The position numbers and the translations under genes were made by a program. DNA of 64,000 bases from a virus. This document shows positions 1-64,000 of the stretch, one piece after another. Numbering within the stretch: the first letter of the stretch is position 1; the number at the start of each line of letters is the position of its first letter. The notes under the pieces were generated by a model, which did no database searches, was not told the origin of the DNA, and was given only the letters and a program-made list of their open reading frames with translations. The stretch is taken from IMG/VR virus record IMGVR_UViG_3300027741_000020; one strand, written 5' to 3'.

Positions 1-2
1 AG

Positions 3-1451
3 AGTGTATTAGAAACATATACAAATCTAAACCTTGACCCAACATCGGCAAATTATATTTATAGAGTAATTGGTGATAGATATAAAAGTATCTCAAGCAC
101 TGGTAAAATTACTGAATATGGTGATTGGGTAAACAATTCAAAATATGTTAGACTTGTTAGTGCATATAGAGATGCATCATTAGATACCTCATTGATACCA
201 ACACCGGCCGTACCTTATGGACACGCTCCGTATCAATTACCATTTACCATACCATCACCATTAGCAGCAACTATACCTTCGGCATCTATTGTAGCAGCAG
301 ATTCAACAACTTTTGGTGGTATTGATTTGGATTTTAATGCGGATAATGATATATACCTTGCACCAATACCAAGCACAAACACAGCAGCAACAACGGGTTC
401 AAACGTAGCAATCACATTAGATACTACATTTAATTACCCACTTACAGGTTCTGCCGCAGCTGATATTGCAGTTAGAAACTTGATTGTAGCATTCCAAGAA
501 GGATTTGATGGTATGGCGCCAACAATTGTAAAGGCAAAAGGAGCTGATATTGTACCAGGTAATACACAAGGATTTGACCTTACTACATCTACTTCAATGG
601 GTAGTTTGGCATACGCTAAACATATTAACGCATTATCAAATTCAGACGAATGGGATATTAATATGGTAGTAGCACCTGGTGTTATTAAAAGATTACACAA
701 TTCAACGGCAACATCTATAATTGATATGGTTGAATATCGTTCTGACGCCTTCTATATTATGGATACAACTGCATACGCAGATACTATCGAACAAGCGACT
801 ATACAGGCCGCAGCAGTAGATACTAACTACGCAGCAACTTACTATCCTTGGATTAAAACAATTGATGTAAATACTAACAAACTTATATCCGTACCGCCTT
901 CTGTATTGTTACCTGGCGTTTTCGCAAGCAATGATAGAGTAGCAGCTGAATGGTTCGCACCAGCAGGTTTAAATCGTGGTGGACTTACCGGAGCAGTTAG
1001 TGTATTGAATAGATTAACACACGCTGAAAGAGATACGTTGTATGAAGGAAAGGTAAATCCAATCGCTCAATTCCCTGGAACCGGAATCGTAGTATTTGGA
1101 CAAAAAACGCTTCAAAGTAAAGCATCTGCATTAGATAGAATTAATGTACGCAGACTTTTATTGACTGTTAGAAAATATATCGCATCAACTTCTAAATACT
1201 TAATTTTTGAACAAAATACAGCAACAACTCGTAATAAGTTCATAAACATAGCTAATCCTTACTTAGAGGCTATACAACAAAGACAAGGTTTATACGCTTT
1301 CAAAGTGGTGATGGATGAAACAAATAATACTCCGGATGTAATTGATAGAAACTTCTTAAAAGGTTCAATTTACTTACAACCTACTAAAACGGCGGAATTT
1401 ATCCAAATTGATTTCAACATTTTACCAACCGGAGCATCTTTTGGTGGATAA
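3..1451 (+). CDS. Contractile tail sheath protein (T4 gp18-like), 5'-truncated by window edge
   Basis: Frame is open from nt 3, upstream of the ORF-track start at 192. Sheath C-terminal motifs WFAPAGLNRG, LYEGKVNPIAQFPG, GQKTLQ..ASALDRINVRRLL and IYLQPTKTAEFIQIDF are present. Confidence 0.95.
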   Translation, partial: SVLETYTNLNLDPTSANYIYRVIGDRYKSISSTGKITEYGDWVNNSKYVRLVSAYRDASLDTSLIPTPAVPYGHAPYQLPFTIPSPLAATIPSASIVAADSTTFGGIDLDFNADNDIYLAPIPSTNTAATTGSNVAITLDTTFNYPLTGSAAADIAVRNLIVAFQEGFDGMAPTIVKAKGADIVPGNTQGFDLTTSTSMGSLAYAKHINALSNSDEWDINMVVAPGVIKRLHNSTATSIIDMVEYRSDAFYIMDTTAYADTIEQATIQAAAVDTNYAATYYPWIKTIDVNTNKLISVPPSVLLPGVFASNDRVAAEWFAPAGLNRGGLTGAVSVLNRLTHAERDTLYEGKVNPIAQFPGTGIVVFGQKTLQSKASALDRINVRRLLLTVRKYIASTSKYLIFEQNTATTRNKFINIANPYLEAIQQRQGLYAFKVVMDETNNTPDVIDRNFLKGSIYLQPTKTAEFIQIDFNILPTGASFGG

Positions 1452-1463
1452 TTTAAAAAAACA

Positions 1464-1471
1464 ATATTTAT
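1464..1471 (+). promoter_or_regulatory. ATATTTAT putative late-promoter motif
   Basis: Intergenic, 28 nt before the tail tube ATG; the same octamer recurs before several structural genes. Confidence 0.55.
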
Positions 1472-1499
1472 TATTACGAAACAATTAAAATAAAATAAA

Positions 1500-1988
1500 A
1501 TGCCAGATATATTAGGATTTGACCAAATGTTCTATACTAATTTTGAACCGAAATTAGGTAATAGATTTATAATGGAAATAGACGGAATACAATCATATTT
1601 AGTTAAGACCGCTGCTAGACCAACATTTACATCGGAAGTAGTTGAGCTTGACCATATTAACGTAAAAAGAAAAATAAAAGGTAAATCTACATGGGATGAT
1701 GTATCAATCACATTATATGACCCCATTGTACCATCCGGCGCACAGCAAGTGATGGACTGGGTGAGATTATCACATGAATCATTAACAGGTCGTGATGGAT
1801 ACGCAGCTTTCTACAAAAAAGATATTAATTTCTATTTACTTGGACCAGTAGGTGATAAAATAGAGCAATGGACATTAAAAGGAGCATTTATCAGTTCGGC
1901 AAACTTTGGTGAGCTAGATTGGAGTTCAAATGACCCACTTTCAATAGAATTGACACTTACCTACGATTACGCTATATTAGAGTATTAA
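1500..1988 (+). CDS. Tail tube protein (T4 gp19-like)
   Basis: Follows the sheath gene; 162 aa with FEPK..NRF, WDDVSITLYDPI and EQWTLKGAFISSANFGELDWSS. Confidence 0.93.
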   Translation: MPDILGFDQMFYTNFEPKLGNRFIMEIDGIQSYLVKTAARPTFTSEVVELDHINVKRKIKGKSTWDDVSITLYDPIVPSGAQQVMDWVRLSHESLTGRDGYAAFYKKDINFYLLGPVGDKIEQWTLKGAFISSANFGELDWSSNDPLSIELTLTYDYAILEY

Positions 1989-2009
1989 TCTATTAAAAAA
2001 CAAAATAAT

Positions 2010-2050
2010 AAAAAGGGACGCACTTATGGTGTTGTCCCTTTTCTTTTTTT
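2010..2050 (+). terminator. Rho-independent terminator
   Basis: Hairpin AAAAGGGACGCAC-TTATG-GTGTTGTCCCTTTT followed by a T-rich tract, just after the tube gene. Confidence 0.85.
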
Positions 2051-2107
2051 AAAAACATTATATATATTATTAAACACACTATTACAAACTAAAATAAAGT
2101 TATAAAA

Positions 2108-2929
2108 ATGGACGAACAAATCGAACAACAAATTACTAGAGGATTAGGAAAAGCACCCACTCCACCGCAATCACAAAAAACATATCCATTTCCGACTGAA
2201 GTTATATCATTGCCGTCAAAAGGCTTGGTATATCCAGAAAGTAATCCATTATCCAAAGGAGAGCTTACTGTTAAATTAATGACAGCAAAGGAAGAGGATA
2301 TTTTAACATCTGCCAATTTAATTAAAAAAGGTATACAACTTGATAAGCTTTTAGAATCAATTGTAGTTGAGCCTGGTGTTAATATAAACGATTTAGTTAT
2401 TGGCGATAAAAACGCAATACTCATAACAAGTCGTATTCTTGCATTTGGAGCAAATTATGATGTTAAATTAAACGACCCATTTGACGGTGATGAAGTTAAT
2501 ACGGTCATTGATTTATCTAAAATAAAAATCAAAGAAATAGATGAATCATTATTAAATAGAAATAATGAATATGACTTTGTATTACCAATATCAAATACTC
2601 CTATTAAGTTTAAAATTTTAACACACGGTGACGAATTGGTTATTAATAAGGATATTGAAGCTAGTGAGAAAACATTAAAGACGGGTAATGAGATTACAAC
2701 ACGATACAGAAAAATTATTATCGAAGTTGATGGTAATAGAGAGTTCGGAGCAATCAGTAATTTTGTAACAAATCGTTTATTAGCCGGAGATTCAAAAGCA
2801 TTGCGAAAGTATATTAGTAAAATAACTCCTGATTTAGATTTGACATTTGATTATACATCCCCTGTAACTGGTGACACGGAGGCACTTCGTATTCCTTTTG
2901 GAGTGAGCTTTTTTTACCCTACCGACTGA
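2108..2929 (+). CDS. Tail/baseplate hub assembly chaperone (T4 gp26-like)
   Basis: LPSKGLVYP, MTAKEEDILT and GDKNAIL..SRILAFG motifs; located between tube and tape measure; ends SFFYPTD. Confidence 0.7.
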   Translation: MDEQIEQQITRGLGKAPTPPQSQKTYPFPTEVISLPSKGLVYPESNPLSKGELTVKLMTAKEEDILTSANLIKKGIQLDKLLESIVVEPGVNINDLVIGDKNAILITSRILAFGANYDVKLNDPFDGDEVNTVIDLSKIKIKEIDESLLNRNNEYDFVLPISNTPIKFKILTHGDELVINKDIEASEKTLKTGNEITTRYRKIIIEVDGNREFGAISNFVTNRLLAGDSKALRKYISKITPDLDLTFDYTSPVTGDTEALRIPFGVSFFYPTD

Positions 2930-3134
2930 TTATAGCGTTTATCTTCATAAAAAAATATTTCAAATGGTATATTATTCCAATGGTGGATTCAATTGGAATG
3001 ATGTATACTATATGCCTACAAAACTTCGAGAATTTTATTATCGAGAACTTACAGGTGCTAAGGATGCAGAGAAAAAGCAATTTGATGAATCATCTCGTAA
3101 GTCCAAATCAGCATCAATGGTAAGACGTAAGTAA
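2907..3134 (+). CDS. +1-frame extension of the upstream chaperone (GT-like), or a short ORF from ATG ~2964
   Basis: The +1 frame is open from 2907 to TAA at 3132-3134 and overlaps the T7 run at 2909-2915; it encodes ...GGFNWNDVYYMPTKLREFYYREL.... Absent from the ORF track. Confidence 0.6.
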   Translation, partial: AFFTLPTDYSVYLHKKIFQMVYYSNGGFNWNDVYYMPTKLREFYYRELTGAKDAEKKQFDESSRKSKSASMVRRK

Positions 3135-3151
3135 TTTAATTTAGTTTGTTT

Positions 3152-3159
3152 ATATTTAT
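3152..3159 (+). promoter_or_regulatory. ATATTTAT putative late-promoter motif
   Basis: Intergenic, 20 nt before ATG 3180. Confidence 0.55.
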
Positions 3160-3179
3160 GTGTATATAATAATAACACT

Positions 3180-3431
3180 ATGCCCAAACGTAGACTGGTA
3201 GAAGCAAAACTTCTTGATAAAATATTTGACTTTTTTGGTTCAAGTAATCCCGCAAAGAAAGAAAAATTCTTAGATACTGTTAGAAAAACCGATCCCCAAT
3301 TGGCAAACGCATTTGATGGTTGGGAAGATTCTTTTATTGACCTTATGACAAAAGTAAAAAAAATAAAAGAAAAGCGTGGAATGGATACAAGTTATACCGA
3401 TTCTCTTATTAAAAAATATAGAGGATATTAA
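3180..3431 (+). CDS. Hypothetical protein (tail module)
   Basis: 83 aa ORF with a late-type motif upstream, directly before the tape measure gene. Confidence 0.6.
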   Translation: MPKRRLVEAKLLDKIFDFFGSSNPAKKEKFLDTVRKTDPQLANAFDGWEDSFIDLMTKVKKIKEKRGMDTSYTDSLIKKYRGY

Positions 3432-3452
3432 TCATATTATTTATAGTATACA

Positions 3453-6400
3453 ATGGCAGTAAATAAAAATGAAATAACAGGTCAAGAGCAGTTGAATAAG
3501 TTGTTAAAAGATTATGAAAAAACTCTTAAAACAATAAAAGACCTCAAACGAAATCTTTTTGATGGCGATAAACTACAATCGTCAATGATTACCGAGCAAG
3601 TCAAAAAATCAAAAGATTTAAAGAAGCAGATTGATGAAATAAATAAAGCCATTGATAATCAGGTACAAGATTATGAGGATATGGATGATACTTTAATTAG
3701 TATCGGAAATACAATGAAAAAAAACCAAAAATTAGCACAAATAACAGCTGATAATTTTGGAAAAGTAAAAGATGTATCATTAAGTATAGCTACATTGCTT
3801 AAAGAGGGTGGGGTACAAAATACAAAAACCCAAAAGCAAGTAATAGCTATAAATGATGCATATAAAAACATGCATACATCTATAGCAAAAGCCAATAAAG
3901 AATATGCATTAGGTAGAATATCAAATGAAGATCGTGTAGCACTTATTAAACGTGAAGCAGATGAATTTCAAGACGTAGCTAGTATGATTGATATGAGCAA
4001 AGTATCATCGGAAGAATTACGAGGAGTTATTGGCGGTATGACCAAAGAGGGGGAAATGTTTAGTAAAAGTATGAAGGGAGCTACGGTACAATCAGAAGGA
4101 CTAGATAGAGTGATGGGTAGCTTTAGTGGTATACCAGCAATGGGTGAATTAAATACATTATTAAAAACAAACATAAAAGATACATTAGCATTTAAGGCGG
4201 CAACATTCGCATTAGGTGCCGCATTGGCAAAGGTGGCATATGATTACTTTGGTGCACCGATTGAAGTAGCAATGCAAAATGAGTTTGACATTAGAAAGAA
4301 TCGTATTCAAACTGCTATGGATGTTAAAAAGCTTGAAATAGAAGCACAGTTTATCCCTAGAAAAATAGAAAATGAAAGGCAAAGAAATCAGATTGACACA
4401 GCTAATAATATTAATCAAATCCAAATAGATGGTGCATTTGCCGTACAAAAGGCAATGGTTCAATTTAATTCGCAGTTGAAGCAAGGTGCTGCACAATTTG
4501 AAGCAGCTTCTAAAACCGCATTATTTGGCAAAGGTATTGGTAGTATAGGATATGGTGCAGCTCAAATGCAATTAGCAGGAGTGGGTGCTGAGCAAGTTGC
4601 ATCGGCAATGACCGCAGCAGCTTCTGCAACTGGTAAAATGCCATCATCGGCTGTAGCGGCAGATATGGCAATAATGGCAACAAGGACTGGACAATCCGTT
4701 GATAATATAGCAGAAATAAATGAATACTTCCAGAGAACTGATAAGGTATCTGCAAAAACTGCAATGAATTTACAAGAGGGACTTAGAGCAATGGCAGACC
4801 AAGCACATATTGGACTTGGTAAGTTAATGGAAGAAATTGCACAAAATTCAAAGGATGCACTTTCATATCAAATTAAAAGTGGACCTGCATTAGCAAAGCA
4901 AGTTGCATACGCACAAACTTTGGGGGTCAGTTTTGGCGATATAGCCAAAGCAGGTAAAAATATGGTACTAAATTATAAAGATAGTATCAAATCGGAAATG
5001 CAGCTAAGTACATTATTAGGAAAGCAAGTAGACCTATCAGAGGTTAGAGCTAAGTTTGCATCCGGAGATACGGAAGGCGGCTTGAAAGCATTAAAATCAC
5101 AAGGATTAGACCCCAAAGATATGGATATGTTCCAGCAAGAAGCCTTACAACAAGCTCTTGGTGGATTGGATTTAAGCTCTATATCAAAGGTAGCACAGAA
5201 TACTGGCGCAGCAGTTGGTGGATTGCAAGCAGGAAGCGCAAAAGGTGGCAATCAACAATTTTTAGGAACAAAGCAAGCAGCAGAACAAACATTAGCCGCA
5301 AAAAGTGCACAAATATCAGCAGCTACGGCAATAATTGATGCAAAACTTTCAGGCCAAATAACCGATGCGTATCTAAATTCTCCTGGGTATAAAACGTACC
5401 TAATGGCTCAAAATGATATGGCCAAAAAGGAAGCTGAATTAGCAAATACAATCCAAGCCGCAGTACTAGCAAGTAAAGAATATCAAAAACTTCAGGTCGA
5501 ACAAATAAAAGAGCAGGAGAAATTTGATATAGGTAAAACTTTAAGAGAGGGATTGGTTACTGCAGGTGGTGGTTTATTAACAACCGGAATGAGTAAGATG
5601 TTTGGAAAAAAAGGTGGTGATATTGCAGGAATGATAACTGGTGGTGGAGGCGGAGGCGAAGAAGGTGGCGATGGTGGTGGAGGCGGTGGAGCGGCAGAAG
5701 GGCCTATTGCAAGTGTAGCTGCACAAATTGAAGCAGCAGCTCCGGTATTAGAAAAAGCAAAACCTTTAGGTAAAGGAATAGCAGAATTTGGTAAAGGAAT
5801 AGGTAATTTCTTAAAAAGTGTTGGTAAAGGATTTGGTGCGTTAATTGAAGGTGTACTAACCGGATTAGCAGCTGGATTAAAAGCATTTGCAGACCCTATG
5901 ATATTAGTAGGAGCCGGTATATTAGCAGGTTCTATCACTTTGATAGGAGCAGGAATAGCAGGAGCTGCTTGGATATTGGGTAAAGCATTACCAACATTAG
6001 CAGAAGGATTTATGGCATTCAATGGTATCAATGGTGATAATTTAAAAGATGTGGGGGTAGGAGTTGCTGCATTAGGAGTTGGTATGGCAGCAATGGGAGC
6101 AGGAGCTGTATTATCTGGTATAGGTAATTTAGTTGGTAGTTTATTTGGCGGTGGCATAGAAGATACGATTAAAAAAGTAGAAAAATTTGCAGAAGCAAAT
6201 ATTAACGCTGATAAAGTAAAAAATAATGCAGATGCAATCGTAGCATATTCAAAAGCAATGGCAGCATCTGGATTAGGAAATGCTGCAAGTGGACTTGGTA
6301 ATATGGTTGGTGGTATTGCAAATGGTATTGCAAAATTCTTTGGAGGTGATACCGAATTACCAATAGATAAGATGGCAAAATTTGGAGCTTCGGAAATTGC

Positions 6401-7535
6401 AAATGCGGATACAATTAAGAAAAATGCGGAAACATTTACTGCATTTGCTACCGCAATGGATTCATATAAAGGTAGTGGTGGTTCGTTGGGTGGTGTATTA
6501 GCAGATGGATTGGGTAAATTCTTTAAAGTAAAACCACCAATAGAACAAATGAAGGAATTTGGTAAAGAATTACTTGTTCCTGATAATACTATATTAAAAG
6601 CAAATGCAGAAGCATTTACCGTATTTGGTAATGCAATGGCAACATATAAAGGAAGTGGTGCTGGAATTGGTGATGCATTAGCACAAGGTGTATCATCTTT
6701 CTTAAAAGTACCAACCCCATTAGGTAAATTTAAAGAATTTGCGGCAATAGATGGGATTGATGTACAAAAAACAAAAAATAACGCAGAAGCATTTACCGCA
6801 TTTGGTAATGCAATGGCAACATACAAAGGTTCAGGCGAAGGCTTCTGGTCTAGTTTAGGAGAAGGAATATCATCTTTCTTTGGTGGTGGTAAAGAGGATT
6901 TAATTACTAAATTCCAAAGATTCGCAGCATTAGACGCAGGTGGAGTAACTGCGATATCAACAGCAATTGGAAGTTTTAATACTAATTTATCGGGATTTAA
7001 TTCAGAAAGTGCCGAAGCAGTTGGTACTGGTATGGCAAGTGTTGCAAAAGCTACAACTGATTATTTAACAGCAGATAGAACGGCCGCAGTTAATGCATTC
7101 GCAACTTCTATTGGATTTTTAAATTCTCAATTAATGGGATTGGCTGGTGTCGGACGTTTAATGGAAACAACAACATTAGCATTTATGAACCTTGCATCCG
7201 CTTTACAAAGTTTAGCAGCAGTTAATACAAAAGCAATTAATGATATACCTTGGATAAGAATGACTGCATTTGCAGGAGCAGGTGGTAGAATTACATTGGC
7301 ACAAAGTGCAAATAATAACTTTAACATAGCACAGGATAGTGCAAAAAACATTGCACATATGGACCAACAAATAACACAGCTTGTGCTAGTAAATAAAAAC
7401 CTACAAGCACTAATGGCAGTAATGACGGATAATGCACAAGCCGCAACTGTATTACAAATAGATGGTAGACAGGTTACTGATATGATTAAAAGAAGAGCAG
7501 ATAATGCAAAAGCAATGAATCCGGCCAAAGGTTAA
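3453..7535 (+). CDS. Tail tape measure protein
   Basis: 1360 aa, Ala/Gly-rich and predicted helical, with a hydrophobic central segment and internal repeats; canonical position after tube and chaperone. Confidence 0.88.
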   Translation: MAVNKNEITGQEQLNKLLKDYEKTLKTIKDLKRNLFDGDKLQSSMITEQVKKSKDLKKQIDEINKAIDNQVQDYEDMDDTLISIGNTMKKNQKLAQITADNFGKVKDVSLSIATLLKEGGVQNTKTQKQVIAINDAYKNMHTSIAKANKEYALGRISNEDRVALIKREADEFQDVASMIDMSKVSSEELRGVIGGMTKEGEMFSKSMKGATVQSEGLDRVMGSFSGIPAMGELNTLLKTNIKDTLAFKAATFALGAALAKVAYDYFGAPIEVAMQNEFDIRKNRIQTAMDVKKLEIEAQFIPRKIENERQRNQIDTANNINQIQIDGAFAVQKAMVQFNSQLKQGAAQFEAASKTALFGKGIGSIGYGAAQMQLAGVGAEQVASAMTAAASATGKMPSSAVAADMAIMATRTGQSVDNIAEINEYFQRTDKVSAKTAMNLQEGLRAMADQAHIGLGKLMEEIAQNSKDALSYQIKSGPALAKQVAYAQTLGVSFGDIAKAGKNMVLNYKDSIKSEMQLSTLLGKQVDLSEVRAKFASGDTEGGLKALKSQGLDPKDMDMFQQEALQQALGGLDLSSISKVAQNTGAAVGGLQAGSAKGGNQQFLGTKQAAEQTLAAKSAQISAATAIIDAKLSGQITDAYLNSPGYKTYLMAQNDMAKKEAELANTIQAAVLASKEYQKLQVEQIKEQEKFDIGKTLREGLVTAGGGLLTTGMSKMFGKKGGDIAGMITGGGGGGEEGGDGGGGGGAAEGPIASVAAQIEAAAPVLEKAKPLGKGIAEFGKGIGNFLKSVGKGFGALIEGVLTGLAAGLKAFADPMILVGAGILAGSITLIGAGIAGAAWILGKALPTLAEGFMAFNGINGDNLKDVGVGVAALGVGMAAMGAGAVLSGIGNLVGSLFGGGIEDTIKKVEKFAEANINADKVKNNADAIVAYSKAMAASGLGNAASGLGNMVGGIANGIAKFFGGDTELPIDKMAKFGASEIANADTIKKNAETFTAFATAMDSYKGSGGSLGGVLADGLGKFFKVKPPIEQMKEFGKELLVPDNTILKANAEAFTVFGNAMATYKGSGAGIGDALAQGVSSFLKVPTPLGKFKEFAAIDGIDVQKTKNNAEAFTAFGNAMATYKGSGEGFWSSLGEGISSFFGGGKEDLITKFQRFAALDAGGVTAISTAIGSFNTNLSGFNSESAEAVGTGMASVAKATTDYLTADRTAAVNAFATSIGFLNSQLMGLAGVGRLMETTTLAFMNLASALQSLAAVNTKAINDIPWIRMTAFAGAGGRITLAQSANNNFNIAQDSAKNIAHMDQQITQLVLVNKNLQALMAVMTDNAQAATVLQIDGRQVTDMIKRRADNAKAMNPAKG
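6225..6900 (+). repeat. Four imperfect 59-66 aa repeats inside the tape measure gene
   Basis: NA(D/E)A/TF..F..AM..YKGSG units begin near 6225, 6423, 6603 and 6780; the last two are nearly identical at DNA level. Confidence 0.85.
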
Positions 7536-7571
7536 GCAGGGTTAAGAAATAATCGTATTTTAATTTATAGC

Positions 7572-7579
7572 ATATTTAT
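7572..7579 (+). promoter_or_regulatory. ATATTTAT putative late-promoter motif
   Basis: Intergenic, 15 nt before ATG 7595. Confidence 0.55.
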
Positions 7580-7594
7580 ATAAAAGAATATTAA

Positions 7595-8950
7595 ATGGCA
7601 ACCATATTAGATTTATTTAAAAAGAAAAATAGTGAATTATACGGAATAACTGCCAAAATATTAATCAACACCAGAGGTTTTGTTGATATTCCAAAAAAAG
7701 CCGCACTACTAACGTCATCGCCAAACACATTGGCAGACCTTATTGGTAATCAAATTGGTGGTGCATTGGGTGGTAATGCAAATAGACCTTCCGATACAAT
7801 ATTCAAAAGTGATAAAATATTTGCTAAACCAATAACTTTAACCGCAGTAACTCAAGCTCAATTAAGAAGAGCCGCAGATGAATTAGATAGGCCAGTATTT
7901 ATAAAAGAAAATCCTGCTCCTGGTTCATTAATCGCAAAAATAAAACAAACGGGCGCATCGCCTGCACAGGTGGCGGCTCAAATCGCAGTAAATGCAATAA
8001 ATAATTATGGTAGTAAATCTGGTATTAAAAAACTATCCGCTGCTATTAAAGGCATCGGTAATGAGCAAGTTGGATATGGTACACAGTATAGTAGATTAGA
8101 TATTGGTGGCAAACCACTTGTAAAAACTTCAAAATTTAGTAACCAATATCCAGTATATGAGCAACATACAAACCAACGTACAAATAGGAAAGAATGGATA
8201 CGAAGTGTGGTACAGAATAGGATTAGCGATACGCCGGTAGCTGGGATTTCTAAATTTGATTTGTTTAATAACGATATATTAGAAACTCAATACACAGATG
8301 AAACATTTAAAGCTGCATTAACTACATATAATAAAACAGCAACGCCATATGTTAAGTTTAAGCTATATGGTAAAGGTACGAATAATCTAATAATATTGCC
8401 GGGAACAATAAGTGGAATATCGGAAGATTTCTCACCGGAAGTATCTAATTTTAAATATGTTGGGTCGCCATTCAATTTATATAGATATGGTGGAGTTGAA
8501 AGAACTCTAAAGTTTGAATTAAAGATGTATTTCTTAAACGATACACAAAAGGAAAATATGAAGATTAACTTAGATAGAATCCGTAAGTTAGTTTTTCCAG
8601 ATGAAAAAATATCAACAATACAATACGCTAATAATACATACTCGCCGATTGTATTTAATCCAAACTTAGTATATTTGACTATTCCTGGATTATACAAAGA
8701 TACACTTGGTATAGTTGATTCACTTGGTATTAGTATAGAAGATACCGTACCATGGGTAACTACGTTTGGTACTGATCCAAAGACAATTAAATTAGACGGA
8801 ACAAATGCAAAAGAACCATACCCATCCGTATTTAATGTAAGTATTGGTATGAAAGTAATAGAACACCCATCGATTGAAGATAATACATATGTATATGGTG
8901 AATCCAAAGAAAAGAATAATACTTACACAAATTATTTTACAGGGTATTAG
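7595..8950 (+). CDS. Baseplate / tail-tube initiator-like protein
   Basis: C-terminal LPGTISGISEDFSPE..YVGSPFNLYRYGGVERTLKFELKM resembles tube-initiator domains; follows the tape measure gene. Confidence 0.6.
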   Translation: MATILDLFKKKNSELYGITAKILINTRGFVDIPKKAALLTSSPNTLADLIGNQIGGALGGNANRPSDTIFKSDKIFAKPITLTAVTQAQLRRAADELDRPVFIKENPAPGSLIAKIKQTGASPAQVAAQIAVNAINNYGSKSGIKKLSAAIKGIGNEQVGYGTQYSRLDIGGKPLVKTSKFSNQYPVYEQHTNQRTNRKEWIRSVVQNRISDTPVAGISKFDLFNNDILETQYTDETFKAALTTYNKTATPYVKFKLYGKGTNNLIILPGTISGISEDFSPEVSNFKYVGSPFNLYRYGGVERTLKFELKMYFLNDTQKENMKINLDRIRKLVFPDEKISTIQYANNTYSPIVFNPNLVYLTIPGLYKDTLGIVDSLGISIEDTVPWVTTFGTDPKTIKLDGTNAKEPYPSVFNVSIGMKVIEHPSIEDNTYVYGESKEKNNTYTNYFTGY

Positions 8951-8971
8951 TGATAATTAATATAATAAATA

Positions 8972-9274
8972 ATGGCAAACAGATATAGATACACATTAAC
9001 GGCAGCTGATAGTGATACTCAACGGGTATATATGAAAAGCACCATATATCCAAAGATAAAAGCTACAGATAATGATATATATGCCATAACCGATGCAGGC
9101 GACAGATTCGACTTACTTGCTAAAAAATATTATGGCGATGAAGCATATTGGTGGATTATTGCAACTGCAAATAATATGAATGATGGAAACTTCTTTATAA
9201 AGGAAGGGATACAAATAAGAATACCATCTAATATAAATGCAATATTAAATGATTTAGAAAGAATAAATAAATAA
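8972..9274 (+). CDS. LysM-like baseplate wedge protein (gp53 / tail protein X-like)
   Basis: GDRFDLLAKKYYGDEAYWWIIATAN...GIQIRIP signature. Confidence 0.85.
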   Translation: MANRYRYTLTAADSDTQRVYMKSTIYPKIKATDNDIYAITDAGDRFDLLAKKYYGDEAYWWIIATANNMNDGNFFIKEGIQIRIPSNINAILNDLERINK

Positions 9275-9278
9275 AGTT

Positions 9279-11735
9279 ATGCCATTCCCATATTTAACGC
9301 CATTCCTGCCTTGGATAACCGATATATTGCAAGAAAGAGAAGATAATCAAGTATCAAATATATTTAAAAATCCATATGCAATGATAACATCAGCTGCGTT
9401 GGTAGTGCAGGGTGCAGGGATTGCATCAAATGATGAAAAAACTCGTGCAGAAGATATTGAAAATAAAATAAAAAATCCACCACCAGAATCATATAAAGGG
9501 TGCATTATTGCAAATAACATAAATTCACTAGCTTTATCATATTCAACTGCGGAAACGATAGTTGGAATTGATTTTGACGGTAAACCTATTAAAGTAGCTA
9601 ACGGAGAAACCGGTAGAAAAGTATCAACTCCAATAATAGAATCAATTACAATGGACTCCGGTGGTACAAATGCTGCATTAAAAAGCGCAAAGGTTACAGT
9701 TAGATGCTTTACATTAAAGCAGTTTGAAATGTTTGAATTGTTTTTTATGAAACCTGGTATGAGTGTAATCGTTGAATGGGGTGATTCTACAATATTAACA
9801 ACTAAACCAAAACCAGCTGGAACTACAAACGGTACACCCGTAACAAATAAACGTAGTCATAATACGTTTCAAAATGGAACGAAAGTCGAAGTAAAGCCAT
9901 TCAAAGACCCATCGGAGGCATTAATTATCAATCAAGATGGTAATAAAACATATGATACATTTTGTAAAAACTTTTCAAAATATTTTAGATCGGATACAAC
10001 TGCGATTGCAAAATATTTAGAAAGAATTGAAAACTCATTAGGTTCATACGATTTAGTGGCTGGTAAAGTTTTAGATTATTCGTTTTCTATAAATGAAGAT
10101 GGGACATATAGTTGTAATTTTGAAGTTTCACAGGGAAATCAGATAAATATGGCAATACCATGTAACCCAACTAAAGATTCATCAAAAGAAAAAACAAAAT
10201 CAAATGATGTTGATATAACTAAAACGACACAAATAATTGAACAAATAGCATCAGATTTTAATTTAGATTCCGATATATTTAAACAAATACTCAAAGATAA
10301 AGTAGTTGAGCATGCAGATGGAACTAAGGAAACTGATTGGAGTAGGGATTGGTTCAACTTCTTAAAAATAAATAAGCTACAAAAAGATACCGTAGCATCA
10401 TCGGATGCGTATATATCATTACGATTTATATTAGTTGTATTGATGAACTATGTACTATATCAAAAGGATGGTAAAACTGCAATTGATACGGATTTCTTTG
10501 AACTAACATTGCCAGTTTTTAAAATAGGTAATAAAAAAGTTGAAGTAATTCCTGTAACATCAAATAGATACATGATATCAAGTTCTCCTGATATAATATT
10601 TCCAACTGATAAATTACCAATGCCGTTTGCTCGAAATCCTAAAGGAAAGGATTTTAAAGAAGAGGATAATAAAATAACAATACCAGATGACCCCACAACT
10701 AAAGATGGTAAAATAAATGGATATAATTTTCATTTAAGTAATCCACTACAATATAATAGCCAGCATGATATACAAATTCCATCTACACAAAATAGTGATT
10801 ATAGGTTGGGAGATGCTTTAAGTATATTTATAAAATACCAAACAGTTGTAAAAGCTTGGAGAAAATCGTATACTCGTATTGATTTTTTAGAGCAAATACT
10901 TGGCACAGTAAATGATGCAAGTTATGGATTGTTCAGACTTGTATATGGATTGCAAGATACGGATGGTAAACCAACCGTTGTGGATTATAAACTGGCGCCG
11001 CCAGCTATCCAAACTGAAAATAATAATACTGGTTATAGATTTAAACCAACTACAATTAAATCAATAGTTAAGCAATTTAGTTTTAATTTTGAAATGAGCA
11101 ACCTTGTAGCTGGTAGGACTATTTTCAATTCGTCAAAATTTTTAGATAATGCATTACAAAAATCAAATGCAAAAAATATAAACGGAGAGATACCATTACC
11201 ACCGGATGCTTACAAATCTATTGATAATTCTTCATTTGGTAATGCGGATGGATACTATTCAATTAATAATGTTGAGCTATTGGTAATGAAAGAGAAATTC
11301 CAACAGGCACAAGCACTACGGGCAAAAAATATAAAAGAGGAAGATCCAAAAAAAGAGGCAACAAAAGAAGCTCAAGATTTGAATGATGTAATAAAAAATA
11401 AATCAATTAAATTTCTAATGAATCCGGTATCACCAAAGGATCCAATTACCCTCATATATACTGATTCTACATTAATTCAAAATAAAATACATAAATCTGA
11501 AAAAGATAATGCCGATAAAACCGGTAAAAAAAAATCAACATTATCTCCGATTGAAGTTACTATAACTATTGACGGATTTAGTGGATTCAGATGTGGCCAG
11601 TATTTTAATATAGATGGTGTTCCTGAAATATATAATCAAATTGGAGTATTTCAGATTACCGAAATTTCTCATTCTGTACAAAAATCGGAATGGACAACAA
11701 CCATAAAGGCAGATTTTAGAATAATGAATAAATAG
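9279..11735 (+). CDS. Baseplate hub protein (gp27 / P2 gpD-like)
   Basis: 818 aa following the LysM-like gene; C-terminal EVTITIDGFSGFRCGQYF..GVFQITEISHSV..EWTTTIKA resembles hub proteins. Confidence 0.6.
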   Translation: MPFPYLTPFLPWITDILQEREDNQVSNIFKNPYAMITSAALVVQGAGIASNDEKTRAEDIENKIKNPPPESYKGCIIANNINSLALSYSTAETIVGIDFDGKPIKVANGETGRKVSTPIIESITMDSGGTNAALKSAKVTVRCFTLKQFEMFELFFMKPGMSVIVEWGDSTILTTKPKPAGTTNGTPVTNKRSHNTFQNGTKVEVKPFKDPSEALIINQDGNKTYDTFCKNFSKYFRSDTTAIAKYLERIENSLGSYDLVAGKVLDYSFSINEDGTYSCNFEVSQGNQINMAIPCNPTKDSSKEKTKSNDVDITKTTQIIEQIASDFNLDSDIFKQILKDKVVEHADGTKETDWSRDWFNFLKINKLQKDTVASSDAYISLRFILVVLMNYVLYQKDGKTAIDTDFFELTLPVFKIGNKKVEVIPVTSNRYMISSSPDIIFPTDKLPMPFARNPKGKDFKEEDNKITIPDDPTTKDGKINGYNFHLSNPLQYNSQHDIQIPSTQNSDYRLGDALSIFIKYQTVVKAWRKSYTRIDFLEQILGTVNDASYGLFRLVYGLQDTDGKPTVVDYKLAPPAIQTENNNTGYRFKPTTIKSIVKQFSFNFEMSNLVAGRTIFNSSKFLDNALQKSNAKNINGEIPLPPDAYKSIDNSSFGNADGYYSINNVELLVMKEKFQQAQALRAKNIKEEDPKKEATKEAQDLNDVIKNKSIKFLMNPVSPKDPITLIYTDSTLIQNKIHKSEKDNADKTGKKKSTLSPIEVTITIDGFSGFRCGQYFNIDGVPEIYNQIGVFQITEISHSVQKSEWTTTIKADFRIMNK

Positions 11736-11747
11736 TAATTATATAGT

Positions 11748-12125
11748 ATGTATACCGATATAGCAGAAGATTTGGACCAATTTAAAATTGACAAACCAAC
11801 CACAAATGTGCCAAGCCCAAATGATGATGATTATCGAATTGGATTTATTAGAAGATACTTTATTAGAAGGTCTAATGATATAGATGCGCATATATTTGAA
11901 GTAGACGATGTGGAACATTCCAAATATATAAATAACCCATTCTGGACAATAGATTCTGTTAAGTGGAGAATATCTGGCCCAATATCGCCTGTATATAAAG
12001 ATGATGGAACTCTTATAGATAAAGGTGTTACCAATTCAAATAAAGCAGCAATTGGATTGGCAGCAAAAAATCTAAAAAATATAGCACTATACCTGCCAAA
12101 TCTACTGCAATTCTACCTTAAATAA
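11748..12125 (+). CDS. Hypothetical protein (baseplate region)
   Basis: 125 aa ORF with PSPNDDDYRIGFIRRYF; function not recognised. Confidence 0.6.
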   Translation: MYTDIAEDLDQFKIDKPTTNVPSPNDDDYRIGFIRRYFIRRSNDIDAHIFEVDDVEHSKYINNPFWTIDSVKWRISGPISPVYKDDGTLIDKGVTNSNKAAIGLAAKNLKNIALYLPNLLQFYLK

Positions 12126-12130
12126 ATTAA

Positions 12131-12162
12131 TTTCGTAAATCAGAATATTTTTTGTATATTTG
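12131..12162 (+). promoter_or_regulatory. Bacteroidota-type sigma promoter (-33 TTTC, -7 TATATTTG)
   Basis: The two elements start 24 nt apart; ATG at 12169. Confidence 0.6.
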
Positions 12163-12168
12163 GTTCGT

Positions 12169-13434
12169 ATGAATTTAATAGAAAATACTCTGACATTAGC
12201 AAATTTCATAGAGTCCAAACCTAAAATTGGACTAATTGTGCCCGTATGGTCTTCGCCTAAGGCACATGAGTTTGGCAATACTATGTCATTCATATACTAT
12301 CGAACAAATGAGGATGAAGGTATTATAAACTTTAAGCATATAGATGCTGAAACTGTTGCAGAGTTCGACTTAACAAAGGTAATAGATGCACATACATTAG
12401 TTTTAGGTAATCGTTATATTAGGACTCAGGGACTAGATTATGAGTGGGTATACTTTGAGGAGTATGGTAAACCATTTGTGTTTATAGACTTCGTAGAATC
12501 GGTTTATAGAGGGTATAGGAACGATTATAACGAGATGCATGATTGTATACCATTAATGAAGTGGTATGAAATTCTTAGGACTATACCTGATATACAAAAT
12601 ATAAAAGATTGGTATAGACCATATTCAGACGCCATAACGGAATTAGGAAAAATTGAAGGGGCTGGGGTAAAGGTCGATGATAAAAAATTTATTGATACCT
12701 TTGGCTTCGATGCCCAGTATATCTACAACGGCATAGTGTATACAAAATATAATCCATACACGGTAACCGGTAGACCTTCCAATAGACATCTTAACATAAA
12801 TTACTCTGCTCTCAATAAAGGAGATAGAAGTAGAGAGTCCATAATAAGCCGGTTTAGGGGTGGTACATTGATTGGGTTTGATTTTGAATCATATCACATA
12901 CGAATAATCGGTAAGCTTGTAGGTTATGTGTTTCCTACGGGGGTTACGGCTCACGAACATCTTGCGGAATACTACGGAGTAGATGCAGAGGCTTCAAAAT
13001 CCATAACATTTACTTATCTATATGGTGGTATATCGGATGAAGTCAAAGATATACCATTCTTTCAAAAGGTGGCGGAGTGGTTAGACCGGATGTGGGCCGG
13101 GTTTGTAATTTCGGGAAATCTTACGACTCCACTATACAAACGCCGAATCCATTTTAGCCGGATAGAATCACCAACGAAACAAAAGGTATTTAATTACCTA
13201 TTACAAGCCCTTGAGACTGAAATAAACTATAAGAAAATTGGTGAGTTAAACCGAATAATGAGTGAGGTGAAATCCAAACCTGTTTTATATACATACGATG
13301 CGTTCCTTATAGATACCGAACCGACTGAAAGGGATTGGGTTTTGAGTGAGGTTAAAGCCCTATTAGAAGTGGGTGGATTTCCTGTCCGCACATACGAAGG
13401 AAATAATTACAATCATTTAGAAGTGTTATCTTAA
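12169..13434 (+). CDS. Divergent family A DNA polymerase-like protein
   Basis: TGRPSN, motif A-like GFDFESYHIRI, O-helix-like KSITFTYLYG and motif C-like YTYDAF; no clear exonuclease motifs. ATG 12169 preferred over TTG 12160. Confidence 0.75.
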   Translation: MNLIENTLTLANFIESKPKIGLIVPVWSSPKAHEFGNTMSFIYYRTNEDEGIINFKHIDAETVAEFDLTKVIDAHTLVLGNRYIRTQGLDYEWVYFEEYGKPFVFIDFVESVYRGYRNDYNEMHDCIPLMKWYEILRTIPDIQNIKDWYRPYSDAITELGKIEGAGVKVDDKKFIDTFGFDAQYIYNGIVYTKYNPYTVTGRPSNRHLNINYSALNKGDRSRESIISRFRGGTLIGFDFESYHIRIIGKLVGYVFPTGVTAHEHLAEYYGVDAEASKSITFTYLYGGISDEVKDIPFFQKVAEWLDRMWAGFVISGNLTTPLYKRRIHFSRIESPTKQKVFNYLLQALETEINYKKIGELNRIMSEVKSKPVLYTYDAFLIDTEPTERDWVLSEVKALLEVGGFPVRTYEGNNYNHLEVLS

Positions 13435-13441
13435 AAAAAGT

Positions 13442-13449
13442 ATATTTAT
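13442..13449 (+). promoter_or_regulatory. ATATTTAT putative late-promoter motif
   Basis: Intergenic, upstream of 13496. Confidence 0.5.
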
Positions 13450-13495
13450 GTCATATAATCATATATGTAATTATATAATTGATTAAATAAACCGA

Positions 13496-13774
13496 ATGAT
13501 AAAACTCAAGACACTATTACCTGAAGCGATAACTCAATCTGATTGGCCAACGCTTATTGGTAAAGAATTGGTACTAACTGGTAATATAAAATTAACGCCA
13601 AGAGAAGTACGACCTATCATAGTTACGGCAAAGGTAGGAGAAACAATTACGGTAGAAGCAACACCATATCAGAAACAACCAAACATTGTTACTGTTTCAT
13701 ATAAAGGTACGCTGTATACTGCGAATGTGACTAGTGTATTATCAAATTCAAATATAAAAATAAATAAAAGATGA
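13496..13774 (+). CDS. Hypothetical protein, probably virion-associated
   Basis: N-terminus MIKLKTLLPE is shared in style with the protein at 25590; late-type motif upstream. Confidence 0.55.
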   Translation: MIKLKTLLPEAITQSDWPTLIGKELVLTGNIKLTPREVRPIIVTAKVGETITVEATPYQKQPNIVTVSYKGTLYTANVTSVLSNSNIKINKR

Positions 13775-15594
13775 ATATAGATTTTCAAGAAATTCTTAAA
13801 GAGTTGGAGTATAGAGTACCACATGGTATTATAAACTTAAACGAAGAACATCAGGTTACAAAATTAGTCGAAATACTTCGTGAGAACGGAGTTAGCGATG
13901 CCAATGAACTTGCTCAAAAGGCAAGAGGTTATTTTGGGTTTATAAATGAAGCAGCTACAGATATTATAGTAAAAAATAAAAAATCTGGACACATCTACAA
14001 AGTTAAAAAGATGGATCCATCAGTTCATGTAGTTCCAAAACCAGCAGAAATACAGGCCGCTACCGACTTTTATGGTGGAAAATTACCAGTATCCGATAAA
14101 GACCCTAAGTTAAAAGGTAAAGCCGTATTTGGTGGTAAAGGTGCATCGGTATTTCCAAAAGATAAAGAATCCACTAAATCAAAAATAATTGGTGGTAAAG
14201 ATAAAACTCTTTCTAAAATAGACACACTTAATAGTAAAGAATACAAACAAAAACAACAACCTGATGATGCTACATTTGAAAAAAAGAATAAAGCAAATCA
14301 AGTAGGACCTCCGCCACAACTATATAAATTACCAGTAGAAGTTGTAAAAAACGCAAAAGTTCCACCAAGACATTTAGTCGCATTGGAAAGAATGATGAAC
14401 TCTAAATTCAGTAATGATACTGCTAAATGGAGTCATTTTTCCGATTTACCAGGAGGAGCAGGGCAAATATCAGCACAAGCTGGTGAATTGATGACAATGA
14501 TAGGAACTACTATGGATGACAAATCAGCAGACACATTTTATAAATCATTAATGGATCACGAAGCCGCTCAATTGGCAAAAAATCCAAATTTAAAAAATGA
14601 GGCCACTAGAATTGTAACTAAAAGTTGGATACAAGCCGCAATGAATAATAGAAAGGCAATTCGTAATAGACTATCTAAAGAATATCCAAATTCTACGATA
14701 ACAGCTGGAGCGTGGGATACGCAGGGAGAAGTTGAAGCTATGGGTTTAAAAGATTATAAGAAGAATAAAGGATATTCAACAGATGCATACTTTAAAATAA
14801 AAACAAAAGGTGGTGATGAAATATTGGATGAAGTATCTTTGAAAAAATCAACCGCAGTAAATTTCTTAAACTCAGGAACAGGTAAACTTTCGGAATGGGA
14901 TCCTAATTTACCTGATAATATTAATCCAAATATATATCAATCAAACGAAAGAAAAAATTTATATACATTTGGTTCAAAAAATGTAAAAGCATTGGAAAAT
15001 GCGGCTCAAAAAGATACTGAACTACAATCAATCCTAAAAGCAAAAAAGATGTCATTAAATGATGCATTGGATAAACTTAAAGCTGGTAAAGGATCTAGGG
15101 ATATAAATAAAGTTGTAATGGCATCCATACAATCCGCTGCAAAGCAAGGCGATAAAGCATCTCAATCGTATTTAGAATTAGTACAAAAAAACCATAAAGA
15201 ACATCAACATGCTGTTATTAAGGCTTTGGGAACTAATCCAAAATTAAAGCAAGGTATGTTGAGCTCAATAAGAGAGGAATTTCCACTTAAAGCAGTTGGT
15301 GAGGGTGAGGAATCAATGGCCATTGGACCAAATTCATTAGATAGAGCAATACTTAAAAATATATTTAAAACATCGGATTTTGACCAAATTAAACAAGGAT
15401 TAACAGCTGTGACAGATGCAGAACCGCCATATTTGGCATATAAAGCTGCAACTTCTAAAGATATTATACCAATTGCTACTATTAGTGTTAGAGAAGATGG
15501 TGTTGGATATGGTGGACAAATTAAATTTGAAATGCAATTGGATAAGCGTTTTGCTAAAATATTAGAACAAGCTAACAAAGAAATATACGGATAA
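13771..15594 (+). CDS. Large hypothetical protein with a possible PD-(D/E)XK-like nuclease core
   Basis: 607 aa; AGEL...STDAYF...EVSLKK arrangement resembles a restriction-endonuclease fold (weak). Confidence 0.4.
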   Translation: MNIDFQEILKELEYRVPHGIINLNEEHQVTKLVEILRENGVSDANELAQKARGYFGFINEAATDIIVKNKKSGHIYKVKKMDPSVHVVPKPAEIQAATDFYGGKLPVSDKDPKLKGKAVFGGKGASVFPKDKESTKSKIIGGKDKTLSKIDTLNSKEYKQKQQPDDATFEKKNKANQVGPPPQLYKLPVEVVKNAKVPPRHLVALERMMNSKFSNDTAKWSHFSDLPGGAGQISAQAGELMTMIGTTMDDKSADTFYKSLMDHEAAQLAKNPNLKNEATRIVTKSWIQAAMNNRKAIRNRLSKEYPNSTITAGAWDTQGEVEAMGLKDYKKNKGYSTDAYFKIKTKGGDEILDEVSLKKSTAVNFLNSGTGKLSEWDPNLPDNINPNIYQSNERKNLYTFGSKNVKALENAAQKDTELQSILKAKKMSLNDALDKLKAGKGSRDINKVVMASIQSAAKQGDKASQSYLELVQKNHKEHQHAVIKALGTNPKLKQGMLSSIREEFPLKAVGEGEESMAIGPNSLDRAILKNIFKTSDFDQIKQGLTAVTDAEPPYLAYKAATSKDIIPIATISVREDGVGYGGQIKFEMQLDKRFAKILEQANKEIYG

Positions 15595-15992
15595 TGAATA
15601 CACAACTACTTTGCTTATTTACTATAAAGGATGAATTGGATAAATCAATAGATTTTATACTTACTAATTACACACTAATCAATCCTAATGTATTCATTTT
15701 GGAAAACAAATCCAGAATAGAGGAAGCGTTTATAACATTCAATGTGGAGAAGGGTTCTGCGGCAATACAATCCGAATGGAAAACCATATTGGTACATAGG
15801 AAGAAACAATCCAATACTATATACACTATAAATGCCCTAAACGAAGTAGTTAAGTCCAAAACAGGAGGACAGACTGATAATTCATTTATGATTGATTGGG
15901 AAGAATTTAGAAACTGTATTCTTATTACATCTAACTTCGGCCATAAAAAAATACCTACAAAAGTATTTAAGACTTTGAATTTGGAAAATTAA
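15594..15992 (+). CDS. Hypothetical protein
   Basis: 132 aa ORF translationally coupled to the upstream gene; function not recognised. Confidence 0.6.
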   Translation: MNTQLLCLFTIKDELDKSIDFILTNYTLINPNVFILENKSRIEEAFITFNVEKGSAAIQSEWKTILVHRKKQSNTIYTINALNEVVKSKTGGQTDNSFMIDWEEFRNCILITSNFGHKKIPTKVFKTLNLEN

Positions 15993-16011
15993 AATATTTT
16001 TCGTATATTTG
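15980..16011 (+). promoter_or_regulatory. Bacteroidota-type sigma promoter (TTTG ... TATATTTG)
   Basis: Elements start at 15980 and 16004; ATG follows 4 nt after the -7 element. Confidence 0.65.
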
Positions 16012-16015
16012 TTGT

Positions 16016-16366
16016 ATGCCAGCAAGGAAATATAAACCAATAGAGATTACAACGGACTCTCCCGATAATATATTCACTACACACCGATTGGATTTAGCTA
16101 AATCAATTGTGGATGCTATTGATTTTAGCTTTCGTAATAAAAAGAGTTATGTAGATTTTGCTCATATCATAATTAGAGGTACATTAGATATTACATTATC
16201 AATAGATAGTAGAGAATATATAGACCTGATAGAAACAAATCTTCCACACTTAATAGAATTTGAAGAATACGAACTATGTGCTAAGGCAATCAAACTTAAA
16301 AATAAAATACAAAAATCAAATGAAAAGGTTACTAAGTATGTTTCGGAAACGGCAGGTACAAACTGA
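16016..16366 (+). CDS. Hypothetical protein with a C-terminal UVR-like helical motif
   Basis: EFEEYELCAKAIKLKNKI resembles the UvrB/UvrC interaction motif. Confidence 0.5.
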   Translation: MPARKYKPIEITTDSPDNIFTTHRLDLAKSIVDAIDFSFRNKKSYVDFAHIIIRGTLDITLSIDSREYIDLIETNLPHLIEFEEYELCAKAIKLKNKIQKSNEKVTKYVSETAGTN

Positions 16367-16976
16367 GCCATATTTTTGGGATGATAGATTGGCTAAATTA
16401 CCTATATGTGTAGATTTAGTTAAGAACTATCCACAAATAAAAAAAGAAGTATTAGCGTTTATATCTAACCCAGAAGCGCTACACGATTATCCAAAATACA
16501 AAATATACGGCAGCGATAATTACTTATATGAAAATTATTGGAAAGCTGTTCCTATATCCCGATTTAAAGATGAATACATTTCAGAAAATTCAAATGAGCA
16601 AGAAATGGAATTTATTAATGGTGTTATAGATAATGCAAAACAAAACTGTCCAACAATTCAAAACATAATTTCAAAATTAGAATCCGAAGGAAATTTAGCA
16701 AACTCATTTATTAGTAGATTGGTACCAGGTTCAATAATACATCCACATACGGGATGGGCACAAAATTGGATGCGTATTCATTTAGGATTAGTATGTGACC
16801 CAAAATGCGAAATAAAAGTTGGAGAAGAAACTAGAATTTGGAAAGAGGGAAAATTAATAGCATTTAAAGATGGCGGACCATATATGCACAGCGTTAAACA
16901 TAATGGAGAAACAGAAAGAATAATCTTATCAGTAGATATTTCTCTTGATTATATACAAAACTTTTTAAACAAATAA
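16320..16976 (+). CDS. Aspartyl/asparaginyl beta-hydroxylase family 2OG-Fe(II) dioxygenase
   Basis: IHPHTG, RIHLGL, WKEGKLIAFKD, HSVKHNG and RIILSVD motifs. ATG 16320 preferred over the track start at 16260. Confidence 0.85.
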   Translation: MKRLLSMFRKRQVQTEPYFWDDRLAKLPICVDLVKNYPQIKKEVLAFISNPEALHDYPKYKIYGSDNYLYENYWKAVPISRFKDEYISENSNEQEMEFINGVIDNAKQNCPTIQNIISKLESEGNLANSFISRLVPGSIIHPHTGWAQNWMRIHLGLVCDPKCEIKVGEETRIWKEGKLIAFKDGGPYMHSVKHNGETERIILSVDISLDYIQNFLNK

Positions 16977-16982
16977 ATTACA

Positions 16983-17207
16983 ATGAGCAAAGAAATGATA
17001 AACGGGCCTGCGCACTATGGTGGAGCAGATAATCCGTATGAAGTAATAAAGGTATGCGAAGCATGGGGATTAGATATAGATGCCTACCTATTCAATGTAG
17101 TTAAATATGTGGCAAGAGCCGGTAAAAAAGACCCACAAAAGGAACTGGAAGACCTAAAAAAGGCAGAATTTTACCTACGAAGAAGAATAAATAAGATTGA
17201 AAAATAA
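16983..17207 (+). CDS. DUF3310-family protein
   Basis: PAHYGG..YEVIKV, NVVKYVARAGKK and EDLKKAEFYL. Confidence 0.85.
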   Translation: MSKEMINGPAHYGGADNPYEVIKVCEAWGLDIDAYLFNVVKYVARAGKKDPQKELEDLKKAEFYLRRRINKIEK

Positions 17208-17208
17208 A

Positions 17209-17240
17209 TTTGGTAAAACCAATAATTTTTCGTAGATTTA
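17209..17240 (+). promoter_or_regulatory. Bacteroidota-type sigma promoter (TTTG ... TAGATTTA)
   Basis: Elements start at 17209 and 17233; upstream of the SSB gene. Confidence 0.6.
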
Positions 17241-17338
17241 CTATATCAAATGATAAAAAGGTTATATTTAGTAATAGAGATATTGCAATAAACCTCAAAC
17301 TTAAACTTAATTTTTAAACTTTAAAACAAACAACAAAA

Positions 17339-18196
17339 ATGGACATTTCATTAGCATTGAATCGCTTTAAAAGCCTTCAAAACACATCAAAGAAGTCTGA
17401 CTTAATTTGGAAGCCAGCAAACGGAAAATCACTTATTCGTATTGTTCCGTATAAGTTCAACAAAGACCTTCCTTTCATTGAACTTTATTTTCATTACAAC
17501 ATTAACAACAAAACTTATCTAAGTCCCGTTTCATTTGGTAGACCTGACCCAATCGTTGAGTTTGCAGAAAAACTTAAACGTACAGGCGATACCGATGATT
17601 GGAAAGCAGGTAAGAAAATGGAGCCGAAACTTCGTACATTTGTACCCGTAATTGTACGTGGTAAAGAAAACGAAGGAGTAAAGTTTTGGGGTTTTGGTAA
17701 GACTGTTTATCAGGACATATTAGGTTACATAGCGGATCCTGATTATGGGGATATTACTGACCCAAACAACGGTAGAGATATTGTGTTGGAAGTAACATCG
17801 GCTGAAGAATCGAACGCATCTTATCCTACGACCACAATCCGTGTTAAACCGGCAACTTCTAAGATACATTCCGATCCGGAAACTGTAAATGAGTTGATGA
17901 ACAATCAAAGAGAGATTACTGAATTATATTCAGAATTATCTTACGCAGAGTTAAAAACTATTCTTGAAAATTGGTTAAATCCATCGGCAGCAGCTGGTGA
18001 AGATGAAATCGTTGATGAATTAGAAGCACCAAAACCTGCAGCTAAAACCACTACAAATGTGGCACCTTTGAAATCTACTTTAGCAAAAGAGATTGAAGCA
18101 GGGCAGCTTTCAGATTTACCTTGGGAAAAGGAAGCAGCAAAACCAAAAGCAAAAGATGATGTAGCATCTGCTTTTGATGATTTATTCAATTCATAA
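17339..18196 (+). CDS. Single-stranded DNA-binding protein (T4 gp32-like)
   Basis: WKPANGKSLIRIVPY and GVKFWGFGKTVY motifs; acidic tail AFDDLFNS. Confidence 0.85.
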   Translation: MDISLALNRFKSLQNTSKKSDLIWKPANGKSLIRIVPYKFNKDLPFIELYFHYNINNKTYLSPVSFGRPDPIVEFAEKLKRTGDTDDWKAGKKMEPKLRTFVPVIVRGKENEGVKFWGFGKTVYQDILGYIADPDYGDITDPNNGRDIVLEVTSAEESNASYPTTTIRVKPATSKIHSDPETVNELMNNQREITELYSELSYAELKTILENWLNPSAAAGEDEIVDELEAPKPAAKTTTNVAPLKSTLAKEIEAGQLSDLPWEKEAAKPKAKDDVASAFDDLFNS

Positions 18197-18210
18197 TTAA
18201 AACCAACTAA

Positions 18211-19317
18211 ATGGCCAAAAAAGTAGTAGATGACTTAGCAAGTATTCTTGCTGACTCCCTAAACAAGCAAAATAAAGAAGGTAAGATTGCATACTTTCTA
18301 ACAGGAGATGGCGGTGATGCTCCAACCAATGTAAAGGATTGGGTATCCACCGGAAACGCAATGTTAGATGTAGCAATATCAAACCGACCTTATGGTGGCT
18401 TGCCTGTTGGCCGTATTACAGAACTTACGGGTTTAGAGCAGAGTGGAAAATCTCTGCTCTCTGCCCATCTTCTGGCTGAAACACAAAAGAAGGGGGGTGT
18501 TGCGGTTTTAATAGATACGGAAACAGCAGTAAATAGAGATTTTTTAGAGGCATTAGGAATGGATATATCCAAACTCCTATATGTTTCAGTAGATACGGTA
18601 GAAGGTATCTTTGAGGCTTGTGAAACTATTATTGAGAAAGTAAGAACATCTGATAAAGATAGACTTGTAACAATCGTAGTAGATTCAGTAGCAGCAGCTT
18701 CTACATTAAAAGAATTGGATGCCGATTATGGTAAGGATGGGTATGCAACGGATAAGGCAATTATCATTTCCAAAGCAATGAGAAAGATAACCAATATGAT
18801 TGGTCGTCAAAGTATAGCATTAATATTCACAAATCAATTAAGACAGAAGATGAACGCAATGGCATTCTCTGACCCTTGGACAACATCGGGAGGTAAAGCA
18901 TTAGCATTCCACGCATCAGTTAGATTGAGATTAAAGAATATGGGTTCACTTAAAGCAGGAGATAGAATTGTAGGTATTAAAGTTAGAGCACAAGTAGTTA
19001 AGAATCGTATGGGACCACCATTAAGACACGCTGACTTTGAGATTTACTTTGATAGGGGAATTGATAACTATGGTAGTTGGCTTTCTCTAATGAAAGAAAA
19101 TAAAATTGTAAAGCAAGGCGGTGCTTGGTATGAATATACTGATACCGATACTGGTGAGATAATCAAATTCCAATCAAAAGATTTTTCAAAGATATTAGAA
19201 GATGAAGCATTGAAATCACAAATATATCTAAGGATATGTGAGGCAACAATATTACAATACAAATCAACAACGGATGAAGTTGAAATAACAACGGACGTAG
19301 CATATGAGTCAGATTAA
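18211..19317 (+). CDS. recA: RecA/UvsX recombinase
   Basis: Walker A GLEQSGKS, IDTE, VVDSVAA, GGKALAFHASVRL and VKNRMGPP. Confidence 0.95.
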   Translation: MAKKVVDDLASILADSLNKQNKEGKIAYFLTGDGGDAPTNVKDWVSTGNAMLDVAISNRPYGGLPVGRITELTGLEQSGKSLLSAHLLAETQKKGGVAVLIDTETAVNRDFLEALGMDISKLLYVSVDTVEGIFEACETIIEKVRTSDKDRLVTIVVDSVAAASTLKELDADYGKDGYATDKAIIISKAMRKITNMIGRQSIALIFTNQLRQKMNAMAFSDPWTTSGGKALAFHASVRLRLKNMGSLKAGDRIVGIKVRAQVVKNRMGPPLRHADFEIYFDRGIDNYGSWLSLMKENKIVKQGGAWYEYTDTDTGEIIKFQSKDFSKILEDEALKSQIYLRICEATILQYKSTTDEVEITTDVAYESD

Positions 19318-20362
19318 CAAAAAGTATTTAGATATACTAAAACAAATAGATGATGAACATAAGGAGTTTGGTGATTTACAAAGAAACACCAAAACATTGG
19401 TTATAGACGGTTTAAACACTTTTATTAGGTCTTGGTCAACAGCACCAAACCTTAATGATAATGGCGACCACATTGGAGGCATAGTCGGTACTTTAAAAAG
19501 TATCGGCTTCGCTATCCGAACACTCAACCCAACCAGAGTAGTTATCGTTTTTGATGGCAAAGGCGGCTCTAATTCCAGAAAGGAGATATTCGCAGGGTAC
19601 AAATCCGAAAGAGGTAAGAATAAGATTAAAATGAGGTTAAATCGTGCATACGAAGACCTTATGAATGCAGAAGAAGAAAGCGCATCAATGAAACGTCAAA
19701 TGCATGCACTTGGTGAATTACTATCATGTTTGCCCGTTAGTATAATGATTTACGATGGGATTGAGGCTGATGATGTTATGGCTTACATAGCAACAACGCT
19801 TCGTAAAGAAAATGAGAAAGTGATACTAATGAGCTCAGATAAGGACTTCCTACAATTAGTTAATAAAGATGTAAGTGTATATTCGCCTTCTAAAAAGAAA
19901 ATCTATAATATAGATGAAGTAGTAGAGGAATTTGGAATACACCCACATAACTTCATTAATTTTCGTATGGTAGATGGTGATAAATCTGATAATGTTGGCG
20001 GAGTGAATGGATTAGGGCTTAAAACAATTATCAAATCGTTTCCGATATTAACAGAATCAAAAGTACATACTACTGATACAATGGTAGAATATGTAAACTC
20101 ACTACCTAAAAAAACAAAAGCTCACGAATTATTCTTAAATAATTTGGAAATTTGCGAAAGAAATCGTAAATTGATGCAATTATCGGAGCCAGAGTTTAGT
20201 GGAAATCTTCGTATGAAAATTATGGATAGATACAATGAACCAACTGTAAAGTTTGATAAGCAATCATTCTTAAAGTTTGGTTTGAAAAACAAAGTTATAG
20301 ACGGATTTAAAGATATTAATGATTGGCTAAAAAGCACATTCTCACATCTTGTAAAATTTTAA
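19304..20362 (+). CDS. 5'-3' exonuclease / flap endonuclease (T4 RNase H-like)
   Basis: VIDGLN, FDGKGG, YKSER, EADDVM, SSDKDFLQL and GDKSDNV.GV.GLG.KT. Confidence 0.92.
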   Translation: MSQINKKYLDILKQIDDEHKEFGDLQRNTKTLVIDGLNTFIRSWSTAPNLNDNGDHIGGIVGTLKSIGFAIRTLNPTRVVIVFDGKGGSNSRKEIFAGYKSERGKNKIKMRLNRAYEDLMNAEEESASMKRQMHALGELLSCLPVSIMIYDGIEADDVMAYIATTLRKENEKVILMSSDKDFLQLVNKDVSVYSPSKKKIYNIDEVVEEFGIHPHNFINFRMVDGDKSDNVGGVNGLGLKTIIKSFPILTESKVHTTDTMVEYVNSLPKKTKAHELFLNNLEICERNRKLMQLSEPEFSGNLRMKIMDRYNEPTVKFDKQSFLKFGLKNKVIDGFKDINDWLKSTFSHLVKF

Positions 20363-20381
20363 AAACAAAAAACAATAATTT

Positions 20382-20687
20382 ATGGCAGACAAATTAGCAA
20401 AACCTATTGGAGATAGAGTTCTCCTTACGGAAATCGAAGTAACAGAAACAAAAACAGCAACCGGAATTATCATCCCAGATTCTGTAAGACAAGAGGATGT
20501 TAAAAGAGCAATTGTAGAAGCAATTGGCGATGGTATTTACACACAATCAGGAACACTTATTCCTATGAATGTAAAAGTTGGTGATGAAGTAATCTTACCA
20601 CCATATCATCAGGGACAAGAAATTAAAATCGCAGGTAAAAAATATACCTTATTAAGAGAATCCGAAATATTAATGATTATTTTTTAA
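20382..20687 (+). CDS. groES: GroES-like co-chaperonin
   Basis: KPIGDRVL, TATGIIIPD, AIGDG, VKVGDEV and LLRESEIL. Confidence 0.92.
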   Translation: MADKLAKPIGDRVLLTEIEVTETKTATGIIIPDSVRQEDVKRAIVEAIGDGIYTQSGTLIPMNVKVGDEVILPPYHQGQEIKIAGKKYTLLRESEILMIIF

Positions 20688-20707
20688 CTAAAACAAAACA
20701 TGGAATT

Positions 20708-20953
20708 ATGAAGTGTATTAAAGCAATTAGAGCAACAAAGCATTCAGCAGTAGGTGATATTAAACGAGTAACCGAAGTTGAAGCAGATGAGAAAGTAAGT
20801 ACGGGCTATTGGAAATTTATTCCTAAGATGGAATGGAAATCGGCGACACGTAACAAAATCGTAAAAGTAGAAGTAGTTACGGAAACGCAACCAGAAAATG
20901 TAGAAGGTAAGACTAAATTTAAGAAAGGAAATAAAAACAAAAGGAGTAATTAA
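20708..20953 (+). CDS. Hypothetical basic protein
   Basis: 81 aa ORF in the operon; function not recognised. Confidence 0.55.
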   Translation: MKCIKAIRATKHSAVGDIKRVTEVEADEKVSTGYWKFIPKMEWKSATRNKIVKVEVVTETQPENVEGKTKFKKGNKNKRSN

Positions 20954-22311
20954 TGGAAGCAGTAGATACACTAGTCAAATATGGCCAATCGTATCAATCT
21001 AAAGTAGTAGCTTCCTTAATATCAGATGTAAAGTTTCTTGAACAAGTTTACGAAATCACCAAACCTGCATTTTTTGAATCCGAAGCAAACCGATGGATTA
21101 TAGATATGGTGCTACAATACTTTTCGGAGTATCGTACAATACCAACGATGGAGGTTTTTAAAATCAAAACTGGCGAAATAGAGGATAAAGTCCTAAAGCA
21201 AACGGTTGTAGAACAATTAAAAAATGTTTATCAGCAAATTGGCTCAGAGGAATTACCATATGTTAGAAAAGAGTTTTTAACATTCGCTAAAAATCAAAAA
21301 GTAAAAGAAGCATTATTTCAATCCGTAGACCTCCTAAAAGCAGGTAATTATGATAAGATTATAGATACAATGATGGCAGCATCAAAGGTAGGAGTAGAAT
21401 CCGATTTAGGTTTGGATTATATTCAAAACTTTGAATCTATAATGGATAATGTAAAACGTGACTCCTGTCCGACTGGGTGGGATGTTATTGATGAATTAAT
21501 GGATGGTGGACTCGGACCCGGTGAGTTGGGAGTTGTAATGGCGCCCTCCGGCATTGGTAAGAGTTGGTTTCTCTCAAAGATTGCATGTGCGGCTTTGCAG
21601 AAAGGAATGGACGTACTACATTATACTTTGGAATTATCCGAAAGTTATGTAGGACAAAGATATACAACAATCCTCACAGGCATTCAGACATCGGAGCATT
21701 TACAAAGAAAGGACGAGATTATTCGTAGGATTAAAGCAATGCCAGGTAGAGTTCGTATCAAATATTATCCACCACAATTCGCATCAGCCAAAACAATAGC
21801 AGCTCATATTGAGAAGATAAGAGCAACCGGATTCAAACCCGCTCTAATAATCATTGACTACGCTGACCTTCTCAAATCTGGCAATAGAGGTGGTGATGGG
21901 TTATACGCTGAATTGGGTGGAATATACGAAGAATTACGTGGGTTAAGTGGTGAAGCAGGAATACCTGTTTGGACAGCAACTCAAACGAATAGAGCAGCAA
22001 TTGACCACGAGGTTATTCAGGCGGATTCAGTTGGTGACTCGTATAAGAAAGTTCAAACCGCTGATTTCATAATGAGTGTTAGTAGAAAAACAAAAGATAA
22101 GTTATCAAAGACCGGTCGTATTCATATTGTAAAGAATAGGTTTGGACCAGATGGACTAACCTTTCCAGCAAAGATTGATACCTATCACGGTATTATGGAT
22201 GTATTCGCAGAAAACTCCGCTGATGGTCAAATGGCAACAAAAGAGAGTAAGAATGGTGAGGGATTGGAAAAAAAGTTACTACATAAAAAGTATGTAGAAA
22301 ATATGGGTTAA
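20953..22311 (+). CDS. dnaB: Replicative helicase (DnaB / T4 gp41-like)
   Basis: Walker A APSGIGKS, YTLELSE, IIIDYADLL, WTATQTNR and KNRFGPDG. Confidence 0.93.
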   Translation: MEAVDTLVKYGQSYQSKVVASLISDVKFLEQVYEITKPAFFESEANRWIIDMVLQYFSEYRTIPTMEVFKIKTGEIEDKVLKQTVVEQLKNVYQQIGSEELPYVRKEFLTFAKNQKVKEALFQSVDLLKAGNYDKIIDTMMAASKVGVESDLGLDYIQNFESIMDNVKRDSCPTGWDVIDELMDGGLGPGELGVVMAPSGIGKSWFLSKIACAALQKGMDVLHYTLELSESYVGQRYTTILTGIQTSEHLQRKDEIIRRIKAMPGRVRIKYYPPQFASAKTIAAHIEKIRATGFKPALIIIDYADLLKSGNRGGDGLYAELGGIYEELRGLSGEAGIPVWTATQTNRAAIDHEVIQADSVGDSYKKVQTADFIMSVSRKTKDKLSKTGRIHIVKNRFGPDGLTFPAKIDTYHGIMDVFAENSADGQMATKESKNGEGLEKKLLHKKYVENMG

Positions 22312-22356
22312 TAAGTATTAGATTTTAAAAAAAATAATTACTAAAAAACCACATTT

Positions 22357-22429
22357 TTTTCAAAGAAAACCAGAGTGTTTAGTTAAATAGTTAATATTTA
22401 TCTTTACATTTTCTGGTTTTCCTGAAAAA
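22357..22429. repeat. Imperfect inverted repeat upstream of nrdJ
   Basis: GAAAACCAGA (22365-22374) and TCTGGTTTTC (22412-22421) are a perfect 10 bp pair, extendable with TTTTCA/TGAAAA. The spacer contains ATATTTAT at 22394-22401. Confidence 0.8.
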
Positions 22430-22466
22430 TATTATACACACTTAAAATAAAAAAATTACAAACAAA

Positions 22467-24323
22467 ATGGACATTTCACAAAAAATTTTATCAGAAATTA
22501 CAGTCTATATGAAGTATGCAAAGTATAGACCTGAATTACAAAGACGTGAGACTTGGTATGAGTTGGTTACGCGTAATATGGAAATGCATATAAAAAAATA
22601 CCCAAAATTAGAGCAAGAGATTAGAGAGAATTACAAATTTGTATATGATAAAAAAGTATTACCATCGATGCGTTCAATGCAGTTCGCAGGTAAACCAATT
22701 GAAATCAGTCCTAATCGTATCTACAATTGTGCATTTGCACCGATTGATGATTGGAGAGTATTCGCAGAAATTATGTTTCTACTTTTAGGTGGAACGGGGG
22801 TTGGATATTCGGTACAAAAACACCACGTAGAACAATTGCCAGAAATCAGAAAGCCAAACGCAGATAAGACTAGACGTTTCCTTATTGGAGATAGTATTGA
22901 AGGTTGGGCAGATGCTATATCGGTATTAGTTAAAGCATACTTCTATGGTGGAAGTAAGCCGGTATTTGATTTCAGAGATATTAGACCAAAAGGAGCAAGG
23001 CTTGTAACATCAGGCGGTAAAGCACCAGGACCACAACCACTTAAAGAATGCTTAATCAAATTAGAAGGTATTTTAGAAAGTAAAAATGATGGTGATAAGT
23101 TAAGACCTATTGAAGTACATGATATGGTTTGCCACATTGCCGATGCGGTATTAGCAGGCGGTATTCGTAGAGCAGCACTTATTTCTCTATTCAGCGCATC
23201 TGATGATGAAATGATTAGTTGTAAGAGTGGTGCATGGTGGGAAACGAACCCACAAAGAGGTCGGGCTAATAACTCCGTTTCTCTAATGAGACACAAAATG
23301 ACAAAGGAATACTTTATGGATTTGTGGAAGCGGATTGAAGCAAGTGGAGCAGGTGAACCTGGCATCTATCTTTCAAACGATAAAGATTGGGGAACTAATC
23401 CATGTTGTGAGATTGCATTAAGACCTTTCCAATTCTGCAATCTATGCGAAGTGAATGTATCCGATGTTGTAGACCAAACCGATCTTAATGAGAGAGTTAA
23501 AGCAGCATCATTCATTGGTACATTGCAAGCCGGCTATACCGACTTCCACTATCTTCGTCCAATATGGCAGAGAACAACTGAAAAGGATGCACTTATTGGA
23601 GTATCAATGACTGGTATTGGAAGTGGTGCAGTTCTTAAATTGAATATGAAAGAGGCTGCAAGGGTAGTTAAAGAAGAAAACGCAAGAGTTGCAATAGAGT
23701 TGGACATCAATGTTTCAGCAAGAACAACAACTGTAAAGCCAGCAGGAACTACATCATTAACATTAGGTACATCATCAGGCATTCACGCTTGGCACAACGA
23801 TTACTACATTCGTAGAGTAAGAGTAGGTAAGAATGAATCAATTTATACACATTTAGCAATTCATCATCCAGAATTAATTGAAGATGAATATTTCCGACCA
23901 CATGATACGGCAGTAATTGGTATTCCACAAATGGCACCTGAAAATGCTATCCTTCGTAGTGAATCGCCAATTCAATTATTGGAAAGGGTTAAAAGAGTAC
24001 ATCACGAATGGATAAAACCTGGGCATAGAGGTGGAAGTAATACCCATAACGTATCAGCAACGGTTTCAATCCGTGAGCATGAGTGGAAAGCAGTTGGTGA
24101 ATGGATGTGGGAAAATAAAGAATTTTACAACGGTTTATCGGTATTGCCATATGACGGTGGTTCTTATATACAAGCTCCTTTTACTGACTGTACAGAGGAA
24201 GAATATGAAAAACTCATGTCAACTCTTACGGATATTGATTTATCAAAAGTAGTGGAACTGGATGATGAGACAGACTTATCCGGAGAACTTGCGTGTTCTG
24301 GCGGGGCATGCGAAATAAAATAA
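22467..24323 (+). CDS. nrdJ: Class II (B12-dependent, monomeric RTPR-type) ribonucleotide reductase
   Basis: PSMRSMQFAG, YNCAF, GTGVGYSV, GGIRRAALI, GTNPCCEI, FCNL, TTVKPAGT and C-terminal ACSGGACEIK. Confidence 0.92.
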   Translation: MDISQKILSEITVYMKYAKYRPELQRRETWYELVTRNMEMHIKKYPKLEQEIRENYKFVYDKKVLPSMRSMQFAGKPIEISPNRIYNCAFAPIDDWRVFAEIMFLLLGGTGVGYSVQKHHVEQLPEIRKPNADKTRRFLIGDSIEGWADAISVLVKAYFYGGSKPVFDFRDIRPKGARLVTSGGKAPGPQPLKECLIKLEGILESKNDGDKLRPIEVHDMVCHIADAVLAGGIRRAALISLFSASDDEMISCKSGAWWETNPQRGRANNSVSLMRHKMTKEYFMDLWKRIEASGAGEPGIYLSNDKDWGTNPCCEIALRPFQFCNLCEVNVSDVVDQTDLNERVKAASFIGTLQAGYTDFHYLRPIWQRTTEKDALIGVSMTGIGSGAVLKLNMKEAARVVKEENARVAIELDINVSARTTTVKPAGTTSLTLGTSSGIHAWHNDYYIRRVRVGKNESIYTHLAIHHPELIEDEYFRPHDTAVIGIPQMAPENAILRSESPIQLLERVKRVHHEWIKPGHRGGSNTHNVSATVSIREHEWKAVGEWMWENKEFYNGLSVLPYDGGSYIQAPFTDCTEEEYEKLMSTLTDIDLSKVVELDDETDLSGELACSGGACEIK

Positions 24324-24324
24324 T

Positions 24325-24516
24325 TTGAAAAAAGAATATATAGAGATGGTACACTACTATTTAGAAAATGGTAAGATTGTATTCACCGAACAATATCATA
24401 AGGAGCGTGGGTGGTGCTGTGGAAATAAATGCAGACACTGCCCATATCATCCTATTCATCAAAAAGGAAATCAAATTTTATGGCAAGCAACGAATCAACA
24501 AAACACAAAGAGTTGA
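24325..24516 (+). CDS. Small Cys-rich protein (DUF5522-like)
   Basis: FTEQYHKERGWCCGNKCRHCPY; TTG start. Confidence 0.75.
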   Translation: MKKEYIEMVHYYLENGKIVFTEQYHKERGWCCGNKCRHCPYHPIHQKGNQILWQATNQQNTKS

Positions 24517-25208
24517 CGGAAAAAATTAGAGAACAAAAGCAAGGTCCTAAAGGTCCAATTAAGTTTCAACTACAATTAAACGATGAGCAAAAAATTGCAA
24601 AAGATAAAATACTAAGTAATGCTATTACGGTATTGAGTGGTAAAGCCGGTAGTGGTAAAACGTTATTAGCATGCCAGGTTGCATTGGATTTATTATTTAA
24701 GAAATCAATTCAAAAAATCGTTATCACAAGACCAACCGTAAGTAAAGAAGAAATCGGTTTTTTACCTGGTGACCTTCGTGAGAAAATGGAACCCTGGATG
24801 CAACCAATCTATTCAAACTTTTACCAACTCTACAATAGAGAAAAAATTGATGAAATTATTGAAAATGGTACGGTTGAAATTGTACCTGTAGCATTTATGA
24901 GAGGACGTACATTTTTGGATAGTTTTATTATTGTAGATGAGGCCCAAAACTGCACACACGACCAAATGGAAATGATTACTTCTCGTTTGGGGGTTCGTAG
25001 TAAAATGGTTATATGTGGTGATACACAACAAGTGGATTTAAAATCGCGTGGTGAAAGTGGATTTAAGTTTTTACTATCGGCGGCTAGACGTGTTAAAGAT
25101 ATGGAATCAATGACATTGCTTACAAATCATAGACACTCAATAGTAGATGCTCTATTGGAAGAATATGATAAATTTAAACAAGAACAAGAGCAATTTAAAA
25201 AGAAATAA
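24480..25208 (+). CDS. phoH: PhoH-like ATPase
   Basis: GKAGSGKT, ITRP, IGFLPGDL.EK, FMRGRTF, DEAQN, GDTQQVDL and RH. ATG 24480 preferred. Confidence 0.93.
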   Translation: MASNESTKHKELTEKIREQKQGPKGPIKFQLQLNDEQKIAKDKILSNAITVLSGKAGSGKTLLACQVALDLLFKKSIQKIVITRPTVSKEEIGFLPGDLREKMEPWMQPIYSNFYQLYNREKIDEIIENGTVEIVPVAFMRGRTFLDSFIIVDEAQNCTHDQMEMITSRLGVRSKMVICGDTQQVDLKSRGESGFKFLLSAARRVKDMESMTLLTNHRHSIVDALLEEYDKFKQEQEQFKKK

Positions 25209-25311
25209 TAGATATGAGTATGATAAAACTAAGAATAGCTATAAAGAAGCTGTACATGCCTTAGATAATATAATACAAGAAAATAAATTATAATAAATAA
25301 ATAAATAAATT

Positions 25312-25575
25312 ATGTTAGTAGTTAAAAAGTTTTCCGCAACATATTGTGGACCGTGTAGAGCATTGGCACCAGTAATGAACGAAATAAAAAGCCAATTTAG
25401 TGGTGTGAAATTTGAGGAATACGATGTTGATAATTTTCCTCATGTAGCAGAAAAATGCCGAGTAAGTTCAGTTCCTACCGTAATCATTGAGAAAGACGGT
25501 TTAGAATTAGAAAGATTTACCGGATTATCTTCAAAGATGGCATACATCAATGCAATTAACGAAAGATTAAAATAA
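25312..25575 (+). CDS. trxA: Thioredoxin
   Basis: FSATYCGPC active site and SVPT cis-Pro motif; near nrdJ. Confidence 0.9.
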   Translation: MLVVKKFSATYCGPCRALAPVMNEIKSQFSGVKFEEYDVDNFPHVAEKCRVSSVPTVIIEKDGLELERFTGLSSKMAYINAINERLK

Positions 25576-25589
25576 TAATATATATTGTT

Positions 25590-26699
25590 ATGATAAAACT
25601 CACCGACTTACTAGAAAATATTATCAAAGAAGATGGCTCTGATAAACAATTCAAATTAAATGCCTCACAATATAAAGCATTTGGACAAATATTATCAAAT
25701 TTTGATGCCGATATTGATAGTATTACATTAAATATGGATGAGGCTCCAAAGCCTAACTATACAAAAATGACGCCTGATGAATTAGAAGCTAGTGGTGCCG
25801 TTGTTGCAATAGATAAATCCGTAATTAGTAATCTTAATAACTTTTTAGAAGAAGGAATGATTGCAAAGAACTGGTATGAGGATATGAATAAAAAAATGTT
25901 AGATGCACTTGGTGAATCCGATGGTTGCTTATTTTTAATATTAATGGCCATATTTTCACCTCAAAATAAATTATCTCAAAACTTTCTACTTGCAGCTAAA
26001 TGTTTTGAAGGTATAAAATCGGATATTAATGATTCAAACAAACGAGAAACATTTATAACAATGATTTCATTAGATGCAAATACGTTATATAATAAATTAA
26101 AGGCTGGCGAATATAAAGATATGGCATCTGTACAAAAAATAATACCACATTCATTGAGTGTAAGATCGTATCTTTCTAATCTAACTAGAGTATTGAGATT
26201 ATACGCAGCTAAAGGTTTTAAATTTAATAAGGCTGATGTTGTTGCCGAAATCGCTAAAGCATTTACACCAACGGGAGCACTTACAAAACAAACGGTAATA
26301 TCAGCTGAGAAAGTTTTTTCTTTTACTCTAAATCTTTTAGACCCTTCATATGAATTAGAAGGCGGTTGGCTGCCAGTTACAATGGATACCTGGATGGCAT
26401 CGTTTTTCTATCCACAAATGTCAAAAAAAGATAAAACAAAATTGTTAGGAAAAACTGCCAATTATGTATATATGGCAAAACTTACACAACAATTAGCAAG
26501 CAAATTTGGAATGAAACCAATAGAAATGCAAGCTATAATATGGGTAGCTAAAATTAAAGAAAAGCAAGGGGCAAATTACGATGTTACATTTGATAATGCG
26601 ATTAAAAAAAACCTTGATAAATTAAAAGTAAAAGTTGATGAAATGGGTGATATTAAAACATTTTATCAAAAAGTCATTAGCGTAGTTGGTAAATCATAA
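25590..26699 (+). CDS. Putative helical DNA-processing (glycosylase-like) protein with an MIKL leader
   Basis: WYE...LMAIFSPQ..., PVTMDTWM and MQAIIWV recall a phage family with HhH-glycosylase-like features; recalled, not searched. Confidence 0.45.
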   Translation: MIKLTDLLENIIKEDGSDKQFKLNASQYKAFGQILSNFDADIDSITLNMDEAPKPNYTKMTPDELEASGAVVAIDKSVISNLNNFLEEGMIAKNWYEDMNKKMLDALGESDGCLFLILMAIFSPQNKLSQNFLLAAKCFEGIKSDINDSNKRETFITMISLDANTLYNKLKAGEYKDMASVQKIIPHSLSVRSYLSNLTRVLRLYAAKGFKFNKADVVAEIAKAFTPTGALTKQTVISAEKVFSFTLNLLDPSYELEGGWLPVTMDTWMASFFYPQMSKKDKTKLLGKTANYVYMAKLTQQLASKFGMKPIEMQAIIWVAKIKEKQGANYDVTFDNAIKKNLDKLKVKVDEMGDIKTFYQKVISVVGKS

Positions 26700-26706
26700 T
26701 ATTTAA

Positions 26707-26738
26707 TTTGGTAAATCCAAAAAAAAGTCGTATATTTA
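26707..26738 (+). promoter_or_regulatory. Bacteroidota-type sigma promoter (TTTG ... TATATTTA)
   Basis: Elements start at 26707 and 26731; ATG follows 4 nt later. Confidence 0.65.
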
Positions 26739-26742
26739 CCAT

Positions 26743-26943
26743 ATGAAATTAGTAGGAGAATCGCATCCAATGCATAAACTGACTGAAGTACAGGTTACGC
26801 AAATAAGGGATTTATGGAAAATTGGACATAGAAACATAAAAGTTCTTGCCAGAAATAATGGCGTATCTCAAACTAATATAAAAAAAATAGTTACAAACAA
26901 AACCTGGACGCACATGTTAAAGTGGCCGTATGAAAGAGTTTAA
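26743..26943 (+). CDS. Small helix-turn-helix protein
   Basis: KLTEVQVTQIR..LARNNGVSQTNIKKIV..KTW resembles the DNA-binding tail of HNH endonucleases. Confidence 0.7.
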   Translation: MKLVGESHPMHKLTEVQVTQIRDLWKIGHRNIKVLARNNGVSQTNIKKIVTNKTWTHMLKWPYERV

Positions 26944-27694
26944 TAAGTTATATTGTGATATTTCAAAGTTATCTATAAGACCTGTAAATAAATCCATAGC
27001 AAAAGACATAATAGTTAATAATCACTACAGTGGTATTTGGACTAAAGTATCTTATGCGTTGGGTTTGTTCTACACATCAGATGACTCACACCAATTCTTT
27101 AGCGGTGTTAATGAAAAGCTAATAGGGGTTGCCTGTTATGGTGACCCAGTCGGCAGACACTCCGGCGCATCAATTTCCGAAGTATTAGATAGGACAGAAG
27201 TATTAGAATTAACTCGTCTATTCGTATTTGACGGGTATGGTTCTAATATTGAAAGTTGGTTTGTAGGACAAACTTTCGATTGGTTACGTCAAAACGCATC
27301 CAATATCAAAGCACTTGTTTCATATTCCGACCCGAAAGCAGGTCACGTTGGAACTATTTACCAAGCAACAAATTGGATATATCAGGGTAATCGTATTAGG
27401 CCAAATGATAGTTGGAGCTTCAAATGGACTGAAGATGATGAATGGCATCATAGCCGGACATCATATGTTAAGTTCGGAACGAATGACCCGAAGATTATAC
27501 AAACAATGACATCGACTCCCTTTTGGATTAAAAAAGAACCACGTAAGCATAGGTATGTTTACATTCTTGCAGATAAGCGTGATAAGAAAAGAATATTGAA
27601 AGAATTAAAATATCCCTCGTTACCTTATCCAAAAACAAATGTGGAGTTTATTGAAGAAATACATAAATTAGAACCAATTGAAAGAGTTAAATAA
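26930..27694 (+). CDS. mom: Mom-family (GNAT-fold) DNA modification enzyme, paralog 1
   Basis: IIVNNHYS, LIGVACYG, LELTRL, LVSYSD..GHVGTIYQATNWIYQG, WHHSR, KHRY and PYPK parallel phage Mu Mom. Confidence 0.85.
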   Translation: MKEFNKLYCDISKLSIRPVNKSIAKDIIVNNHYSGIWTKVSYALGLFYTSDDSHQFFSGVNEKLIGVACYGDPVGRHSGASISEVLDRTEVLELTRLFVFDGYGSNIESWFVGQTFDWLRQNASNIKALVSYSDPKAGHVGTIYQATNWIYQGNRIRPNDSWSFKWTEDDEWHHSRTSYVKFGTNDPKIIQTMTSTPFWIKKEPRKHRYVYILADKRDKKRILKELKYPSLPYPKTNVEFIEEIHKLEPIERVK

Positions 27695-28481
27695 AATATA
27701 TTGCGATACATCAAGAGTATCAGTTAGAGAAATTGGCAAATCAGCTGCAAAAGAAATAATTGTAAAGAAACACTATACGCATGCGTGGACTGCGTGTAGA
27801 TACGCATTGGGCATATTCTATAAGACTGATGAAGTAACCGTATTAGGCGATAGTGATAAACTCATAGGAGTATTAGTATATGGATTTCCGGTTGGAGCTA
27901 GAGCAGCACTTTCAATATCGGAAACTCTTACAAAAGATAATGTATTGGAATTGACAAGACTTTATTGCGATGATGGATATGGCTCTAACATTGAAAGTTA
28001 TGCTATCGGACAATCGTTCAAATGGTTTAGAGAAAACGATAAAGCAATTAAGGTACTAATATCATATGCGGATAATGGGCAAGACCATTTAGGAGGAATA
28101 TACCAGGCAACAAATTGGATTTATCAGGGACCATCCACATCAATAGCACTGATGCCAAATTACGGAATATCACTTACGGAAAATCCATATAACTGGATTC
28201 ATAGTAGAACTGTTTATAGTATGTGGGGCTCTTCAAATTTAGAACATCTAAAAAGAGAAATTGGAAAAAATGGTTATCCAAAATTTTGGAGAAGAATGGA
28301 ATCCGGAAAACACAGATATATACAAGTCGTAGTAGCAGATAAAAAAGAAAAAAAAGCACTAATTAAAAGTTTAAAGCATAAAACTATACCATACCCAAAA
28401 TCCGCTGAATTGTATAATAAAGAAATAGAATGCCATATCACTATACCTCCTGAAAATAATATACAAAAATCTTTTTGGTAA
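27678..28481 (+). CDS. mom: Mom-family (GNAT-fold) DNA modification enzyme, paralog 2
   Basis: IIVKKHYT, LIGVLVYG, LELTRL, LISYAD..HLGGIYQATNWIYQG, WIHSR, KHRY and PYPK; TTG start overlapping paralog 1. Confidence 0.85.
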   Translation: MKELNKIYCDTSRVSVREIGKSAAKEIIVKKHYTHAWTACRYALGIFYKTDEVTVLGDSDKLIGVLVYGFPVGARAALSISETLTKDNVLELTRLYCDDGYGSNIESYAIGQSFKWFRENDKAIKVLISYADNGQDHLGGIYQATNWIYQGPSTSIALMPNYGISLTENPYNWIHSRTVYSMWGSSNLEHLKREIGKNGYPKFWRRMESGKHRYIQVVVADKKEKKALIKSLKHKTIPYPKSAELYNKEIECHITIPPENNIQKSFW

Positions 28482-28505
28482 TCTCAGGTATTTTTCGTAT
28501 ATTAC
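28474..28505 (+). promoter_or_regulatory. Bacteroidota-type sigma promoter (TTTG ... TATATTAC)
   Basis: Elements start at 28474 and 28498; ATG at 28509. Confidence 0.55.
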
Positions 28506-28508
28506 ATT

Positions 28509-29735
28509 ATGAAATTTTGGGAAACAGGCGAAACAGCCACAGCAGAAGTATTTGACTACAAAGCAATGAAAGAGAAGTTTATAGCAAATTTGGACTATCT
28601 TAAAACTATGTCAGTTGAAGAGCAAACACTATATAAAAAATGGATGGAATGGAACGAAGACCTACCAACTAATATGAAGCGTTTGCCAGTATTACAATCA
28701 CATTTTGATTCATTATGGCTACCAACCGATATTATGGATAAGGAATTGACTATCGCACAAATTCAAGCGCTAGACCCTTATGTTGAAATTGTTGAAGATA
28801 ATCCAAAGGAAGCAACTCGTTGGACGGATATTAGAAAGTTAATTCATACAATGGAGTTTCAGGCTAATCCAGGTCGTAATGTAAAATGCTATGTAAAGGA
28901 TAGGACTAGTGGTAAAATACTTGGACAGATTTGTTTAGGTAGTGATATTACTTCACTTGGTGTTCGTGATGGATATATTGGTTGGGGCAAGGAAGATAAG
29001 TTTAAGAATGGTAAGTTGAATAATACAACAATCGCAACTACAATCGTATCAACACAGCCATTTGGATATAACTTTTTGGGTGGTAAGTTAATCGCAGCGC
29101 TAGCAACATCGCCGGAGGTTAGAGATTATTGGAAGAAAAAATATGATAATGTGCTAATAGGTGTTGGTACAACTTCTCTTTACGGAATCCACTCACAATA
29201 TAATGGTATTCCACACTTTAAAACATTGGGTGAAAGTAAAGGCAAAATCAGTACAAAGCCAGATGATAAGGTGTATGACCCGTGGCACCAATGGTTAAAA
29301 GAAAATCGTGCAGATTGGTATAAAACACATATCCTATTAGAACGTGAAAGAAACGGAGCAAATATGGGTTATGAAAAAAACGGACCTGTAAGTGGTATTA
29401 AACAAAAGATTATTCAGGCTATATTCAAAGAGCTTGGAATTAAAGGAAACGCTTATGACCACGGATTTCAACGTGGTGTTTACTTCGCACAAATGTATGA
29501 TAATGGCAATGAGTTCCTATGTTCAAAGATAGATGAATCTCAATTAGTTCTTAAACAAAAGTTTGCAGAAGGAAACGCTTACACTGTAAAATGGTGGAAG
29601 GATAAAGCAATCAAACGCTATGAGAAAATGCATAGTGAAGGTAAAATCAAACCAGAAGCACTATTTTATGTAGATGCAATCGGAATGACTTGGGAAGGAA
29701 TGAAATCACATTATTTAAAAGAAGTAGGAAGATAA
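28509..29735 (+). CDS. DruA / DUF4338-like protein
   Basis: IVSTQPFGYNFLGGKLIAALATS, TTSLYG..SQYNG and LGESKG match my recollection of DruA/DUF4338 motifs. Confidence 0.7.
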   Translation: MKFWETGETATAEVFDYKAMKEKFIANLDYLKTMSVEEQTLYKKWMEWNEDLPTNMKRLPVLQSHFDSLWLPTDIMDKELTIAQIQALDPYVEIVEDNPKEATRWTDIRKLIHTMEFQANPGRNVKCYVKDRTSGKILGQICLGSDITSLGVRDGYIGWGKEDKFKNGKLNNTTIATTIVSTQPFGYNFLGGKLIAALATSPEVRDYWKKKYDNVLIGVGTTSLYGIHSQYNGIPHFKTLGESKGKISTKPDDKVYDPWHQWLKENRADWYKTHILLERERNGANMGYEKNGPVSGIKQKIIQAIFKELGIKGNAYDHGFQRGVYFAQMYDNGNEFLCSKIDESQLVLKQKFAEGNAYTVKWWKDKAIKRYEKMHSEGKIKPEALFYVDAIGMTWEGMKSHYLKEVGR

Positions 29736-29736
29736 T

Positions 29737-30843
29737 ATGAAATTTTGGGAAACAGAAGTTGATATAAACGCAAGAAAAGTTTTGGTTATACCAAATATTA
29801 CAAATTCACAAAATATAGAAAAGGACTCGTTTGTAGATGTTATATATAATCATATTTTAGGACTCAAAGAGTATGGTTCTTACTATTGGCACATACTATT
29901 ACCACAGCCAGTTAAAAAGCTAAATTTAGACAACGTAAAGCAACATATAATACCATTTTCAGGCGATATGATTAAAATGAGAACATATCCACCTGATATG
30001 AATAGATTGCTTGAAACATTGGATTATGATTCAATATACTCACATCTTCCAGACTGGCCTCAAGTTGGTAGATATAAAAATTCATTTGATACAAAAATAA
30101 TTGGATATTGCCATTGGTGGGAAATGAAAACCTGTAACGCTGAAGACCGTAAGAATAAATGGCGTTGGATGCCTATTGAATTACTTGGTGTATCACAAAT
30201 GGAAACTTGCTTTCTAAATACACAAGAACAAAAAGATAGGGTTTTGGCCGAAGCTAAAATGTGGTTCAATGATGAATTTGTTTCTAATTTAGATAATATA
30301 TTGACTGTTTGGAATTTGGGAATTGAAAAATCAAAAATTATAAAAGCTCCAACTAAAAAAGAAAAGATTATAGTTTTCAACCATAGAGCAGCCGCTTATA
30401 AAGGTTATCCGAAATTTATAGAATTAATGAAGGAATATAGAGAACGTAGGCAGGATTTCAAAGTATGGGTGCCACAATTAGATGGAAAGCCTGAAGTAAG
30501 TTGGATTGATAATACAAAAGTGGCAAAGCACGATTATTATAAAAAATTACAAAGTTGTACGGTTGGAATACAAATGAGGCAAACAAATTATGGGTGGAGT
30601 GTAGCAGCTACGGATTGTATGATGAATGGAACGCCGATGATATTTCAGGAATCAGAATGTTACAAAGAGATTGACCCTAATGGTTTATTTTTTAAATTCA
30701 AAAAAGACCTTTTTGAAATGTTAGATAAATTGTTGGATGATGGGGAATACATAACCAACCAATCGGTTAGAAGTATAGATAGAGCAAACGACTTGGCCTT
30801 AAATGATAAAAAAATGTTTGAGGTATTAAGTAAAAAATTGTAA
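29737..30843 (+). CDS. GT-B glycosyltransferase, candidate DNA-modifying
   Basis: IVFNHR..YKGY and GWSVAATDCMMNGTPMI donor-binding region; sits immediately before PolB. Confidence 0.75.
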   Translation: MKFWETEVDINARKVLVIPNITNSQNIEKDSFVDVIYNHILGLKEYGSYYWHILLPQPVKKLNLDNVKQHIIPFSGDMIKMRTYPPDMNRLLETLDYDSIYSHLPDWPQVGRYKNSFDTKIIGYCHWWEMKTCNAEDRKNKWRWMPIELLGVSQMETCFLNTQEQKDRVLAEAKMWFNDEFVSNLDNILTVWNLGIEKSKIIKAPTKKEKIIVFNHRAAAYKGYPKFIELMKEYRERRQDFKVWVPQLDGKPEVSWIDNTKVAKHDYYKKLQSCTVGIQMRQTNYGWSVAATDCMMNGTPMIFQESECYKEIDPNGLFFKFKKDLFEMLDKLLDDGEYITNQSVRSIDRANDLALNDKKMFEVLSKKL

Positions 30844-30851
30844 ATAACGAT

Positions 30852-33407
30852 ATGGCATATAAAAATATATATTACGAAAGAAATAAAAACCTTATGCATA
30901 TATGGGATGATGCAACCGGGTACACTACAATACCATACCGAAAATATGCGTATAAAAAAGACCCAAATGGACAGCATCGTTCAATGTATGGCGATAAATT
31001 GACTCGTATTGGTAAGTGGGAAAAAGATGATGCAGAAGACCTGTTTGAATCGGATGTACCAGAAACAACAAGAGTATTAGTGGATATGTACGATTCCGAT
31101 TTACCGTCAACAGGACATACTGTATTAACCTTTGATATTGAGGTTGAAATGATTACAGGATTACCAAATACTAGAGAAGCTAAAAACGAAATAACAGCAA
31201 TCGCTGCACAAGATAATATCAGTAGAGTGTACGATGTGTTTGTTTTAGATAAAAGCAAAAAAATTAAAAACAATGCTAAAAACTTTGATAAGGATGGTAG
31301 GAAAGTTAATGTTCACGTTTTCGATAACGAGAAAAATCTCCTACTTGCATTTCTTGATTATTACGAAGAAATTAACCCAACTATTTTAACCGGATGGAAT
31401 ATTGACTTCTTTGATATTCCATATCTTTACAATCGTATAAAAAATGTATGTAGTGAGGGACACGCTAAACGGCTTTCACCAATCGGACAATGTTTCTATT
31501 CACCATACCGTGAGAAGTGGAGTTTTGGTGGTGTGAGCATTTTGGACTACATTAACCTATATAAAACTTACACTTATACATTGGAAAGTAGCTACACACT
31601 TAACTATATTGCTACAAAGGAATTAGGGCGTGGTAAGGTTGAATACGAAGGTAATTTGGATGACCTCTTTGAAAATGATTTGGAAAAATTCATTGAGTAT
31701 AACATTGTGGATGTGGAGCTTGTAGCAGCGATGGATGATAAGTTACAATTCATTGAGTTATGTAGAGCAGTTTGTCACGCAGGGTTTGTACCATATGAAG
31801 ATTATATATTTTCTTCAAAGTGGTTGGAAGGAGCATGCTTGGGGTATCTTAAAAAGAAAGGATTAGTAGCAACAAATAAACCAAAAGACCGTAAGGAACG
31901 AATGCAGGCTCTACGTGATAACAATGAAGAGAAATTCATTGGAGCATATGTAAAGGAGCCTATTGTGGGCAAGTATGATTGGATTTATGATTTGGATTTG
32001 ACTTCTCTATATCCATCAATCATTATGACTTTGAATATTTCACCGGAAACAAAAGTAGGTAAGATTACAAATTGGAATCCAGAAGAATGGATAAAGGGAG
32101 AAGATAGGAACTATACGGTAGCAAATGAAACCGAACAATATGAATACTCTCGTCAGGAACTTGCTGATGTAATTAAAGATAGTAATTTGGGAGTAGCAGC
32201 AAATGGAGTTCTATATAATCAGGATAAACCCGGTCTAATTGCCGATATTCTTAATGATTGGTTTGATAAACGTGTTGAGTTTAGAAAACTTGAGAAAAAA
32301 TATGGTGAAGCCGGTGACACCGAAAAATATGAATTTTATGCAAAAAGACAATTGGTTCAAAAAATTCTTCTTAATTCTATGTATGGTGTTCTTGGTCTTC
32401 CTGCCTTTCGGTTTTATGATATTGATAATGCTGAAGCCGTTACGATTACAGGTCAAACGGTTATTAAAAAAACCGCCGAAATGGCTAACATAAAGTATTG
32501 GAAAGAACTTGGAACAAAAGATGATTACAATGTGTACATTGATACGGATTCAATTTATATGATGGCCGAACCATTGGTTAAACATAGGTTTCCTGATTAT
32601 AAAACATTTGACCAAGACCGAATGGCAACCGAAGTTAATACAATCGCCGAAGAAACTCAATCATTCTTAAATAAGTTTTACGATATATTGGCCGAAAGGT
32701 TTTTCTTTATACCGAAGGATAAGCATCGTTTTGAGATTAAAAAGGAGTATATAAGTAAAGCAGGATTTTGGGTGGCAAAAAAACGATATGCACAATGGAT
32801 GATTTTGAAAAACGGAATCAAATGTGATAAGCTTGATGTGAAAGGACTCGATGTAGTTCGTAGTTCGTTTCCAAAAGCATTTCAAACATTTATGGCAGGC
32901 ATACTAAAAGATATTCTAATGGGTAAATCGCATGAAGAAATCGATGAGAGCTTAATTCAGTTCAAAAAAAATATGCCAAACTTACCTGTAAATAAAATAG
33001 CAAAAGCTGGAGCAATTAAGGAATTAAGTAAGTATGATGATGGTAGTTGGAAGGTTGGACAAGCGGTTGGTGTATTTGAGAAAGGAACGCCTGCGCACGT
33101 TAAAGCCGGTATAGCATACAATCGTTTATTAAAATTCTTTAATTGTGCATATAAGCACGAACCAATTAGAGATGGTGATAAAGTAAAATGGGTATATCTT
33201 AAAAACAATCCATTAGGACTTGAAACTATGGCATTTAAAGATTATAATGACCCAACTGAAATATTGGAGTTCGTTGAAAACTATGTGGATAGGGGCGCAA
33301 TGTTTAAAGCAGAGCTAGAAAACAAAATTGATGACTTCTATACGGCATTAAAATGGGAAAAAGCAACAAATGAAGCAAAAACAGCTAAAAAATTCTTTGC
33401 ATTTTAA
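30852..33407 (+). CDS. Family B DNA polymerase (T4 gp43-like)
   Basis: Exonuclease motifs FDIE, GWNIDFFDIPY and YNIVDV; polymerase motifs DLTSLYPS, KILLNSMYG, YIDTDS and KKRYA. Confidence 0.97.
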   Translation: MAYKNIYYERNKNLMHIWDDATGYTTIPYRKYAYKKDPNGQHRSMYGDKLTRIGKWEKDDAEDLFESDVPETTRVLVDMYDSDLPSTGHTVLTFDIEVEMITGLPNTREAKNEITAIAAQDNISRVYDVFVLDKSKKIKNNAKNFDKDGRKVNVHVFDNEKNLLLAFLDYYEEINPTILTGWNIDFFDIPYLYNRIKNVCSEGHAKRLSPIGQCFYSPYREKWSFGGVSILDYINLYKTYTYTLESSYTLNYIATKELGRGKVEYEGNLDDLFENDLEKFIEYNIVDVELVAAMDDKLQFIELCRAVCHAGFVPYEDYIFSSKWLEGACLGYLKKKGLVATNKPKDRKERMQALRDNNEEKFIGAYVKEPIVGKYDWIYDLDLTSLYPSIIMTLNISPETKVGKITNWNPEEWIKGEDRNYTVANETEQYEYSRQELADVIKDSNLGVAANGVLYNQDKPGLIADILNDWFDKRVEFRKLEKKYGEAGDTEKYEFYAKRQLVQKILLNSMYGVLGLPAFRFYDIDNAEAVTITGQTVIKKTAEMANIKYWKELGTKDDYNVYIDTDSIYMMAEPLVKHRFPDYKTFDQDRMATEVNTIAEETQSFLNKFYDILAERFFFIPKDKHRFEIKKEYISKAGFWVAKKRYAQWMILKNGIKCDKLDVKGLDVVRSSFPKAFQTFMAGILKDILMGKSHEEIDESLIQFKKNMPNLPVNKIAKAGAIKELSKYDDGSWKVGQAVGVFEKGTPAHVKAGIAYNRLLKFFNCAYKHEPIRDGDKVKWVYLKNNPLGLETMAFKDYNDPTEILEFVENYVDRGAMFKAELENKIDDFYTALKWEKATNEAKTAKKFFAF

Positions 33408-33426
33408 AATATTTTTCGTATATTTA
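33396..33426 (+). promoter_or_regulatory. Bacteroidota-type sigma promoter (TTTG ... TATATTTA)
   Basis: Elements start at 33396 and 33419 (23 nt apart); upstream of the clamp gene. Confidence 0.55.
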
Positions 33427-33455
33427 CATTAACAATAAAATTTAAAACAACAAAT

Positions 33456-34169
33456 ATGAACAAACAAAATCTATTAAGATTTATTCAAAAGTATTCATTG
33501 GGAGGACTCATTGAATCGGTAGCGTGGAACGCTGAAGGTAACAAATTATCAGTAAGATTTATTTCTGATGATAAAACTCTATTAGGTGAAGTTGAGTTTA
33601 ATGCATTCACATCTAATACAATGAATGTTGGTATCTATACTACATCATTATTGAAAAATATGATTGGTATTTTGGATAGTGATATTACATTGAAAGTTGA
33701 TAAGGCTGGTGAGAAATCGGTATCTTTGAAATTATCATCAGATGAAACTGAAACATCATATCAATTGGCAGACTTAGGAGTTATTCCTCCAGTTCCGGAT
33801 TTAAAAGCAATGCCTGAATTTGGTATTAGTATTGAAATGGCTTCTACAATGATTGATAAATTCATTAAAGCAAAAGGAGCATTGAGTGATATTGATACAT
33901 TTACTGTATTTACCGAAGGTGGTGATTTGAAAATGGCAATCGGTTATTCTTCAATATCAACAAATAGAGTAACATTTAGTTGCCAGAAAGGATTTGAAGG
34001 CGATGTAAAACCAATTAGTTTTTCGGCAAAGTATTTAAAAGAAATCCTAACAGCAAACAAAGAAGCAACATCGGCAAAATTAAAAGTATCAACCGATGGT
34101 TTATCGCACGTTGAGTTTCAAATTGATGACTTCGTTTGTAAATATTATCTGGTTGAAATATCTAACTAA
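33456..34169 (+). CDS. Sliding clamp (T4 gp45 / PCNA-like)
   Basis: 237 aa after PolB; C-terminal FSAKYLKEIL...LKVS..GL..VEF...KYYLV pattern. Confidence 0.8.
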   Translation: MNKQNLLRFIQKYSLGGLIESVAWNAEGNKLSVRFISDDKTLLGEVEFNAFTSNTMNVGIYTTSLLKNMIGILDSDITLKVDKAGEKSVSLKLSSDETETSYQLADLGVIPPVPDLKAMPEFGISIEMASTMIDKFIKAKGALSDIDTFTVFTEGGDLKMAIGYSSISTNRVTFSCQKGFEGDVKPISFSAKYLKEILTANKEATSAKLKVSTDGLSHVEFQIDDFVCKYYLVEISN

Positions 34170-34182
34170 TAAAATATAAAAA

Positions 34183-34485
34183 ATGGCAGAACAATTAAGT
34201 TTATTTAACGAAGAGCAATTAAATAATTTGGAATATATTAAAGACGCGGAATGGTGTTTTCAATTTTTTGATAATGAACCTGTTGTTATTGGGTTTTCAC
34301 CAGATGAATCTTCCAGTGGTAATTTGGTTTTAGAATTAAAACCAACAACGCAAGAAATATTGACCTTTAAGCAAAATGGAATGCAATTTAGAATTTTTCC
34401 TAGAGAAATTAGTGAAGAAAGTAAACTATTAAGAAAACAACAAAAAGAAGAAAATGCAAGTGAAAATAAAGAAGCTGCACAATAA
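34183..34485 (+). CDS. Hypothetical protein with N-terminal QLSLF motif
   Basis: 100 aa, begins MAEQLSLF; directly downstream of the clamp gene. Confidence 0.55.
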   Translation: MAEQLSLFNEEQLNNLEYIKDAEWCFQFFDNEPVVIGFSPDESSSGNLVLELKPTTQEILTFKQNGMQFRIFPREISEESKLLRKQQKEENASENKEAAQ

Positions 34486-34879
34486 TGCAGTAATACCAAA
34501 ATACGCAAAGTCCGGAGATGCCGGACTTGATTTAGTAGCAACCGAAGTATTGGATGGATATGGGTTTAATGTAACATATGGTACAGGTTTAGCAGTAGAA
34601 ATTCCAGAGGGATATGTTGGGTTGATATTTCCTCGTTCATCGATTCGTAAATATGACATATCATTAACAAATTGCGTTGGTGTAATTGATAGTGGGTATC
34701 GTGGTGAAATTCAGGCTACATTTCGTAAAGAAGCAGGTGCACCATCTGTTCGATATGAAGTAGGTGATAAGATTGCACAGCTAATTATCATGCCATACCC
34801 ATATATAAATTTTATAGAAGTTGATGAATTATCGCAAACTGAAAGAGGAACAGGTGGATTTGGAAGTACGGGTTCCTAA
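34454..34879 (+). CDS. dut: Trimeric dUTPase
   Basis: AGLDL, PRSS, GVIDSGYRGEI, KIAQL and RGTGGFGSTG. Confidence 0.96.
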   Translation: MQVKIKKLHNNAVIPKYAKSGDAGLDLVATEVLDGYGFNVTYGTGLAVEIPEGYVGLIFPRSSIRKYDISLTNCVGVIDSGYRGEIQATFRKEAGAPSVRYEVGDKIAQLIIMPYPYINFIEVDELSQTERGTGGFGSTGS

Positions 34880-34918
34880 ATATTTTAATACCAAATGGTT
34901 GAAAAATACCGACCACAT

Positions 34919-34926
34919 ATATTTAT
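34919..34926 (+). promoter_or_regulatory. ATATTTAT putative late-promoter motif
   Basis: 14 nt upstream of the GIY-YIG ATG. Confidence 0.5.
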
Positions 34927-34940
34927 TATAAAATACTATT

Positions 34941-35573
34941 ATGATAATATACAAGGTAACTAATAAAGTAAATGGTAAAATTTATATAGGCAAAACAAAG
35001 CAACCATTATCAAAAAGAAAAGCAGCGCATTATGAAAGAGTAAAGTATAATTCTGTAACTAACTTTCATAATGCTCTACGATTCTATCCAAAAGATAATT
35101 TTATATGGGAAATTGAAATAAAATGCAAGGATGATATTGAATTAAATCAGTATGAAATGTATTTTATTAAAAAATATAACACATATAAAGACGGGTATAA
35201 TATGACAGAAGGAGGCGATGGTGGGTTTACATATAAGGTTGGTGATGAAATTTACAATAGAGTAAAAGATAAATTAGGCAAGTGGAAAAATGGAAATCCA
35301 GGAGCAACAAAAAACGCTATTGAAAAAAGATTAAAAACTTTTGAAACTGTAAAATGGAAAGCAGGGGAGTTGCATGGAAATTATGGCCATTCTCATAACA
35401 AAGGAATTTTAATTGGTATTAAAAACCCAATGGCTAAACCTATATTAATTGATGGGATTGAATATGAAACAATTTCAAAAGCAAGTATAACATTATCAAT
35501 ACCGGAATCAACTATCCGATATAGATGTAAATCAAAAAGATATAACAATTATAAATATAAAAACGAAATATGA
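34941..35573 (+). mobile_element. Free-standing GIY-YIG homing endonuclease (Seg-like)
   Basis: IIYKVTNKVNGKIYIGKT..RKAAH, E..FI and YNMTEGGDGG, with a C-terminal HTH-like ETISKAS..IPESTIRYRC; both flanking genes are intact. Confidence 0.88.
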
Positions 35574-36517
35574 GTTTTTTCGCAAATGAAAATAACAAAA
35601 AAGAGCATAGTTTATGGGTGGAACGCTACCGTCCTATGACTCTTTCCGAATATGTAGGAAATGAGATTGTAAAGGAAACGATACAACAATATTTGGACAC
35701 AAATGATATTCCACATCTTTTATTTTATGGTAAAGCCGGTACAGGCAAAACCACATTAGCAAAGTTGATAGTGAATACAATCAAATGTGACCATATGATA
35801 ATCAACGCATCCGATGAAAACAATGTAGATACGGTAAGAACGAAAGTAAAAAACTTCGCATCTTCGGTTGGTTTCGCAGGTTTCAAAGTGATTATCCTTG
35901 ATGAGTTTGATTATATGACTCCAAACGCACAGGCAATCCTTCGTAACTTAATGGAAACATTCAGTAAGCATTGCCGTTTCATTCTGACTTGTAACTACAT
36001 TGAGAAGATTATTGACCCTATACAAAGTCGTTGTCAATCATTCGCTATAACTCCACCAACTAAAAAGGATGTAGCAGTTCAGGTTACAAAGATACTTGAA
36101 GCTGAGAAGATTAAGTTTGACATTAAGAATGTAGCAGATATTATTAATTCATATTACCCAGATATTCGTAGGATATTAAACACTTGCCAACTACAATCGG
36201 CAAAGGGTGAGTTGAAAGTAGACCATAAAATAATGGTTGAATCGGACTTCAAATCAAAGTTAGTAGAACTCTTGAAATCCGGCGATGATAAGAGAAATCT
36301 ATTTCTTAAAATCAGACAATCAGTAGCAGATAATCGGCTTAATGATTATTCAGAAATGTATACAATGTTATATGAGAAGGTCGATGAATATGCGGCTGGT
36401 AATGTGGCAAACACAATACTTACTATTGCAGATGGTATTTCAAAAGATGCATTGGTAGTAGATAAAGAAATCGTATTTTGTTCAACTATAATCCAGATTT
36501 TGAATATCATAAAATAA
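35570..36517 (+). CDS. Clamp loader AAA+ subunit (gp44 / RFC-like)
   Basis: WVERYRP, GKAGTGKTT, INASD, IILDEFD and SRC motifs. Confidence 0.95.
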   Translation: MSFFANENNKKEHSLWVERYRPMTLSEYVGNEIVKETIQQYLDTNDIPHLLFYGKAGTGKTTLAKLIVNTIKCDHMIINASDENNVDTVRTKVKNFASSVGFAGFKVIILDEFDYMTPNAQAILRNLMETFSKHCRFILTCNYIEKIIDPIQSRCQSFAITPPTKKDVAVQVTKILEAEKIKFDIKNVADIINSYYPDIRRILNTCQLQSAKGELKVDHKIMVESDFKSKLVELLKSGDDKRNLFLKIRQSVADNRLNDYSEMYTMLYEKVDEYAAGNVANTILTIADGISKDALVVDKEIVFCSTIIQILNIIK

Positions 36518-36605
36518 AAATCTTAAAAGATTTTAAAGGACAACTTTGGTTGTTTGATAGATATTGGACTTTAACAATTAAACTTAAACAATAAAATAAA
36601 ACAAA

Positions 36606-36851
36606 ATGGACGGACAACAAATGGGCGGAGCGCCCTTAAACTTTTCCCTAAATGATGCGAGGGATATGAACTGTGAATGTGGTAATGGTATTTATATGGA
36701 TGGATATAGATTTAAAAAAATATCAAGACTGATAACAGGAGAAGCTAAAGATTCAGTATTACCAATTCAGTTGTACTTGTGTACACAATGTGGAAAGCCT
36801 TTACAAGAACTTTTACCTGAAGAATTAAAAGATAAACCAACTATACAATAA
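36606..36851 (+). CDS. Zinc-ribbon hypothetical protein
   Basis: CECG ... CTQCG. Confidence 0.65.
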   Translation: MDGQQMGGAPLNFSLNDARDMNCECGNGIYMDGYRFKKISRLITGEAKDSVLPIQLYLCTQCGKPLQELLPEELKDKPTIQ

Positions 36852-36852
36852 T

Positions 36853-37305
36853 ATGGCAGCCAAAAAGTTATTTGACCACTTAAACGCTATTACATCGGAG
36901 CAAAACCCCGACTATTTTAAAACATTGACCGAAGAGGATGTTAAAAGTTGGAGTAACTTTATGATTAATCGTTTTCTTTCAATGAAGCCGGAGTGGGTAG
37001 AATTGATTGCCACATTACTACCACTATCACAAACTCTTGAACCCGAAGAAATGTATAAGTTATACATAAATGTTCTTCCGAAAGGTAAGCAGTATTTAAA
37101 ATATACAAAGGGAAAAGCAGAAGATAAATATGAAAAATTTTTATTAGATTTAATAGTAAAACATTATCAATGCTCCGAAAGACAGGCAACCGATTATATA
37201 GAAGTATTGTATGCTACCAGAGAAGGTAGAGAAAATATAAAATATATATGTGAATTGTATGGCACTGATAAGAAAGAAATAGGTAAATTAAAATTGAAAA
37301 TATAG
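36853..37305 (+). CDS. Clamp loader A subunit (T4 gp62-like)
   Basis: FMINRFLSM, LPKGKQYLKY and HYQCSERQA..Y parallel gp62; near the gp44-like gene. Confidence 0.75.
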   Translation: MAAKKLFDHLNAITSEQNPDYFKTLTEEDVKSWSNFMINRFLSMKPEWVELIATLLPLSQTLEPEEMYKLYINVLPKGKQYLKYTKGKAEDKYEKFLLDLIVKHYQCSERQATDYIEVLYATREGRENIKYICELYGTDKKEIGKLKLKI

Positions 37306-37336
37306 TTGGTAAATCCAACTATTTTTCGTATATTTA
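37305..37336 (+). promoter_or_regulatory. Bacteroidota-type sigma promoter (GTTG ... TATATTTA)
   Basis: Elements start at 37305 and 37329. Confidence 0.6.
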
Positions 37337-37352
37337 CTTAAATAAAGAAGTT

Positions 37353-38225
37353 ATGGCTAGAGTATCATTTTCGCAATATAGTATGTGGAGTGGATGTCCA
37401 CAACAATACAAATTAGCATATATAGATAACCTAAAAACAGGTGGTGGGAGTATTCATACTCTATTTGGAACGGCAATGCATGAAACCATACAAGAATACC
37501 TTGATAAGTGTTTAAGGATATCAAAATCGCAAGCCGATAAGCTAATGGATTTAAAAGAAACTCTTAAATTAAAAATGAGAGAGTGTTACTTAAAAGAGGT
37601 TGAAGGCGAAATAGGCAACGAAGAAATATGTACCAAAGAAGAACTTGTTGAATTTTTGCAAGACGGAAATACCATATTAGAGTATTTTCAAAAATCAAAA
37701 AACTTCAACAAGTTCTTTTCTTTAAAGCATGATGAATTAGTTGCAATAGAGCAACCATTAAACGTAAAATTAGCAGATAATGTTAATTTTATAGGATTTA
37801 TAGATTTGGTTATACGAGATAACTTCAATGGTAGGTATCGTATTATAGATTTAAAAACATCTACAAAGGGATGGAGCAAATATCAAAAATCAGATCCAGT
37901 TAAGAATGCACAAATACTAATATATAAAAAGTTTTATGCAGAGCTCCTAAGTGTATCTCCTGATATTATTGATGTGGAGTTTATTATCCTTAAAAGAAAG
38001 GTAATGGATAACGCAGAATTTGTTATTCCGAGAATATCAAAGCATATTCCAGCAAACGGCAAACCATCTATAAATAAAGCATGGAATAACTTTAAAGAGT
38101 TCGTAGATACGGTATTTGATGTAGAAGGAAACTATAAAACCGATATAGAATATCCAAAAAAACCATCAAAACTTTGTATGTATTGTGAGTTCTTTGAGCG
38201 TGGATTGTGTGATGCAAAAAAATAA
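37353..38225 (+). CDS. PD-(D/E)XK (RecB/Cas4-like) nuclease
   Basis: SFSQY..W..CP, FGTAMHETI, GFIDL, IIDLKT, QILIY and C-terminal CMYCEF..LC. Confidence 0.88.
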   Translation: MARVSFSQYSMWSGCPQQYKLAYIDNLKTGGGSIHTLFGTAMHETIQEYLDKCLRISKSQADKLMDLKETLKLKMRECYLKEVEGEIGNEEICTKEELVEFLQDGNTILEYFQKSKNFNKFFSLKHDELVAIEQPLNVKLADNVNFIGFIDLVIRDNFNGRYRIIDLKTSTKGWSKYQKSDPVKNAQILIYKKFYAELLSVSPDIIDVEFIILKRKVMDNAEFVIPRISKHIPANGKPSINKAWNNFKEFVDTVFDVEGNYKTDIEYPKKPSKLCMYCEFFERGLCDAKK

Positions 38226-38253
38226 AATAAACAATAATTATATTAAACAAGTT

Positions 38254-39630
38254 ATGAAAAAAAAGAAAATTTTGTTACTTTCGGATGATTTAAGAATGGC
38301 AAGTGGTATTGCTAATGTTTCCAAACAATTGGTTTTGGGAACTGTAGATAAGTATGATTGGGTACAATTGGGAGCAGCAATCAATCATCCCGAAGAAGGA
38401 AAGATGTTGGACTTAAGCGAAGATATAAAACGTGCTACGGGAGTAACCGATGCATCAGTTAAAATAATACCGTTCAATGGATATGGCAATGCAGATGTTA
38501 TACGCCAATTAATTATGGTGGAGCAACCAGATGCAATCTTACACTTCACAGACCCACGTTATTGGATTTGGTTATATGATATTGAACATGAGATACGCCA
38601 ATCAGTACCTTTGTTTTTCTATCATATATGGGATGACCTTCCGGATCCAAAATATAATCGTGATTACTACGAAAGTTGTGATTGGATAGGTTGTATTTCA
38701 AAACAAACATATGGTATAACCAAACGTGTATACGGCTCAACTGCCGAACCACAATGGGACTCTGCAAAGGATTGGCAAGTTAGCTATGTACCACACGGTA
38801 TTAATTCGGAATTGTATAAGCCAGTAGATGTACCGGCTGATTTTAAGAAAAATATACTTGGTGGTAAAGAATACGATTTTGTATTATATTGGAATAATAG
38901 AAATATCCGTAGAAAGCAATCAACTGATATTATACTTGCATTTGAAGATTTTGTAAAAGAATTGCCAAAAGAAAAACGTGATAAGATTTGTTTATTAATG
39001 CATACAAAACCTGTAGATGAAAACGGAACGGATTTGTATACTGTAATAAAAGATTGCGCACCAAATTCAACCGTTATATTCGACCAAACTAATTATACAG
39101 AACTTGAGTTGAATTACCTATATAACATAGCAGATGTTACAATTAATGTGGCTTCAAATGAAGGATTTGGATTAGCAACGGCTGAAAGTATTATGGCAGG
39201 TACACCGATAATAGTAAATGTTACCGGCGGATTGCAAGACCAATGTGGATTTGAAATAGACGGTAAGTATCTTACAGCAGATGATTATATAACGATTGGT
39301 TCATTGCACAATAAAAAGAAATATGAAAAAATTAAACATGGCGAATGGGTAAAGCCAATTTTTCCAGTTCGTTCAACGGCAGGTTCAATTCTAACTCCAT
39401 ATATTTTTGATGATAGAGTTGATTACGCTGATATTACTCCTTTAATCAGAGAATGGTACGAAACTCCAAAAGAGGATAGAAAATCCGCAGGATTGGCAGG
39501 TAGAGATTGGTTATTAGGCGAAGGTGGATTGAGTACGCAAAATATGTGTAAAACATTAATAGACGGAATGGAAACGGCATTTGAAAATTGGCAACCAAGA
39601 AAAAAATATAAATTATACAAATTAGGATAA
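38254..39630 (+). CDS. GT-B glycosyltransferase (GT4-like)
   Basis: SGIANVS, YVPHGIN, NNRNIRRK and NEGFGLATAESIMAGTP. ATG 38254 preferred. Confidence 0.85.
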   Translation: MKKKKILLLSDDLRMASGIANVSKQLVLGTVDKYDWVQLGAAINHPEEGKMLDLSEDIKRATGVTDASVKIIPFNGYGNADVIRQLIMVEQPDAILHFTDPRYWIWLYDIEHEIRQSVPLFFYHIWDDLPDPKYNRDYYESCDWIGCISKQTYGITKRVYGSTAEPQWDSAKDWQVSYVPHGINSELYKPVDVPADFKKNILGGKEYDFVLYWNNRNIRRKQSTDIILAFEDFVKELPKEKRDKICLLMHTKPVDENGTDLYTVIKDCAPNSTVIFDQTNYTELELNYLYNIADVTINVASNEGFGLATAESIMAGTPIIVNVTGGLQDQCGFEIDGKYLTADDYITIGSLHNKKKYEKIKHGEWVKPIFPVRSTAGSILTPYIFDDRVDYADITPLIREWYETPKEDRKSAGLAGRDWLLGEGGLSTQNMCKTLIDGMETAFENWQPRKKYKLYKLG

Positions 39631-39642
39631 ATAAAAAGTTAT

Positions 39643-40968
39643 ATGAATAAACCCACATTAGTATTTCAAGCACCAATAGCAACCCGTAGTGGATATGGTG
39701 ATCATGCAAGAGACCTTTTATACTCTCTTTATAAGTTAGATAAATTTGATATAAAAATAATTAGCACTCGTTGGGGGTCGACTCCGATGGATGCTTTGAA
39801 TTTTAATAATGAATTTCATAAATGGATTATTGCAAATGTAATAAATGAATTATCGCAAAAACCGGATATATACGTTCAAGTATCTGTACCAAATGAATTT
39901 CAAACAATTGGAAACTATAATATAGGGATAACCGCTGGAATAGAAACCACAATATGTGCAATTGATTGGATACATGGTTGTAATAGAATGGATTTAATAA
40001 TAGTACCATCGCAGCACGCAAAGGATACATTAGTAAATACAAATTACAATGAAGTTGATAGACAAACACAGCAGTTAATAGCCCATCATAAAATCAACAA
40101 ACCAGTTGAGGTTTTATTTGAAGGATTTGATGAAAACGAATTTGGAACTGATACTGTGAAGATTGTTGATTGCTTGAATGAAGTTGAAGAAGATTTTGGA
40201 TTTTTATTTGTAGGGCATTGGTTACGTGGTGATTTTGGAGAAGACCGTAAAAATGTTGGTATGATGATTAAAACATTTAGTATGGCTTTTAAAAATGAAA
40301 AAATAAAACCAGCATTGATATTAAAAACATCATCGGCAACATTTTCAGTAAGAGATAGAGAGCATATCATTAAGAGTATAAAAAGTGCTTTAGGTAAAGA
40401 TTTTGGTAGTGTTCCAGTTTATTTATTGCATGGCGATTTAAGTTCATCAGAAATGAATGGACTTTACGAACATCCGAAAGTAAAAGCAATGCTAAACTTT
40501 ACAAAAGGCGAAGGATTTGGTAGACCTTTATTAGAATTTAGTTTAACAGGTAAACCGATTATAGTTAGTGGTTGGAGTGGTCATTTGGATTTCTTAAAAG
40601 AAGGCGCCGTATTATTAGAAGGTGATTTAAAACCAGTGCATGACTCGGCTGCAGACCAGTTCTTATTAAAAGAATCACAATGGTATAATGTGAACATTTC
40701 TAAAGCATTACCAATTATACGTGATGTTTATAAAAATTATGATAAATACAAAGTAGCTTCGGCTAAATTGGCTAAACAAAATATACAAAATTTTAGTTTA
40801 GAAAAAATGACCATTCTATTTGATTCAATATTGAGTAAATATTCTATTTATAGTAAGGTACAACCAAAATTCCAACATATAAAACTACCTACCTTAAAAA
40901 AGGTTAATACAGGTCAGCCAGAAAAAAAATTGGAGTTACCAAAGATAAAAATGTTGAATAAACAATAA
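39643..40968 (+). CDS. GT-B glycosyltransferase (GT4-like)
   Basis: SGYGDHARD, FLFVGHW, RKNVG and KGEGFGRPLLEF. Confidence 0.85.
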   Translation: MNKPTLVFQAPIATRSGYGDHARDLLYSLYKLDKFDIKIISTRWGSTPMDALNFNNEFHKWIIANVINELSQKPDIYVQVSVPNEFQTIGNYNIGITAGIETTICAIDWIHGCNRMDLIIVPSQHAKDTLVNTNYNEVDRQTQQLIAHHKINKPVEVLFEGFDENEFGTDTVKIVDCLNEVEEDFGFLFVGHWLRGDFGEDRKNVGMMIKTFSMAFKNEKIKPALILKTSSATFSVRDREHIIKSIKSALGKDFGSVPVYLLHGDLSSSEMNGLYEHPKVKAMLNFTKGEGFGRPLLEFSLTGKPIIVSGWSGHLDFLKEGAVLLEGDLKPVHDSAADQFLLKESQWYNVNISKALPIIRDVYKNYDKYKVASAKLAKQNIQNFSLEKMTILFDSILSKYSIYSKVQPKFQHIKLPTLKKVNTGQPEKKLELPKIKMLNKQ

Positions 40969-41414
40969 TGAGTAATTTTAATCCGATATATCAAAAATTC
41001 ATCGATGATAAAAATGCCATTCAGCCTGAACAAATGCGGAATGGCAAATTTTATCTATTAAAGCAATATCAATATGCAAATGGTGAAAAAGGTAGATATG
41101 CGGATACCATAGCACCAATAATATTTACAATATACATTTCAAAGGCAAAAGATTTGGTACATGCTGTAAAAGTTTCAAATATAAACCCACAAACGATTAA
41201 AGGGCTTTTTGGTAAGTTAATAAATGAAAAAACAGAAACTATACAAATGAAAGGCGGAGCTAGAAAAGTATATGAGTCTGTAATTGGTAAAATTCCAAAG
41301 ATTACAAGAGAATCATACAGAACATATAATTTAAGCGGTATAAAGAAAGTTATATTATTGGATATGGATGTTACAAATTTAGTTCCTAAAAATAAACTAA
41401 GAAAAGATAAATAA
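40968..41414 (+). CDS. Hypothetical protein
   Basis: 148 aa ORF in the operon; function not recognised. Confidence 0.55.
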   Translation: MSNFNPIYQKFIDDKNAIQPEQMRNGKFYLLKQYQYANGEKGRYADTIAPIIFTIYISKAKDLVHAVKVSNINPQTIKGLFGKLINEKTETIQMKGGARKVYESVIGKIPKITRESYRTYNLSGIKKVILLDMDVTNLVPKNKLRKDK

Positions 41415-41417
41415 ACT

Positions 41418-41534
41418 ATGACACCGAATGAATTTGTTATATGGTTACGAGGATTTGTACAAGGAGTACATCACTATAACGTAACACCTGCTCAATGGGA
41501 TTATCTAAAAGAAATACTTGAGCAAGTAAAATAA
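41418..41534 (+). CDS. Small hypothetical protein (38 aa)
   Basis: MTPNEFVIWLRGFVQGVHHYNVTPAQWDYLKEILEQVK fills the intergenic gap; below the ORF-track cutoff. Confidence 0.6.
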   Translation: MTPNEFVIWLRGFVQGVHHYNVTPAQWDYLKEILEQVK

Positions 41535-41552
41535 GACACGCAAACTAAAGTT

Positions 41553-42179
41553 ATGAAATTAAGCTACGCAGTTACAGTATGTAATGAGTTTGAAGAAACT
41601 ATAAATCTTATTACTAATCTATTAAATTATAAATCTGAAAATTCAGAAGTAGTTGTATTATTAGATACACCAAAAGCATCACAAGAACTTATTGATTATT
41701 TAGAAGTTTTAGCAAGTGCAAACAAAATAGAATTGATTGAATCCGAATTTACAGGAGATTTTGCAAAATGGAAAAACTTTTTAAATTCACAATGTAAGGG
41801 TGAGTGGATTTTCCAATTAGATGCCGATGAATCTCTTAATAGGGATCTTATTGTTAATTTGGAAGATATACTTACGGATAATTCCGATAAAGAATTGGTA
41901 GTAGTACCACGTATAAACATTGTAAATGGTATTACGCCAGAGCATATTGAGAAATGGGGTTGGCAACAAAATGAGAGAGGTTGGATAAACTTTCCCGATG
42001 TACAAACCAGAATATATAAAAATATTCCTGAAAAAATTGGATGGACTGGAAAGGTTCACGAACGAATAGTTGGATTTGAATCATATACAACGTTTCCAGG
42101 TGAAGAAATATTTTGTATAAGACATGTTAAAGATATCCAAAGACAAGAACGACAAAACAATTATTATAATACATTATGA
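41553..42179 (+). CDS. GT2-like glycosyltransferase
   Basis: SYAVTVCNE, WKNFLN..CKGEWIFQLDADE and FPDVQTRIY. Confidence 0.85.
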   Translation: MKLSYAVTVCNEFEETINLITNLLNYKSENSEVVVLLDTPKASQELIDYLEVLASANKIELIESEFTGDFAKWKNFLNSQCKGEWIFQLDADESLNRDLIVNLEDILTDNSDKELVVVPRINIVNGITPEHIEKWGWQQNERGWINFPDVQTRIYKNIPEKIGWTGKVHERIVGFESYTTFPGEEIFCIRHVKDIQRQERQNNYYNTL

Positions 42180-43063
42180 GGATAACATTCATTTATGCTT
42201 ACGATGGTGAGCAATGGTCTACTCCAATGGCTTTGGTTAATGAATTTAAAAATCGTGGTTGGGAAACCGATATAATCTCAATAGGTTCAAATAAAACGGG
42301 CATATACGATGACGCACAATTACAACTTTGGATTCAACAAGATTTGCCTACGGATATTGTATTATTTATGGATTGGGGCAGATTTGATTCTAAATGGTTG
42401 GATAAAAGTCTAAAACCAAACGCATTTTGGATACAAGAAAGTGGAGATGACCCACAAAACTTTGAAAGAAACTTTCCAAAATCAAATCGTTTTCATTTTA
42501 CAATTACACCAGACCACGATTCATATTTAGAATATAAAAGACGTGGTATAGATGCAGAATGGGTAACGCATTTTGCAGATACCGCAATTCAATATCCTAT
42601 GGGATTGGAGCCGGAATATGTTGCAGTTACCACTAGAGGATTTGGTAATTCTCAATTTTTAGATTATCTTACTCAATGGGCAGACGGAGCAATTGGCAAT
42701 CGTAATGGCATGAATGGGATTGAGCATACTGAATTTCTTAATAAAGGATTAATGGTTATACAAAATAGTCGATGGGGAGAAATTACTCGTAGAATATTTG
42801 AAGCTATGGCATGTGGTAAAATGGTTATAACAGATAAATTACCACCCAATAAAAAATTATCCGAAATGTTTATAGATGGTAAAGATATAATTTATTATGA
42901 GCCAAATGATATGTTTGGTTGTATAGAAAAGATGAATTATTACAATGAAAATGAGGAAGAACGTGAAATAATTGCACATAATGGAATGCAAAAAGTTTTA
43001 GAAAATTATACACAAGTTCAAATAGTTGATAAATTGATTGAAAAATATAAAAATTTTAAATAA
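42176..43063 (+). CDS. CgeB-like GT-B glycosyltransferase
   Basis: ITRRIFEAMACG and REIIAHNG..KVLENYT. Confidence 0.8.
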   Translation: MRITFIYAYDGEQWSTPMALVNEFKNRGWETDIISIGSNKTGIYDDAQLQLWIQQDLPTDIVLFMDWGRFDSKWLDKSLKPNAFWIQESGDDPQNFERNFPKSNRFHFTITPDHDSYLEYKRRGIDAEWVTHFADTAIQYPMGLEPEYVAVTTRGFGNSQFLDYLTQWADGAIGNRNGMNGIEHTEFLNKGLMVIQNSRWGEITRRIFEAMACGKMVITDKLPPNKKLSEMFIDGKDIIYYEPNDMFGCIEKMNYYNENEEEREIIAHNGMQKVLENYTQVQIVDKLIEKYKNFK

Positions 43064-43758
43064 TGCTAAAATATTTGAAACCGGTAGATGCTGGTTTAAA
43101 AATGAAAAGACTTGGTCCAAATGAAGATGGTGGATATGTTATGCCAGAATTGGTATTAGAAAAATGCTCATCCTTATTCACATATGGTATTGGAAATGAT
43201 GTTGGTTATGAAGTAGATTTTTTAAGAACATATGGTAAACCCGTATTTACGTTTGACCATACAATAGAATATCAATTACCTGATTTTTTAAACCACACAA
43301 AAGAAGGTCTTGGTTTTGAAAAAAATATGAATTGCTTTATAAATCATTATTTTGATAAAAAAATTAATCAACCCGTATTATTAAAAGTAGATATTGAGGG
43401 TGGTGAATATCCATATTTTTTAAATTCAGATATTGATATTATAGCCGATTTAACTGTTGGAGTATGTATAGAAGTTCATGGATTAGATACAGAAGAATGT
43501 AGAGTTGACTTTGTGAATATGATGGAAAAACTTTCTAAAAGATTTGAACTAGTACATACACATGGTAATACTTGGGGTGAAATCTTCAACTATAATGGGA
43601 TTGATATACTAAATGTTTATGAATTATCATTTATCAATAAAGAGTATATAACAACGGATATAAAGCCTATATCAATAGAATTTCCAATTGCGGGAATTGA
43701 TTATTCAAATAATAAATCAAAACCTGATTTTAAATTTAATTTTTTTAAAACTATATAA
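43063..43758 (+). CDS. SAM-dependent methyltransferase (FkbM-related)
   Basis: RLGPNEDGGY and LKVDIEGGEY. Confidence 0.75.
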   Translation: MLKYLKPVDAGLKMKRLGPNEDGGYVMPELVLEKCSSLFTYGIGNDVGYEVDFLRTYGKPVFTFDHTIEYQLPDFLNHTKEGLGFEKNMNCFINHYFDKKINQPVLLKVDIEGGEYPYFLNSDIDIIADLTVGVCIEVHGLDTEECRVDFVNMMEKLSKRFELVHTHGNTWGEIFNYNGIDILNVYELSFINKEYITTDIKPISIEFPIAGIDYSNNKSKPDFKFNFFKTI

Positions 43759-43767
43759 TAAAAAGAT

Positions 43768-44520
43768 ATGCAAACAAAATTCGTAATATCATTAACGACT
43801 TTACCAAATAGAAATGATAGCTTAAAAGATAATTTAATTTCTCTTTTAAACCAGAATTATGATAATTTTGAAATTCAATTAAATGTACCAAAAGAATCAA
43901 AACTAAATGGAGAGTGGGGTATATTAAATATACCAAATAGCGATAAATTAAAAATATTTTGGGTTGAAGATATAGGAGCTATAACAAAACTTTATTATAC
44001 TCTACAAAGAACTAACGATAGGATAGTAACGGTTGATGATGATTTTATTTACCATCCAGATATGCTAAATGAATATAATATTTTAACACAAGTATTGCCT
44101 AATTCGGCTCTTGGGTTTGCAGGAATATACCCTACAGGAAATGAAACAACTGGTGATTTGGATTTTGTAGGGTGTCTAACTTCGGACTCATATATGACGG
44201 TTGGTGTATTGGAGGGTTATAAGTCGGTCTGTTATAAACCAGAATGGTTTGATTCTGAATTTTTCACAACATGGTATAGTAAGCACTATAATGATGACTT
44301 GATAATAAGTAGTTGGCTTGGGTATAAATCTATTGATAAATGTATAATACCATATTCGGAAGAGACGCATCACCAAAACAGAATGTTATCATTTCCATTA
44401 ATTAGACCATTAAATAACCCGCCATCAGGACAACATCATTTTCGCCAAAATGATGGTGGAAGCCCAATATCCTACAAAGCTTTTTACAATTCCGATTTAG
44501 GAAAATATATAAAAAAATAA
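43768..44520 (+). CDS. GT-A glycosyltransferase-like protein
   Basis: ISLTTLPNR, TVDDDFIY and DDLIISSWL. Confidence 0.7.
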   Translation: MQTKFVISLTTLPNRNDSLKDNLISLLNQNYDNFEIQLNVPKESKLNGEWGILNIPNSDKLKIFWVEDIGAITKLYYTLQRTNDRIVTVDDDFIYHPDMLNEYNILTQVLPNSALGFAGIYPTGNETTGDLDFVGCLTSDSYMTVGVLEGYKSVCYKPEWFDSEFFTTWYSKHYNDDLIISSWLGYKSIDKCIIPYSEETHHQNRMLSFPLIRPLNNPPSGQHHFRQNDGGSPISYKAFYNSDLGKYIKK

Positions 44521-44523
44521 ATT

Positions 44524-45264
44524 ATGAAAAAACTACCAATTAGTATAGGAATATTGGCTTGGAAAAGCGGACAAACATTAGTAGATACATTGACAACTTA
44601 TTATCAAAATGGATTGTTTGAAGTAGCTAACGATATTACAATTTTATATCAGGAGTCTTCGGAGCAAGACTATGCAATAGCAAAACACTTTGGATTAGAT
44701 TCTATATGTTTGAATGATAATATTGGTATTGGCAAGGCATTTATTAAACTTACTAAGAATGCTCAAACCGATAATATTATGGTATTGGAGCATGATTGGA
44801 AACTAATTGAAGATAAAGAAACTACCTACCAACGATTACAAAGCGGTATTGGATTATTAGATAATGGATATAGTTGTGTGAGATATAGACATCGTAAAGA
44901 TCCAGGGTTTCCACACTTCTCATTCAAACACAAGGGACATGAATTGGATTATTATGATGATGAATTAGAATGTACATCGCCACACTTATTAGACTCTGTG
45001 CATTGGCTTAATCCTGCTGAATCTTTTCCCGATAAAATACAAACTGAAGGAGAATATTTTGTATCAACTTCTCGTTGGGGAAATTGGACAAACAACCCAT
45101 GTTTATATAAAAAAGAATTTTATTTGGATATTGTTTCCAATTTCGCAGGAGATGGCATTGCATTGGAGGGGAATATTAGTAGATGGTGGGCAAAGCAGGA
45201 ATATAAGGTAGCACACGGAGAAGGACTTTTTAAACACATAGATTTAGTAAAATATGGAAGATAA
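44524..45264 (+). CDS. GT-A glycosyltransferase-like protein
   Basis: NIGIG, MVLEHDW, WTNNPCLY and LFKHID. Confidence 0.6.
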   Translation: MKKLPISIGILAWKSGQTLVDTLTTYYQNGLFEVANDITILYQESSEQDYAIAKHFGLDSICLNDNIGIGKAFIKLTKNAQTDNIMVLEHDWKLIEDKETTYQRLQSGIGLLDNGYSCVRYRHRKDPGFPHFSFKHKGHELDYYDDELECTSPHLLDSVHWLNPAESFPDKIQTEGEYFVSTSRWGNWTNNPCLYKKEFYLDIVSNFAGDGIALEGNISRWWAKQEYKVAHGEGLFKHIDLVKYGR

Positions 45265-45610
45265 TATGAACTATAAAGAACAACGTCCGTGGGGCGAATT
45301 TGAAAATTTATTAGATAGTAATTTATGTAAGGTAAAACGAATTATTATTAAACCAGGACAAGCACCTAGTTACCAATATCACTTTAAACGTAGCGAAGTA
45401 TGGACTATAGTTCAGGGAAGCGGCGAATTAAAATTAAATGATAGTATTATTCCTATACAATCCGGATATACATACCATATTGAAAAGGAGGCAAAACATC
45501 AAATTAAAAACACAGGTATTAATGATTTAATATTTATTGAAATTCAACTTGGTGAATATTTCGGTGAAGATGATATTGTTAGAATAGAAGATAATTATGG
45601 TAGAATATAA
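45254..45610 (+). CDS. Mannose-6-phosphate isomerase-type cupin (type II PMI domain)
   Basis: RPWGEF, SYQYH..RSEVW and EIQLGEYFGEDDIVRIEDNYGR. Confidence 0.88.
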   Translation: MEDNMNYKEQRPWGEFENLLDSNLCKVKRIIIKPGQAPSYQYHFKRSEVWTIVQGSGELKLNDSIIPIQSGYTYHIEKEAKHQIKNTGINDLIFIEIQLGEYFGEDDIVRIEDNYGRI

Positions 45611-47135
45611 AGTTTTAATAACAACAAGTGGTCTTGGTAGTAGACTTGGTAATTTAACCGATTATACAAATAAATGCCTAATTAGAGTTGCAGATAAACC
45701 CGCTATATCATATATTGTAGAATCATATCCAATCAATACTGAATTTGTAATTACATTAGGGCATTATGGTTCTCATGTAAAACAATTTTTAGAATTAGCA
45801 TATCCAGATTATAATTTTACATTTGTAGAGATAGATAGATATAGCGGAGACGGTAGTAGCTTGGGTTATTCTATACTACAATGTAAGAATGAATTAAACA
45901 GCCCATTCATATTTCACGCATCCGATACCATTACTAAAGATTTTAATATACCCAGCTTAAATACAAATTGGGTAGCGGGTTCTTATAAGGAAGATTCATC
46001 ACAATATAGAACTTTAAATCTTAATCGTGGTGAATTGGTTAAAATAAATGAAAAGGGAGAAATTGGATATGATTTTTCATATATTGGAATGGTTGGTATA
46101 AAAGATTTTAAATTGTTTTTTGATAATTTAGAAACGTTAATAAACAACGGACATATTGATATATCCGATGTGCATGTTATAAATAATATGTTACCTGTAG
46201 TAGTCTTTCAATATAAAGAAGTTTCATATGGTAGTTGGTTTGATATAGGAAATACATCCGAATTAATTAAAACAAGAAAATCATTTAAAAGTAATATTGA
46301 AGTTTTGGATAAAAAGGATGAATCAATATTTTTCTTTGATGATTTTGTAATAAAGTTTTTCTCAAATTCAACTATTAATAAAAACAGAATAGAAAGAGCA
46401 AGCAAATTAAAAGGATTAGTACCGGAGGTTATTGGTAGTAGTGATAATTTTTATAAGTACAAAAAAGCAGAAGGTAGATTATTTTCAAAATCAGTTAATA
46501 CAAATAGTTTTTTAAAATTTTTAAATTGGACTAAAGATAATCTATGGGTATATAGTAACGATACAAATTTTAAAGATAAATGTTATAAATTTTATATAGA
46601 AAAAACAAAAGAAAGAATATCCAATTATTTAAAAGAAACTCCAGAATCTAACATTATTAACAATGAAAGTATTGCAGATGTTTATGATTTAATTGATATT
46701 TTAGATATAGATTGGTTGTGCAATGGAATACCTTCTCAATTTCATGGTGATTTTATATTAGATAATGTAATAGAAACAAATCGGGGATTTACATTAATTG
46801 ATTGGAGACAAGATTTTGCTGGAGATTTAGAAACTGGAGATGTTTATTATGATTTAGCAAAATTAAATCATAACTTAACAATTAACCATGATATAGTTAA
46901 TAAAAATTTATTTGGACATACATGCGATAATTGCTATATACTTACACACAGTACTTTAAATGAATGTAAAAAGTTATTACATACGTTTATAGAAGAAAAT
47001 GGATTTGATTTGCAAAAAGTAGAAATATTAACTTCTTTGATTTGGATTAATATGGCACCATTACACGAATATCCTTTTAATAATTTCCTATTTAATTTTG
47101 GAAAATATAATCTTCATAAAAATTTAAAAAAATGA
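45597..47135 (+). CDS. Sugar nucleotidyltransferase fused to an APH/choline-kinase-like domain
   Basis: N-terminal TSGLGSRL..LT..TNKCL and WFDIG; C-terminal FHGDFILDN, LIDWR and YDLAKL. Confidence 0.85.
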   Translation: MVEYKVLITTSGLGSRLGNLTDYTNKCLIRVADKPAISYIVESYPINTEFVITLGHYGSHVKQFLELAYPDYNFTFVEIDRYSGDGSSLGYSILQCKNELNSPFIFHASDTITKDFNIPSLNTNWVAGSYKEDSSQYRTLNLNRGELVKINEKGEIGYDFSYIGMVGIKDFKLFFDNLETLINNGHIDISDVHVINNMLPVVVFQYKEVSYGSWFDIGNTSELIKTRKSFKSNIEVLDKKDESIFFFDDFVIKFFSNSTINKNRIERASKLKGLVPEVIGSSDNFYKYKKAEGRLFSKSVNTNSFLKFLNWTKDNLWVYSNDTNFKDKCYKFYIEKTKERISNYLKETPESNIINNESIADVYDLIDILDIDWLCNGIPSQFHGDFILDNVIETNRGFTLIDWRQDFAGDLETGDVYYDLAKLNHNLTINHDIVNKNLFGHTCDNCYILTHSTLNECKKLLHTFIEENGFDLQKVEILTSLIWINMAPLHEYPFNNFLFNFGKYNLHKNLKK

Positions 47136-48106
47136 ATACAAAATATTTCATAGGCCCAATGTCTAAAAATATAGTTGATACTATAATTGAATTTTGTGAA
47201 GAAACTAATAATAGTATAGGATTTATCCCATCAAGACGTCAAATTGAATATAATGGTGGATATGTAAATAATTGGAAAACATCGGAATTTTGTGAATATG
47301 TTAAATCAAAAACTAATAAAATTATATTACAAAGAGATCACTCCGGCCCAGAGCAAGGACAGTGTTCGGATGACGGATATATTTCGTTAATGGATGATTG
47401 TAAATATTTTAATTTAATACACATTGACCCTTGGAAAAAATATCCTGCTTTCAATTTAGGAGTACAAGAAACTATTAAAATGATAGAATTTTGTTATGAA
47501 ATAAATCCTAATATCCAATACGAAGTAGGTACAGAAGAAGCTATTAGACGATTTGAACCATATGAATTAGCAGATTTAATGTATTGCCTCCAAGAAAGAT
47601 TATCACCAGAAATATTCAAACAAATAAAATATTTAGTAATTCAATCGGGCACATCATTAAAAGGAAATACTCAAACTGGTCATTATGATAATCAACGCTT
47701 AATTGAAATGATTGGTGTAGTTAAAAAATACAACCTACTATCTAAAGAACATAATGGAGATTACATTGATATTTCAACTATTAATGAGAAATTTAATTTT
47801 GGGTTAGACTGTATTAATATAGCTCCTGAGTTCGGTCTTATTGAAACAAAAACTTATTTGGCAAATATAAAAAATAGTAGTATATTTGAAAAGTATTGGC
47901 AAATATGCTATGATTCTAAAAAATGGGTAAAATGGGTAGATTCTAATTTTGACCCATATAAAAATAAAAAAGAACTTATAGAAATATGTGGGCATTACGT
48001 TTTATCAAATGAAAGATTTATTATCGAAGTTAAAAGTGATATGGTCGATATAGATTTTGAAATTAAAAAAAATATAAAAAACAAACTAATTCAGTTATAT
48101 GAATAA
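47132..48106 (+). CDS. GatZ/KbaZ-like TIM-barrel sugar-phosphate epimerase
   Basis: RDHSGP, IHIDP, YEVGTEE, VIQSG, KEHNGDY and INIAPE parallel the KbaZ motifs GDHLGP, IHLD, YVIGTE, VVQPG, EAHSTDY and LKVGPA. Confidence 0.7.
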   Translation: MNTKYFIGPMSKNIVDTIIEFCEETNNSIGFIPSRRQIEYNGGYVNNWKTSEFCEYVKSKTNKIILQRDHSGPEQGQCSDDGYISLMDDCKYFNLIHIDPWKKYPAFNLGVQETIKMIEFCYEINPNIQYEVGTEEAIRRFEPYELADLMYCLQERLSPEIFKQIKYLVIQSGTSLKGNTQTGHYDNQRLIEMIGVVKKYNLLSKEHNGDYIDISTINEKFNFGLDCINIAPEFGLIETKTYLANIKNSSIFEKYWQICYDSKKWVKWVDSNFDPYKNKKELIEICGHYVLSNERFIIEVKSDMVDIDFEIKKNIKNKLIQLYE

Positions 48107-48458
48107 TAGACCTAAAACCATAATTTGCGATATTGATGGTACATTGGTTGAGCATGAAAACCCTACAAATAATACACCATATTCTAAAAAATTAAAGTTA
48201 TTGCCTGGAACCATAGAAAAATTTATTGAGTGGGATGCATCGGGATATAACATTATATTGATTACAGGAAGAAGGGAATCTATGAGAAACTCCACAGAAA
48301 AACAATTATCTGAATTAGGTATTTTTTATGATAGTTTAATTATGGGCATTGGTGGAGGTAATCGGATATTGATTAATGATAAAAAGCCGGATGGAGCCGA
48401 ATCAGCGTATGCGTTTAATATAGAAAGAAATACTGGAATTAAAAATATAAAAATATAA
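48099..48458 (+). CDS. HAD-family phosphatase
   Basis: CDIDGTL, LITGR and LINDKK. Confidence 0.85.
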   Translation: MNNRPKTIICDIDGTLVEHENPTNNTPYSKKLKLLPGTIEKFIEWDASGYNIILITGRRESMRNSTEKQLSELGIFYDSLIMGIGGGNRILINDKKPDGAESAYAFNIERNTGIKNIKI

Positions 48459-48462
48459 AAAT

Positions 48463-49653
48463 ATGAAAAAAGTAGAAACACCAATACAATTATTTAAAGT
48501 TCATATGAATCCAAACGCAAAAGTAGAAGTTGGAAAAATATTGGATAGTGGGTATATTGGACAAGGACCAAAAGTAGAAGAGTTTGAATCAAACTTAAAA
48601 GAATATTTTAATTCAGATAAAGTAGTTACATTAAATTCAGGAACTTCCGGATTGCATTTAGCATTGCATTTATTAAAAAAACCATCAGCACGCGTATGGG
48701 CCGATGGATATTCTACACTCCATAAATTCTGGCCGGGTTTAAAAGATGGAGATGAAATACTATGTACTCCATTAACTTGTACGGCATCAAATTGGCCAGT
48801 ATTAGCAAATGGTTTAACGATTAAGTGGGTAGATATAGACCCTACAACATTGAATATGGATTTAGATGATTTGGAAAGAAAAATAGGTCCAAAAACAAAA
48901 GCAATTATAGTAGTTCATTGGGGCGGTTATCCGAATGATTTGGATAGATTAAAAGCTATACAAGAAAAATCAAAGCAAATATATGGATACGCACCGGCTA
49001 TTATTGAAGATGGTGCGCACTCATTTGGTTCGGAATATAAAGATAAGAAGTTAGGTAATCACGGTAATATGGTTATGTATAGCTTACAAGCTATTAAACA
49101 TATTACGGCAGTTGATGGTGGGCTATTAGTTTTACCACATCAAGAACTTTACAATAGAGCAAAGCTAATTCGTTGGTATGGTATTGATAGAGATGGTAAT
49201 AGAAAGGACTTCCGTTGTGAAGCAGATATTGAGGAATGGGGTTTTAAATTCCATATGAACGATGTTTGTGCAACGGTTGGTATTGAAAACCTAAAAGATG
49301 CTGAATGGATAATTGGTAAGCATCGAGATAACGCAAAATTCTATGACCAAAATTTAAAAGGAATTTATGGTGTTACTCTATTAGATAGACATAAAGGACA
49401 CGACTCGGCATTTTGGATATATTCTATGTTAGTTGAAAACCGCAATGGCTTTTACAAACATATGAAAGATTGTGGTATAGTTGTATCACAGGTACATGAA
49501 AGAAATGATAAGCATACTTGCGTTAAAGAATTTAGAAGCCATTTACCTAATTTAGAAAGGACTATTGGTAAAGTAGTATGTATACCAGTTGGTTGGTGGG
49601 TAACGGAAGAGCAAAGACAATATATTGTTGATTGTATTAAAAAAGGTTGGTAA
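48463..49653 (+). CDS. DegT/DnrJ-family PLP sugar aminotransferase
   Basis: LNSGTSGL, VVHWGG, IEDGAHSFG and SLQAIKHIT..DGG with the catalytic Lys. Confidence 0.92.
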   Translation: MKKVETPIQLFKVHMNPNAKVEVGKILDSGYIGQGPKVEEFESNLKEYFNSDKVVTLNSGTSGLHLALHLLKKPSARVWADGYSTLHKFWPGLKDGDEILCTPLTCTASNWPVLANGLTIKWVDIDPTTLNMDLDDLERKIGPKTKAIIVVHWGGYPNDLDRLKAIQEKSKQIYGYAPAIIEDGAHSFGSEYKDKKLGNHGNMVMYSLQAIKHITAVDGGLLVLPHQELYNRAKLIRWYGIDRDGNRKDFRCEADIEEWGFKFHMNDVCATVGIENLKDAEWIIGKHRDNAKFYDQNLKGIYGVTLLDRHKGHDSAFWIYSMLVENRNGFYKHMKDCGIVVSQVHERNDKHTCVKEFRSHLPNLERTIGKVVCIPVGWWVTEEQRQYIVDCIKKGW

Positions 49654-49659
49654 AAATAA

Positions 49660-49691
49660 TTTGGTAATTTGATATATTTTACATATATTTG
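49660..49691 (+). promoter_or_regulatory. Bacteroidota-type sigma promoter (TTTG ... TATATTTG)
   Basis: Elements start at 49660 and 49684; internal promoter before fabH. Confidence 0.65.
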
Positions 49692-49705
49692 TTAAAATAA
49701 ACATA

Positions 49706-50641
49706 ATGAAAATTCAAAATGTTGGTATAGTTGGTATAGGCTCGTATGTTCCTGAAAAAATAGTATCAAATGAAAATATTGATTTCCTAAATATAGGAAC
49801 AAATTCGGATTGGACTTATAAAAATTTAGGAATAAAACAAAGACGAAATGTAGTGGATGAACTACCATCGGATTTGGCATACCATGCTTCAATTTCTGCA
49901 ATTACCGACTCGGGTATAAATAAGAATGATATTGATTTAATTATATTAGCAACCTCAAGTCCGGATAGAATATCGCCATCAACCGCATGTATATTAGCTA
50001 ATAAATTGGATATTAAATGTCCAGCATTTGATATTAATGCGGTATGTAGTGGATTCGTTTATGGAATACAATTAGCTACCAATTTAATTTCAACAAAACA
50101 ATATAAGAACATATTATTAGTTGGAGCAGATGCTTATTCTAAAATAACAGATTGGAATGATAGGAATTGTGTATTTTTTGGAGATGGCGCAGGCGCTGTG
50201 ATTATATCAAATGTGAATGGAGCTTGGATAAGTACGGATTTATATGGAGATGGCTCAGGTAAAGAAGGGTTTACATGCCATCATTCTTCAAAATTTTTAA
50301 TGAATGCAAGGGCAGTTTACGATATTGCAACGAAAGTTTTACCCGATGCAATAACGAAAGCATTACTTTCAAATAATTTATCATTAAATGATATTGATTG
50401 GATAGTACCACATCAGCCGGGACATAGAGTATTATTTAAAACATCCGAAATTTTAAATTTTCCAAATGATAAAGTTATATTCAATATGGGCAATTTTGGT
50501 AATACAGCAGGAGCATCAATCCCAATGGCATTAGATTGTTTATATAGAGAAAATAAATTAAAAAATGGAAACATATTAGTAATGCCAGCAGTAGGTTCTG
50601 GTTGGACATGGGGTGTAAGTGTTTTAAAATATATTAAATAG
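49706..50641 (+). CDS. fabH: 3-oxoacyl-ACP synthase III
   Basis: Catalytic triad motifs AVCSGF, PHQ and GNT.GAS; also FGDGAGA. Confidence 0.93.
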   Translation: MKIQNVGIVGIGSYVPEKIVSNENIDFLNIGTNSDWTYKNLGIKQRRNVVDELPSDLAYHASISAITDSGINKNDIDLIILATSSPDRISPSTACILANKLDIKCPAFDINAVCSGFVYGIQLATNLISTKQYKNILLVGADAYSKITDWNDRNCVFFGDGAGAVIISNVNGAWISTDLYGDGSGKEGFTCHHSSKFLMNARAVYDIATKVLPDAITKALLSNNLSLNDIDWIVPHQPGHRVLFKTSEILNFPNDKVIFNMGNFGNTAGASIPMALDCLYRENKLKNGNILVMPAVGSGWTWGVSVLKYIK

Positions 50642-50647
50642 TATAAT

Positions 50648-51292
50648 ATGAAAAAAATGGTTATATTTGGAGCTAGTGGTGGTTTAGGACAAAAGCTAAT
50701 TCCTCTATTAGAAAAAAAATATCAAATAATCCCAATCAGTAGTAGAGAAGTTGATATTACATCACTGGAGCAAACTAAAAAGTTTTTTAATTCCAATGAT
50801 ATTGATATTGTATTAAATATGAGTGGGAAAAAATATGATGTATTCTTGAGTAAGATAGATGCGGCCGATATCAATGAAATTGATTCTATGATGGATGTTA
50901 ATATGAAAGGTAATATTAACATATTGGCAGGATGTCTTCCCAAAATGATTGAAAAAAAATACGGTAGAGTAATTGCAATATCTTCGGTTTTTTCAGAACT
51001 AAATGTACCAAAAAATTCAATCTATTGCGCTTCAAAGGCATTTGTAGATAGATTGATAGCAACCGCAAATAAAGAAAATATTAAGTATGGTATAACTTGT
51101 AATACAATTCAGCTAGGATATTGGGATGGTGGCATGTGTTATAGAGTTGAAAAAAAATATCAAGAAATGGCAAAGGATAAAATTGGACTAAAACGCTGGG
51201 GATCTATGGAAGAATTATATAATACTATCAATTTTATAATTGAAAACGAATATATTTGTGGAACTAATTTAAGAATAGACGGAGGACTTTAA
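50648..51292 (+). CDS. SDR oxidoreductase (FabG-like)
   Basis: GASGGLG, YCASK and G.NLRIDGG. Confidence 0.85.
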   Translation: MKKMVIFGASGGLGQKLIPLLEKKYQIIPISSREVDITSLEQTKKFFNSNDIDIVLNMSGKKYDVFLSKIDAADINEIDSMMDVNMKGNINILAGCLPKMIEKKYGRVIAISSVFSELNVPKNSIYCASKAFVDRLIATANKENIKYGITCNTIQLGYWDGGMCYRVEKKYQEMAKDKIGLKRWGSMEELYNTINFIIENEYICGTNLRIDGGL

Positions 51293-51293
51293 A

Positions 51294-51872
51294 ATGTATA
51301 TACACAAAGAGGGAATCGCATTACGAAAGCTTGAAAGAGAAGACTTACCACTATTAAAGGAACTTAAAAATGAATCGTGGTTTGGTACTCATAATATTAA
51401 TTTTCTAAATGATTTAGACCAGCAACGTTGGTTTGAATCTTTAAATAGCAAAACTCATTTAATTTTAATTGGTATTGAAGCTTCATCGGATGAACGAGTT
51501 GGGTTGTATAAGATTCAAAACATTGATTGGTATAACAGGACATATGATTCATCGCACGATGTATTCAAATCACATAGAGGTAAGGGCTTTTCAAAACCAG
51601 TTTTATGCGCCGGTACTGATTTTGCGTTTGAAGTTTTAAATATGAATAGAATTGACGGGCAAGTATTAGAGAATAACATAGCTAGTATGAAATCAGCGGA
51701 GTATGTTGGCTTTACAAAAGAGGGAGTTAGAAGAAAATCAATATACAAATGTGGAGAATGGCTTGATAGTATTCACATTGGATTGTTGAAAAGCGATTGG
51801 GAAAAATTGGATAGAATCAAAGGATATGGTGGTATATGTAATGTTTCATATACTCCTAAAAATAATAAATAA
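51294..51872 (+). CDS. GNAT N-acyltransferase (RimJ/RimL/PseH-like)
   Basis: HRGKGF, NIAS..SAEYVGFTKEG..RK. Confidence 0.88.
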   Translation: MYIHKEGIALRKLEREDLPLLKELKNESWFGTHNINFLNDLDQQRWFESLNSKTHLILIGIEASSDERVGLYKIQNIDWYNRTYDSSHDVFKSHRGKGFSKPVLCAGTDFAFEVLNMNRIDGQVLENNIASMKSAEYVGFTKEGVRRKSIYKCGEWLDSIHIGLLKSDWEKLDRIKGYGGICNVSYTPKNNK

Positions 51873-52796
51873 ATGAAAAAACTTTTAATAATTGGTGGGA
51901 GTGGCTATATTGGAACCCGACTAATAGAAGATTATCGTAATCGGTATGATATAACAAATGTGGATTTATGCTGGTTCAGCGATGTGCCAGATGGGTGTCA
52001 TACTATTGATTACAATGAATTGCAAGAATCAACAATACATAAGTTTGATGTTGTAATTTTATTAGCAGCTCATTCTAGCGTAAAGATGTGCGAAGGTAAT
52101 CCGCAATATAGCTTTAATAACAATGTAAGAAACTTCGTTAATCTTTTACCTAAGCTTTCAAAGAAACAAAAGTTTATATATGCAAGTAGTTCTTCTGTTT
52201 ATGGAAATGTTGCGGATAAATGCGTAAATGAAAGTTTTACAAACTTTGTACAACACAACCACTACGATACCACAAAATATATTATAGATTTATATGCAAA
52301 TCTATATGATATTGAATATTACGGATTACGATTTGGTACAGTTAATGGCGCAGCATCTCACATAAGAAACGATGTTATGTTAAATTCAATGACTTACAGT
52401 GCCTTAAATAAAGGAGAAATACAATTATACATTAAAGATATAATAAGGCCTATTCTTGGTATAAGTGATTTATCAAGAGCAATTCAAAAAATAATAGAAA
52501 CGACTGAAGATTGCAGGGGAATTTATAATTTGGCATCATTTAATAGTACCGCTGAAAAACTTGCATATATGGTTGGCAAGATTACAGGAGTAAAGGTATT
52601 GGATTATAATTCCGACCCAAGTGCAACGGGAGATATTAAACCTAAATACTATAATTTTTCTATAAATTCCGAAAAGTTTTCAGAAACATTTAACTATAAA
52701 TTTCAAGAAACACCGGAAAGTATAGTTTTAGAATTAATAGAAACAAATAATAAATCAAAATTTACAAATAGAAACAATATAAAACATTATGTTTAA
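51873..52796 (+). CDS. NAD-dependent epimerase/dehydratase/reductase (extended SDR)
   Basis: GGSGYIG, YASSSSVYG, YDTTK and LRFGTVNG. Confidence 0.88.
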   Translation: MKKLLIIGGSGYIGTRLIEDYRNRYDITNVDLCWFSDVPDGCHTIDYNELQESTIHKFDVVILLAAHSSVKMCEGNPQYSFNNNVRNFVNLLPKLSKKQKFIYASSSSVYGNVADKCVNESFTNFVQHNHYDTTKYIIDLYANLYDIEYYGLRFGTVNGAASHIRNDVMLNSMTYSALNKGEIQLYIKDIIRPILGISDLSRAIQKIIETTEDCRGIYNLASFNSTAEKLAYMVGKITGVKVLDYNSDPSATGDIKPKYYNFSINSEKFSETFNYKFQETPESIVLELIETNNKSKFTNRNNIKHYV

Positions 52797-54024
52797 CGAA
52801 TTTTCAAAAAAATGTATAGCCAATGATGAGTGCTTAGCATGTGGTAGTTCAACTAATCTAAAAACGATTATTGATTTAGGCAAACAGCCATTGGCAAATG
52901 ATTATCATAAAGGCGATTTATTGGATGAATATCCTTTAAAATTAAATCTATGTACCAATTGCTATCATTTACAATTAAGCCATGCGGTAAATCCTGATTT
53001 AATGTTTAAAAATTATCTTTATGTAAGTGGTACAACAAAAACTTTGAAAGATTATTTTGATTTCTTTGCAAAAATAACACTTGAGCAAGTTCCAAATGCA
53101 AAAAAAGTTTTAGATATTGCTTGCAATGATGGAACTCAATTAGATTCATATAAGAGATTGGGATTGGAAACTTATGGAATAGACCCTGCTGAAAATTTAT
53201 ATAATGACTCCGTAGAAAAAGGCCACAATATAATTTGCGATTACTTTAATACCGTAACAGTAAAAAAGCTTGAAGATACTAAATTTGATATTATTACAGC
53301 ACAAAATGTTTTTGCTCATACTAGGTTTACATATGATTTTCTAAAAGCATGTTCAGAAATATTAGCTACCGATGGGAAGTTGTTTATACAAACTTCTCAA
53401 GCAAATATGGTAATAAATAATGAATTTGATACAATATATCACGAACACTTATCTTTTTTTAATATCAATTCAATGATGACTTTAGTTAAACGAGCCGGAT
53501 TGAATCTGGTTGATGTAAAAAAGACAGATATACATGGAACTAGCTATGTATTCATTATTTCTCATAAAAACGAAATATCTGATAATTTACATATTCAATA
53601 TGAAAATGAAAAAGCAAATGGTCTTTATAACATTCTTACATATCCTGAATATTCAATGAAATGCTATAAAGCAGCTTTCTCATTAAAGCAAAGATTATTA
53701 GAGTTTAAAAATGATGGATATACATTAATAGGGTATGGCGCTGCAGCGAAAGGAAATACTTTACTAAATTTTACAAAAATTGAACTTGATTGTATAATAG
53801 ATGATAATCCATTAAAACAAGGATTATTAACGCCTGGTATGGATATACCCATATACAATCCTTCTTATTTAGAAGAATTGGATAAAACCGCAAAAGTTGT
53901 ATTTGTTCCACTTGCTTGGAATTTTTTCAATGAAATTTGTAAAAGGATTAAGCAAAAAAGAAACATATCCGATGATTTATTCATACAATATTTTCCAGAA
54001 TTTTTTATACAAAAAATTAATTAA
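52789..54024 (+). CDS. NDP-sugar C-methyltransferase
   Basis: Zn-binding CLAC...CTNC, DLGKQPLAN, DIACNDG, IYHEHLSFF and YGAAAKGNTLL. Confidence 0.9.
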   Translation: MFNEFSKKCIANDECLACGSSTNLKTIIDLGKQPLANDYHKGDLLDEYPLKLNLCTNCYHLQLSHAVNPDLMFKNYLYVSGTTKTLKDYFDFFAKITLEQVPNAKKVLDIACNDGTQLDSYKRLGLETYGIDPAENLYNDSVEKGHNIICDYFNTVTVKKLEDTKFDIITAQNVFAHTRFTYDFLKACSEILATDGKLFIQTSQANMVINNEFDTIYHEHLSFFNINSMMTLVKRAGLNLVDVKKTDIHGTSYVFIISHKNEISDNLHIQYENEKANGLYNILTYPEYSMKCYKAAFSLKQRLLEFKNDGYTLIGYGAAAKGNTLLNFTKIELDCIIDDNPLKQGLLTPGMDIPIYNPSYLEELDKTAKVVFVPLAWNFFNEICKRIKQKRNISDDLFIQYFPEFFIQKIN

Positions 54025-54030
54025 TAAAAA

Positions 54031-54792
54031 ATGAAAAAAACAATTATAAGTCACTTCTATAATGAAGAATATTTGTTACCACACTGGTTAAAATATCATA
54101 AAAAATATTTTGATTATGGTATTCTAATTGATTATAACTCCACAGATAGAAGCGTTGAAATAATAAAAGAAATATGTCCAGATTGGAAGGTTGTTACAAG
54201 TCGAAATTCTTATTTTGAAGCCGTTGCTGTAGATTCCGAAGTAAGCGAATTAGAATCGGAAATTGATGGATTTAAAATATGTTTAAATACTACTGAATTT
54301 TTATTAGGCAAATACGATATATTGAATTATATAACTAATCCAACACAATTCATAATACCACAATATCTTATGGTAGATATGCCAGATACGGAATTTACTG
54401 AAATTAAAGAAGATTTGATTAAAGAACGCCATTGGGGACAAAGCCCTTTTGAAAACGGATTTTATAGATTTGGTAGGTCCATGCATAATTTTAATTTAGA
54501 TTATGTAAAATATTTGGGTGGCGCTGGTAGGCATTTTAATACACCACAAAATCAACATATATACAAACCATATACAACCGATTTTGCTATTTTATATTAT
54601 GGATATTGCCCATTAAACGAAATAACTTTAAAAAGAAAATTATCTTTTAAAAGTAAATTAAATCCAAATTCTAATCCAGGAGATGATTTAGACCATAAAC
54701 GAACTAGAGAACAATTTATAGATTTTAATGTAAACGCACGTCCAACTGCCAAAAATTTATCCGATTTAATAAATCATTACTTAAATAATTAA
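54031..54792 (+). CDS. GT2-like glycosyltransferase
   Basis: HFYNEEYLLPHWLKYH and LIDYNSTD. Confidence 0.75.
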   Translation: MKKTIISHFYNEEYLLPHWLKYHKKYFDYGILIDYNSTDRSVEIIKEICPDWKVVTSRNSYFEAVAVDSEVSELESEIDGFKICLNTTEFLLGKYDILNYITNPTQFIIPQYLMVDMPDTEFTEIKEDLIKERHWGQSPFENGFYRFGRSMHNFNLDYVKYLGGAGRHFNTPQNQHIYKPYTTDFAILYYGYCPLNEITLKRKLSFKSKLNPNSNPGDDLDHKRTREQFIDFNVNARPTAKNLSDLINHYLNN

Positions 54793-54807
54793 ATTAAATA
54801 TATAAAA

Positions 54808-55677
54808 ATGAATGAAATATACTCAACAGCAAATTTAGGTGGAGGCCTCGGAGCTCAACTATTCCAAATAGCGCATGCTTGTGCTCAAGGTTGGAAATAT
54901 GGTATAGAGCCTGCGTTTTCTACTAAATTATACCTATCTTATAGTTATCAACCCGATATGTGGCCACAGCATTTTATAAATAATGTTTATAGAAATTTAA
55001 AATTTGTAGATGATATAGGTGATTATGTTTTACTTGAAGAAGATAGTTTCAATTATAATAAATTTATAAATCAAAATATAAATTTTGAAAAAACAGTTTT
55101 ATTTAGGGGTTACTTTGAAAGCTGGAAAAACTTTTTGGGATATGATGAAAAAATAAAAGATACATTTGGACCAACAAATGAGTTTATAGAAAAAGCAAAC
55201 ATATTATATCCTGAAATTCAAAGTCGAAAAACAGTATCAATGCACATTCGTAGAGGTGATTTTTTTAATGTTTCACATATATTGCCTGTTACTGATATTT
55301 CTTACTTTGAGGAATGTATAAGTAATATTGGGGAATACGATAATTTGTTAATATTTTCAAATGATAAGGCATACGCAAATACATTGAATTTTAAAAATAT
55401 GAGGATTGTTTCTGGATTAGAGAATTATGAAGAAATGTGGCTAATGAGTATGTGTAATACTAATATTATATCAAACTCAACATACAGCTGGTGGGCTCAG
55501 TTCTTAAATAAAAATAAAAATAAATCTACATATGCGCCAAGTATATGGTTCGGACCATCGGGTCCAGGTACATGGAGTGGTGAAACGCCTGGAGCACCAT
55601 ATGATAGTATATATGAACCCGATTGGAATGTAATAGATACTAGATTTGAAAATGGATATATCGTTAGAAATAAATAA
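54808..55677 (+). CDS. GT11 alpha-1,2-fucosyl/colitosyl-transferase
   Basis: GGLGAQLFQ, GYFES, SMHIRRGD, FSND and ISNSTYSWWAQFL. Confidence 0.92.
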   Translation: MNEIYSTANLGGGLGAQLFQIAHACAQGWKYGIEPAFSTKLYLSYSYQPDMWPQHFINNVYRNLKFVDDIGDYVLLEEDSFNYNKFINQNINFEKTVLFRGYFESWKNFLGYDEKIKDTFGPTNEFIEKANILYPEIQSRKTVSMHIRRGDFFNVSHILPVTDISYFEECISNIGEYDNLLIFSNDKAYANTLNFKNMRIVSGLENYEEMWLMSMCNTNIISNSTYSWWAQFLNKNKNKSTYAPSIWFGPSGPGTWSGETPGAPYDSIYEPDWNVIDTRFENGYIVRNK

Positions 55678-55679
55678 TT

Positions 55680-56591
55680 ATGCAATATAAAAAAATATTA
55701 GTTACAGGCGGAACTGGCCTTGTTGGTAAATCTTTAAAAAATATTTTACCAGATGCAATTTATTTATCATCAAAAGATTGTAATTTAACTTCAAAGAAAG
55801 AAATTGATAATCTATTATATCGTTATGAGCCCGATATGGTTATACATTTAGCAGCAAAGGTTGGGGGTATACTCGATAATATAAAATATCCAGTTCAATA
55901 TTTCAATGAAAATATTTTAATGAATACATTATTATTAGAGTCTGTATATGAATTTGGCATAGAAAGATTTATAGGAATATTAAGTAGTTGTATTTATCCG
56001 GATATTGTTGATTCGTATCCAATGACAGAAAGTGTACTTCATTCCGGCCCACCAACTCCGACTAATTTTTCATACGCATATGCTAAAAGATGCTTAGCAG
56101 TTCAAACCGATGCATATAATAAGCAATATGGTTTAAATTATCAATACCTCATACCTTGCAATTTATATGGCGAATATGATAAGTATGGTGATAACAGTCA
56201 CTTTGTAGCATCTCTCATTAAAAAAATTTATATTGCTAAAAAAACTAATCAGAGCAGTATAATATTATTTGGTACAGGGAATCCTTTAAGACAATTTATG
56301 CATGCGGATGATTTGGCATATGTTATAAAATATTGTATGGAAAATGGAATATATGATAATATGAACGTTGCCACAAATGAAATACTTTCAATAAGAGAAA
56401 TAGCTAACATTGCTTTAGAAGCTTGCAATATGAATGATTTAGAAATAAAATTTGATACAAACTTACCTGATGGGCAATATCAAAAAGATATATCAATAGA
56501 ATTATTGAAAAAAGTTATTCCAAATTTTAATCCATTATCTTTATTTAATGGGATTAAAAAAACATATAATAATATTAATTTGGAATTTTAA
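55680..56591 (+). CDS. GDP-fucose synthase-like reductase (Fcl/ColC)
   Basis: GGTGLVG, HLAAKVGGI, SSCIYP, YAYAKR, NLYG, GTG.PLRQF and PDGQ. Confidence 0.9.
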   Translation: MQYKKILVTGGTGLVGKSLKNILPDAIYLSSKDCNLTSKKEIDNLLYRYEPDMVIHLAAKVGGILDNIKYPVQYFNENILMNTLLLESVYEFGIERFIGILSSCIYPDIVDSYPMTESVLHSGPPTPTNFSYAYAKRCLAVQTDAYNKQYGLNYQYLIPCNLYGEYDKYGDNSHFVASLIKKIYIAKKTNQSSIILFGTGNPLRQFMHADDLAYVIKYCMENGIYDNMNVATNEILSIREIANIALEACNMNDLEIKFDTNLPDGQYQKDISIELLKKVIPNFNPLSLFNGIKKTYNNINLEF

Positions 56592-56610
56592 AAAATTATT
56601 CATATATTTG
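56579..56610 (+). promoter_or_regulatory. Bacteroidota-type sigma promoter (TTTG ... TATATTTG)
   Basis: Elements start at 56579 and 56603; ATG follows 4 nt later. Confidence 0.65.
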
Positions 56611-56614
56611 TGTT

Positions 56615-57766
56615 ATGATAAAACTAGTTAGTGATACTATTGATAAAAACGATATATCGGCATTAATTGAATGGTTATCGGCCGATGAAATGCCTAGATT
56701 AACAAAAGGTAATTTAACTGTTGAATTGGAAAAAAAGTGGGCAGAAAAAATAGGAACAAAATATTCCGTATTTGTAAATTCAGGCTCTTCTGCCATTCTT
56801 TTAATGCTTGCTGCTTTAAAGCAATTTAAAATTTTAAAGAATAATGTAATAATAGCTCCAGCTTTAAGTTGGGCGACTGATGTCAGTTCACCAATGCTAT
56901 TAGATTATAAAACATATTTGTGCGATTGCAATTTGGAAGATTTATCATGCGATTTGAATCATTTAGAAGAATTATTTATAAAGCATAAACCATCGGTTTT
57001 TATATCAGTATGTCCATTAGGATTAGTTCCTGATATGGATTCGCTGATAAATTTATGTGAAAAATATGAAGTTATCTTATTAGAGGATGTGTGTGAATCA
57101 ATGGGGTCAAAATATAATAAAAAATATTTAGGAGCATTTGGATTTGCTTCTGTATTTTCAACATATTTTGGACATCATTTGAGTACAATAGAGGGCGGAT
57201 TTATAAATACAAATGATGAAGAATTTTATTATATGTTATTAATGATGCGAAGTCATGGTTGGGATAGAGATTTACCAAAATTTAAGCAAGATTATTTGAG
57301 AAAACGATACAATGTTGATGAATTTGAATCATTGTATTGCTTTTACGTTCCTGGTTTAAATGTGAGGTCTACCGATTTACAAGCCTTTATAGGATTAAGG
57401 GCAATTGATAAACTTGATTCGTATTCTTTATTAAGAAACAAAAATTTTAACTATTATAATTCTTTGATTAAAAATAATGAACTCAATTTAAGAGTAAAAA
57501 ATGAAGATTTTATATCAAATTTTGCATATCCTATTGTATCGTATAAGAGAAATGAAATTATAAAATCCTTAATGTTAGAAAATGTGGAAGTTAGACCACT
57601 AATAGCTGGTAATATTGCGAATAAACCATTTTGGTATAACGTTAATGGAAATTCAAATGATTTACATAATGCCAATTTAATTGATAAGTATGGGTTTTAT
57701 ATACCAAATCATCATTACTTAACAAATTTAGAAATTGAAACAATAGCAAATATTATTAATAATTAA
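56615..57766 (+). CDS. colD: GDP-4-keto-6-deoxy-D-mannose 3-dehydratase (ColD-like)
   Basis: DegT fold with His in place of the PLP Lys (FSTYFGHHLSTIEGG); RSHGWDRDLP and PGLNVR match ColD. Confidence 0.82.
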   Translation: MIKLVSDTIDKNDISALIEWLSADEMPRLTKGNLTVELEKKWAEKIGTKYSVFVNSGSSAILLMLAALKQFKILKNNVIIAPALSWATDVSSPMLLDYKTYLCDCNLEDLSCDLNHLEELFIKHKPSVFISVCPLGLVPDMDSLINLCEKYEVILLEDVCESMGSKYNKKYLGAFGFASVFSTYFGHHLSTIEGGFINTNDEEFYYMLLMMRSHGWDRDLPKFKQDYLRKRYNVDEFESLYCFYVPGLNVRSTDLQAFIGLRAIDKLDSYSLLRNKNFNYYNSLIKNNELNLRVKNEDFISNFAYPIVSYKRNEIIKSLMLENVEVRPLIAGNIANKPFWYNVNGNSNDLHNANLIDKYGFYIPNHHYLTNLEIETIANIINN

Positions 57767-57768
57767 AA

Positions 57769-58485
57769 ATGAAAATAGGACTTAATTTAACCGGAGTATC
57801 TTATAATGATGGTAGTATAGTAGAACGATACAGAAACTATGTGGATTCATTGGAAGGATTTACAAATAATATAATCACACCATTAATAGAAGATGGGCAC
57901 GATTTATCAACTTACATATTTACATATGATAGTATTAAAAAGAATGATATTTTAAAAGCGTATCCAAACATAAAAAAATCAACATTTGTAGAGGAGAATT
58001 ATAATAAATTTATGGGTAATATAGATTTACCAACGGATTTATTCAAAATGCAGGCACTAACTTATATTAATAGTTTAAATCAATTAATTGGTGAAGATTT
58101 GGATGTTGTAGTTTCTACTAGGTTTGATATGTTCTTTTTAAAAAATCCATTTAAAATTTATAATTACGATTTTACAAAATGTAATTTTTTATGGAGAGAA
58201 CCGGAGTATCACGATTTACCAATAGTAAATGATACATTCATTGTATTTCCACATTCTATGGTACAAACTATGATTGACTGCATTATAGAAATGAAAATAG
58301 TGCCACCAAGAGGCGTTAATGTAGGATTGCATAACTTTTATATTCCACTCGTTAATAGAGTAGGCAAAGAGCAAGTACAATGGCTAGATGACCGTTTTAT
58401 TGGAGGGCTAAATGATAGCAGAACACCGTATGCAAATGACTTATATAAAGTATTGCGTAGTGATGATTATGGTAAAAAATTTTAA
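57769..58485 (+). CDS. Hypothetical glycan-island protein (possible transferase)
   Basis: VVSTRFD and NDTF motifs; context only. Confidence 0.45.
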   Translation: MKIGLNLTGVSYNDGSIVERYRNYVDSLEGFTNNIITPLIEDGHDLSTYIFTYDSIKKNDILKAYPNIKKSTFVEENYNKFMGNIDLPTDLFKMQALTYINSLNQLIGEDLDVVVSTRFDMFFLKNPFKIYNYDFTKCNFLWREPEYHDLPIVNDTFIVFPHSMVQTMIDCIIEMKIVPPRGVNVGLHNFYIPLVNRVGKEQVQWLDDRFIGGLNDSRTPYANDLYKVLRSDDYGKKF

Positions 58486-58495
58486 AATAAATTAT

Positions 58496-59281
58496 ATGGA
58501 AAAAATAATTAGCGCATACATATGGGCTTGGACGAATTATGAAGCAGGAGATAAGGCAATTGGAACATTGAAAAAATATTACCCAGATTCCGATATTTTT
58601 ATAAATGTAGATTATGATGGGGATGTTGAAAATTATAAAAAGGTAGCAGAAAAATATAAAGCAGAACTTACAGTTAATAATTTTCAAGTAGGATATTGTG
58701 GTGATTTTGGCGATGTAATAGTTGGAAAACCATGTTGGACTAGGGAAGAAACTTTTGAATGGATACGTGGGTTGTATGAGGCTTGTAAAAAATGTACTAC
58801 AAAGTATATTATGATTCTAGAAGAAGATAATTATCTTTTAAAAGAATTATCTATATTAAATACGGATTTTTCAATGGCAATACATGCATCCGCACCATCG
58901 GCAACTGGAACATATCGCCCTAATTATTTACCAAATGAATTTATGTTGTATTCTTATAATTTGGGAGGATTAGCCAGCGCAATCACATATGGAGCTGGTG
59001 GTGGTTGCATTTTTAAACCAGATGAGTTTGTAAAATCTTGGGAAAAATGTAGAGAACCACTTTGGAACGATTATGATACTTTAAAAAGTATTAACAAAAT
59101 AATTGGATGGCAGGATTTTATAGTTCAATTTGTGATGATGATTGGAGGTTATGATCTTATTGAAAATTTATATACAGCACAGCCATGGGAAGACCCAAAT
59201 TGGTTAGGCGGAAAAAATTATCTTGGACAAGAATACGAAATGGTATGTGGATTAAAAGAACACTCAATAATTAAATTATAA
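58496..59281 (+). CDS. GT-A glycosyltransferase-like protein
   Basis: MILEED and YGAGGG motifs; ATG 58496 preferred over 58412. Confidence 0.55.
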   Translation: MEKIISAYIWAWTNYEAGDKAIGTLKKYYPDSDIFINVDYDGDVENYKKVAEKYKAELTVNNFQVGYCGDFGDVIVGKPCWTREETFEWIRGLYEACKKCTTKYIMILEEDNYLLKELSILNTDFSMAIHASAPSATGTYRPNYLPNEFMLYSYNLGGLASAITYGAGGGCIFKPDEFVKSWEKCREPLWNDYDTLKSINKIIGWQDFIVQFVMMIGGYDLIENLYTAQPWEDPNWLGGKNYLGQEYEMVCGLKEHSIIKL

Positions 59282-59285
59282 GTTT

Positions 59286-60137
59286 ATGAAAGACGTAGTA
59301 TTAGGTTGTATAACAAATTATACATTTGATAAAATAGAAATATTTATTAATTCATTAGAAAAATCAGGCTTTGACGGATATAAAGTAATGATTGTCTATA
59401 ATGTACCATTTTCAACCGTTGATGAATTGCGTAAACGTGGTTGGATAGTTGTTGGGTTTAACCGTGATGAGGTAAATCAATGGTATACATATAAAGATAA
59501 TTTTAGAATAATTTGCGATAGGCAATTGCATTATTATCAATCATTACAATCTCTAAATGAAGAATATGGCGATTTGAGGTATGTAATAGCTTGTGACCCA
59601 CGCGATGTAATATTTCAGCAAAATCCATCTATTTGGATTGAGAATAACATAGGAGATAAAAAAATAAATGTTGGATCTGAAAGCTTAAAGTATAAACACG
59701 AAGAGTGGGGTAAAAATAATTTAATTGAAAGCTTTGGTGATTTTGTATATGAACGTTGTCAAGATAATTTAATTTATAATTGTGGAACTGTAAGTGGAGA
59801 ATGGAAAATAATGAGTGAATTATTTTTAAATATATATCTTATGTGTATAGGCAGCTCAAATGAAACACCAGACCAAGCCGCACTAAATACTCTATTATCG
59901 TTTGATGTATATAAATCGGTTACAAGATTTACAAACTCCGAAGAAGCTTGGGCATGCCAAGCCGGTACAACCGTAGATGCCAAAGTAGTATCAATTAATA
60001 AGAATAACTTAGTAGAACCACAACCATATTTAGATGGCGACATTGTTAAAACAAGCACGGGTATACCATTTACATTAATACATCAATACGATAGAGTTCC
60101 TGAATGGAAATCGGTATTAGAGGCTAAATATAAATAA
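59286..60137 (+). CDS. GT-A glycosyltransferase-like protein
   Basis: CDPRDVIFQ.NP, YNCG, DQAALN and IHQYDR. Confidence 0.7.
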   Translation: MKDVVLGCITNYTFDKIEIFINSLEKSGFDGYKVMIVYNVPFSTVDELRKRGWIVVGFNRDEVNQWYTYKDNFRIICDRQLHYYQSLQSLNEEYGDLRYVIACDPRDVIFQQNPSIWIENNIGDKKINVGSESLKYKHEEWGKNNLIESFGDFVYERCQDNLIYNCGTVSGEWKIMSELFLNIYLMCIGSSNETPDQAALNTLLSFDVYKSVTRFTNSEEAWACQAGTTVDAKVVSINKNNLVEPQPYLDGDIVKTSTGIPFTLIHQYDRVPEWKSVLEAKYK

Positions 60138-60140
60138 GTT

Positions 60141-60632
60141 ATGATTGTAGGTACAGGCGATATAGCATCAATTTTAAATGATAGAGATGGAATAATATTC
60201 TTCGCATCAGGAGTTTCAAATAGCTCGGAAACAACTGAATCTGAATTTAAAAGAGAATTGGATTTGATATCTAAACAAGATAAATCAAAATGTATATTCT
60301 ATTTCAGTTCAATAGCAATTGATAATAACGAAAAATATGAAATAAGTAAATACTTACAACATAAAAAGCAAATGGAAGATTACATAAAGGATAATTTTCA
60401 AAATTATAATATAATACGAATAGGAAACATTATGTGGGGTAGTAATCCAAATACATTTTTAAATTATTTAAAAAATAAAATTAAAAATAATGAATCAGTT
60501 TATATATCGGATGAATATAAATTTATGATTAATAAAGAGCAATTGTTAGCATTGACTGATAATCTACCAATAATAGCACAAAACCAATTAAGTATTTTTG
60601 GTAAAATGATAAAAGTAAAAGATTTAATATGA
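60141..60632 (+). CDS. Short NAD-dependent epimerase-like protein
   Basis: IVGTGDIA, FASGVSNS, YFSS and YLQHKKQME. Confidence 0.7.
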   Translation: MIVGTGDIASILNDRDGIIFFASGVSNSSETTESEFKRELDLISKQDKSKCIFYFSSIAIDNNEKYEISKYLQHKKQMEDYIKDNFQNYNIIRIGNIMWGSNPNTFLNYLKNKIKNNESVYISDEYKFMINKEQLLALTDNLPIIAQNQLSIFGKMIKVKDLI

Positions 60633-61516
60633 AAGGAGTTATAACAATATTTTGTCTACCACAAGAGTTGGAAGATTTGGCATTAACATTAAACGGATTA
60701 AAAAGAAATTCAGTATTTTTAGATGATAGTATTAATTTTAGAGTTGAAATAACGATGTGCCTTTCGGATGAATTGACTGATTGGAATAAGACACGGTTGC
60801 CAAAAGAATATATTAAAGATAGGACTATTGAATTGGTTGAAAAGTATTTGGATTGGTGTGAATGGGAGTTGATATGCGATTCCAACAATATATTGGGGTG
60901 CGTATCGCAAAGACGCTATAGTTTAGAAAACAATCCAGATGCTGATTTCTTTATATGGCTAGATACTGATATGTTTTTCAAAGATACAACACTACATTAT
61001 ATAACCGATACATACAAATTAGCAAAAGGCAATGGATTGGATATGGTTGTAGTAACTCCAGAATTTGTAAAACAATGGGATGATACTTGGGATGTTATTG
61101 TTAATAAGAATTATCATTTCGCACCAACTGATTACTATAAAACAACCAATATTCAAAAAGACTCCCTATTGAGTTCGGATGAAATTGAAATATACGAAAT
61201 TCCTACATTCAAATTTGCGGGTGGCTGGTTTACTTTAATATCAAAATCCATATTGGATAAAACCGGTGTACCAGAATCATTTGGACATTATGGACTTGAA
61301 GATACATTTGTTATGTATTGTTGTCAGATAATGAAACAACGTGGTGAGATTGTATCTCAATTAGTATTATCAAACCTTATAGCAGGTGAGTTGCACAAAA
61401 CTAGAACAAATAATACCATTAAATCTTTTATAGTATCAAAGAATAGAAAAGAAGAATTTAGAAGAATAGCAGAACAAAATTTTAATTTAGAGCTAAATAA
61501 TTTTAGTAATAGATAA
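60629..61516 (+). CDS. GT-A glycosyltransferase-like protein
   Basis: FIWLDTD (DxD), KFAGGWFT and GHYGLEDT. Confidence 0.55.
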   Translation: MKGVITIFCLPQELEDLALTLNGLKRNSVFLDDSINFRVEITMCLSDELTDWNKTRLPKEYIKDRTIELVEKYLDWCEWELICDSNNILGCVSQRRYSLENNPDADFFIWLDTDMFFKDTTLHYITDTYKLAKGNGLDMVVVTPEFVKQWDDTWDVIVNKNYHFAPTDYYKTTNIQKDSLLSSDEIEIYEIPTFKFAGGWFTLISKSILDKTGVPESFGHYGLEDTFVMYCCQIMKQRGEIVSQLVLSNLIAGELHKTRTNNTIKSFIVSKNRKEEFRRIAEQNFNLELNNFSNR

Positions 61517-61523
61517 AATGTTT

Positions 61524-61531
61524 ATATTTAT
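61524..61531 (+). promoter_or_regulatory. ATATTTAT putative late-promoter motif
   Basis: 19 nt before ATG 61551; marks the end of the glycan island. Confidence 0.55.
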
Positions 61532-61550
61532 AGAGGTATAATTATATAAT

Positions 61551-62165
61551 ATGAAATTAGAATTAACTAATCCTAAAATATGGGAAAAACTACAAGAGAA
61601 AAATATTCCAGTATCCCATAAGATTAAAGTTTATGAAAAGTTAGGCGGAGCATATAGACTTGGAGAAAGTAAGGGTGAGCAAGTATTTAATAAACTTACA
61701 GAATTACTAAAATACGCAATAAAAGAAAAAAAAAATAAAATAAACGAATTACTAAGACCAGGCGTACAAGTTTCCGTAACTAGAAACGGAAAAGACTTGG
61801 GAAAGTGGAGCGTAAAAAATTCTACTAATAATCAAGCCGATTTAATGTCACAAGATGGCAATAAGGAGTTGAACCTTAAAGTTATGGATAATGAATATCT
61901 TGACATGGATGGTAACAAATACAATCTTTCACAAATAGGCGAAAATAATATATATGAAAGTGATGATCATGAAGTGAGTATGGCTATGAATTTACTTAAT
62001 GATATAATTAAAAACGCTAATGAACTTAAAGGTAAAATTGGAACAACTGAAATAGATTTACCAGGGTGGGTACAAGACCATATATCGCAATCCCAAAATT
62101 TTATTAACCAAGCAAATACAGGTTATAACGATCCAACTAATAAAGGACAATTAAAATCTAAATAA
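61551..62165 (+). CDS. Hypothetical protein, probably virion-associated
   Basis: Late-type motif upstream; C-terminal DHEVSMA...DLPGWVQDHI. Confidence 0.5.
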   Translation: MKLELTNPKIWEKLQEKNIPVSHKIKVYEKLGGAYRLGESKGEQVFNKLTELLKYAIKEKKNKINELLRPGVQVSVTRNGKDLGKWSVKNSTNNQADLMSQDGNKELNLKVMDNEYLDMDGNKYNLSQIGENNIYESDDHEVSMAMNLLNDIIKNANELKGKIGTTEIDLPGWVQDHISQSQNFINQANTGYNDPTNKGQLKSK

Positions 62166-62167
62166 TT

Positions 62168-62491
62168 ATGGCATTAGATAGTAATGTAACTAGTATAATA
62201 ATCACTGCTATAACAATGTTAAGTGGTGGCGCAGCATGGAGATATTATGAAAGAAGAGCCGCACATAAAGAGAAGGATGAAGATTTCATCAGACACGATT
62301 GTCGTGATAGAATTTCTAAATTAGAAGCCCTACTTGAAGCAAGTGCAAAAGAGAAAGATGAACTTCGTAGTTTAATATTACAATTAACGGCGCAAGTAGC
62401 AGAACTACGTGTTAAAGTTGAGTTCCTTACCGATGAAAATGAAAAATTAGAGAAAGGACTTAAAACAACAAAGAAAATATTAAATGGCTAA
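62168..62491 (+). CDS. Single-TM coiled-coil membrane protein
   Basis: Hydrophobic N-terminal SIIITAITMLSGGAAW followed by heptad repeats. Confidence 0.6.
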   Translation: MALDSNVTSIIITAITMLSGGAAWRYYERRAAHKEKDEDFIRHDCRDRISKLEALLEASAKEKDELRSLILQLTAQVAELRVKVEFLTDENEKLEKGLKTTKKILNG

Positions 62492-63314
62492 AGAACTATT
62501 AAAAGAATGTATAATCGTTTCAAAGAAATTTGGCAACGATATGGTACTCGCTAAAAATCGTGACAGGGCTTATAAACCACTTATAGAGATAGTACATACC
62601 TTTATAAATGAGGTTGAAGTTGTCTATCTACATGATATAACAACCGACTGGAGCGAGGGTATGAATGAATATGGCATAGGCATTGTCAATTCAGCGTTAA
62701 TGGTTGGATTCGATGAGAAAGAAAAACAATTAGTAGCAAAGACCGGAAAGAAATCGCAGGATGGTCTAAGAATACGTTACGCACTAGGGCAGAAAAAATT
62801 AAAAGATGCAGTTAAATCCGTTGTATTATATGATGGTGGCATTAAGGGACACACATTCCTTGCAGACCCTAATGATTTGATTACTATTGAAATGACATCA
62901 AAGCATAAGGCAATAATTAAAAAGCAAGACCCATCGGAAATATATGTAAGGACAAATCACGGTTTATCTCACCCTGAAGCCGGATATACGGAAGGGCCTG
63001 ATTACAAAAGCTCAGTAATTCGTAGAGCAACTGCAAGAGCAGCTATTGGTCAATTAGAAGATTGGACAAAGGAGTTGGAAGCATTGAGAAAAAACAAATA
63101 CTCACACGACAACCCAAATAATATGACTAGAAATACTGATAAGATGAAAACTACATCACAAATGCAGCTTAATCTTACAAAACGTATATTTACTTTAAAC
63201 TACTTTGGCGATAGAATTGAAGGATTTACTGGTGTTAGAACCGAATTACCTGATGGCTACACACCAAAAATTAAAATAAGAATTAAGGATTTAACTAAAA
63301 CCAAATTTAACTAA
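62484..63314 (+). CDS. Cys-nucleophile Ntn hydrolase (C45/C59-like)
   Basis: C9 followed by IIV...VLAKNRDR, GMNEYG and VRTNH. Confidence 0.7.
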   Translation: MAKELLKECIIVSKKFGNDMVLAKNRDRAYKPLIEIVHTFINEVEVVYLHDITTDWSEGMNEYGIGIVNSALMVGFDEKEKQLVAKTGKKSQDGLRIRYALGQKKLKDAVKSVVLYDGGIKGHTFLADPNDLITIEMTSKHKAIIKKQDPSEIYVRTNHGLSHPEAGYTEGPDYKSSVIRRATARAAIGQLEDWTKELEALRKNKYSHDNPNNMTRNTDKMKTTSQMQLNLTKRIFTLNYFGDRIEGFTGVRTELPDGYTPKIKIRIKDLTKTKFN

Positions 63315-64000
63315 TGAAAGGATTGGTAGATATATTAAAAGAATTTATAACTAAACCAACAATCGGCGTTTGGAATGGTAGACAAGTTGAATTTGGCAAA
63401 GTATATACTGACCCAATGTTCAATGCATTTGCTGCGCCTATAAATGAAGATGAATTACCAAAGGGTAAGAAACTACGTGTGTTTGATTTTGATGATACAC
63501 TTGTGACCACCGACTCACATATATACGTTACGCATGGCGATGGTAAGAAATCAACATTAACGCCAGGACAATATGCAATATACGATGCAAAAAAAGATGA
63601 TAAGTTTGACTTCTCTGATTTTGAAAAGGTGAAACAACCGCAGGAAATCAAAGGTGTAACAAAATTATTAAGAACAATACATGCAGCAGAAGGAGATAGA
63701 AAGACCGTAATACTTACAGCAAGAGGCGCATATAAGCCTGTTAAACAATACCTAAAAGATATTGGACTAGATGGTATATATGTAATAGCATTAGCAGATG
63801 GCAATCCCCAAAAGAAAGCAGATTGGATTTCCGATAAAATAAAAACAGGGTATAATGATGTATTCTTTATTGATGACTCTCATAAAAACGTATCAGCAGT
63901 ACATGCATTAAAAAAGCAACATCCGGATATAAAATTAAAGGTAAGAACAGTTAGACACGAAATGCCCGCTATGCCGGCTATGGTTGATAAAACAGGTGCA
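63314..64000 (+). CDS. HAD-superfamily phosphatase, 3'-truncated by window edge
   Basis: Read manually from ATG 63314 (absent from the track): VFDFDDTLV, ILTAR, KKADW and FFIDDS; no stop codon before nt 64000. Confidence 0.85.
   Translation, partial: MKGLVDILKEFITKPTIGVWNGRQVEFGKVYTDPMFNAFAAPINEDELPKGKKLRVFDFDDTLVTTDSHIYVTHGDGKKSTLTPGQYAIYDAKKDDKFDFSDFEKVKQPQEIKGVTKLLRTIHAAEGDRKTVILTARGAYKPVKQYLKDIGLDGIYVIALADGNPQKKADWISDKIKTGYNDVFFIDDSHKNVSAVHALKKQHPDIKLKVRTVRHEMPAMPAMVDKTGA

What the first reader, a model, noticed from the sequence alone, without database searches (positions are those of the whole stretch)
26743..34169. Candidate replisome-coupled DNA hypermodification system: Mom + Mom + DruA-like + GT-B ahead of PolB and clamp
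Seen: an uninterrupted run of HTH, two Mom-like GNAT enzymes, a DUF4338/DruA-like protein, a GT-B glycosyltransferase, PolB and the sliding clamp. Known: Mu Mom makes N6-carbamoylmethyladenine to resist restriction, and T4-like phages glycosylate bases with GT-B enzymes. Inferred: these four enzymes build an unusual, possibly multi-step, base modification on nascent DNA. I do not know of this combination being characterised.
Basis: partly seen in the sequence, partly recalled or inferred. Interest (0 to 1): 0.88.

Follow-up and report, generated by a model that had tools for sequence, protein, structure and literature searches.

The report
Phage DNA-modification genes beside the replisome
An uncultured freshwater T4-like phage carries two Mom-type adenine-modifying enzymes, a Mom-like acyltransferase of the DruA family and a glycosyltransferase among its replication genes; three of them bear the same short end-tag as the phage's polymerase and clamp loader, which suggests they ride on the sliding clamp.

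Summary
All seven genes lie at the stated coordinates on one strand, with gaps of 48 nt or less. Both Mom genes score E about 1e-43 and keep the catalytic residues of Mu Mom. The DruA-like protein passes the Pfam and PADLOC DruA models, and its model is a GNAT whose best solved match is Mu Mom (Z 9.9). The glycosyltransferase has a GT4-like GT-B fold (Z 26).

In 80 related viral contigs the block breaks into separable units:
- A small HTH gene with Mom1 and Mom2, where Mom1 is optional.
- The DruA-like gene, with or without a GT. The GT is absent in 13 loci and exchanged or moved in 9.

The Mom pair can lie about 18 kb from the DruA-like gene. This argues against one obligatory four-step pathway.

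A new point partly rescues "replisome-coupled". Mom2 (C-terminus), the DruA-like protein and the GT (N-termini) share a terminal F-W tag on flexible tails. PolB (C-terminus) and the clamp loader (N-terminus) carry the sister F-F tag. In relatives so do an inserted DNA methylase (C-terminal F-F) and a 250-aa protein (N-terminal F-W). The background rate is 2%. Clamp docking is inferred, not shown.

The scan's first readers noted this cassette and tag on this and other genomes.

The parts
26708..26735 (+). Promoter-like motif (TTGGTAA, 14 nt, TCGTATAT), copy 1, just upstream of the HTH-Mom1-Mom2 unit
   Evidence: The pattern occurs 3 times in the window against 0.01 expected from shuffles. Its function as a promoter is inferred.
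26743..26943 (+). 66-aa probable helix-turn-helix protein. It overlaps the Mom1 start by 14 nt and travels with the Mom genes in relatives.
   Evidence: ORF. No Pfam or PHROG hit. Atlas neighbours are Resolvase-HTH/HTH_7/HTH_3 at 0.93. It lies directly upstream of Mom1, or of Mom2 where Mom1 is absent, in related loci.
26930..27694 (+). Mom1, a Mom-family GNAT of 254 aa with no terminal F-W tag
   Evidence: Pfam Mom E 8e-44 and PHROG 1384 E 1.5e-52. phmmer to Mu Mom structure 8BV8 gives E 1.2e-9. The residues matching Mu H58, Y59, R111, S124, D149 and Y159 are invariant.
27678..28481 (+). Mom2, a Mom-family GNAT of 267 aa, 46% identical to Mom1. It has an extra C-terminal acidic linker ending in F-W.
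   Evidence: Pfam Mom E 7.5e-44. Paralogy with Mom1. The same catalytic residues are invariant. The C-terminal F-W is present in 51 of 55 orthologous ORFs.
28475..28502 (+). Promoter-like motif, copy 2, upstream of the DruA-like, GT and PolB genes
28509..29735 (+). DruA/DUF4338-family GNAT of 408 aa with an N-terminal M-K-F-W-E tag on a disordered tail
   Evidence: Pfam DruA E 7e-18. PADLOC DruA1 E 1.2e-20, colinear over residues 119-368. AlphaFold model pLDDT 91.3, with residues 1-9 below 50. The best of 48,161 PDB chains is Mu Mom 8bv8_B at Z 9.9 with 173 residues aligned. The N-terminal tag is present in 77 of 82 orthologous ORFs.
29737..30843 (+). GT4-like GT-B glycosyltransferase of 368 aa with the same N-terminal M-K-F-W-E tag
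   Evidence: Model pLDDT 88.3, residues 1-5 below 50. Foldseek E 4e-14 to GT4 enzymes. VIA Z 26.3 to a mannosyltransferase, 24.6 to MshA and 22.2 to the phage HY126 DNA glycosyltransferase. The tag is present in 57 of 58 orthologous ORFs, including the 30%-identical alternative GT.
30852..33407 (+). Family B DNA polymerase (gp43-like) with a C-terminal K-K-F-F-A-F tail
   Evidence: Pfam and PHROG 262 E 4e-184. 48% identical to the Microcystis phage Mel-JY01 PolB. The tail is conserved in 66 of 71 ORFs.
33456..34169 (+). Probable sliding clamp (gp45-like, 237 aa)
   Evidence: Weak PCNA_C hit at E 0.007. The only PDB profile hit is an archaeal PCNA at E 0.14. It lies between PolB and the clamp loader, and this position is conserved in relatives.
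35570..36517 (+). Clamp-loader large subunit (gp44-like) with an N-terminal M-S-F-F-A tag
   Evidence: AAA and DNA_pol3_delta2 hits. The N-terminal F-F tag is present in 54 of 69 orthologous ORFs.
36853..37305 (+). Clamp-loader small subunit (gp62-like)
   Evidence: Pfam Phage_clamp_A E 4e-12.

Best explanation
The block is an accessory DNA-modification island inside the replisome operon of an uncultured freshwater T4-like myovirus. It is built from two separable units, each preceded by the same promoter-like motif.

Unit 1 is a small HTH protein plus the paralogs Mom1 and Mom2. By homology with Mu Mom, these enzymes take an aminoacyl group from a charged tRNA and put it on N6 of adenine in double-stranded DNA. 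The result is a carbamoylmethyl-type adduct that blocks restriction. The two paralogs most likely differ in DNA context or in aminoacyl donor, or they pair as a heterodimer.

Unit 2 is a DruA/DUF4338-family GNAT, with an optional, exchangeable GT4-like glycosyltransferase in many relatives. It most likely installs a second, independent acyl mark on DNA, with or without a sugar. The donor and the target base are unknown.

Mom2, the DruA-like protein and the GT each carry a short aromatic-acidic end-tag on a flexible tail. The tag is of the same type as those on the phage's PolB (C-terminus) and clamp loader (N-terminus). I infer that these tags dock the enzymes on the sliding clamp, so that new DNA is marked just behind the fork.

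Shown: the genes, the families, the folds, the catalytic residues, the synteny pattern and the motif census. Inferred: any chemistry on DNA, the role in escaping restriction, and clamp binding.
For: Mom1 and Mom2:
- Pfam E about 1e-43.
- The residues matching Mu H58, Y59, R111, S124, D149 and Y159 are invariant across 17 diverse Moms. Their roles are taken from PMC13219725.

DruA-like protein:
- The Pfam and PADLOC DruA models are passed.
- The GNAT model has pLDDT 91, and Mu Mom is the top hit among 48,161 chains (Z 9.9, 173 residues aligned, against 8.7 or less for generic GNATs).
- DUF4338 was independently called a GNAT in PMC10853773.
- Relatives are fused to ParB_N and DUF3102.
- In L045 a short DruA-family gene occupies the Mom1 slot.
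- DNA methylase genes are inserted at the same places in L007 and L037.

GT: GT-B fold with Z 26.3.

Modularity: 80 loci fall into seven architectures. The Mom pair lies 18-19 kb from the DruA-like gene in G004 and G007. The promoter-like motif occurs 3 times against 0.01 expected.

Motif census:
- DruA-like 77/82, PolB 66/71, GT 57/58, clamp loader 54/69, Mom2 51/55.
- 250-aa insert 8/11, DNA methylase 2/2.
- Other ORFs 8/431, clamp 0/70, Mom1 1/39.
- The tails have low pLDDT.
- In a distant clade both the PolB tail and the DruA-like head read F-F-D.

T4 precedent: the clamp's ligands are the clamp loader and the hydrophobic-acidic termini of gp43, gp55 and gp33, held on divergent unstructured linkers (PMC2988020).
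Against: - There is no direct evidence that any of the four proteins acts on DNA in this phage.
- The residue matching Mu R151, which is essential in Mu Mom, is K in Mom1 and not conserved in Mom2.
- Profile-profile comparison of the DruA-like and Mom families is not significant (E 0.05 and 0.075). The structural lead of Mom over generic GNATs is only about 1 Z unit.
- The best structural matches of the GT act on small molecules or glycans. A known phage DNA glycosyltransferase ranks lower, at Z 22.2.
- The window also holds a sugar and glycan biosynthesis cluster of more than 20 kb, so a glycosyltransferase here need not act on DNA.
- The identity of the clamp gene rests on weak hits.
- Plasticity hot spots in T4-like replication modules collect unrelated cargo, such as the GIY-YIG endonuclease at 34941-35573. 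Adjacency alone therefore proves little.
- The loci were collected with the DruA-like protein as query, so co-occurrence with Mom is biased.
Confidence: 0.5

Rival explanations
1. One reading: all four enzymes act in series to build one complex hypermodified base. For example, Mom adds an aminoacyl group, the DruA-like GNAT adds or caps a further acyl group, and the GT glycosylates the product.
For: The full order HTH, Mom1, Mom2, DruA-like, GT, PolB is the commonest architecture. All four near-complete related genomes carry two Moms as well as the DruA-like gene. Three of the four enzymes share the end-tag. The closest cultured relative, Mel-JY01, lacks the block ahead of its PolB. It also appears in none of the listed rows of the DruA-like and Mom protein searches, and the GT search found nothing in any phage record.
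Against: The GT is absent in 13 of 80 loci, and in 9 it is replaced by a 30%-identical one on the other side of the DruA-like gene. Mom1 is absent in 7 loci. The Mom pair and the DruA-like/GT pair lie 18-19 kb apart in one clade. Each unit has its own promoter-like motif. DruA-like genes have no Mom gene beside them in the two pelagiphages whose neighbourhoods were read. The cyanomyovirus and pelagiphage matches lie under single genes, and those hosts are not among the named hosts of Mom hits. Mu Mom needs no partner enzyme (PMC13219725).
Confidence: 0.15
2. The Mom pair modifies DNA, but the DruA-like GNAT and the GT do not. They acylate or glycosylate a protein, a small molecule, a tRNA or a host or virion glycan, for example as an anti-defence or host-takeover function. 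They sit near PolB only because that region is a cargo hot spot.
For: The top structural matches of the GT are MshA, BshA, sucrose-phosphate synthase and polysaccharide glycosyltransferases. GNATs acylate very diverse acceptors. The island is hypervariable, with several unrelated inserts of unknown function. The phage has a large glycan cluster that could supply unusual sugar donors for non-DNA targets.
Against: Mom is the nearest solved fold to the DruA-like protein. DruA-like domains are fused to ParB_N and DUF3102, and published contexts are DNA-centred (Druantia, DndF). A DruA-family gene replaces Mom1 in L045, and DNA methylases insert in the same slots. The end-tag is shared with PolB, the clamp loader and a DNA methylase.
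Confidence: 0.2
3. The terminal F-W/F-F tags are real but do not bind the clamp. They could dock on PolB or another hub, target proteins into the prohead as T4 capsid-targeting sequences do, or reflect constraints on translation starts.
For: No binding could be shown. The N-terminal tags begin M-K, then aromatic residues, then an acidic one. From my own knowledge, this loosely recalls the N-terminal capsid-targeting peptides of T4 internal proteins. The 20 identical bases at the two gene starts are largely what codon bias would give.
Against: The tag is at the C-terminus in Mom2, PolB and the methylase, so a start-codon or N-terminal targeting signal cannot explain all cases. The two proteins expected from T4 biology to bind the clamp, PolB and the clamp loader, both carry it (PMC2988020).
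Confidence: 0.15

Closest known systems
Bacteriophage Mu Mom (methylcarbamoylase; PDB 8BV8; PMC13219725)
   Same: Mom1 and Mom2 belong to the same Pfam family, have the same GNAT core with the Mom-specific insertion, and keep H58, Y59, R111, S124, D149 and Y159. As with com in Mu, a small upstream ORF overlaps the first Mom gene.
   Different: There are two tandem paralogs, 46% identical, in a lytic-type T4-like phage. All 310 cultured phage records with a Mom hit have a single copy. R151 is not conserved. Mom2 has an extra C-terminal tail ending in F-W. The upstream ORF looks like an HTH, whereas Com is, from my own knowledge, a zinc-finger translational activator.
DruA (DUF4338) of type I Druantia anti-phage defence
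   Same: The protein passes the Pfam DruA and PADLOC DruA1 models, and the match runs colinear over most of its length. The biochemical role of the family is unknown in both settings.
   Different: It is encoded by a phage, not a bacterial defence island. No DruB-E genes are present. It carries an N-terminal aromatic-acidic tag and lies next to PolB, the clamp or the clamp loader in several phage lineages.
Phage DNA glycosyltransferases (T4 alpha/beta-glucosyltransferases; the HY126/RB69-type arabinosyltransferase acting on 5-hydroxycytosine, PMC13326640)
   Same: All are GT-B enzymes encoded by T4-like phages. The HY126 enzyme aligns to the model at Z 22.2 over 327 residues.
   Different: Cellular GT4 enzymes match better, at Z 24-26. 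There is no sequence match to any of 50,697 cultured phage records. No hydroxylated or hydroxymethylated pyrimidine pathway was seen. The ThyA-family genes of relatives score like ordinary thymidylate synthases, at 311 bits.
T4/RB69 sliding-clamp ligands (the gp43, gp55 and gp33 C-terminal hydrophobic-acidic tails, and the gp44/62 clamp loader; PMC2988020)
   Same: These are short aromatic-acidic peptides at a protein terminus, joined by a variable, unstructured linker. The motif is present on PolB and the clamp loader of the same phage.
   Different: Here the tag is F-W or F-F next to K/D/E and is used at either the N- or the C-terminus. It sits on DNA-modifying enzymes (Mom, a GNAT, a GT, a methylase), and I found no T4 precedent for clamp ligands of that kind. 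Binding is untested.

Membership tests
Mom family (Pfam PF25680) | Full-length match to the family model above the curated cut-off | tested here: met
   Mom1 scores 150.1 bits and Mom2 150.2 bits against a cut-off of 27.1, covering profile positions 2-202 of 202. phmmer to 8BV8 gives E 1.2e-9.
Mom family (Pfam PF25680) | Active-site residues shown to matter in Mu Mom: H58, Y59, R111, S124, D149, Y159 | tested here: met
   The matching columns (H32, Y33, R96, S109, D134, Y144 in Mom1 numbering) are invariant in 19 orthologs and in 17 diverse Moms. Residue roles are from PMC13219725.
Mom family (Pfam PF25680) | R151, essential in Mu Mom | tested here: not met
   Two residues after the conserved D, Mom1 has K (V in one ortholog) and Mom2 has G, F or E. 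The mapping was made by eye from the alignment.
Mom family (Pfam PF25680) | Aminoacyl-tRNA-dependent acylation of N6-adenine in dsDNA | not testable with these tools
   This needs expression followed by nucleoside LC-MS/MS.
DruA / DUF4338 (Pfam PF14236, PADLOC DruA1) | Match to the family models | tested here: met
   Pfam gives 65.2 bits against a cut-off of 27. PADLOC PDLC00002 gives E 1.2e-20, matching residues 119-368 to profile positions 120-369 of 407.
Type I Druantia defence system | DruA encoded together with DruB, DruC, DruD and the DruE helicase | tested here: not met
   No other Dru model hit among the eight proteins scanned. All neighbours are phage replication genes. The genome is a T4-like phage.
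GNAT superfamily (for the DruA-like protein) | GNAT core fold | tested here: met
   The model has pLDDT 91.3. 228 PDB chains reach Z >= 5, and every listed match is a GNAT-type acyltransferase, led by Mom at Z 9.9. Foldseek gives acetyltransferases only.
Specific Mom/DruA sister relationship | Sequence-profile similarity between the two families | tested here: inconclusive
   hhalign gives E 0.049 and 0.075, probability about 1%. The only support is the structural ranking.
GT-B glycosyltransferases, GT4-like | Two-Rossmann-domain GT-B fold | tested here: met
   VIA Z 26.3 with 333 residues aligned (7qsg), plus MshA at 24.6 and BshA at 24.7. Foldseek E 4e-14.
GT-B glycosyltransferases, GT4-like | Pfam Glycos_transf_1 above the curated cut-off | tested here: not met
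   22.4 bits against a cut-off of 26.4. An R...K-G pair at 217-223 and D293 are invariant in the alignment. I read these as the donor-binding positions from my own knowledge of GT4 motifs.
Phage DNA glycosyltransferases | Closer to a known DNA-acting GT than to cellular GTs, and a matching modified-base pathway in the genome | tested here: inconclusive
   The HY126 enzyme reaches Z 22.2, below the cellular GT4 enzymes. No phage record matches by sequence. Only an ordinary-looking ThyA was found in relatives. Whole genomes were not fully annotated.
T4-type sliding-clamp ligands | Short hydrophobic-acidic peptide at a terminus, on a flexible linker, shared with the polymerase of the same phage | tested here: met
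   Termini and census. The tails have low pLDDT. The T4 description is in PMC2988020.
T4-type sliding-clamp ligands | Physical binding to the clamp | not testable with these tools
   This needs peptide-clamp binding assays or a structure.

The most novel reading that the evidence does not exclude
This phage group uses its sliding clamp as a tool-belt for DNA hypermodification. A family of otherwise unrelated enzymes each carries a PolB-like terminal F-W/F-F tag that tethers it to the clamp: Mom2, a DruA-family GNAT, two GT4 subfamilies, an N6/N4 methylase and a 250-aa protein of unknown function. Several different marks would then be written directly behind the fork. By extension, the DruA/DUF4338 family, including Druantia DruA, would be a Mom-like enzyme that acylates DNA.
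Probability: 0.3. Interest if true: 0.85.

Novelty: new variant of a known kind. Interest (0 to 1): 0.72.

Why it matters
Mom-type adenine hypermodification was explained mechanistically only in 2026, and for a single enzyme working alone.

This locus would extend that picture in three ways:
- It shows paired Mom paralogs.
- It places a third, DruA-family GNAT in the same setting. That gives a testable biochemical hypothesis for DruA, the unexplained component of type I Druantia defence.
- It suggests how a phage could couple several DNA marks to replication, through clamp-binding tags. I found no description of such coupling for phage hypermodification enzymes.

The tag would also serve as a simple sequence handle for finding further clamp-tethered DNA-modifying enzymes in T4-like phage genomes. 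The proteins are abundant in freshwater and marine viromes: 1038 cluster representatives of the DruA-like protein reach E <= 0.001.

Tried and rejected
- A complex prediction of the clamp (alignment A4) with residues 1-40 of the DruA-like protein (alignment A5) gave no verdict, with score 0.19 against a mark of 0.32. It counts neither for nor against binding.
- Profile-profile comparison of the DruA-like and Mom families was not significant, even after adding six diverse cultured-phage Moms.
- Pairwise BLASTP of Mom1 and Mom2 against the DruA-like protein found nothing.
- The generic sigma-70 promoter and terminator scan of 24.3-36.6 kb gave no more sites than shuffled sequence.
- A search for a gp55-like late sigma factor in five related genomes, to read its clamp-binding tail, found no credible match.
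- No whole genome is held for the window.
- The sequencing-run search found only assembled contigs from freshwater metagenomes and listed no RNA holder.
- Paper searches for DUF4338 with Mom, and for Mom-like with glycosyltransferase, returned nothing. The DruA-with-GNAT search returned only irrelevant papers.
- The YprA/Druantia preprint does not describe the DruA protein.
- I considered that the 20 identical bases at the starts of the DruA-like and GT genes mark a DNA-level repeat or recombination joint. I rejected this because the upstream DNA differs and the codons are the favoured ones.
- T4 alpha- and beta-glucosyltransferases did not appear among the listed structural matches of the GT.


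Full report
**What is there.** The window is part of a T4-like myovirus.
- It encodes tail sheath, tail tube and baseplate proteins.
- It encodes gp32, a UvsX/RecA protein, a 5'-3' exonuclease, a DnaB-like helicase, ribonucleotide reductase, PhoH and thioredoxin.
- The seven genes of the finding follow, then dUTPase, a GIY-YIG homing endonuclease and both clamp-loader subunits.
- All of these are on the + strand, and no tRNA gene is present.
- The nearest cultured phage is Microcystis phage Mel-JY01, with 48% PolB identity.
- Near-identical DNA occurs in freshwater metagenomes of several studies.

**The Mom pair.**
- Mom1 and Mom2 both match Pfam Mom over its whole length at E about 1e-43. They are 46% identical to each other.
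- Mu Mom is now known to be a dimeric GNAT. It transfers glycine from Gly-tRNA(Gly) to N6 of adenine in double-stranded DNA, and the adduct then rearranges to 6-NcmdA.
- In Mu Mom R111, S124, D149 and R151 are essential, and H58, Y59 and Y159 are important (PMC13219725).
- All of these except R151 are invariant in Mom1, Mom2, their orthologs in related contigs and six Moms of unrelated cultured phages.
- Mom1 and Mom2 form two distinct orthologous groups, each conserved across the clade. The duplication is therefore old and both copies are maintained.
- Among 310 cultured phage records with a Mom hit, each has only one. The tandem pair is thus unusual.

**The DruA-like protein.**
- It passes the Pfam DruA and PADLOC DruA1 models.
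- An alignment of 52 diverse relatives gave a confident model with pLDDT 91.3.
- An exhaustive structural comparison with 48,161 PDB representatives put Mu Mom first: Z 9.9, 173 residues aligned, model residues 83-340. Ordinary GNATs followed at Z 8.7 or less with fewer aligned residues.
- The lead is modest, and profile-profile comparison finds no significant sequence similarity. I therefore claim a GNAT fold whose nearest solved relative is Mom, not proven sisterhood.
- DUF4338 has independently been called a GNAT domain (PMC10853773).
- Longer relatives carry N-terminal ParB_N or DUF3102 domains.
- Homologs occur in pelagiphages and many cyanomyoviruses. In the two pelagiphages I read, no Mom gene lies beside them.

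**The glycosyltransferase.**
- Pfam barely sees it, but the model (pLDDT 88.3) is a GT4-like GT-B.
- It reaches Z 26.3 to a mycobacterial mannosyltransferase and 24-25 to MshA, BshA and PimB'.
- It reaches Z 22.2 to the phage HY126 glycosyltransferase. The paper I read names HY126 among phages that carry arabinosylated 5-hydroxycytosine in their DNA (PMC13326640).
- The acceptor cannot be read from the fold.
- No cultured phage record matches it by sequence.

**Synteny.** The DruA-like protein retrieved 80 IMG/VR loci at 59-97% identity. I mapped all neighbours in them.
- The full order seen in the window is the commonest.
- Seven loci lack Mom1.
- Thirteen loci lack the GT.
- Nine loci have a different GT, 30% identical, upstream of the DruA-like gene.
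- Several loci have unrelated ORFs inserted inside the block. These include an N6/N4 DNA methylase and a weak GmrSD_N-like protein.
- Eleven loci read PolB, clamp, DruA-like, GT, clamp loader.
- Five loci keep HTH, Mom1, Mom2 and the GT before PolB but place the DruA-like gene after the clamp.
- Two loci have tandem DruA-like genes.
- In genomes of the PolB-clamp-DruA-like-GT type, the Mom pair lies 18-19 kb away.
- More distant phages again place a DruA-like gene next to the clamp or the clamp loader. One of them has a Mom gene between the two clamp-loader subunits.
- In L045 a short DruA-family gene sits in the Mom1 slot.
- Mel-JY01 lacks the block ahead of its PolB.
- A promoter-like motif precedes the HTH gene and, separately, the DruA-like gene. 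It occurs three times in the window against 0.01 expected.

Together this shows two separable units and an optional GT. It does not show a fixed four-step pathway.

**The end-tag.**
- The DruA-like protein and the GT are unrelated, yet both begin M-K-F-W-E-T. Mom2 ends in F-W.
- Under the strict search (F-W within 8 residues of a terminus), these are the only three of 74 ORFs in the window that qualify.
- Under a broader two-aromatic pattern, six of the 74 ORFs qualify. They are these three, PolB (C-terminal K-K-F-F-A-F), the clamp loader (N-terminal M-S-F-F-A) and one stray ORF.
- Across the related loci the tag is present in the following counts:

| Protein family | ORFs with the tag |
|---|---|
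| DruA-like | 77 of 82 |
| PolB | 66 of 71 |
| GT, including the divergent alternative GT | 57 of 58 |
| Clamp loader | 54 of 69 |
| Mom2 | 51 of 55 |
| 250-aa protein inserted between PolB and the clamp | 8 of 11 |
| Inserted DNA methylase (one ends almost exactly like PolB) | 2 of 2 |
| Unassigned ORFs | 8 of 431 |
| Clamp | 0 of 70 |
| Mom1 | 1 of 39 |

- These counts are supported.
- The tagged termini are disordered in the models.
- In a distant clade both the PolB tail and the DruA-like head read F-F-D.
- In T4 the ligands of the sliding clamp are the clamp loader and the hydrophobic-acidic termini of gp43, gp55 and gp33. These termini sit on divergent, unstructured linkers and are interchangeable (PMC2988020).
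- The simplest reading is that these tags are clamp-docking peptides and that the accessory enzymes are clamp clients. This is an inference. The one complex prediction I could run gave no verdict, and the clamp gene itself is identified only weakly.

**Verdict.** The Mom assignment is strong. The DruA-like and GT assignments to DNA are plausible but unproven.
- The single-pathway idea is not favoured.
- Replisome coupling is newly supported by the shared tag.
- The scan's first readers had already noted the tag in this genome and the same cassette in other genomes. Here the tag's conservation, specificity and extension to PolB, the clamp loader, a methylase and a fourth enzyme family were measured.
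- I rate it a new variant of known kinds (Mom-type modification and clamp-ligand tails) with clear experimental tests.

Noticed in passing
window 41553-60137 (probably to 64000): A sugar-nucleotide and glycan biosynthesis cluster of more than 20 kb in a low-GC stretch. It holds GT2, a GT1-like enzyme, an FkbM methyltransferase, two DegT-type aminotransferases, a FabH-like ketosynthase, an SDR, a GNAT, three epimerases/dehydratases, a sugar C-methyltransferase and a GT11 fucosyltransferase-like enzyme. Its target (virion, host surface or DNA) is unknown.
   Followed up: partly
window 37306-39630: The third copy of the promoter-like motif precedes a PD-(D/E)XK nuclease (37353-38225) and a 481-aa protein that matches Pfam GT4-conflict, the 'family 4 glycosyltransferase in conflict systems' (38185-39630). 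This may be another conflict-related pair under the same regulation as the Mom and DruA-like units.
   Followed up: partly
L007:6002-6925 and L037:3484-4395: N6/N4 DNA methylase genes are inserted into the island in relatives, one between PolB and the clamp and one between Mom2 and the DruA-like gene. Their C-termini end in K-K-F-F-A-L and D-K-F-F, almost the PolB tail.
   Followed up: partly
L009:12906-13664, L052:10354-11100, L079:11730-12476 and others: A conserved protein of about 250 aa with no reliable family is inserted between PolB and the clamp in about a dozen relatives. It starts with an L-K-F-W type tag and is a fourth tagged family. It is absent from the window.
   Followed up: partly
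L045:6441-7169: A short 242-aa DruA-family protein (Pfam DruA E 2.8e-26) with an N-terminal S-F-F-D tag occupies the position of Mom1, between the HTH gene and Mom2.
   Followed up: partly
window 25590-26699: The 369-aa DUF7178 gene directly upstream of the HTH gene has no counterpart in any of the 80 related loci. It looks like a private insertion of this genome.
   Followed up: partly
window 34941-35573: A GIY-YIG homing endonuclease with an I-TevI-type DNA-binding domain lies between the dUTPase and the clamp loader. This shows that the region is an insertion hot spot.
   Followed up: no
L099 (Microbacterium phage Lifes), L100, L096: In unrelated cultured phages a small ORF, annotated as an HTH in Lifes, also sits directly upstream of and abutting the Mom-like gene. 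In Lifes the pair lies next to DNA polymerase I. The 'small ORF plus Mom' layout of Mu com-mom may be general.
   Followed up: no
P0246, P0257, P0259, P0276, P0390: Longer DruA-family proteins from metagenomes carry N-terminal ParB_N or DUF3102 domains. One carries LAGLIDADG, NUMOD3 and HTH_7 modules downstream.
   Followed up: partly
window 16260-16976: An Asp/Asn beta-hydroxylase-like 2OG oxygenase lies just upstream of gp32. Its substrate is unknown.
   Followed up: no

What the first reader, a model, noticed from the sequence alone, without database searches (positions are those of the whole stretch)
28460..33407. Shared aromatic terminal peptides (KSFW, MKFWET x2, KKFFAF) may be a clamp-docking code
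Seen: the DruA-like protein and the GT both start MKFWET, with an identical 19 nt ATGAAATTTTGGGAAACAG at 28509 and 29737, although the proteins are otherwise unrelated. Mom paralog 2 ends QKSFW, PolB ends KKFFAF and the clamp loader starts MSFF. Known: T4/RB69 polymerases bind gp45 through a hydrophobic C-terminal peptide. Inferred: the modifying enzymes ride the same clamp. Caveat: the FW and FFAF ends overlap promoter -33 TTTG elements.
Basis: partly seen in the sequence, partly recalled or inferred. Interest (0 to 1): 0.8.

Follow-up and report, generated by a model that had tools for sequence, protein, structure and literature searches.

The report
Shared Phe-Trp tails on modification enzymes
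In this large phage, three otherwise unrelated DNA-modifying enzymes each carry the same tiny Phe-Trp-acid tag at a free end, conserved as protein in over a hundred relatives; it is most likely a docking peptide for the phage's sliding clamp, but no binding has been measured.

Summary
An exact 20-nt repeat (28508-28527 and 29736-29755) encodes MKFWET at the start of a DruA-like protein and of a glycosyltransferase that are otherwise unrelated. Mom paralog 2 ends KSFW, PolB ends KKFFAF and the clamp loader starts MSFF.

The motif is conserved as protein, not as DNA. In about 150 IMG/VR relatives, every DruA-like and GT homolog starts M-x(0-2)-[FY]-W-[DE/N], with a free spacer residue. Every Mom2 homolog ends [FY]W and every PolB ends FFxF. 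In a complete 198-kb relative the N-terminal motif marks only these two genes.

The DruA-like tail (residues 1-11) is predicted disordered. In a more distant clade the DruA-like and GT tails change together (FW to FF or IFDF) and PolB ends in FF. In one phage the DruA-like start (GSFFDI) nearly copies the PolB end (SKFFDF), and its gene sits next to the clamp gene.

The 237-aa neighbour has a PCNA/gp45 fold. Complex prediction of three clamp copies with DruA-like residues 1-40 gave only weak support (0.54, best control 0.01).

Verdict: this is a genuine short terminal motif. Clamp docking is the best but unproven reading (about 0.5). It is a new variant of the known clamp-binding peptides. The scan's other notes on this stretch are unchecked first-reader notes.

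The parts
26930..27694 (+). Mom paralog 1; its C-terminus (…EPIERVK) has no aromatic motif
   Evidence: Pfam PF25680, E 8e-44. Homolog C-termini lack FW.
27678..28481 (+). Mom paralog 2 (TTG start overlapping the end of Mom1)
   Evidence: Pfam PF25680, E 7.5e-44.
28467..28478 (+). C-terminal KSFW of Mom2; FW is 28473-28478 and the stop is 28479-28481
   Evidence: All unique Mom2 homolog tails, down to 50% identity, end in [FY]W; TTT, TTC and TAT codons are used and the downstream DNA varies.
28509..29735 (+). DruA-like (PF14236) protein with a Mom/GNAT-like core
   Evidence: Pfam, E 7e-18. Model pLDDT 80.6; the best PDB fold match is Mu Mom 8bv8.
28509..28526 (+). N-terminal MKFWET of the DruA-like protein (20-nt repeat copy 1: 28508-28527)
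   Evidence: F3 and W4 are invariant in 30 aligned homologs. 45 of 45 unique 5' ends carry FW. Residues 1-11 are predicted disordered, pLDDT below 50.
29737..30843 (+). GT-B-type glycosyltransferase, the presumed DNA glycosyltransferase
   Evidence: Weak Pfam Glycos_transf_1 and Glyco_transf_4 hits, below the Pfam cut-offs. It lies inside the Mom/DruA operon.
29737..29754 (+). N-terminal MKFWET of the GT (20-nt repeat copy 2: 29736-29755)
   Evidence: F3 and W4 are invariant in 31 sequences, including a paralog at 30% identity. 49 of 49 unique 5' ends carry [FY]W.
30852..33407 (+). Family B DNA polymerase
   Evidence: Pfam DNA_pol_B and exo1 domains.
33387..33404 (+). C-terminal KKFFAF of PolB
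   Evidence: All 36 unique homolog tails, down to 46% identity, keep FFxF at or next to the end, with varied codons.
33456..34169 (+). Sliding clamp (PCNA/gp45 fold)
   Evidence: AlphaFold model pLDDT 93.3. Foldseek probability 1.0 to PCNA and to T4 gp45 3u61_F, TM 0.74/0.78.
35570..36517 (+). Clamp loader large subunit (gp44/RFC-like); its N-terminal MSFF is 35570-35581
   Evidence: phrog_168, E 2e-81. M[SAG]FF[AED] is conserved in many relatives but absent in one clade.
36853..37305 (+). Clamp loader small subunit (gp62-like)
   Evidence: phrog_225, E 1.3e-18.

Best explanation
The free ends of Mom2 (C-terminus, x-[FY]-W-COOH), the DruA-like protein and the glycosyltransferase (N-termini, M-x-[FY]-W-[D/E]) each carry a short linear motif. 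It is an aromatic pair followed by a negative charge, either an Asp/Glu side chain or the terminal carboxylate, and it sits on a flexible tail. The motif is selected at protein level and most likely docks all three enzymes onto one shared partner. The best candidate is the phage's trimeric PCNA/gp45-type sliding clamp, whose established clients in this genome (PolB, ...FFxF-COOH; clamp loader, M-x-FF-) carry the same kind of terminal aromatic peptide. On this reading the enzymes use clamp pockets not occupied by the polymerase and modify DNA right behind the fork. What is shown: the motif, its protein-level conservation, its specificity, its predicted disorder and its concerted change between clades. 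What is inferred: the partner is the clamp, and the modification is co-replicative.
For: 1) Conservation. In IMG/VR relatives, 45 of 45 unique DruA-like 5' ends and 49 of 49 unique GT 5' ends carry [FY]W after 0-2 free residues (spacers K, S, Q, N, D, E, T, A, I, V). The next residue is D or E in about 95%. F3 and W4 are invariant columns while positions 5-14 vary. A second GT paralog at 30% identity starts MNKFW[DE]. All Mom2 homolog tails end [FY]W and all PolB tails keep FFxF.
2) Specificity. ATG-NNN-TTY-TGG-GA occurs 1-3 times per complete 180-266 kb relative, almost always at these two gene starts. Among 218 ORFs of a complete 198.5-kb relative, the N-terminal motif marks only the GT, the DruA-like protein and one probably spurious 82-aa ORF. 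A C-terminal aromatic pair marks PolB, Mom2, an endonuclease and two small ORFs. The other glycosyltransferases in the window lack the motif.
3) Tail character. DruA-like residues 1-11 have pLDDT below 50 and no secondary structure.
4) Concerted change. In a clade with DruA-like proteins at 52-57% identity, the DruA-like start becomes xxFF[DG][DE], the GT start becomes MNIFDF or MNDFFQD, and PolB ends SM[ED][RK]FF. In L158 the gene order is PolB (…SKFFDFNGG), a clamp homolog (44% identity), then the DruA-like gene (MAKGIGSFFDIDE). Distant Mom-like proteins end NFWE and NPFFG. Ten of 74 distant unfused DruA-like representatives have an aromatic pair plus acid in the first 13 residues, against 2.6% of background windows (P = 2e-5).
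5) Partner. The neighbour is a PCNA/gp45-fold clamp.
6) Complex prediction (three clamp copies plus DruA-like residues 1-40): weak support, score 0.54, best of three controls 0.01. The mark was reached by 58 of 80 solved complexes and 2 of 110 mismatched pairs. At 0.60 or under it was reached by only 7 of the 80 solved complexes and by both mismatches that passed. The runs share at least 50% of their contacts and the partner pLDDT is at least 49. Many PCNA-peptide complexes are solved, so the pass may reflect likeness to those.
Against: No binding was measured, and the complex prediction is only weak. The enzymes use F-W whereas the two sure clamp clients use F-F, which could point to a different site or partner. 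The clamp loader's MxFF start is absent in the L071/L073/L145/L147/L157 clade, which keeps FW on the enzymes. Some GT paralogs start directly at the first strand (MRVLVIPNYT) with no tail. Mom C-termini in the FF clade are less regular (…ESFN, …KFI). The canonical PIP or beta-clamp consensus is not met. In T4, the reported alpha-glucosyltransferase-gp45 interaction was not reproduced in a 2025 preprint. The Phe codon in the N-terminal motif is TTT in 92 of 93 unique ends against 85% for internal F-W pairs, so a small DNA- or RNA-level preference cannot be excluded.
Confidence: 0.5

Rival explanations
1. The FW tails are docking peptides, but for a shared partner other than the clamp. Candidates are Mom1 (which has no tail) or one another, forming a multi-enzyme modification complex, or PolB, the gp32-like SSB or the helicase.
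For: The conservation, the disorder and the concerted change between clades require only a common partner, not the clamp specifically. The enzymes use FW whereas PolB and the loader use FF. Mom1 is always adjacent and lacks the motif.
Against: It does not explain why the tails resemble the PolB tail, nearly copying it in L158. It also does not explain the weak but control-clean clamp prediction. No alternative partner was identified.
Confidence: 0.25
2. The terminal aromatic pair works within each enzyme, for example as a DNA-intercalating or base-flipping wedge, an active-site lid, or a stability or degradation signal, with no shared partner.
For: All carriers act on DNA (Mom-like, DruA/GNAT-like, GT). 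A DNA methylase (L134, …ETDYW) and an endonuclease (G001, …EDWF) also end in an aromatic pair.
Against: Three unrelated folds would have to evolve the same terminal dipeptide plus acid, at either end, on a disordered tail. The concerted FW-to-FF switch on the DruA-like protein and the GT between clades is hard to explain without a common receptor.
Confidence: 0.15
3. The conservation lies in the nucleic acid: the -33 TTTG promoter element, a translation-initiation element, or recent recombination or gene conversion between the two 5' ends.
For: There is an exact 20-nt identity in this phage. TTT is used in 92 of 93 N-terminal motifs. Six of 30 unique Mom2 tails have TTTG followed at the right distance by TAnnTTTG. 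In the window the PolB tail codons contain TTTG 19 nt before TATATTTA.
Against: In most relatives the two 5' ends differ in DNA but keep FW. The spacer length (0-2 codons) and the codons vary, and D, E and N alternate. F-to-Y (TAT) and TTC variants occur. 24 of 30 Mom2 tails have no such promoter. PolB tail codons vary freely, and in most relatives the TTTG lies after the stop codon. Internal F-W pairs are already 85% TTT. The octamer is not a dispersed genomic motif.
Confidence: 0.05

Closest known systems
C-terminal clamp-binding tail of T4/RB69 DNA polymerase gp43, and of T4 gp33 and gp55 (established knowledge, recalled; the RB69 clamp-peptide complex is from Shamoo and Steitz 1999)
   Same: A short hydrophobic or aromatic peptide at a free end of a client of a trimeric gp45-type clamp. 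PolB here ends …KKFFAF and its relatives end …FFxF or …FF.
   Different: Here the same kind of tail sits on DNA-modifying enzymes, at the N-terminus in two of them, and uses Phe-Trp plus an acidic group. No binding data exist.
Eukaryotic PIP-box clients with a terminal or N-terminal motif (DNA ligase I, UNG2) and DNMT1 riding PCNA (recalled from the literature)
   Same: DNA-processing or DNA-modifying enzymes are recruited to a PCNA-fold clamp by a short motif in a disordered end. An N-terminal placement has precedent.
   Different: The Qxx[LIM]xx[FY][FY] consensus is not met. The motif here is only about 3-4 residues ([FY]-W-acid) and lies directly at the terminus.
T4 alpha-glucosyltransferase-gp45 interaction (proposed in 2004, cited in bioRxiv 10.64898/2025.12.06.692756)
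   Same: The idea that a phage DNA glycosyltransferase works at the fork by binding the sliding clamp.
   Different: No docking motif was defined for T4, and the 2025 preprint could not reproduce the interaction in vitro or in vivo. Here a conserved sequence motif offers a concrete handle.
E. coli Hda N-terminal beta-clamp-binding motif (QL[SP]LPL; recalled)
   Same: A clamp-binding peptide at the extreme N-terminus.
   Different: A different clamp type (dimeric beta) and a different consensus. A closer look-alike of that consensus in this window is the small protein at 34183-34485 (EQLSLF), not the FW enzymes.

Membership tests
Clamp-interacting terminal peptide (gp43-tail / PIP-like short linear motif) | A short aromatic or hydrophobic motif at a free terminus or in a disordered segment | tested here: met
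   The motif lies in the first 3-6 or the last 2 residues. DruA-like residues 1-11 have pLDDT below 50. The GT and Mom2 tails were not modelled.
Clamp-interacting terminal peptide (gp43-tail / PIP-like short linear motif) | The motif is conserved as protein while its flanks vary | tested here: met
   F3 and W4 are invariant and positions 2 and 5-14 vary. Mom2 tails vary except for the terminal [FY]W.
Clamp-interacting terminal peptide (gp43-tail / PIP-like short linear motif) | A cognate sliding clamp is encoded by the same genome | tested here: met
   The protein at 33456-34169 models at pLDDT 93 with a PCNA/T4 gp45 fold. Clamp loader subunits are present.
Clamp-interacting terminal peptide (gp43-tail / PIP-like short linear motif) | Physical binding to the clamp's hydrophobic pocket | tested here: inconclusive
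   Prediction only: score 0.54 against a best control of 0.01, graded weak, with no interface reported. An experiment is needed.
Clamp-interacting terminal peptide (gp43-tail / PIP-like short linear motif) | Canonical consensus (PIP Qxx[LIM]xx[FY][FY], or beta-clamp QL[SD]LF) | tested here: not met
   The tails read M-x-F-W-[DE] or x-F-W-COOH, with no conserved Q or aliphatic position.
Mom family (PF25680) | A full-length match to the Mom profile above the curated cut-off | tested here: met
   Both paralogs score about 150 bits against a cut-off of 27.1.
Druantia DruA (PF14236) | A DruA domain match | tested here: met
   65.2 bits against a cut-off of 27, over residues 87-337.
Druantia DruA (PF14236) | Context of a Druantia defence operon (large DruE helicase and partner genes) | tested here: not met
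   The neighbours are Mom, Mom, GT, PolB and the clamp, here and in relatives. It is a phage replication/modification gene, not a Druantia system.
gp45/PCNA sliding clamp | A two-domain beta-alpha-beta clamp fold of about 230 residues | tested here: met
   Foldseek probability 1.0, TM 0.70-0.78 to PCNA and T4 gp45. Sequence searches alone fail.
gp45/PCNA sliding clamp | A ring-forming trimer that encircles DNA | not testable with these tools
   Inferred only, from the fold and the adjacent clamp loader genes.

The most novel reading that the evidence does not exclude
A terminal [FY]-W-acid 'tool-belt code' recruits a whole DNA-hypermodification pathway (Mom-like, DruA/GNAT-like and glycosyltransferase enzymes) to the phage sliding clamp, so that hypermodification is physically coupled to replication. 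The code co-evolves with the clamp and the polymerase tail across phage clades. It would be the first sequence-defined clamp-docking motif for phage DNA-modifying enzymes.
Probability: 0.4. Interest if true: 0.75.

Novelty: new variant of a known kind. Interest (0 to 1): 0.62.

Why it matters
Whether phage DNA-modifying enzymes are physically coupled to the replisome is unsettled. The T4 alpha-glucosyltransferase-gp45 claim was recently not reproduced. This phage group offers a defined, mutable three-residue handle, present on three or four unrelated enzymes and conserved in more than 100 genomes. That makes the question directly testable with peptides and a purified clamp. If the reading holds, terminal aromatic-acid tags could be used to predict which uncharacterised phage proteins work at the fork. 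They could also explain how nascent DNA is protected from host nucleases before it leaves the replisome. The work also links DruA (DUF4338), a Druantia component of unknown biochemistry, to a Mom/GNAT-like fold in a DNA-modification operon.

Tried and rejected
- No whole genome is held for this window. A complete 198.5-kb relative was fetched instead.
- No close GenBank phage was found; only short PolB matches came back.
- A profile search of the PDB with the clamp alignment found nothing. The fold had to be predicted.
- The genome-wide DNA pattern TWYTGGTAR was too unspecific to use. It was replaced by an ORF-level scan.
- Chance was rejected.
- A purely DNA-level signal was rejected as the main cause.
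- A general 5'-end AT-rich codon bias was rejected: TTT is 67% both in codons 2-8 and in gene bodies.
- The exact 20-nt identity as evidence of recent recombination is unnecessary, because the relatives' two 5' ends differ in DNA while keeping the peptide.
- A T4-style capsid-targeting sequence and an N-degron were considered. Both were set aside because Mom2 carries the motif at its C-terminus and residue 2 varies between classes that do and do not lose the initiator Met (inference).
- Literature searches for DUF4338 with Mom, and for clamp-binding motifs on phage modification enzymes, found no prior description.
- Only one complex job was available, so the PolB tail (positive control), the Mom2 tail and the GT tail were not tested against the clamp.


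Full report
**1. The observation**

The window is AT-rich (32% GC). It carries a T4-style replication module on the + strand:
- Mom paralog 1: 26930-27694.
- Mom paralog 2: 27678-28481.
- A DruA-domain protein: 28509-29735.
- A GT-B-type glycosyltransferase: 29737-30843.
- Family B DNA polymerase: 30852-33407.
- A 237-aa protein: 33456-34169.
- Clamp loader subunits: 35570-36517 and 36853-37305.

TATGAAATTTTGGGAAACAG occurs exactly twice, at 28508 and 29736. None of 100 shuffles gave two matches. Both copies lie on the first possible start codon and encode MKFWET. The two proteins share nothing else. Mom2 ends …QKSFW, PolB ends …KKFFAF and the clamp loader starts MSFF.

**2. Protein-level or DNA-level conservation?**

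GenBank phages hold no close relative. IMG/VR holds about 150 related loci, with 97% to about 56% protein identity.
- All 45 unique DruA-like 5' ends and all 49 unique GT 5' ends encode [FY]W.
- The motif follows 0, 1 or 2 free residues. Twelve different spacers occur, including K, S, Q, N, D, E, T, A, I and V.
- The next residue is D or E, rarely N or G.
- In the alignments F3 and W4 are invariant while positions 5-14 vary. The GT alignment includes a second paralog at only 30% identity, which starts MNKFW[DE].
- Every unique Mom2 tail ends [FY]W. TTT, TTC and TAT codons all occur, and the downstream sequences are unrelated. Mom1 never ends this way.
- All 36 unique PolB tails keep FFxF, with freely varying codons.

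Only 6 of 30 unique Mom2 tails have TTTG at the FW codons followed at promoter distance by TAnnTTTG. In most relatives the TTTG near the PolB end lies after the stop codon.

The Phe codon in the N-terminal motif is TTT in 92 of 93 unique ends. Genes here show no 5' TTT bias (67% in codons 2-8 and in gene bodies). Internal Phe-Trp pairs are already 85% TTT, so codon-pair bias accounts for most of the excess. The octamer TTTTGGGA is not a dispersed genomic motif.

The exact 20-nt identity in this phage is therefore a consequence of a constrained peptide plus AT-rich codon use. In most relatives the two 5' ends differ in DNA.

**3. Specificity**

ATG-NNN-TTY-TGG-GA occurs only 1-3 times in each of five complete relatives of 180-266 kb, almost always at these two gene starts.

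I fetched one complete 198.5-kb relative and called 218 ORFs.
- The N-terminal aromatic-pair-plus-acid motif marks only the GT, the DruA-like protein and one probably spurious 82-aa ORF.
- A C-terminal aromatic pair marks PolB, Mom2, a 134-aa endonuclease (…EDWF) and two small ORFs.

The window also holds several other glycosyltransferases and a roughly 22-kb amino-sugar biosynthesis cluster. None of these carries the tag.

**4. Nature of the tail**

The DruA-like model has mean pLDDT 80.6. Residues 1-11 are the lowest-confidence segment (pLDDT below 50, no secondary structure), and the fold starts at about residue 17. Invariant residues inside a disordered end are the signature of a short linear interaction motif.

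The motif can be written as an aromatic pair followed by a negative charge. The charge is Asp or Glu at the N-termini and the free carboxylate at the Mom2 C-terminus. This unification is my inference.

**5. Change across clades**

Representatives of the wider DruA-like family (1038 hits) do not all carry the motif. Ten of 74 unfused full-length representatives have an aromatic pair plus acid within the first 13 residues, for example SFFD, KFFD, QFFD, DFFD, NWFE and NFFE. Only 2.6% of background windows do (P = 2e-5). One representative (P0251) instead ends …QRFW.

Genomic context for distant members:
- L158 has the order PolB (…SKFFDFNGG), a clamp homolog (44% identity), then the DruA-like gene (MAKGIGSFFDIDE). 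The enzyme's start nearly copies the polymerase's end.
- Distant Mom-family proteins end …NFWE (L160) and …NPFFG (L164).
- In an IMG/VR clade at 52-57% DruA-like identity, the DruA-like start is xxFF[DG][DE], the GT start is MNIFDF or MNDFFQD, and PolB ends SM[ED][RK]FF.

The tails of two unrelated enzymes thus change together between clades (W to F), and the polymerase tail changes as well. This is what co-evolution with one receptor predicts.

**6. Is the receptor the clamp?**

The 237-aa neighbour has no useful sequence match. It folds with pLDDT 93 into a PCNA/gp45 clamp (Foldseek probability 1.0; T4 gp45 3u61_F TM 0.74/0.78).

Its two certain clients carry terminal aromatic peptides of the same style. 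PolB has FFxF-COOH. The clamp loader starts M[SAG]FF[AED] in many relatives, for example MAFFETEK beside a DruA-like MKFWDTEE in one clade.

The single complex prediction available used three clamp copies and DruA-like residues 1-40, both supplied as alignments.
- Scores were 0.57, 0.54 and 0.52; the controls scored 0.00, 0.01 and 0.00.
- The tool grades this as weak support. The mark was reached by 58 of 80 solved complexes and 2 of 110 mismatched pairs.
- At 0.60 or under it was reached by only 7 of the solved complexes and by both false passes.
- The runs share at least 50% of their contacts and the partner pLDDT is at least 49.
- No interface was reported.
- PCNA-peptide complexes are abundant among solved structures, so likeness may contribute to the score.

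Points against the clamp reading:
- The enzymes use F-W and the core clients use F-F.
- The loader's FF start is missing in a clade that keeps FW on the enzymes.
- Some GT paralogs have no tail.
- Mom tails in the FF clade are irregular.
- The T4 precedent, alpha-glucosyltransferase binding gp45, was not reproduced in a 2025 preprint.

**7. Mechanism proposed**

Shown: a protein-level, terminal, disordered, operon-specific motif that changes in concert on unrelated enzymes.

Inferred: each tail inserts its aromatic pair into the hydrophobic pocket of a clamp subunit not occupied by PolB, so the Mom-like, DruA/GNAT-like and glycosyltransferase steps act on DNA just behind the fork. Mom1, which has no tail, may be carried by pairing with Mom2; this is speculation.

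Confidence that this is a docking motif for a shared partner is about 0.8. Confidence that the partner is the clamp is about 0.5.

**8. Comparison with known systems**

It works like the gp43, gp33 and gp55 tails of T4 and RB69, and like PIP-box clients such as DNA ligase I, UNG2 and DNMT1. These comparisons are recalled knowledge. It does not meet the PIP or beta-clamp consensus, and binding is untested. I therefore file it as a new variant of the clamp-interacting-peptide kind, not as a PIP box. Two literature searches found no earlier description of such a tag on phage modification enzymes.

**9. Verdict**

The finding is worth a bench test because the handle is three residues long and the partner is a small, easily expressed protein. 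The scan's earlier notes on this stretch are unchecked first-reader notes that make the same suggestion.

Noticed in passing
window 34183-34485 (+): The 100-aa protein right after the clamp gene starts MAEQLSLF. An N-terminal EQLxLFP is conserved in most of about 34 distinct homologs. It matches the bacterial beta-clamp-binding consensus QL[SD]LF. It could be a binder of the host beta clamp or of the phage clamp. It has no Pfam or PHROG family.
   Followed up: partly
window 28509-29735 (+): The best PDB fold matches of the DruA-like model are phage Mu Mom (8bv8) and GNAT acetyltransferases (weak E of about 3e-3, probability 1.0, TM about 0.5 on the target). The operon may therefore hold three Mom/GNAT-like enzymes plus a GT. 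This hints at a biochemical role for the Druantia protein DruA.
   Followed up: partly
window 27678-27694: In this phage Mom2 starts with TTG and overlaps the last 17 nt of Mom1. In many relatives Mom2 starts with ATG a few bases after the Mom1 stop.
   Followed up: no
window about 38200-63300 (+): A long run of glycosyltransferases and deoxy/amino-sugar biosynthesis genes: two DegT aminotransferases, two epimerase/dehydratases, a sugar C-methyltransferase, a KAS III-like enzyme and GT2/GT1-like proteins. It may supply an unusual sugar donor for the DNA glycosyltransferase. None of these proteins carries the FW tag.
   Followed up: partly
L134:2422-3819 (+); G001 165228-165632 (-) = L205:13228-13632: Other DNA-acting proteins in relatives end in an aromatic pair: an N6/N4 DNA methylase (…ETDYW) and a phrog_945 endonuclease (…PEDWF). 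Small 84-121 aa proteins in L121, L136 and L140 end …K[NGK]YW, but their homologs in other loci do not. Conservation of the methylase and endonuclease tails was not assessed.
   Followed up: partly
proteins P0125, P0127, P0130, P0160, P0170, P0217, P0230: Many longer DruA-like homologs (550-740 aa) carry an N-terminal extension starting …PNPINDEIYS…. It looks like a ParB/sulfiredoxin-type domain (recalled pattern, not verified). This could be another way of bringing the enzyme to DNA.
   Followed up: no
window 34941-35573 (+): A 210-aa ORF lies between the dUTPase-like gene and the clamp loader. Its start (…IYKVTNKVNGKIYIGKT…) looks like a GIY-YIG homing endonuclease (recalled pattern, not checked). 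Its end overlaps the clamp loader's start codon.
   Followed up: no
window 17339-18196 (+): The gp32-like SSB (phrog_1192 and phrog_224) ends …AFDDLFNS. This is an acidic-aromatic tail typical of SSB partner-binding ends.
   Followed up: no
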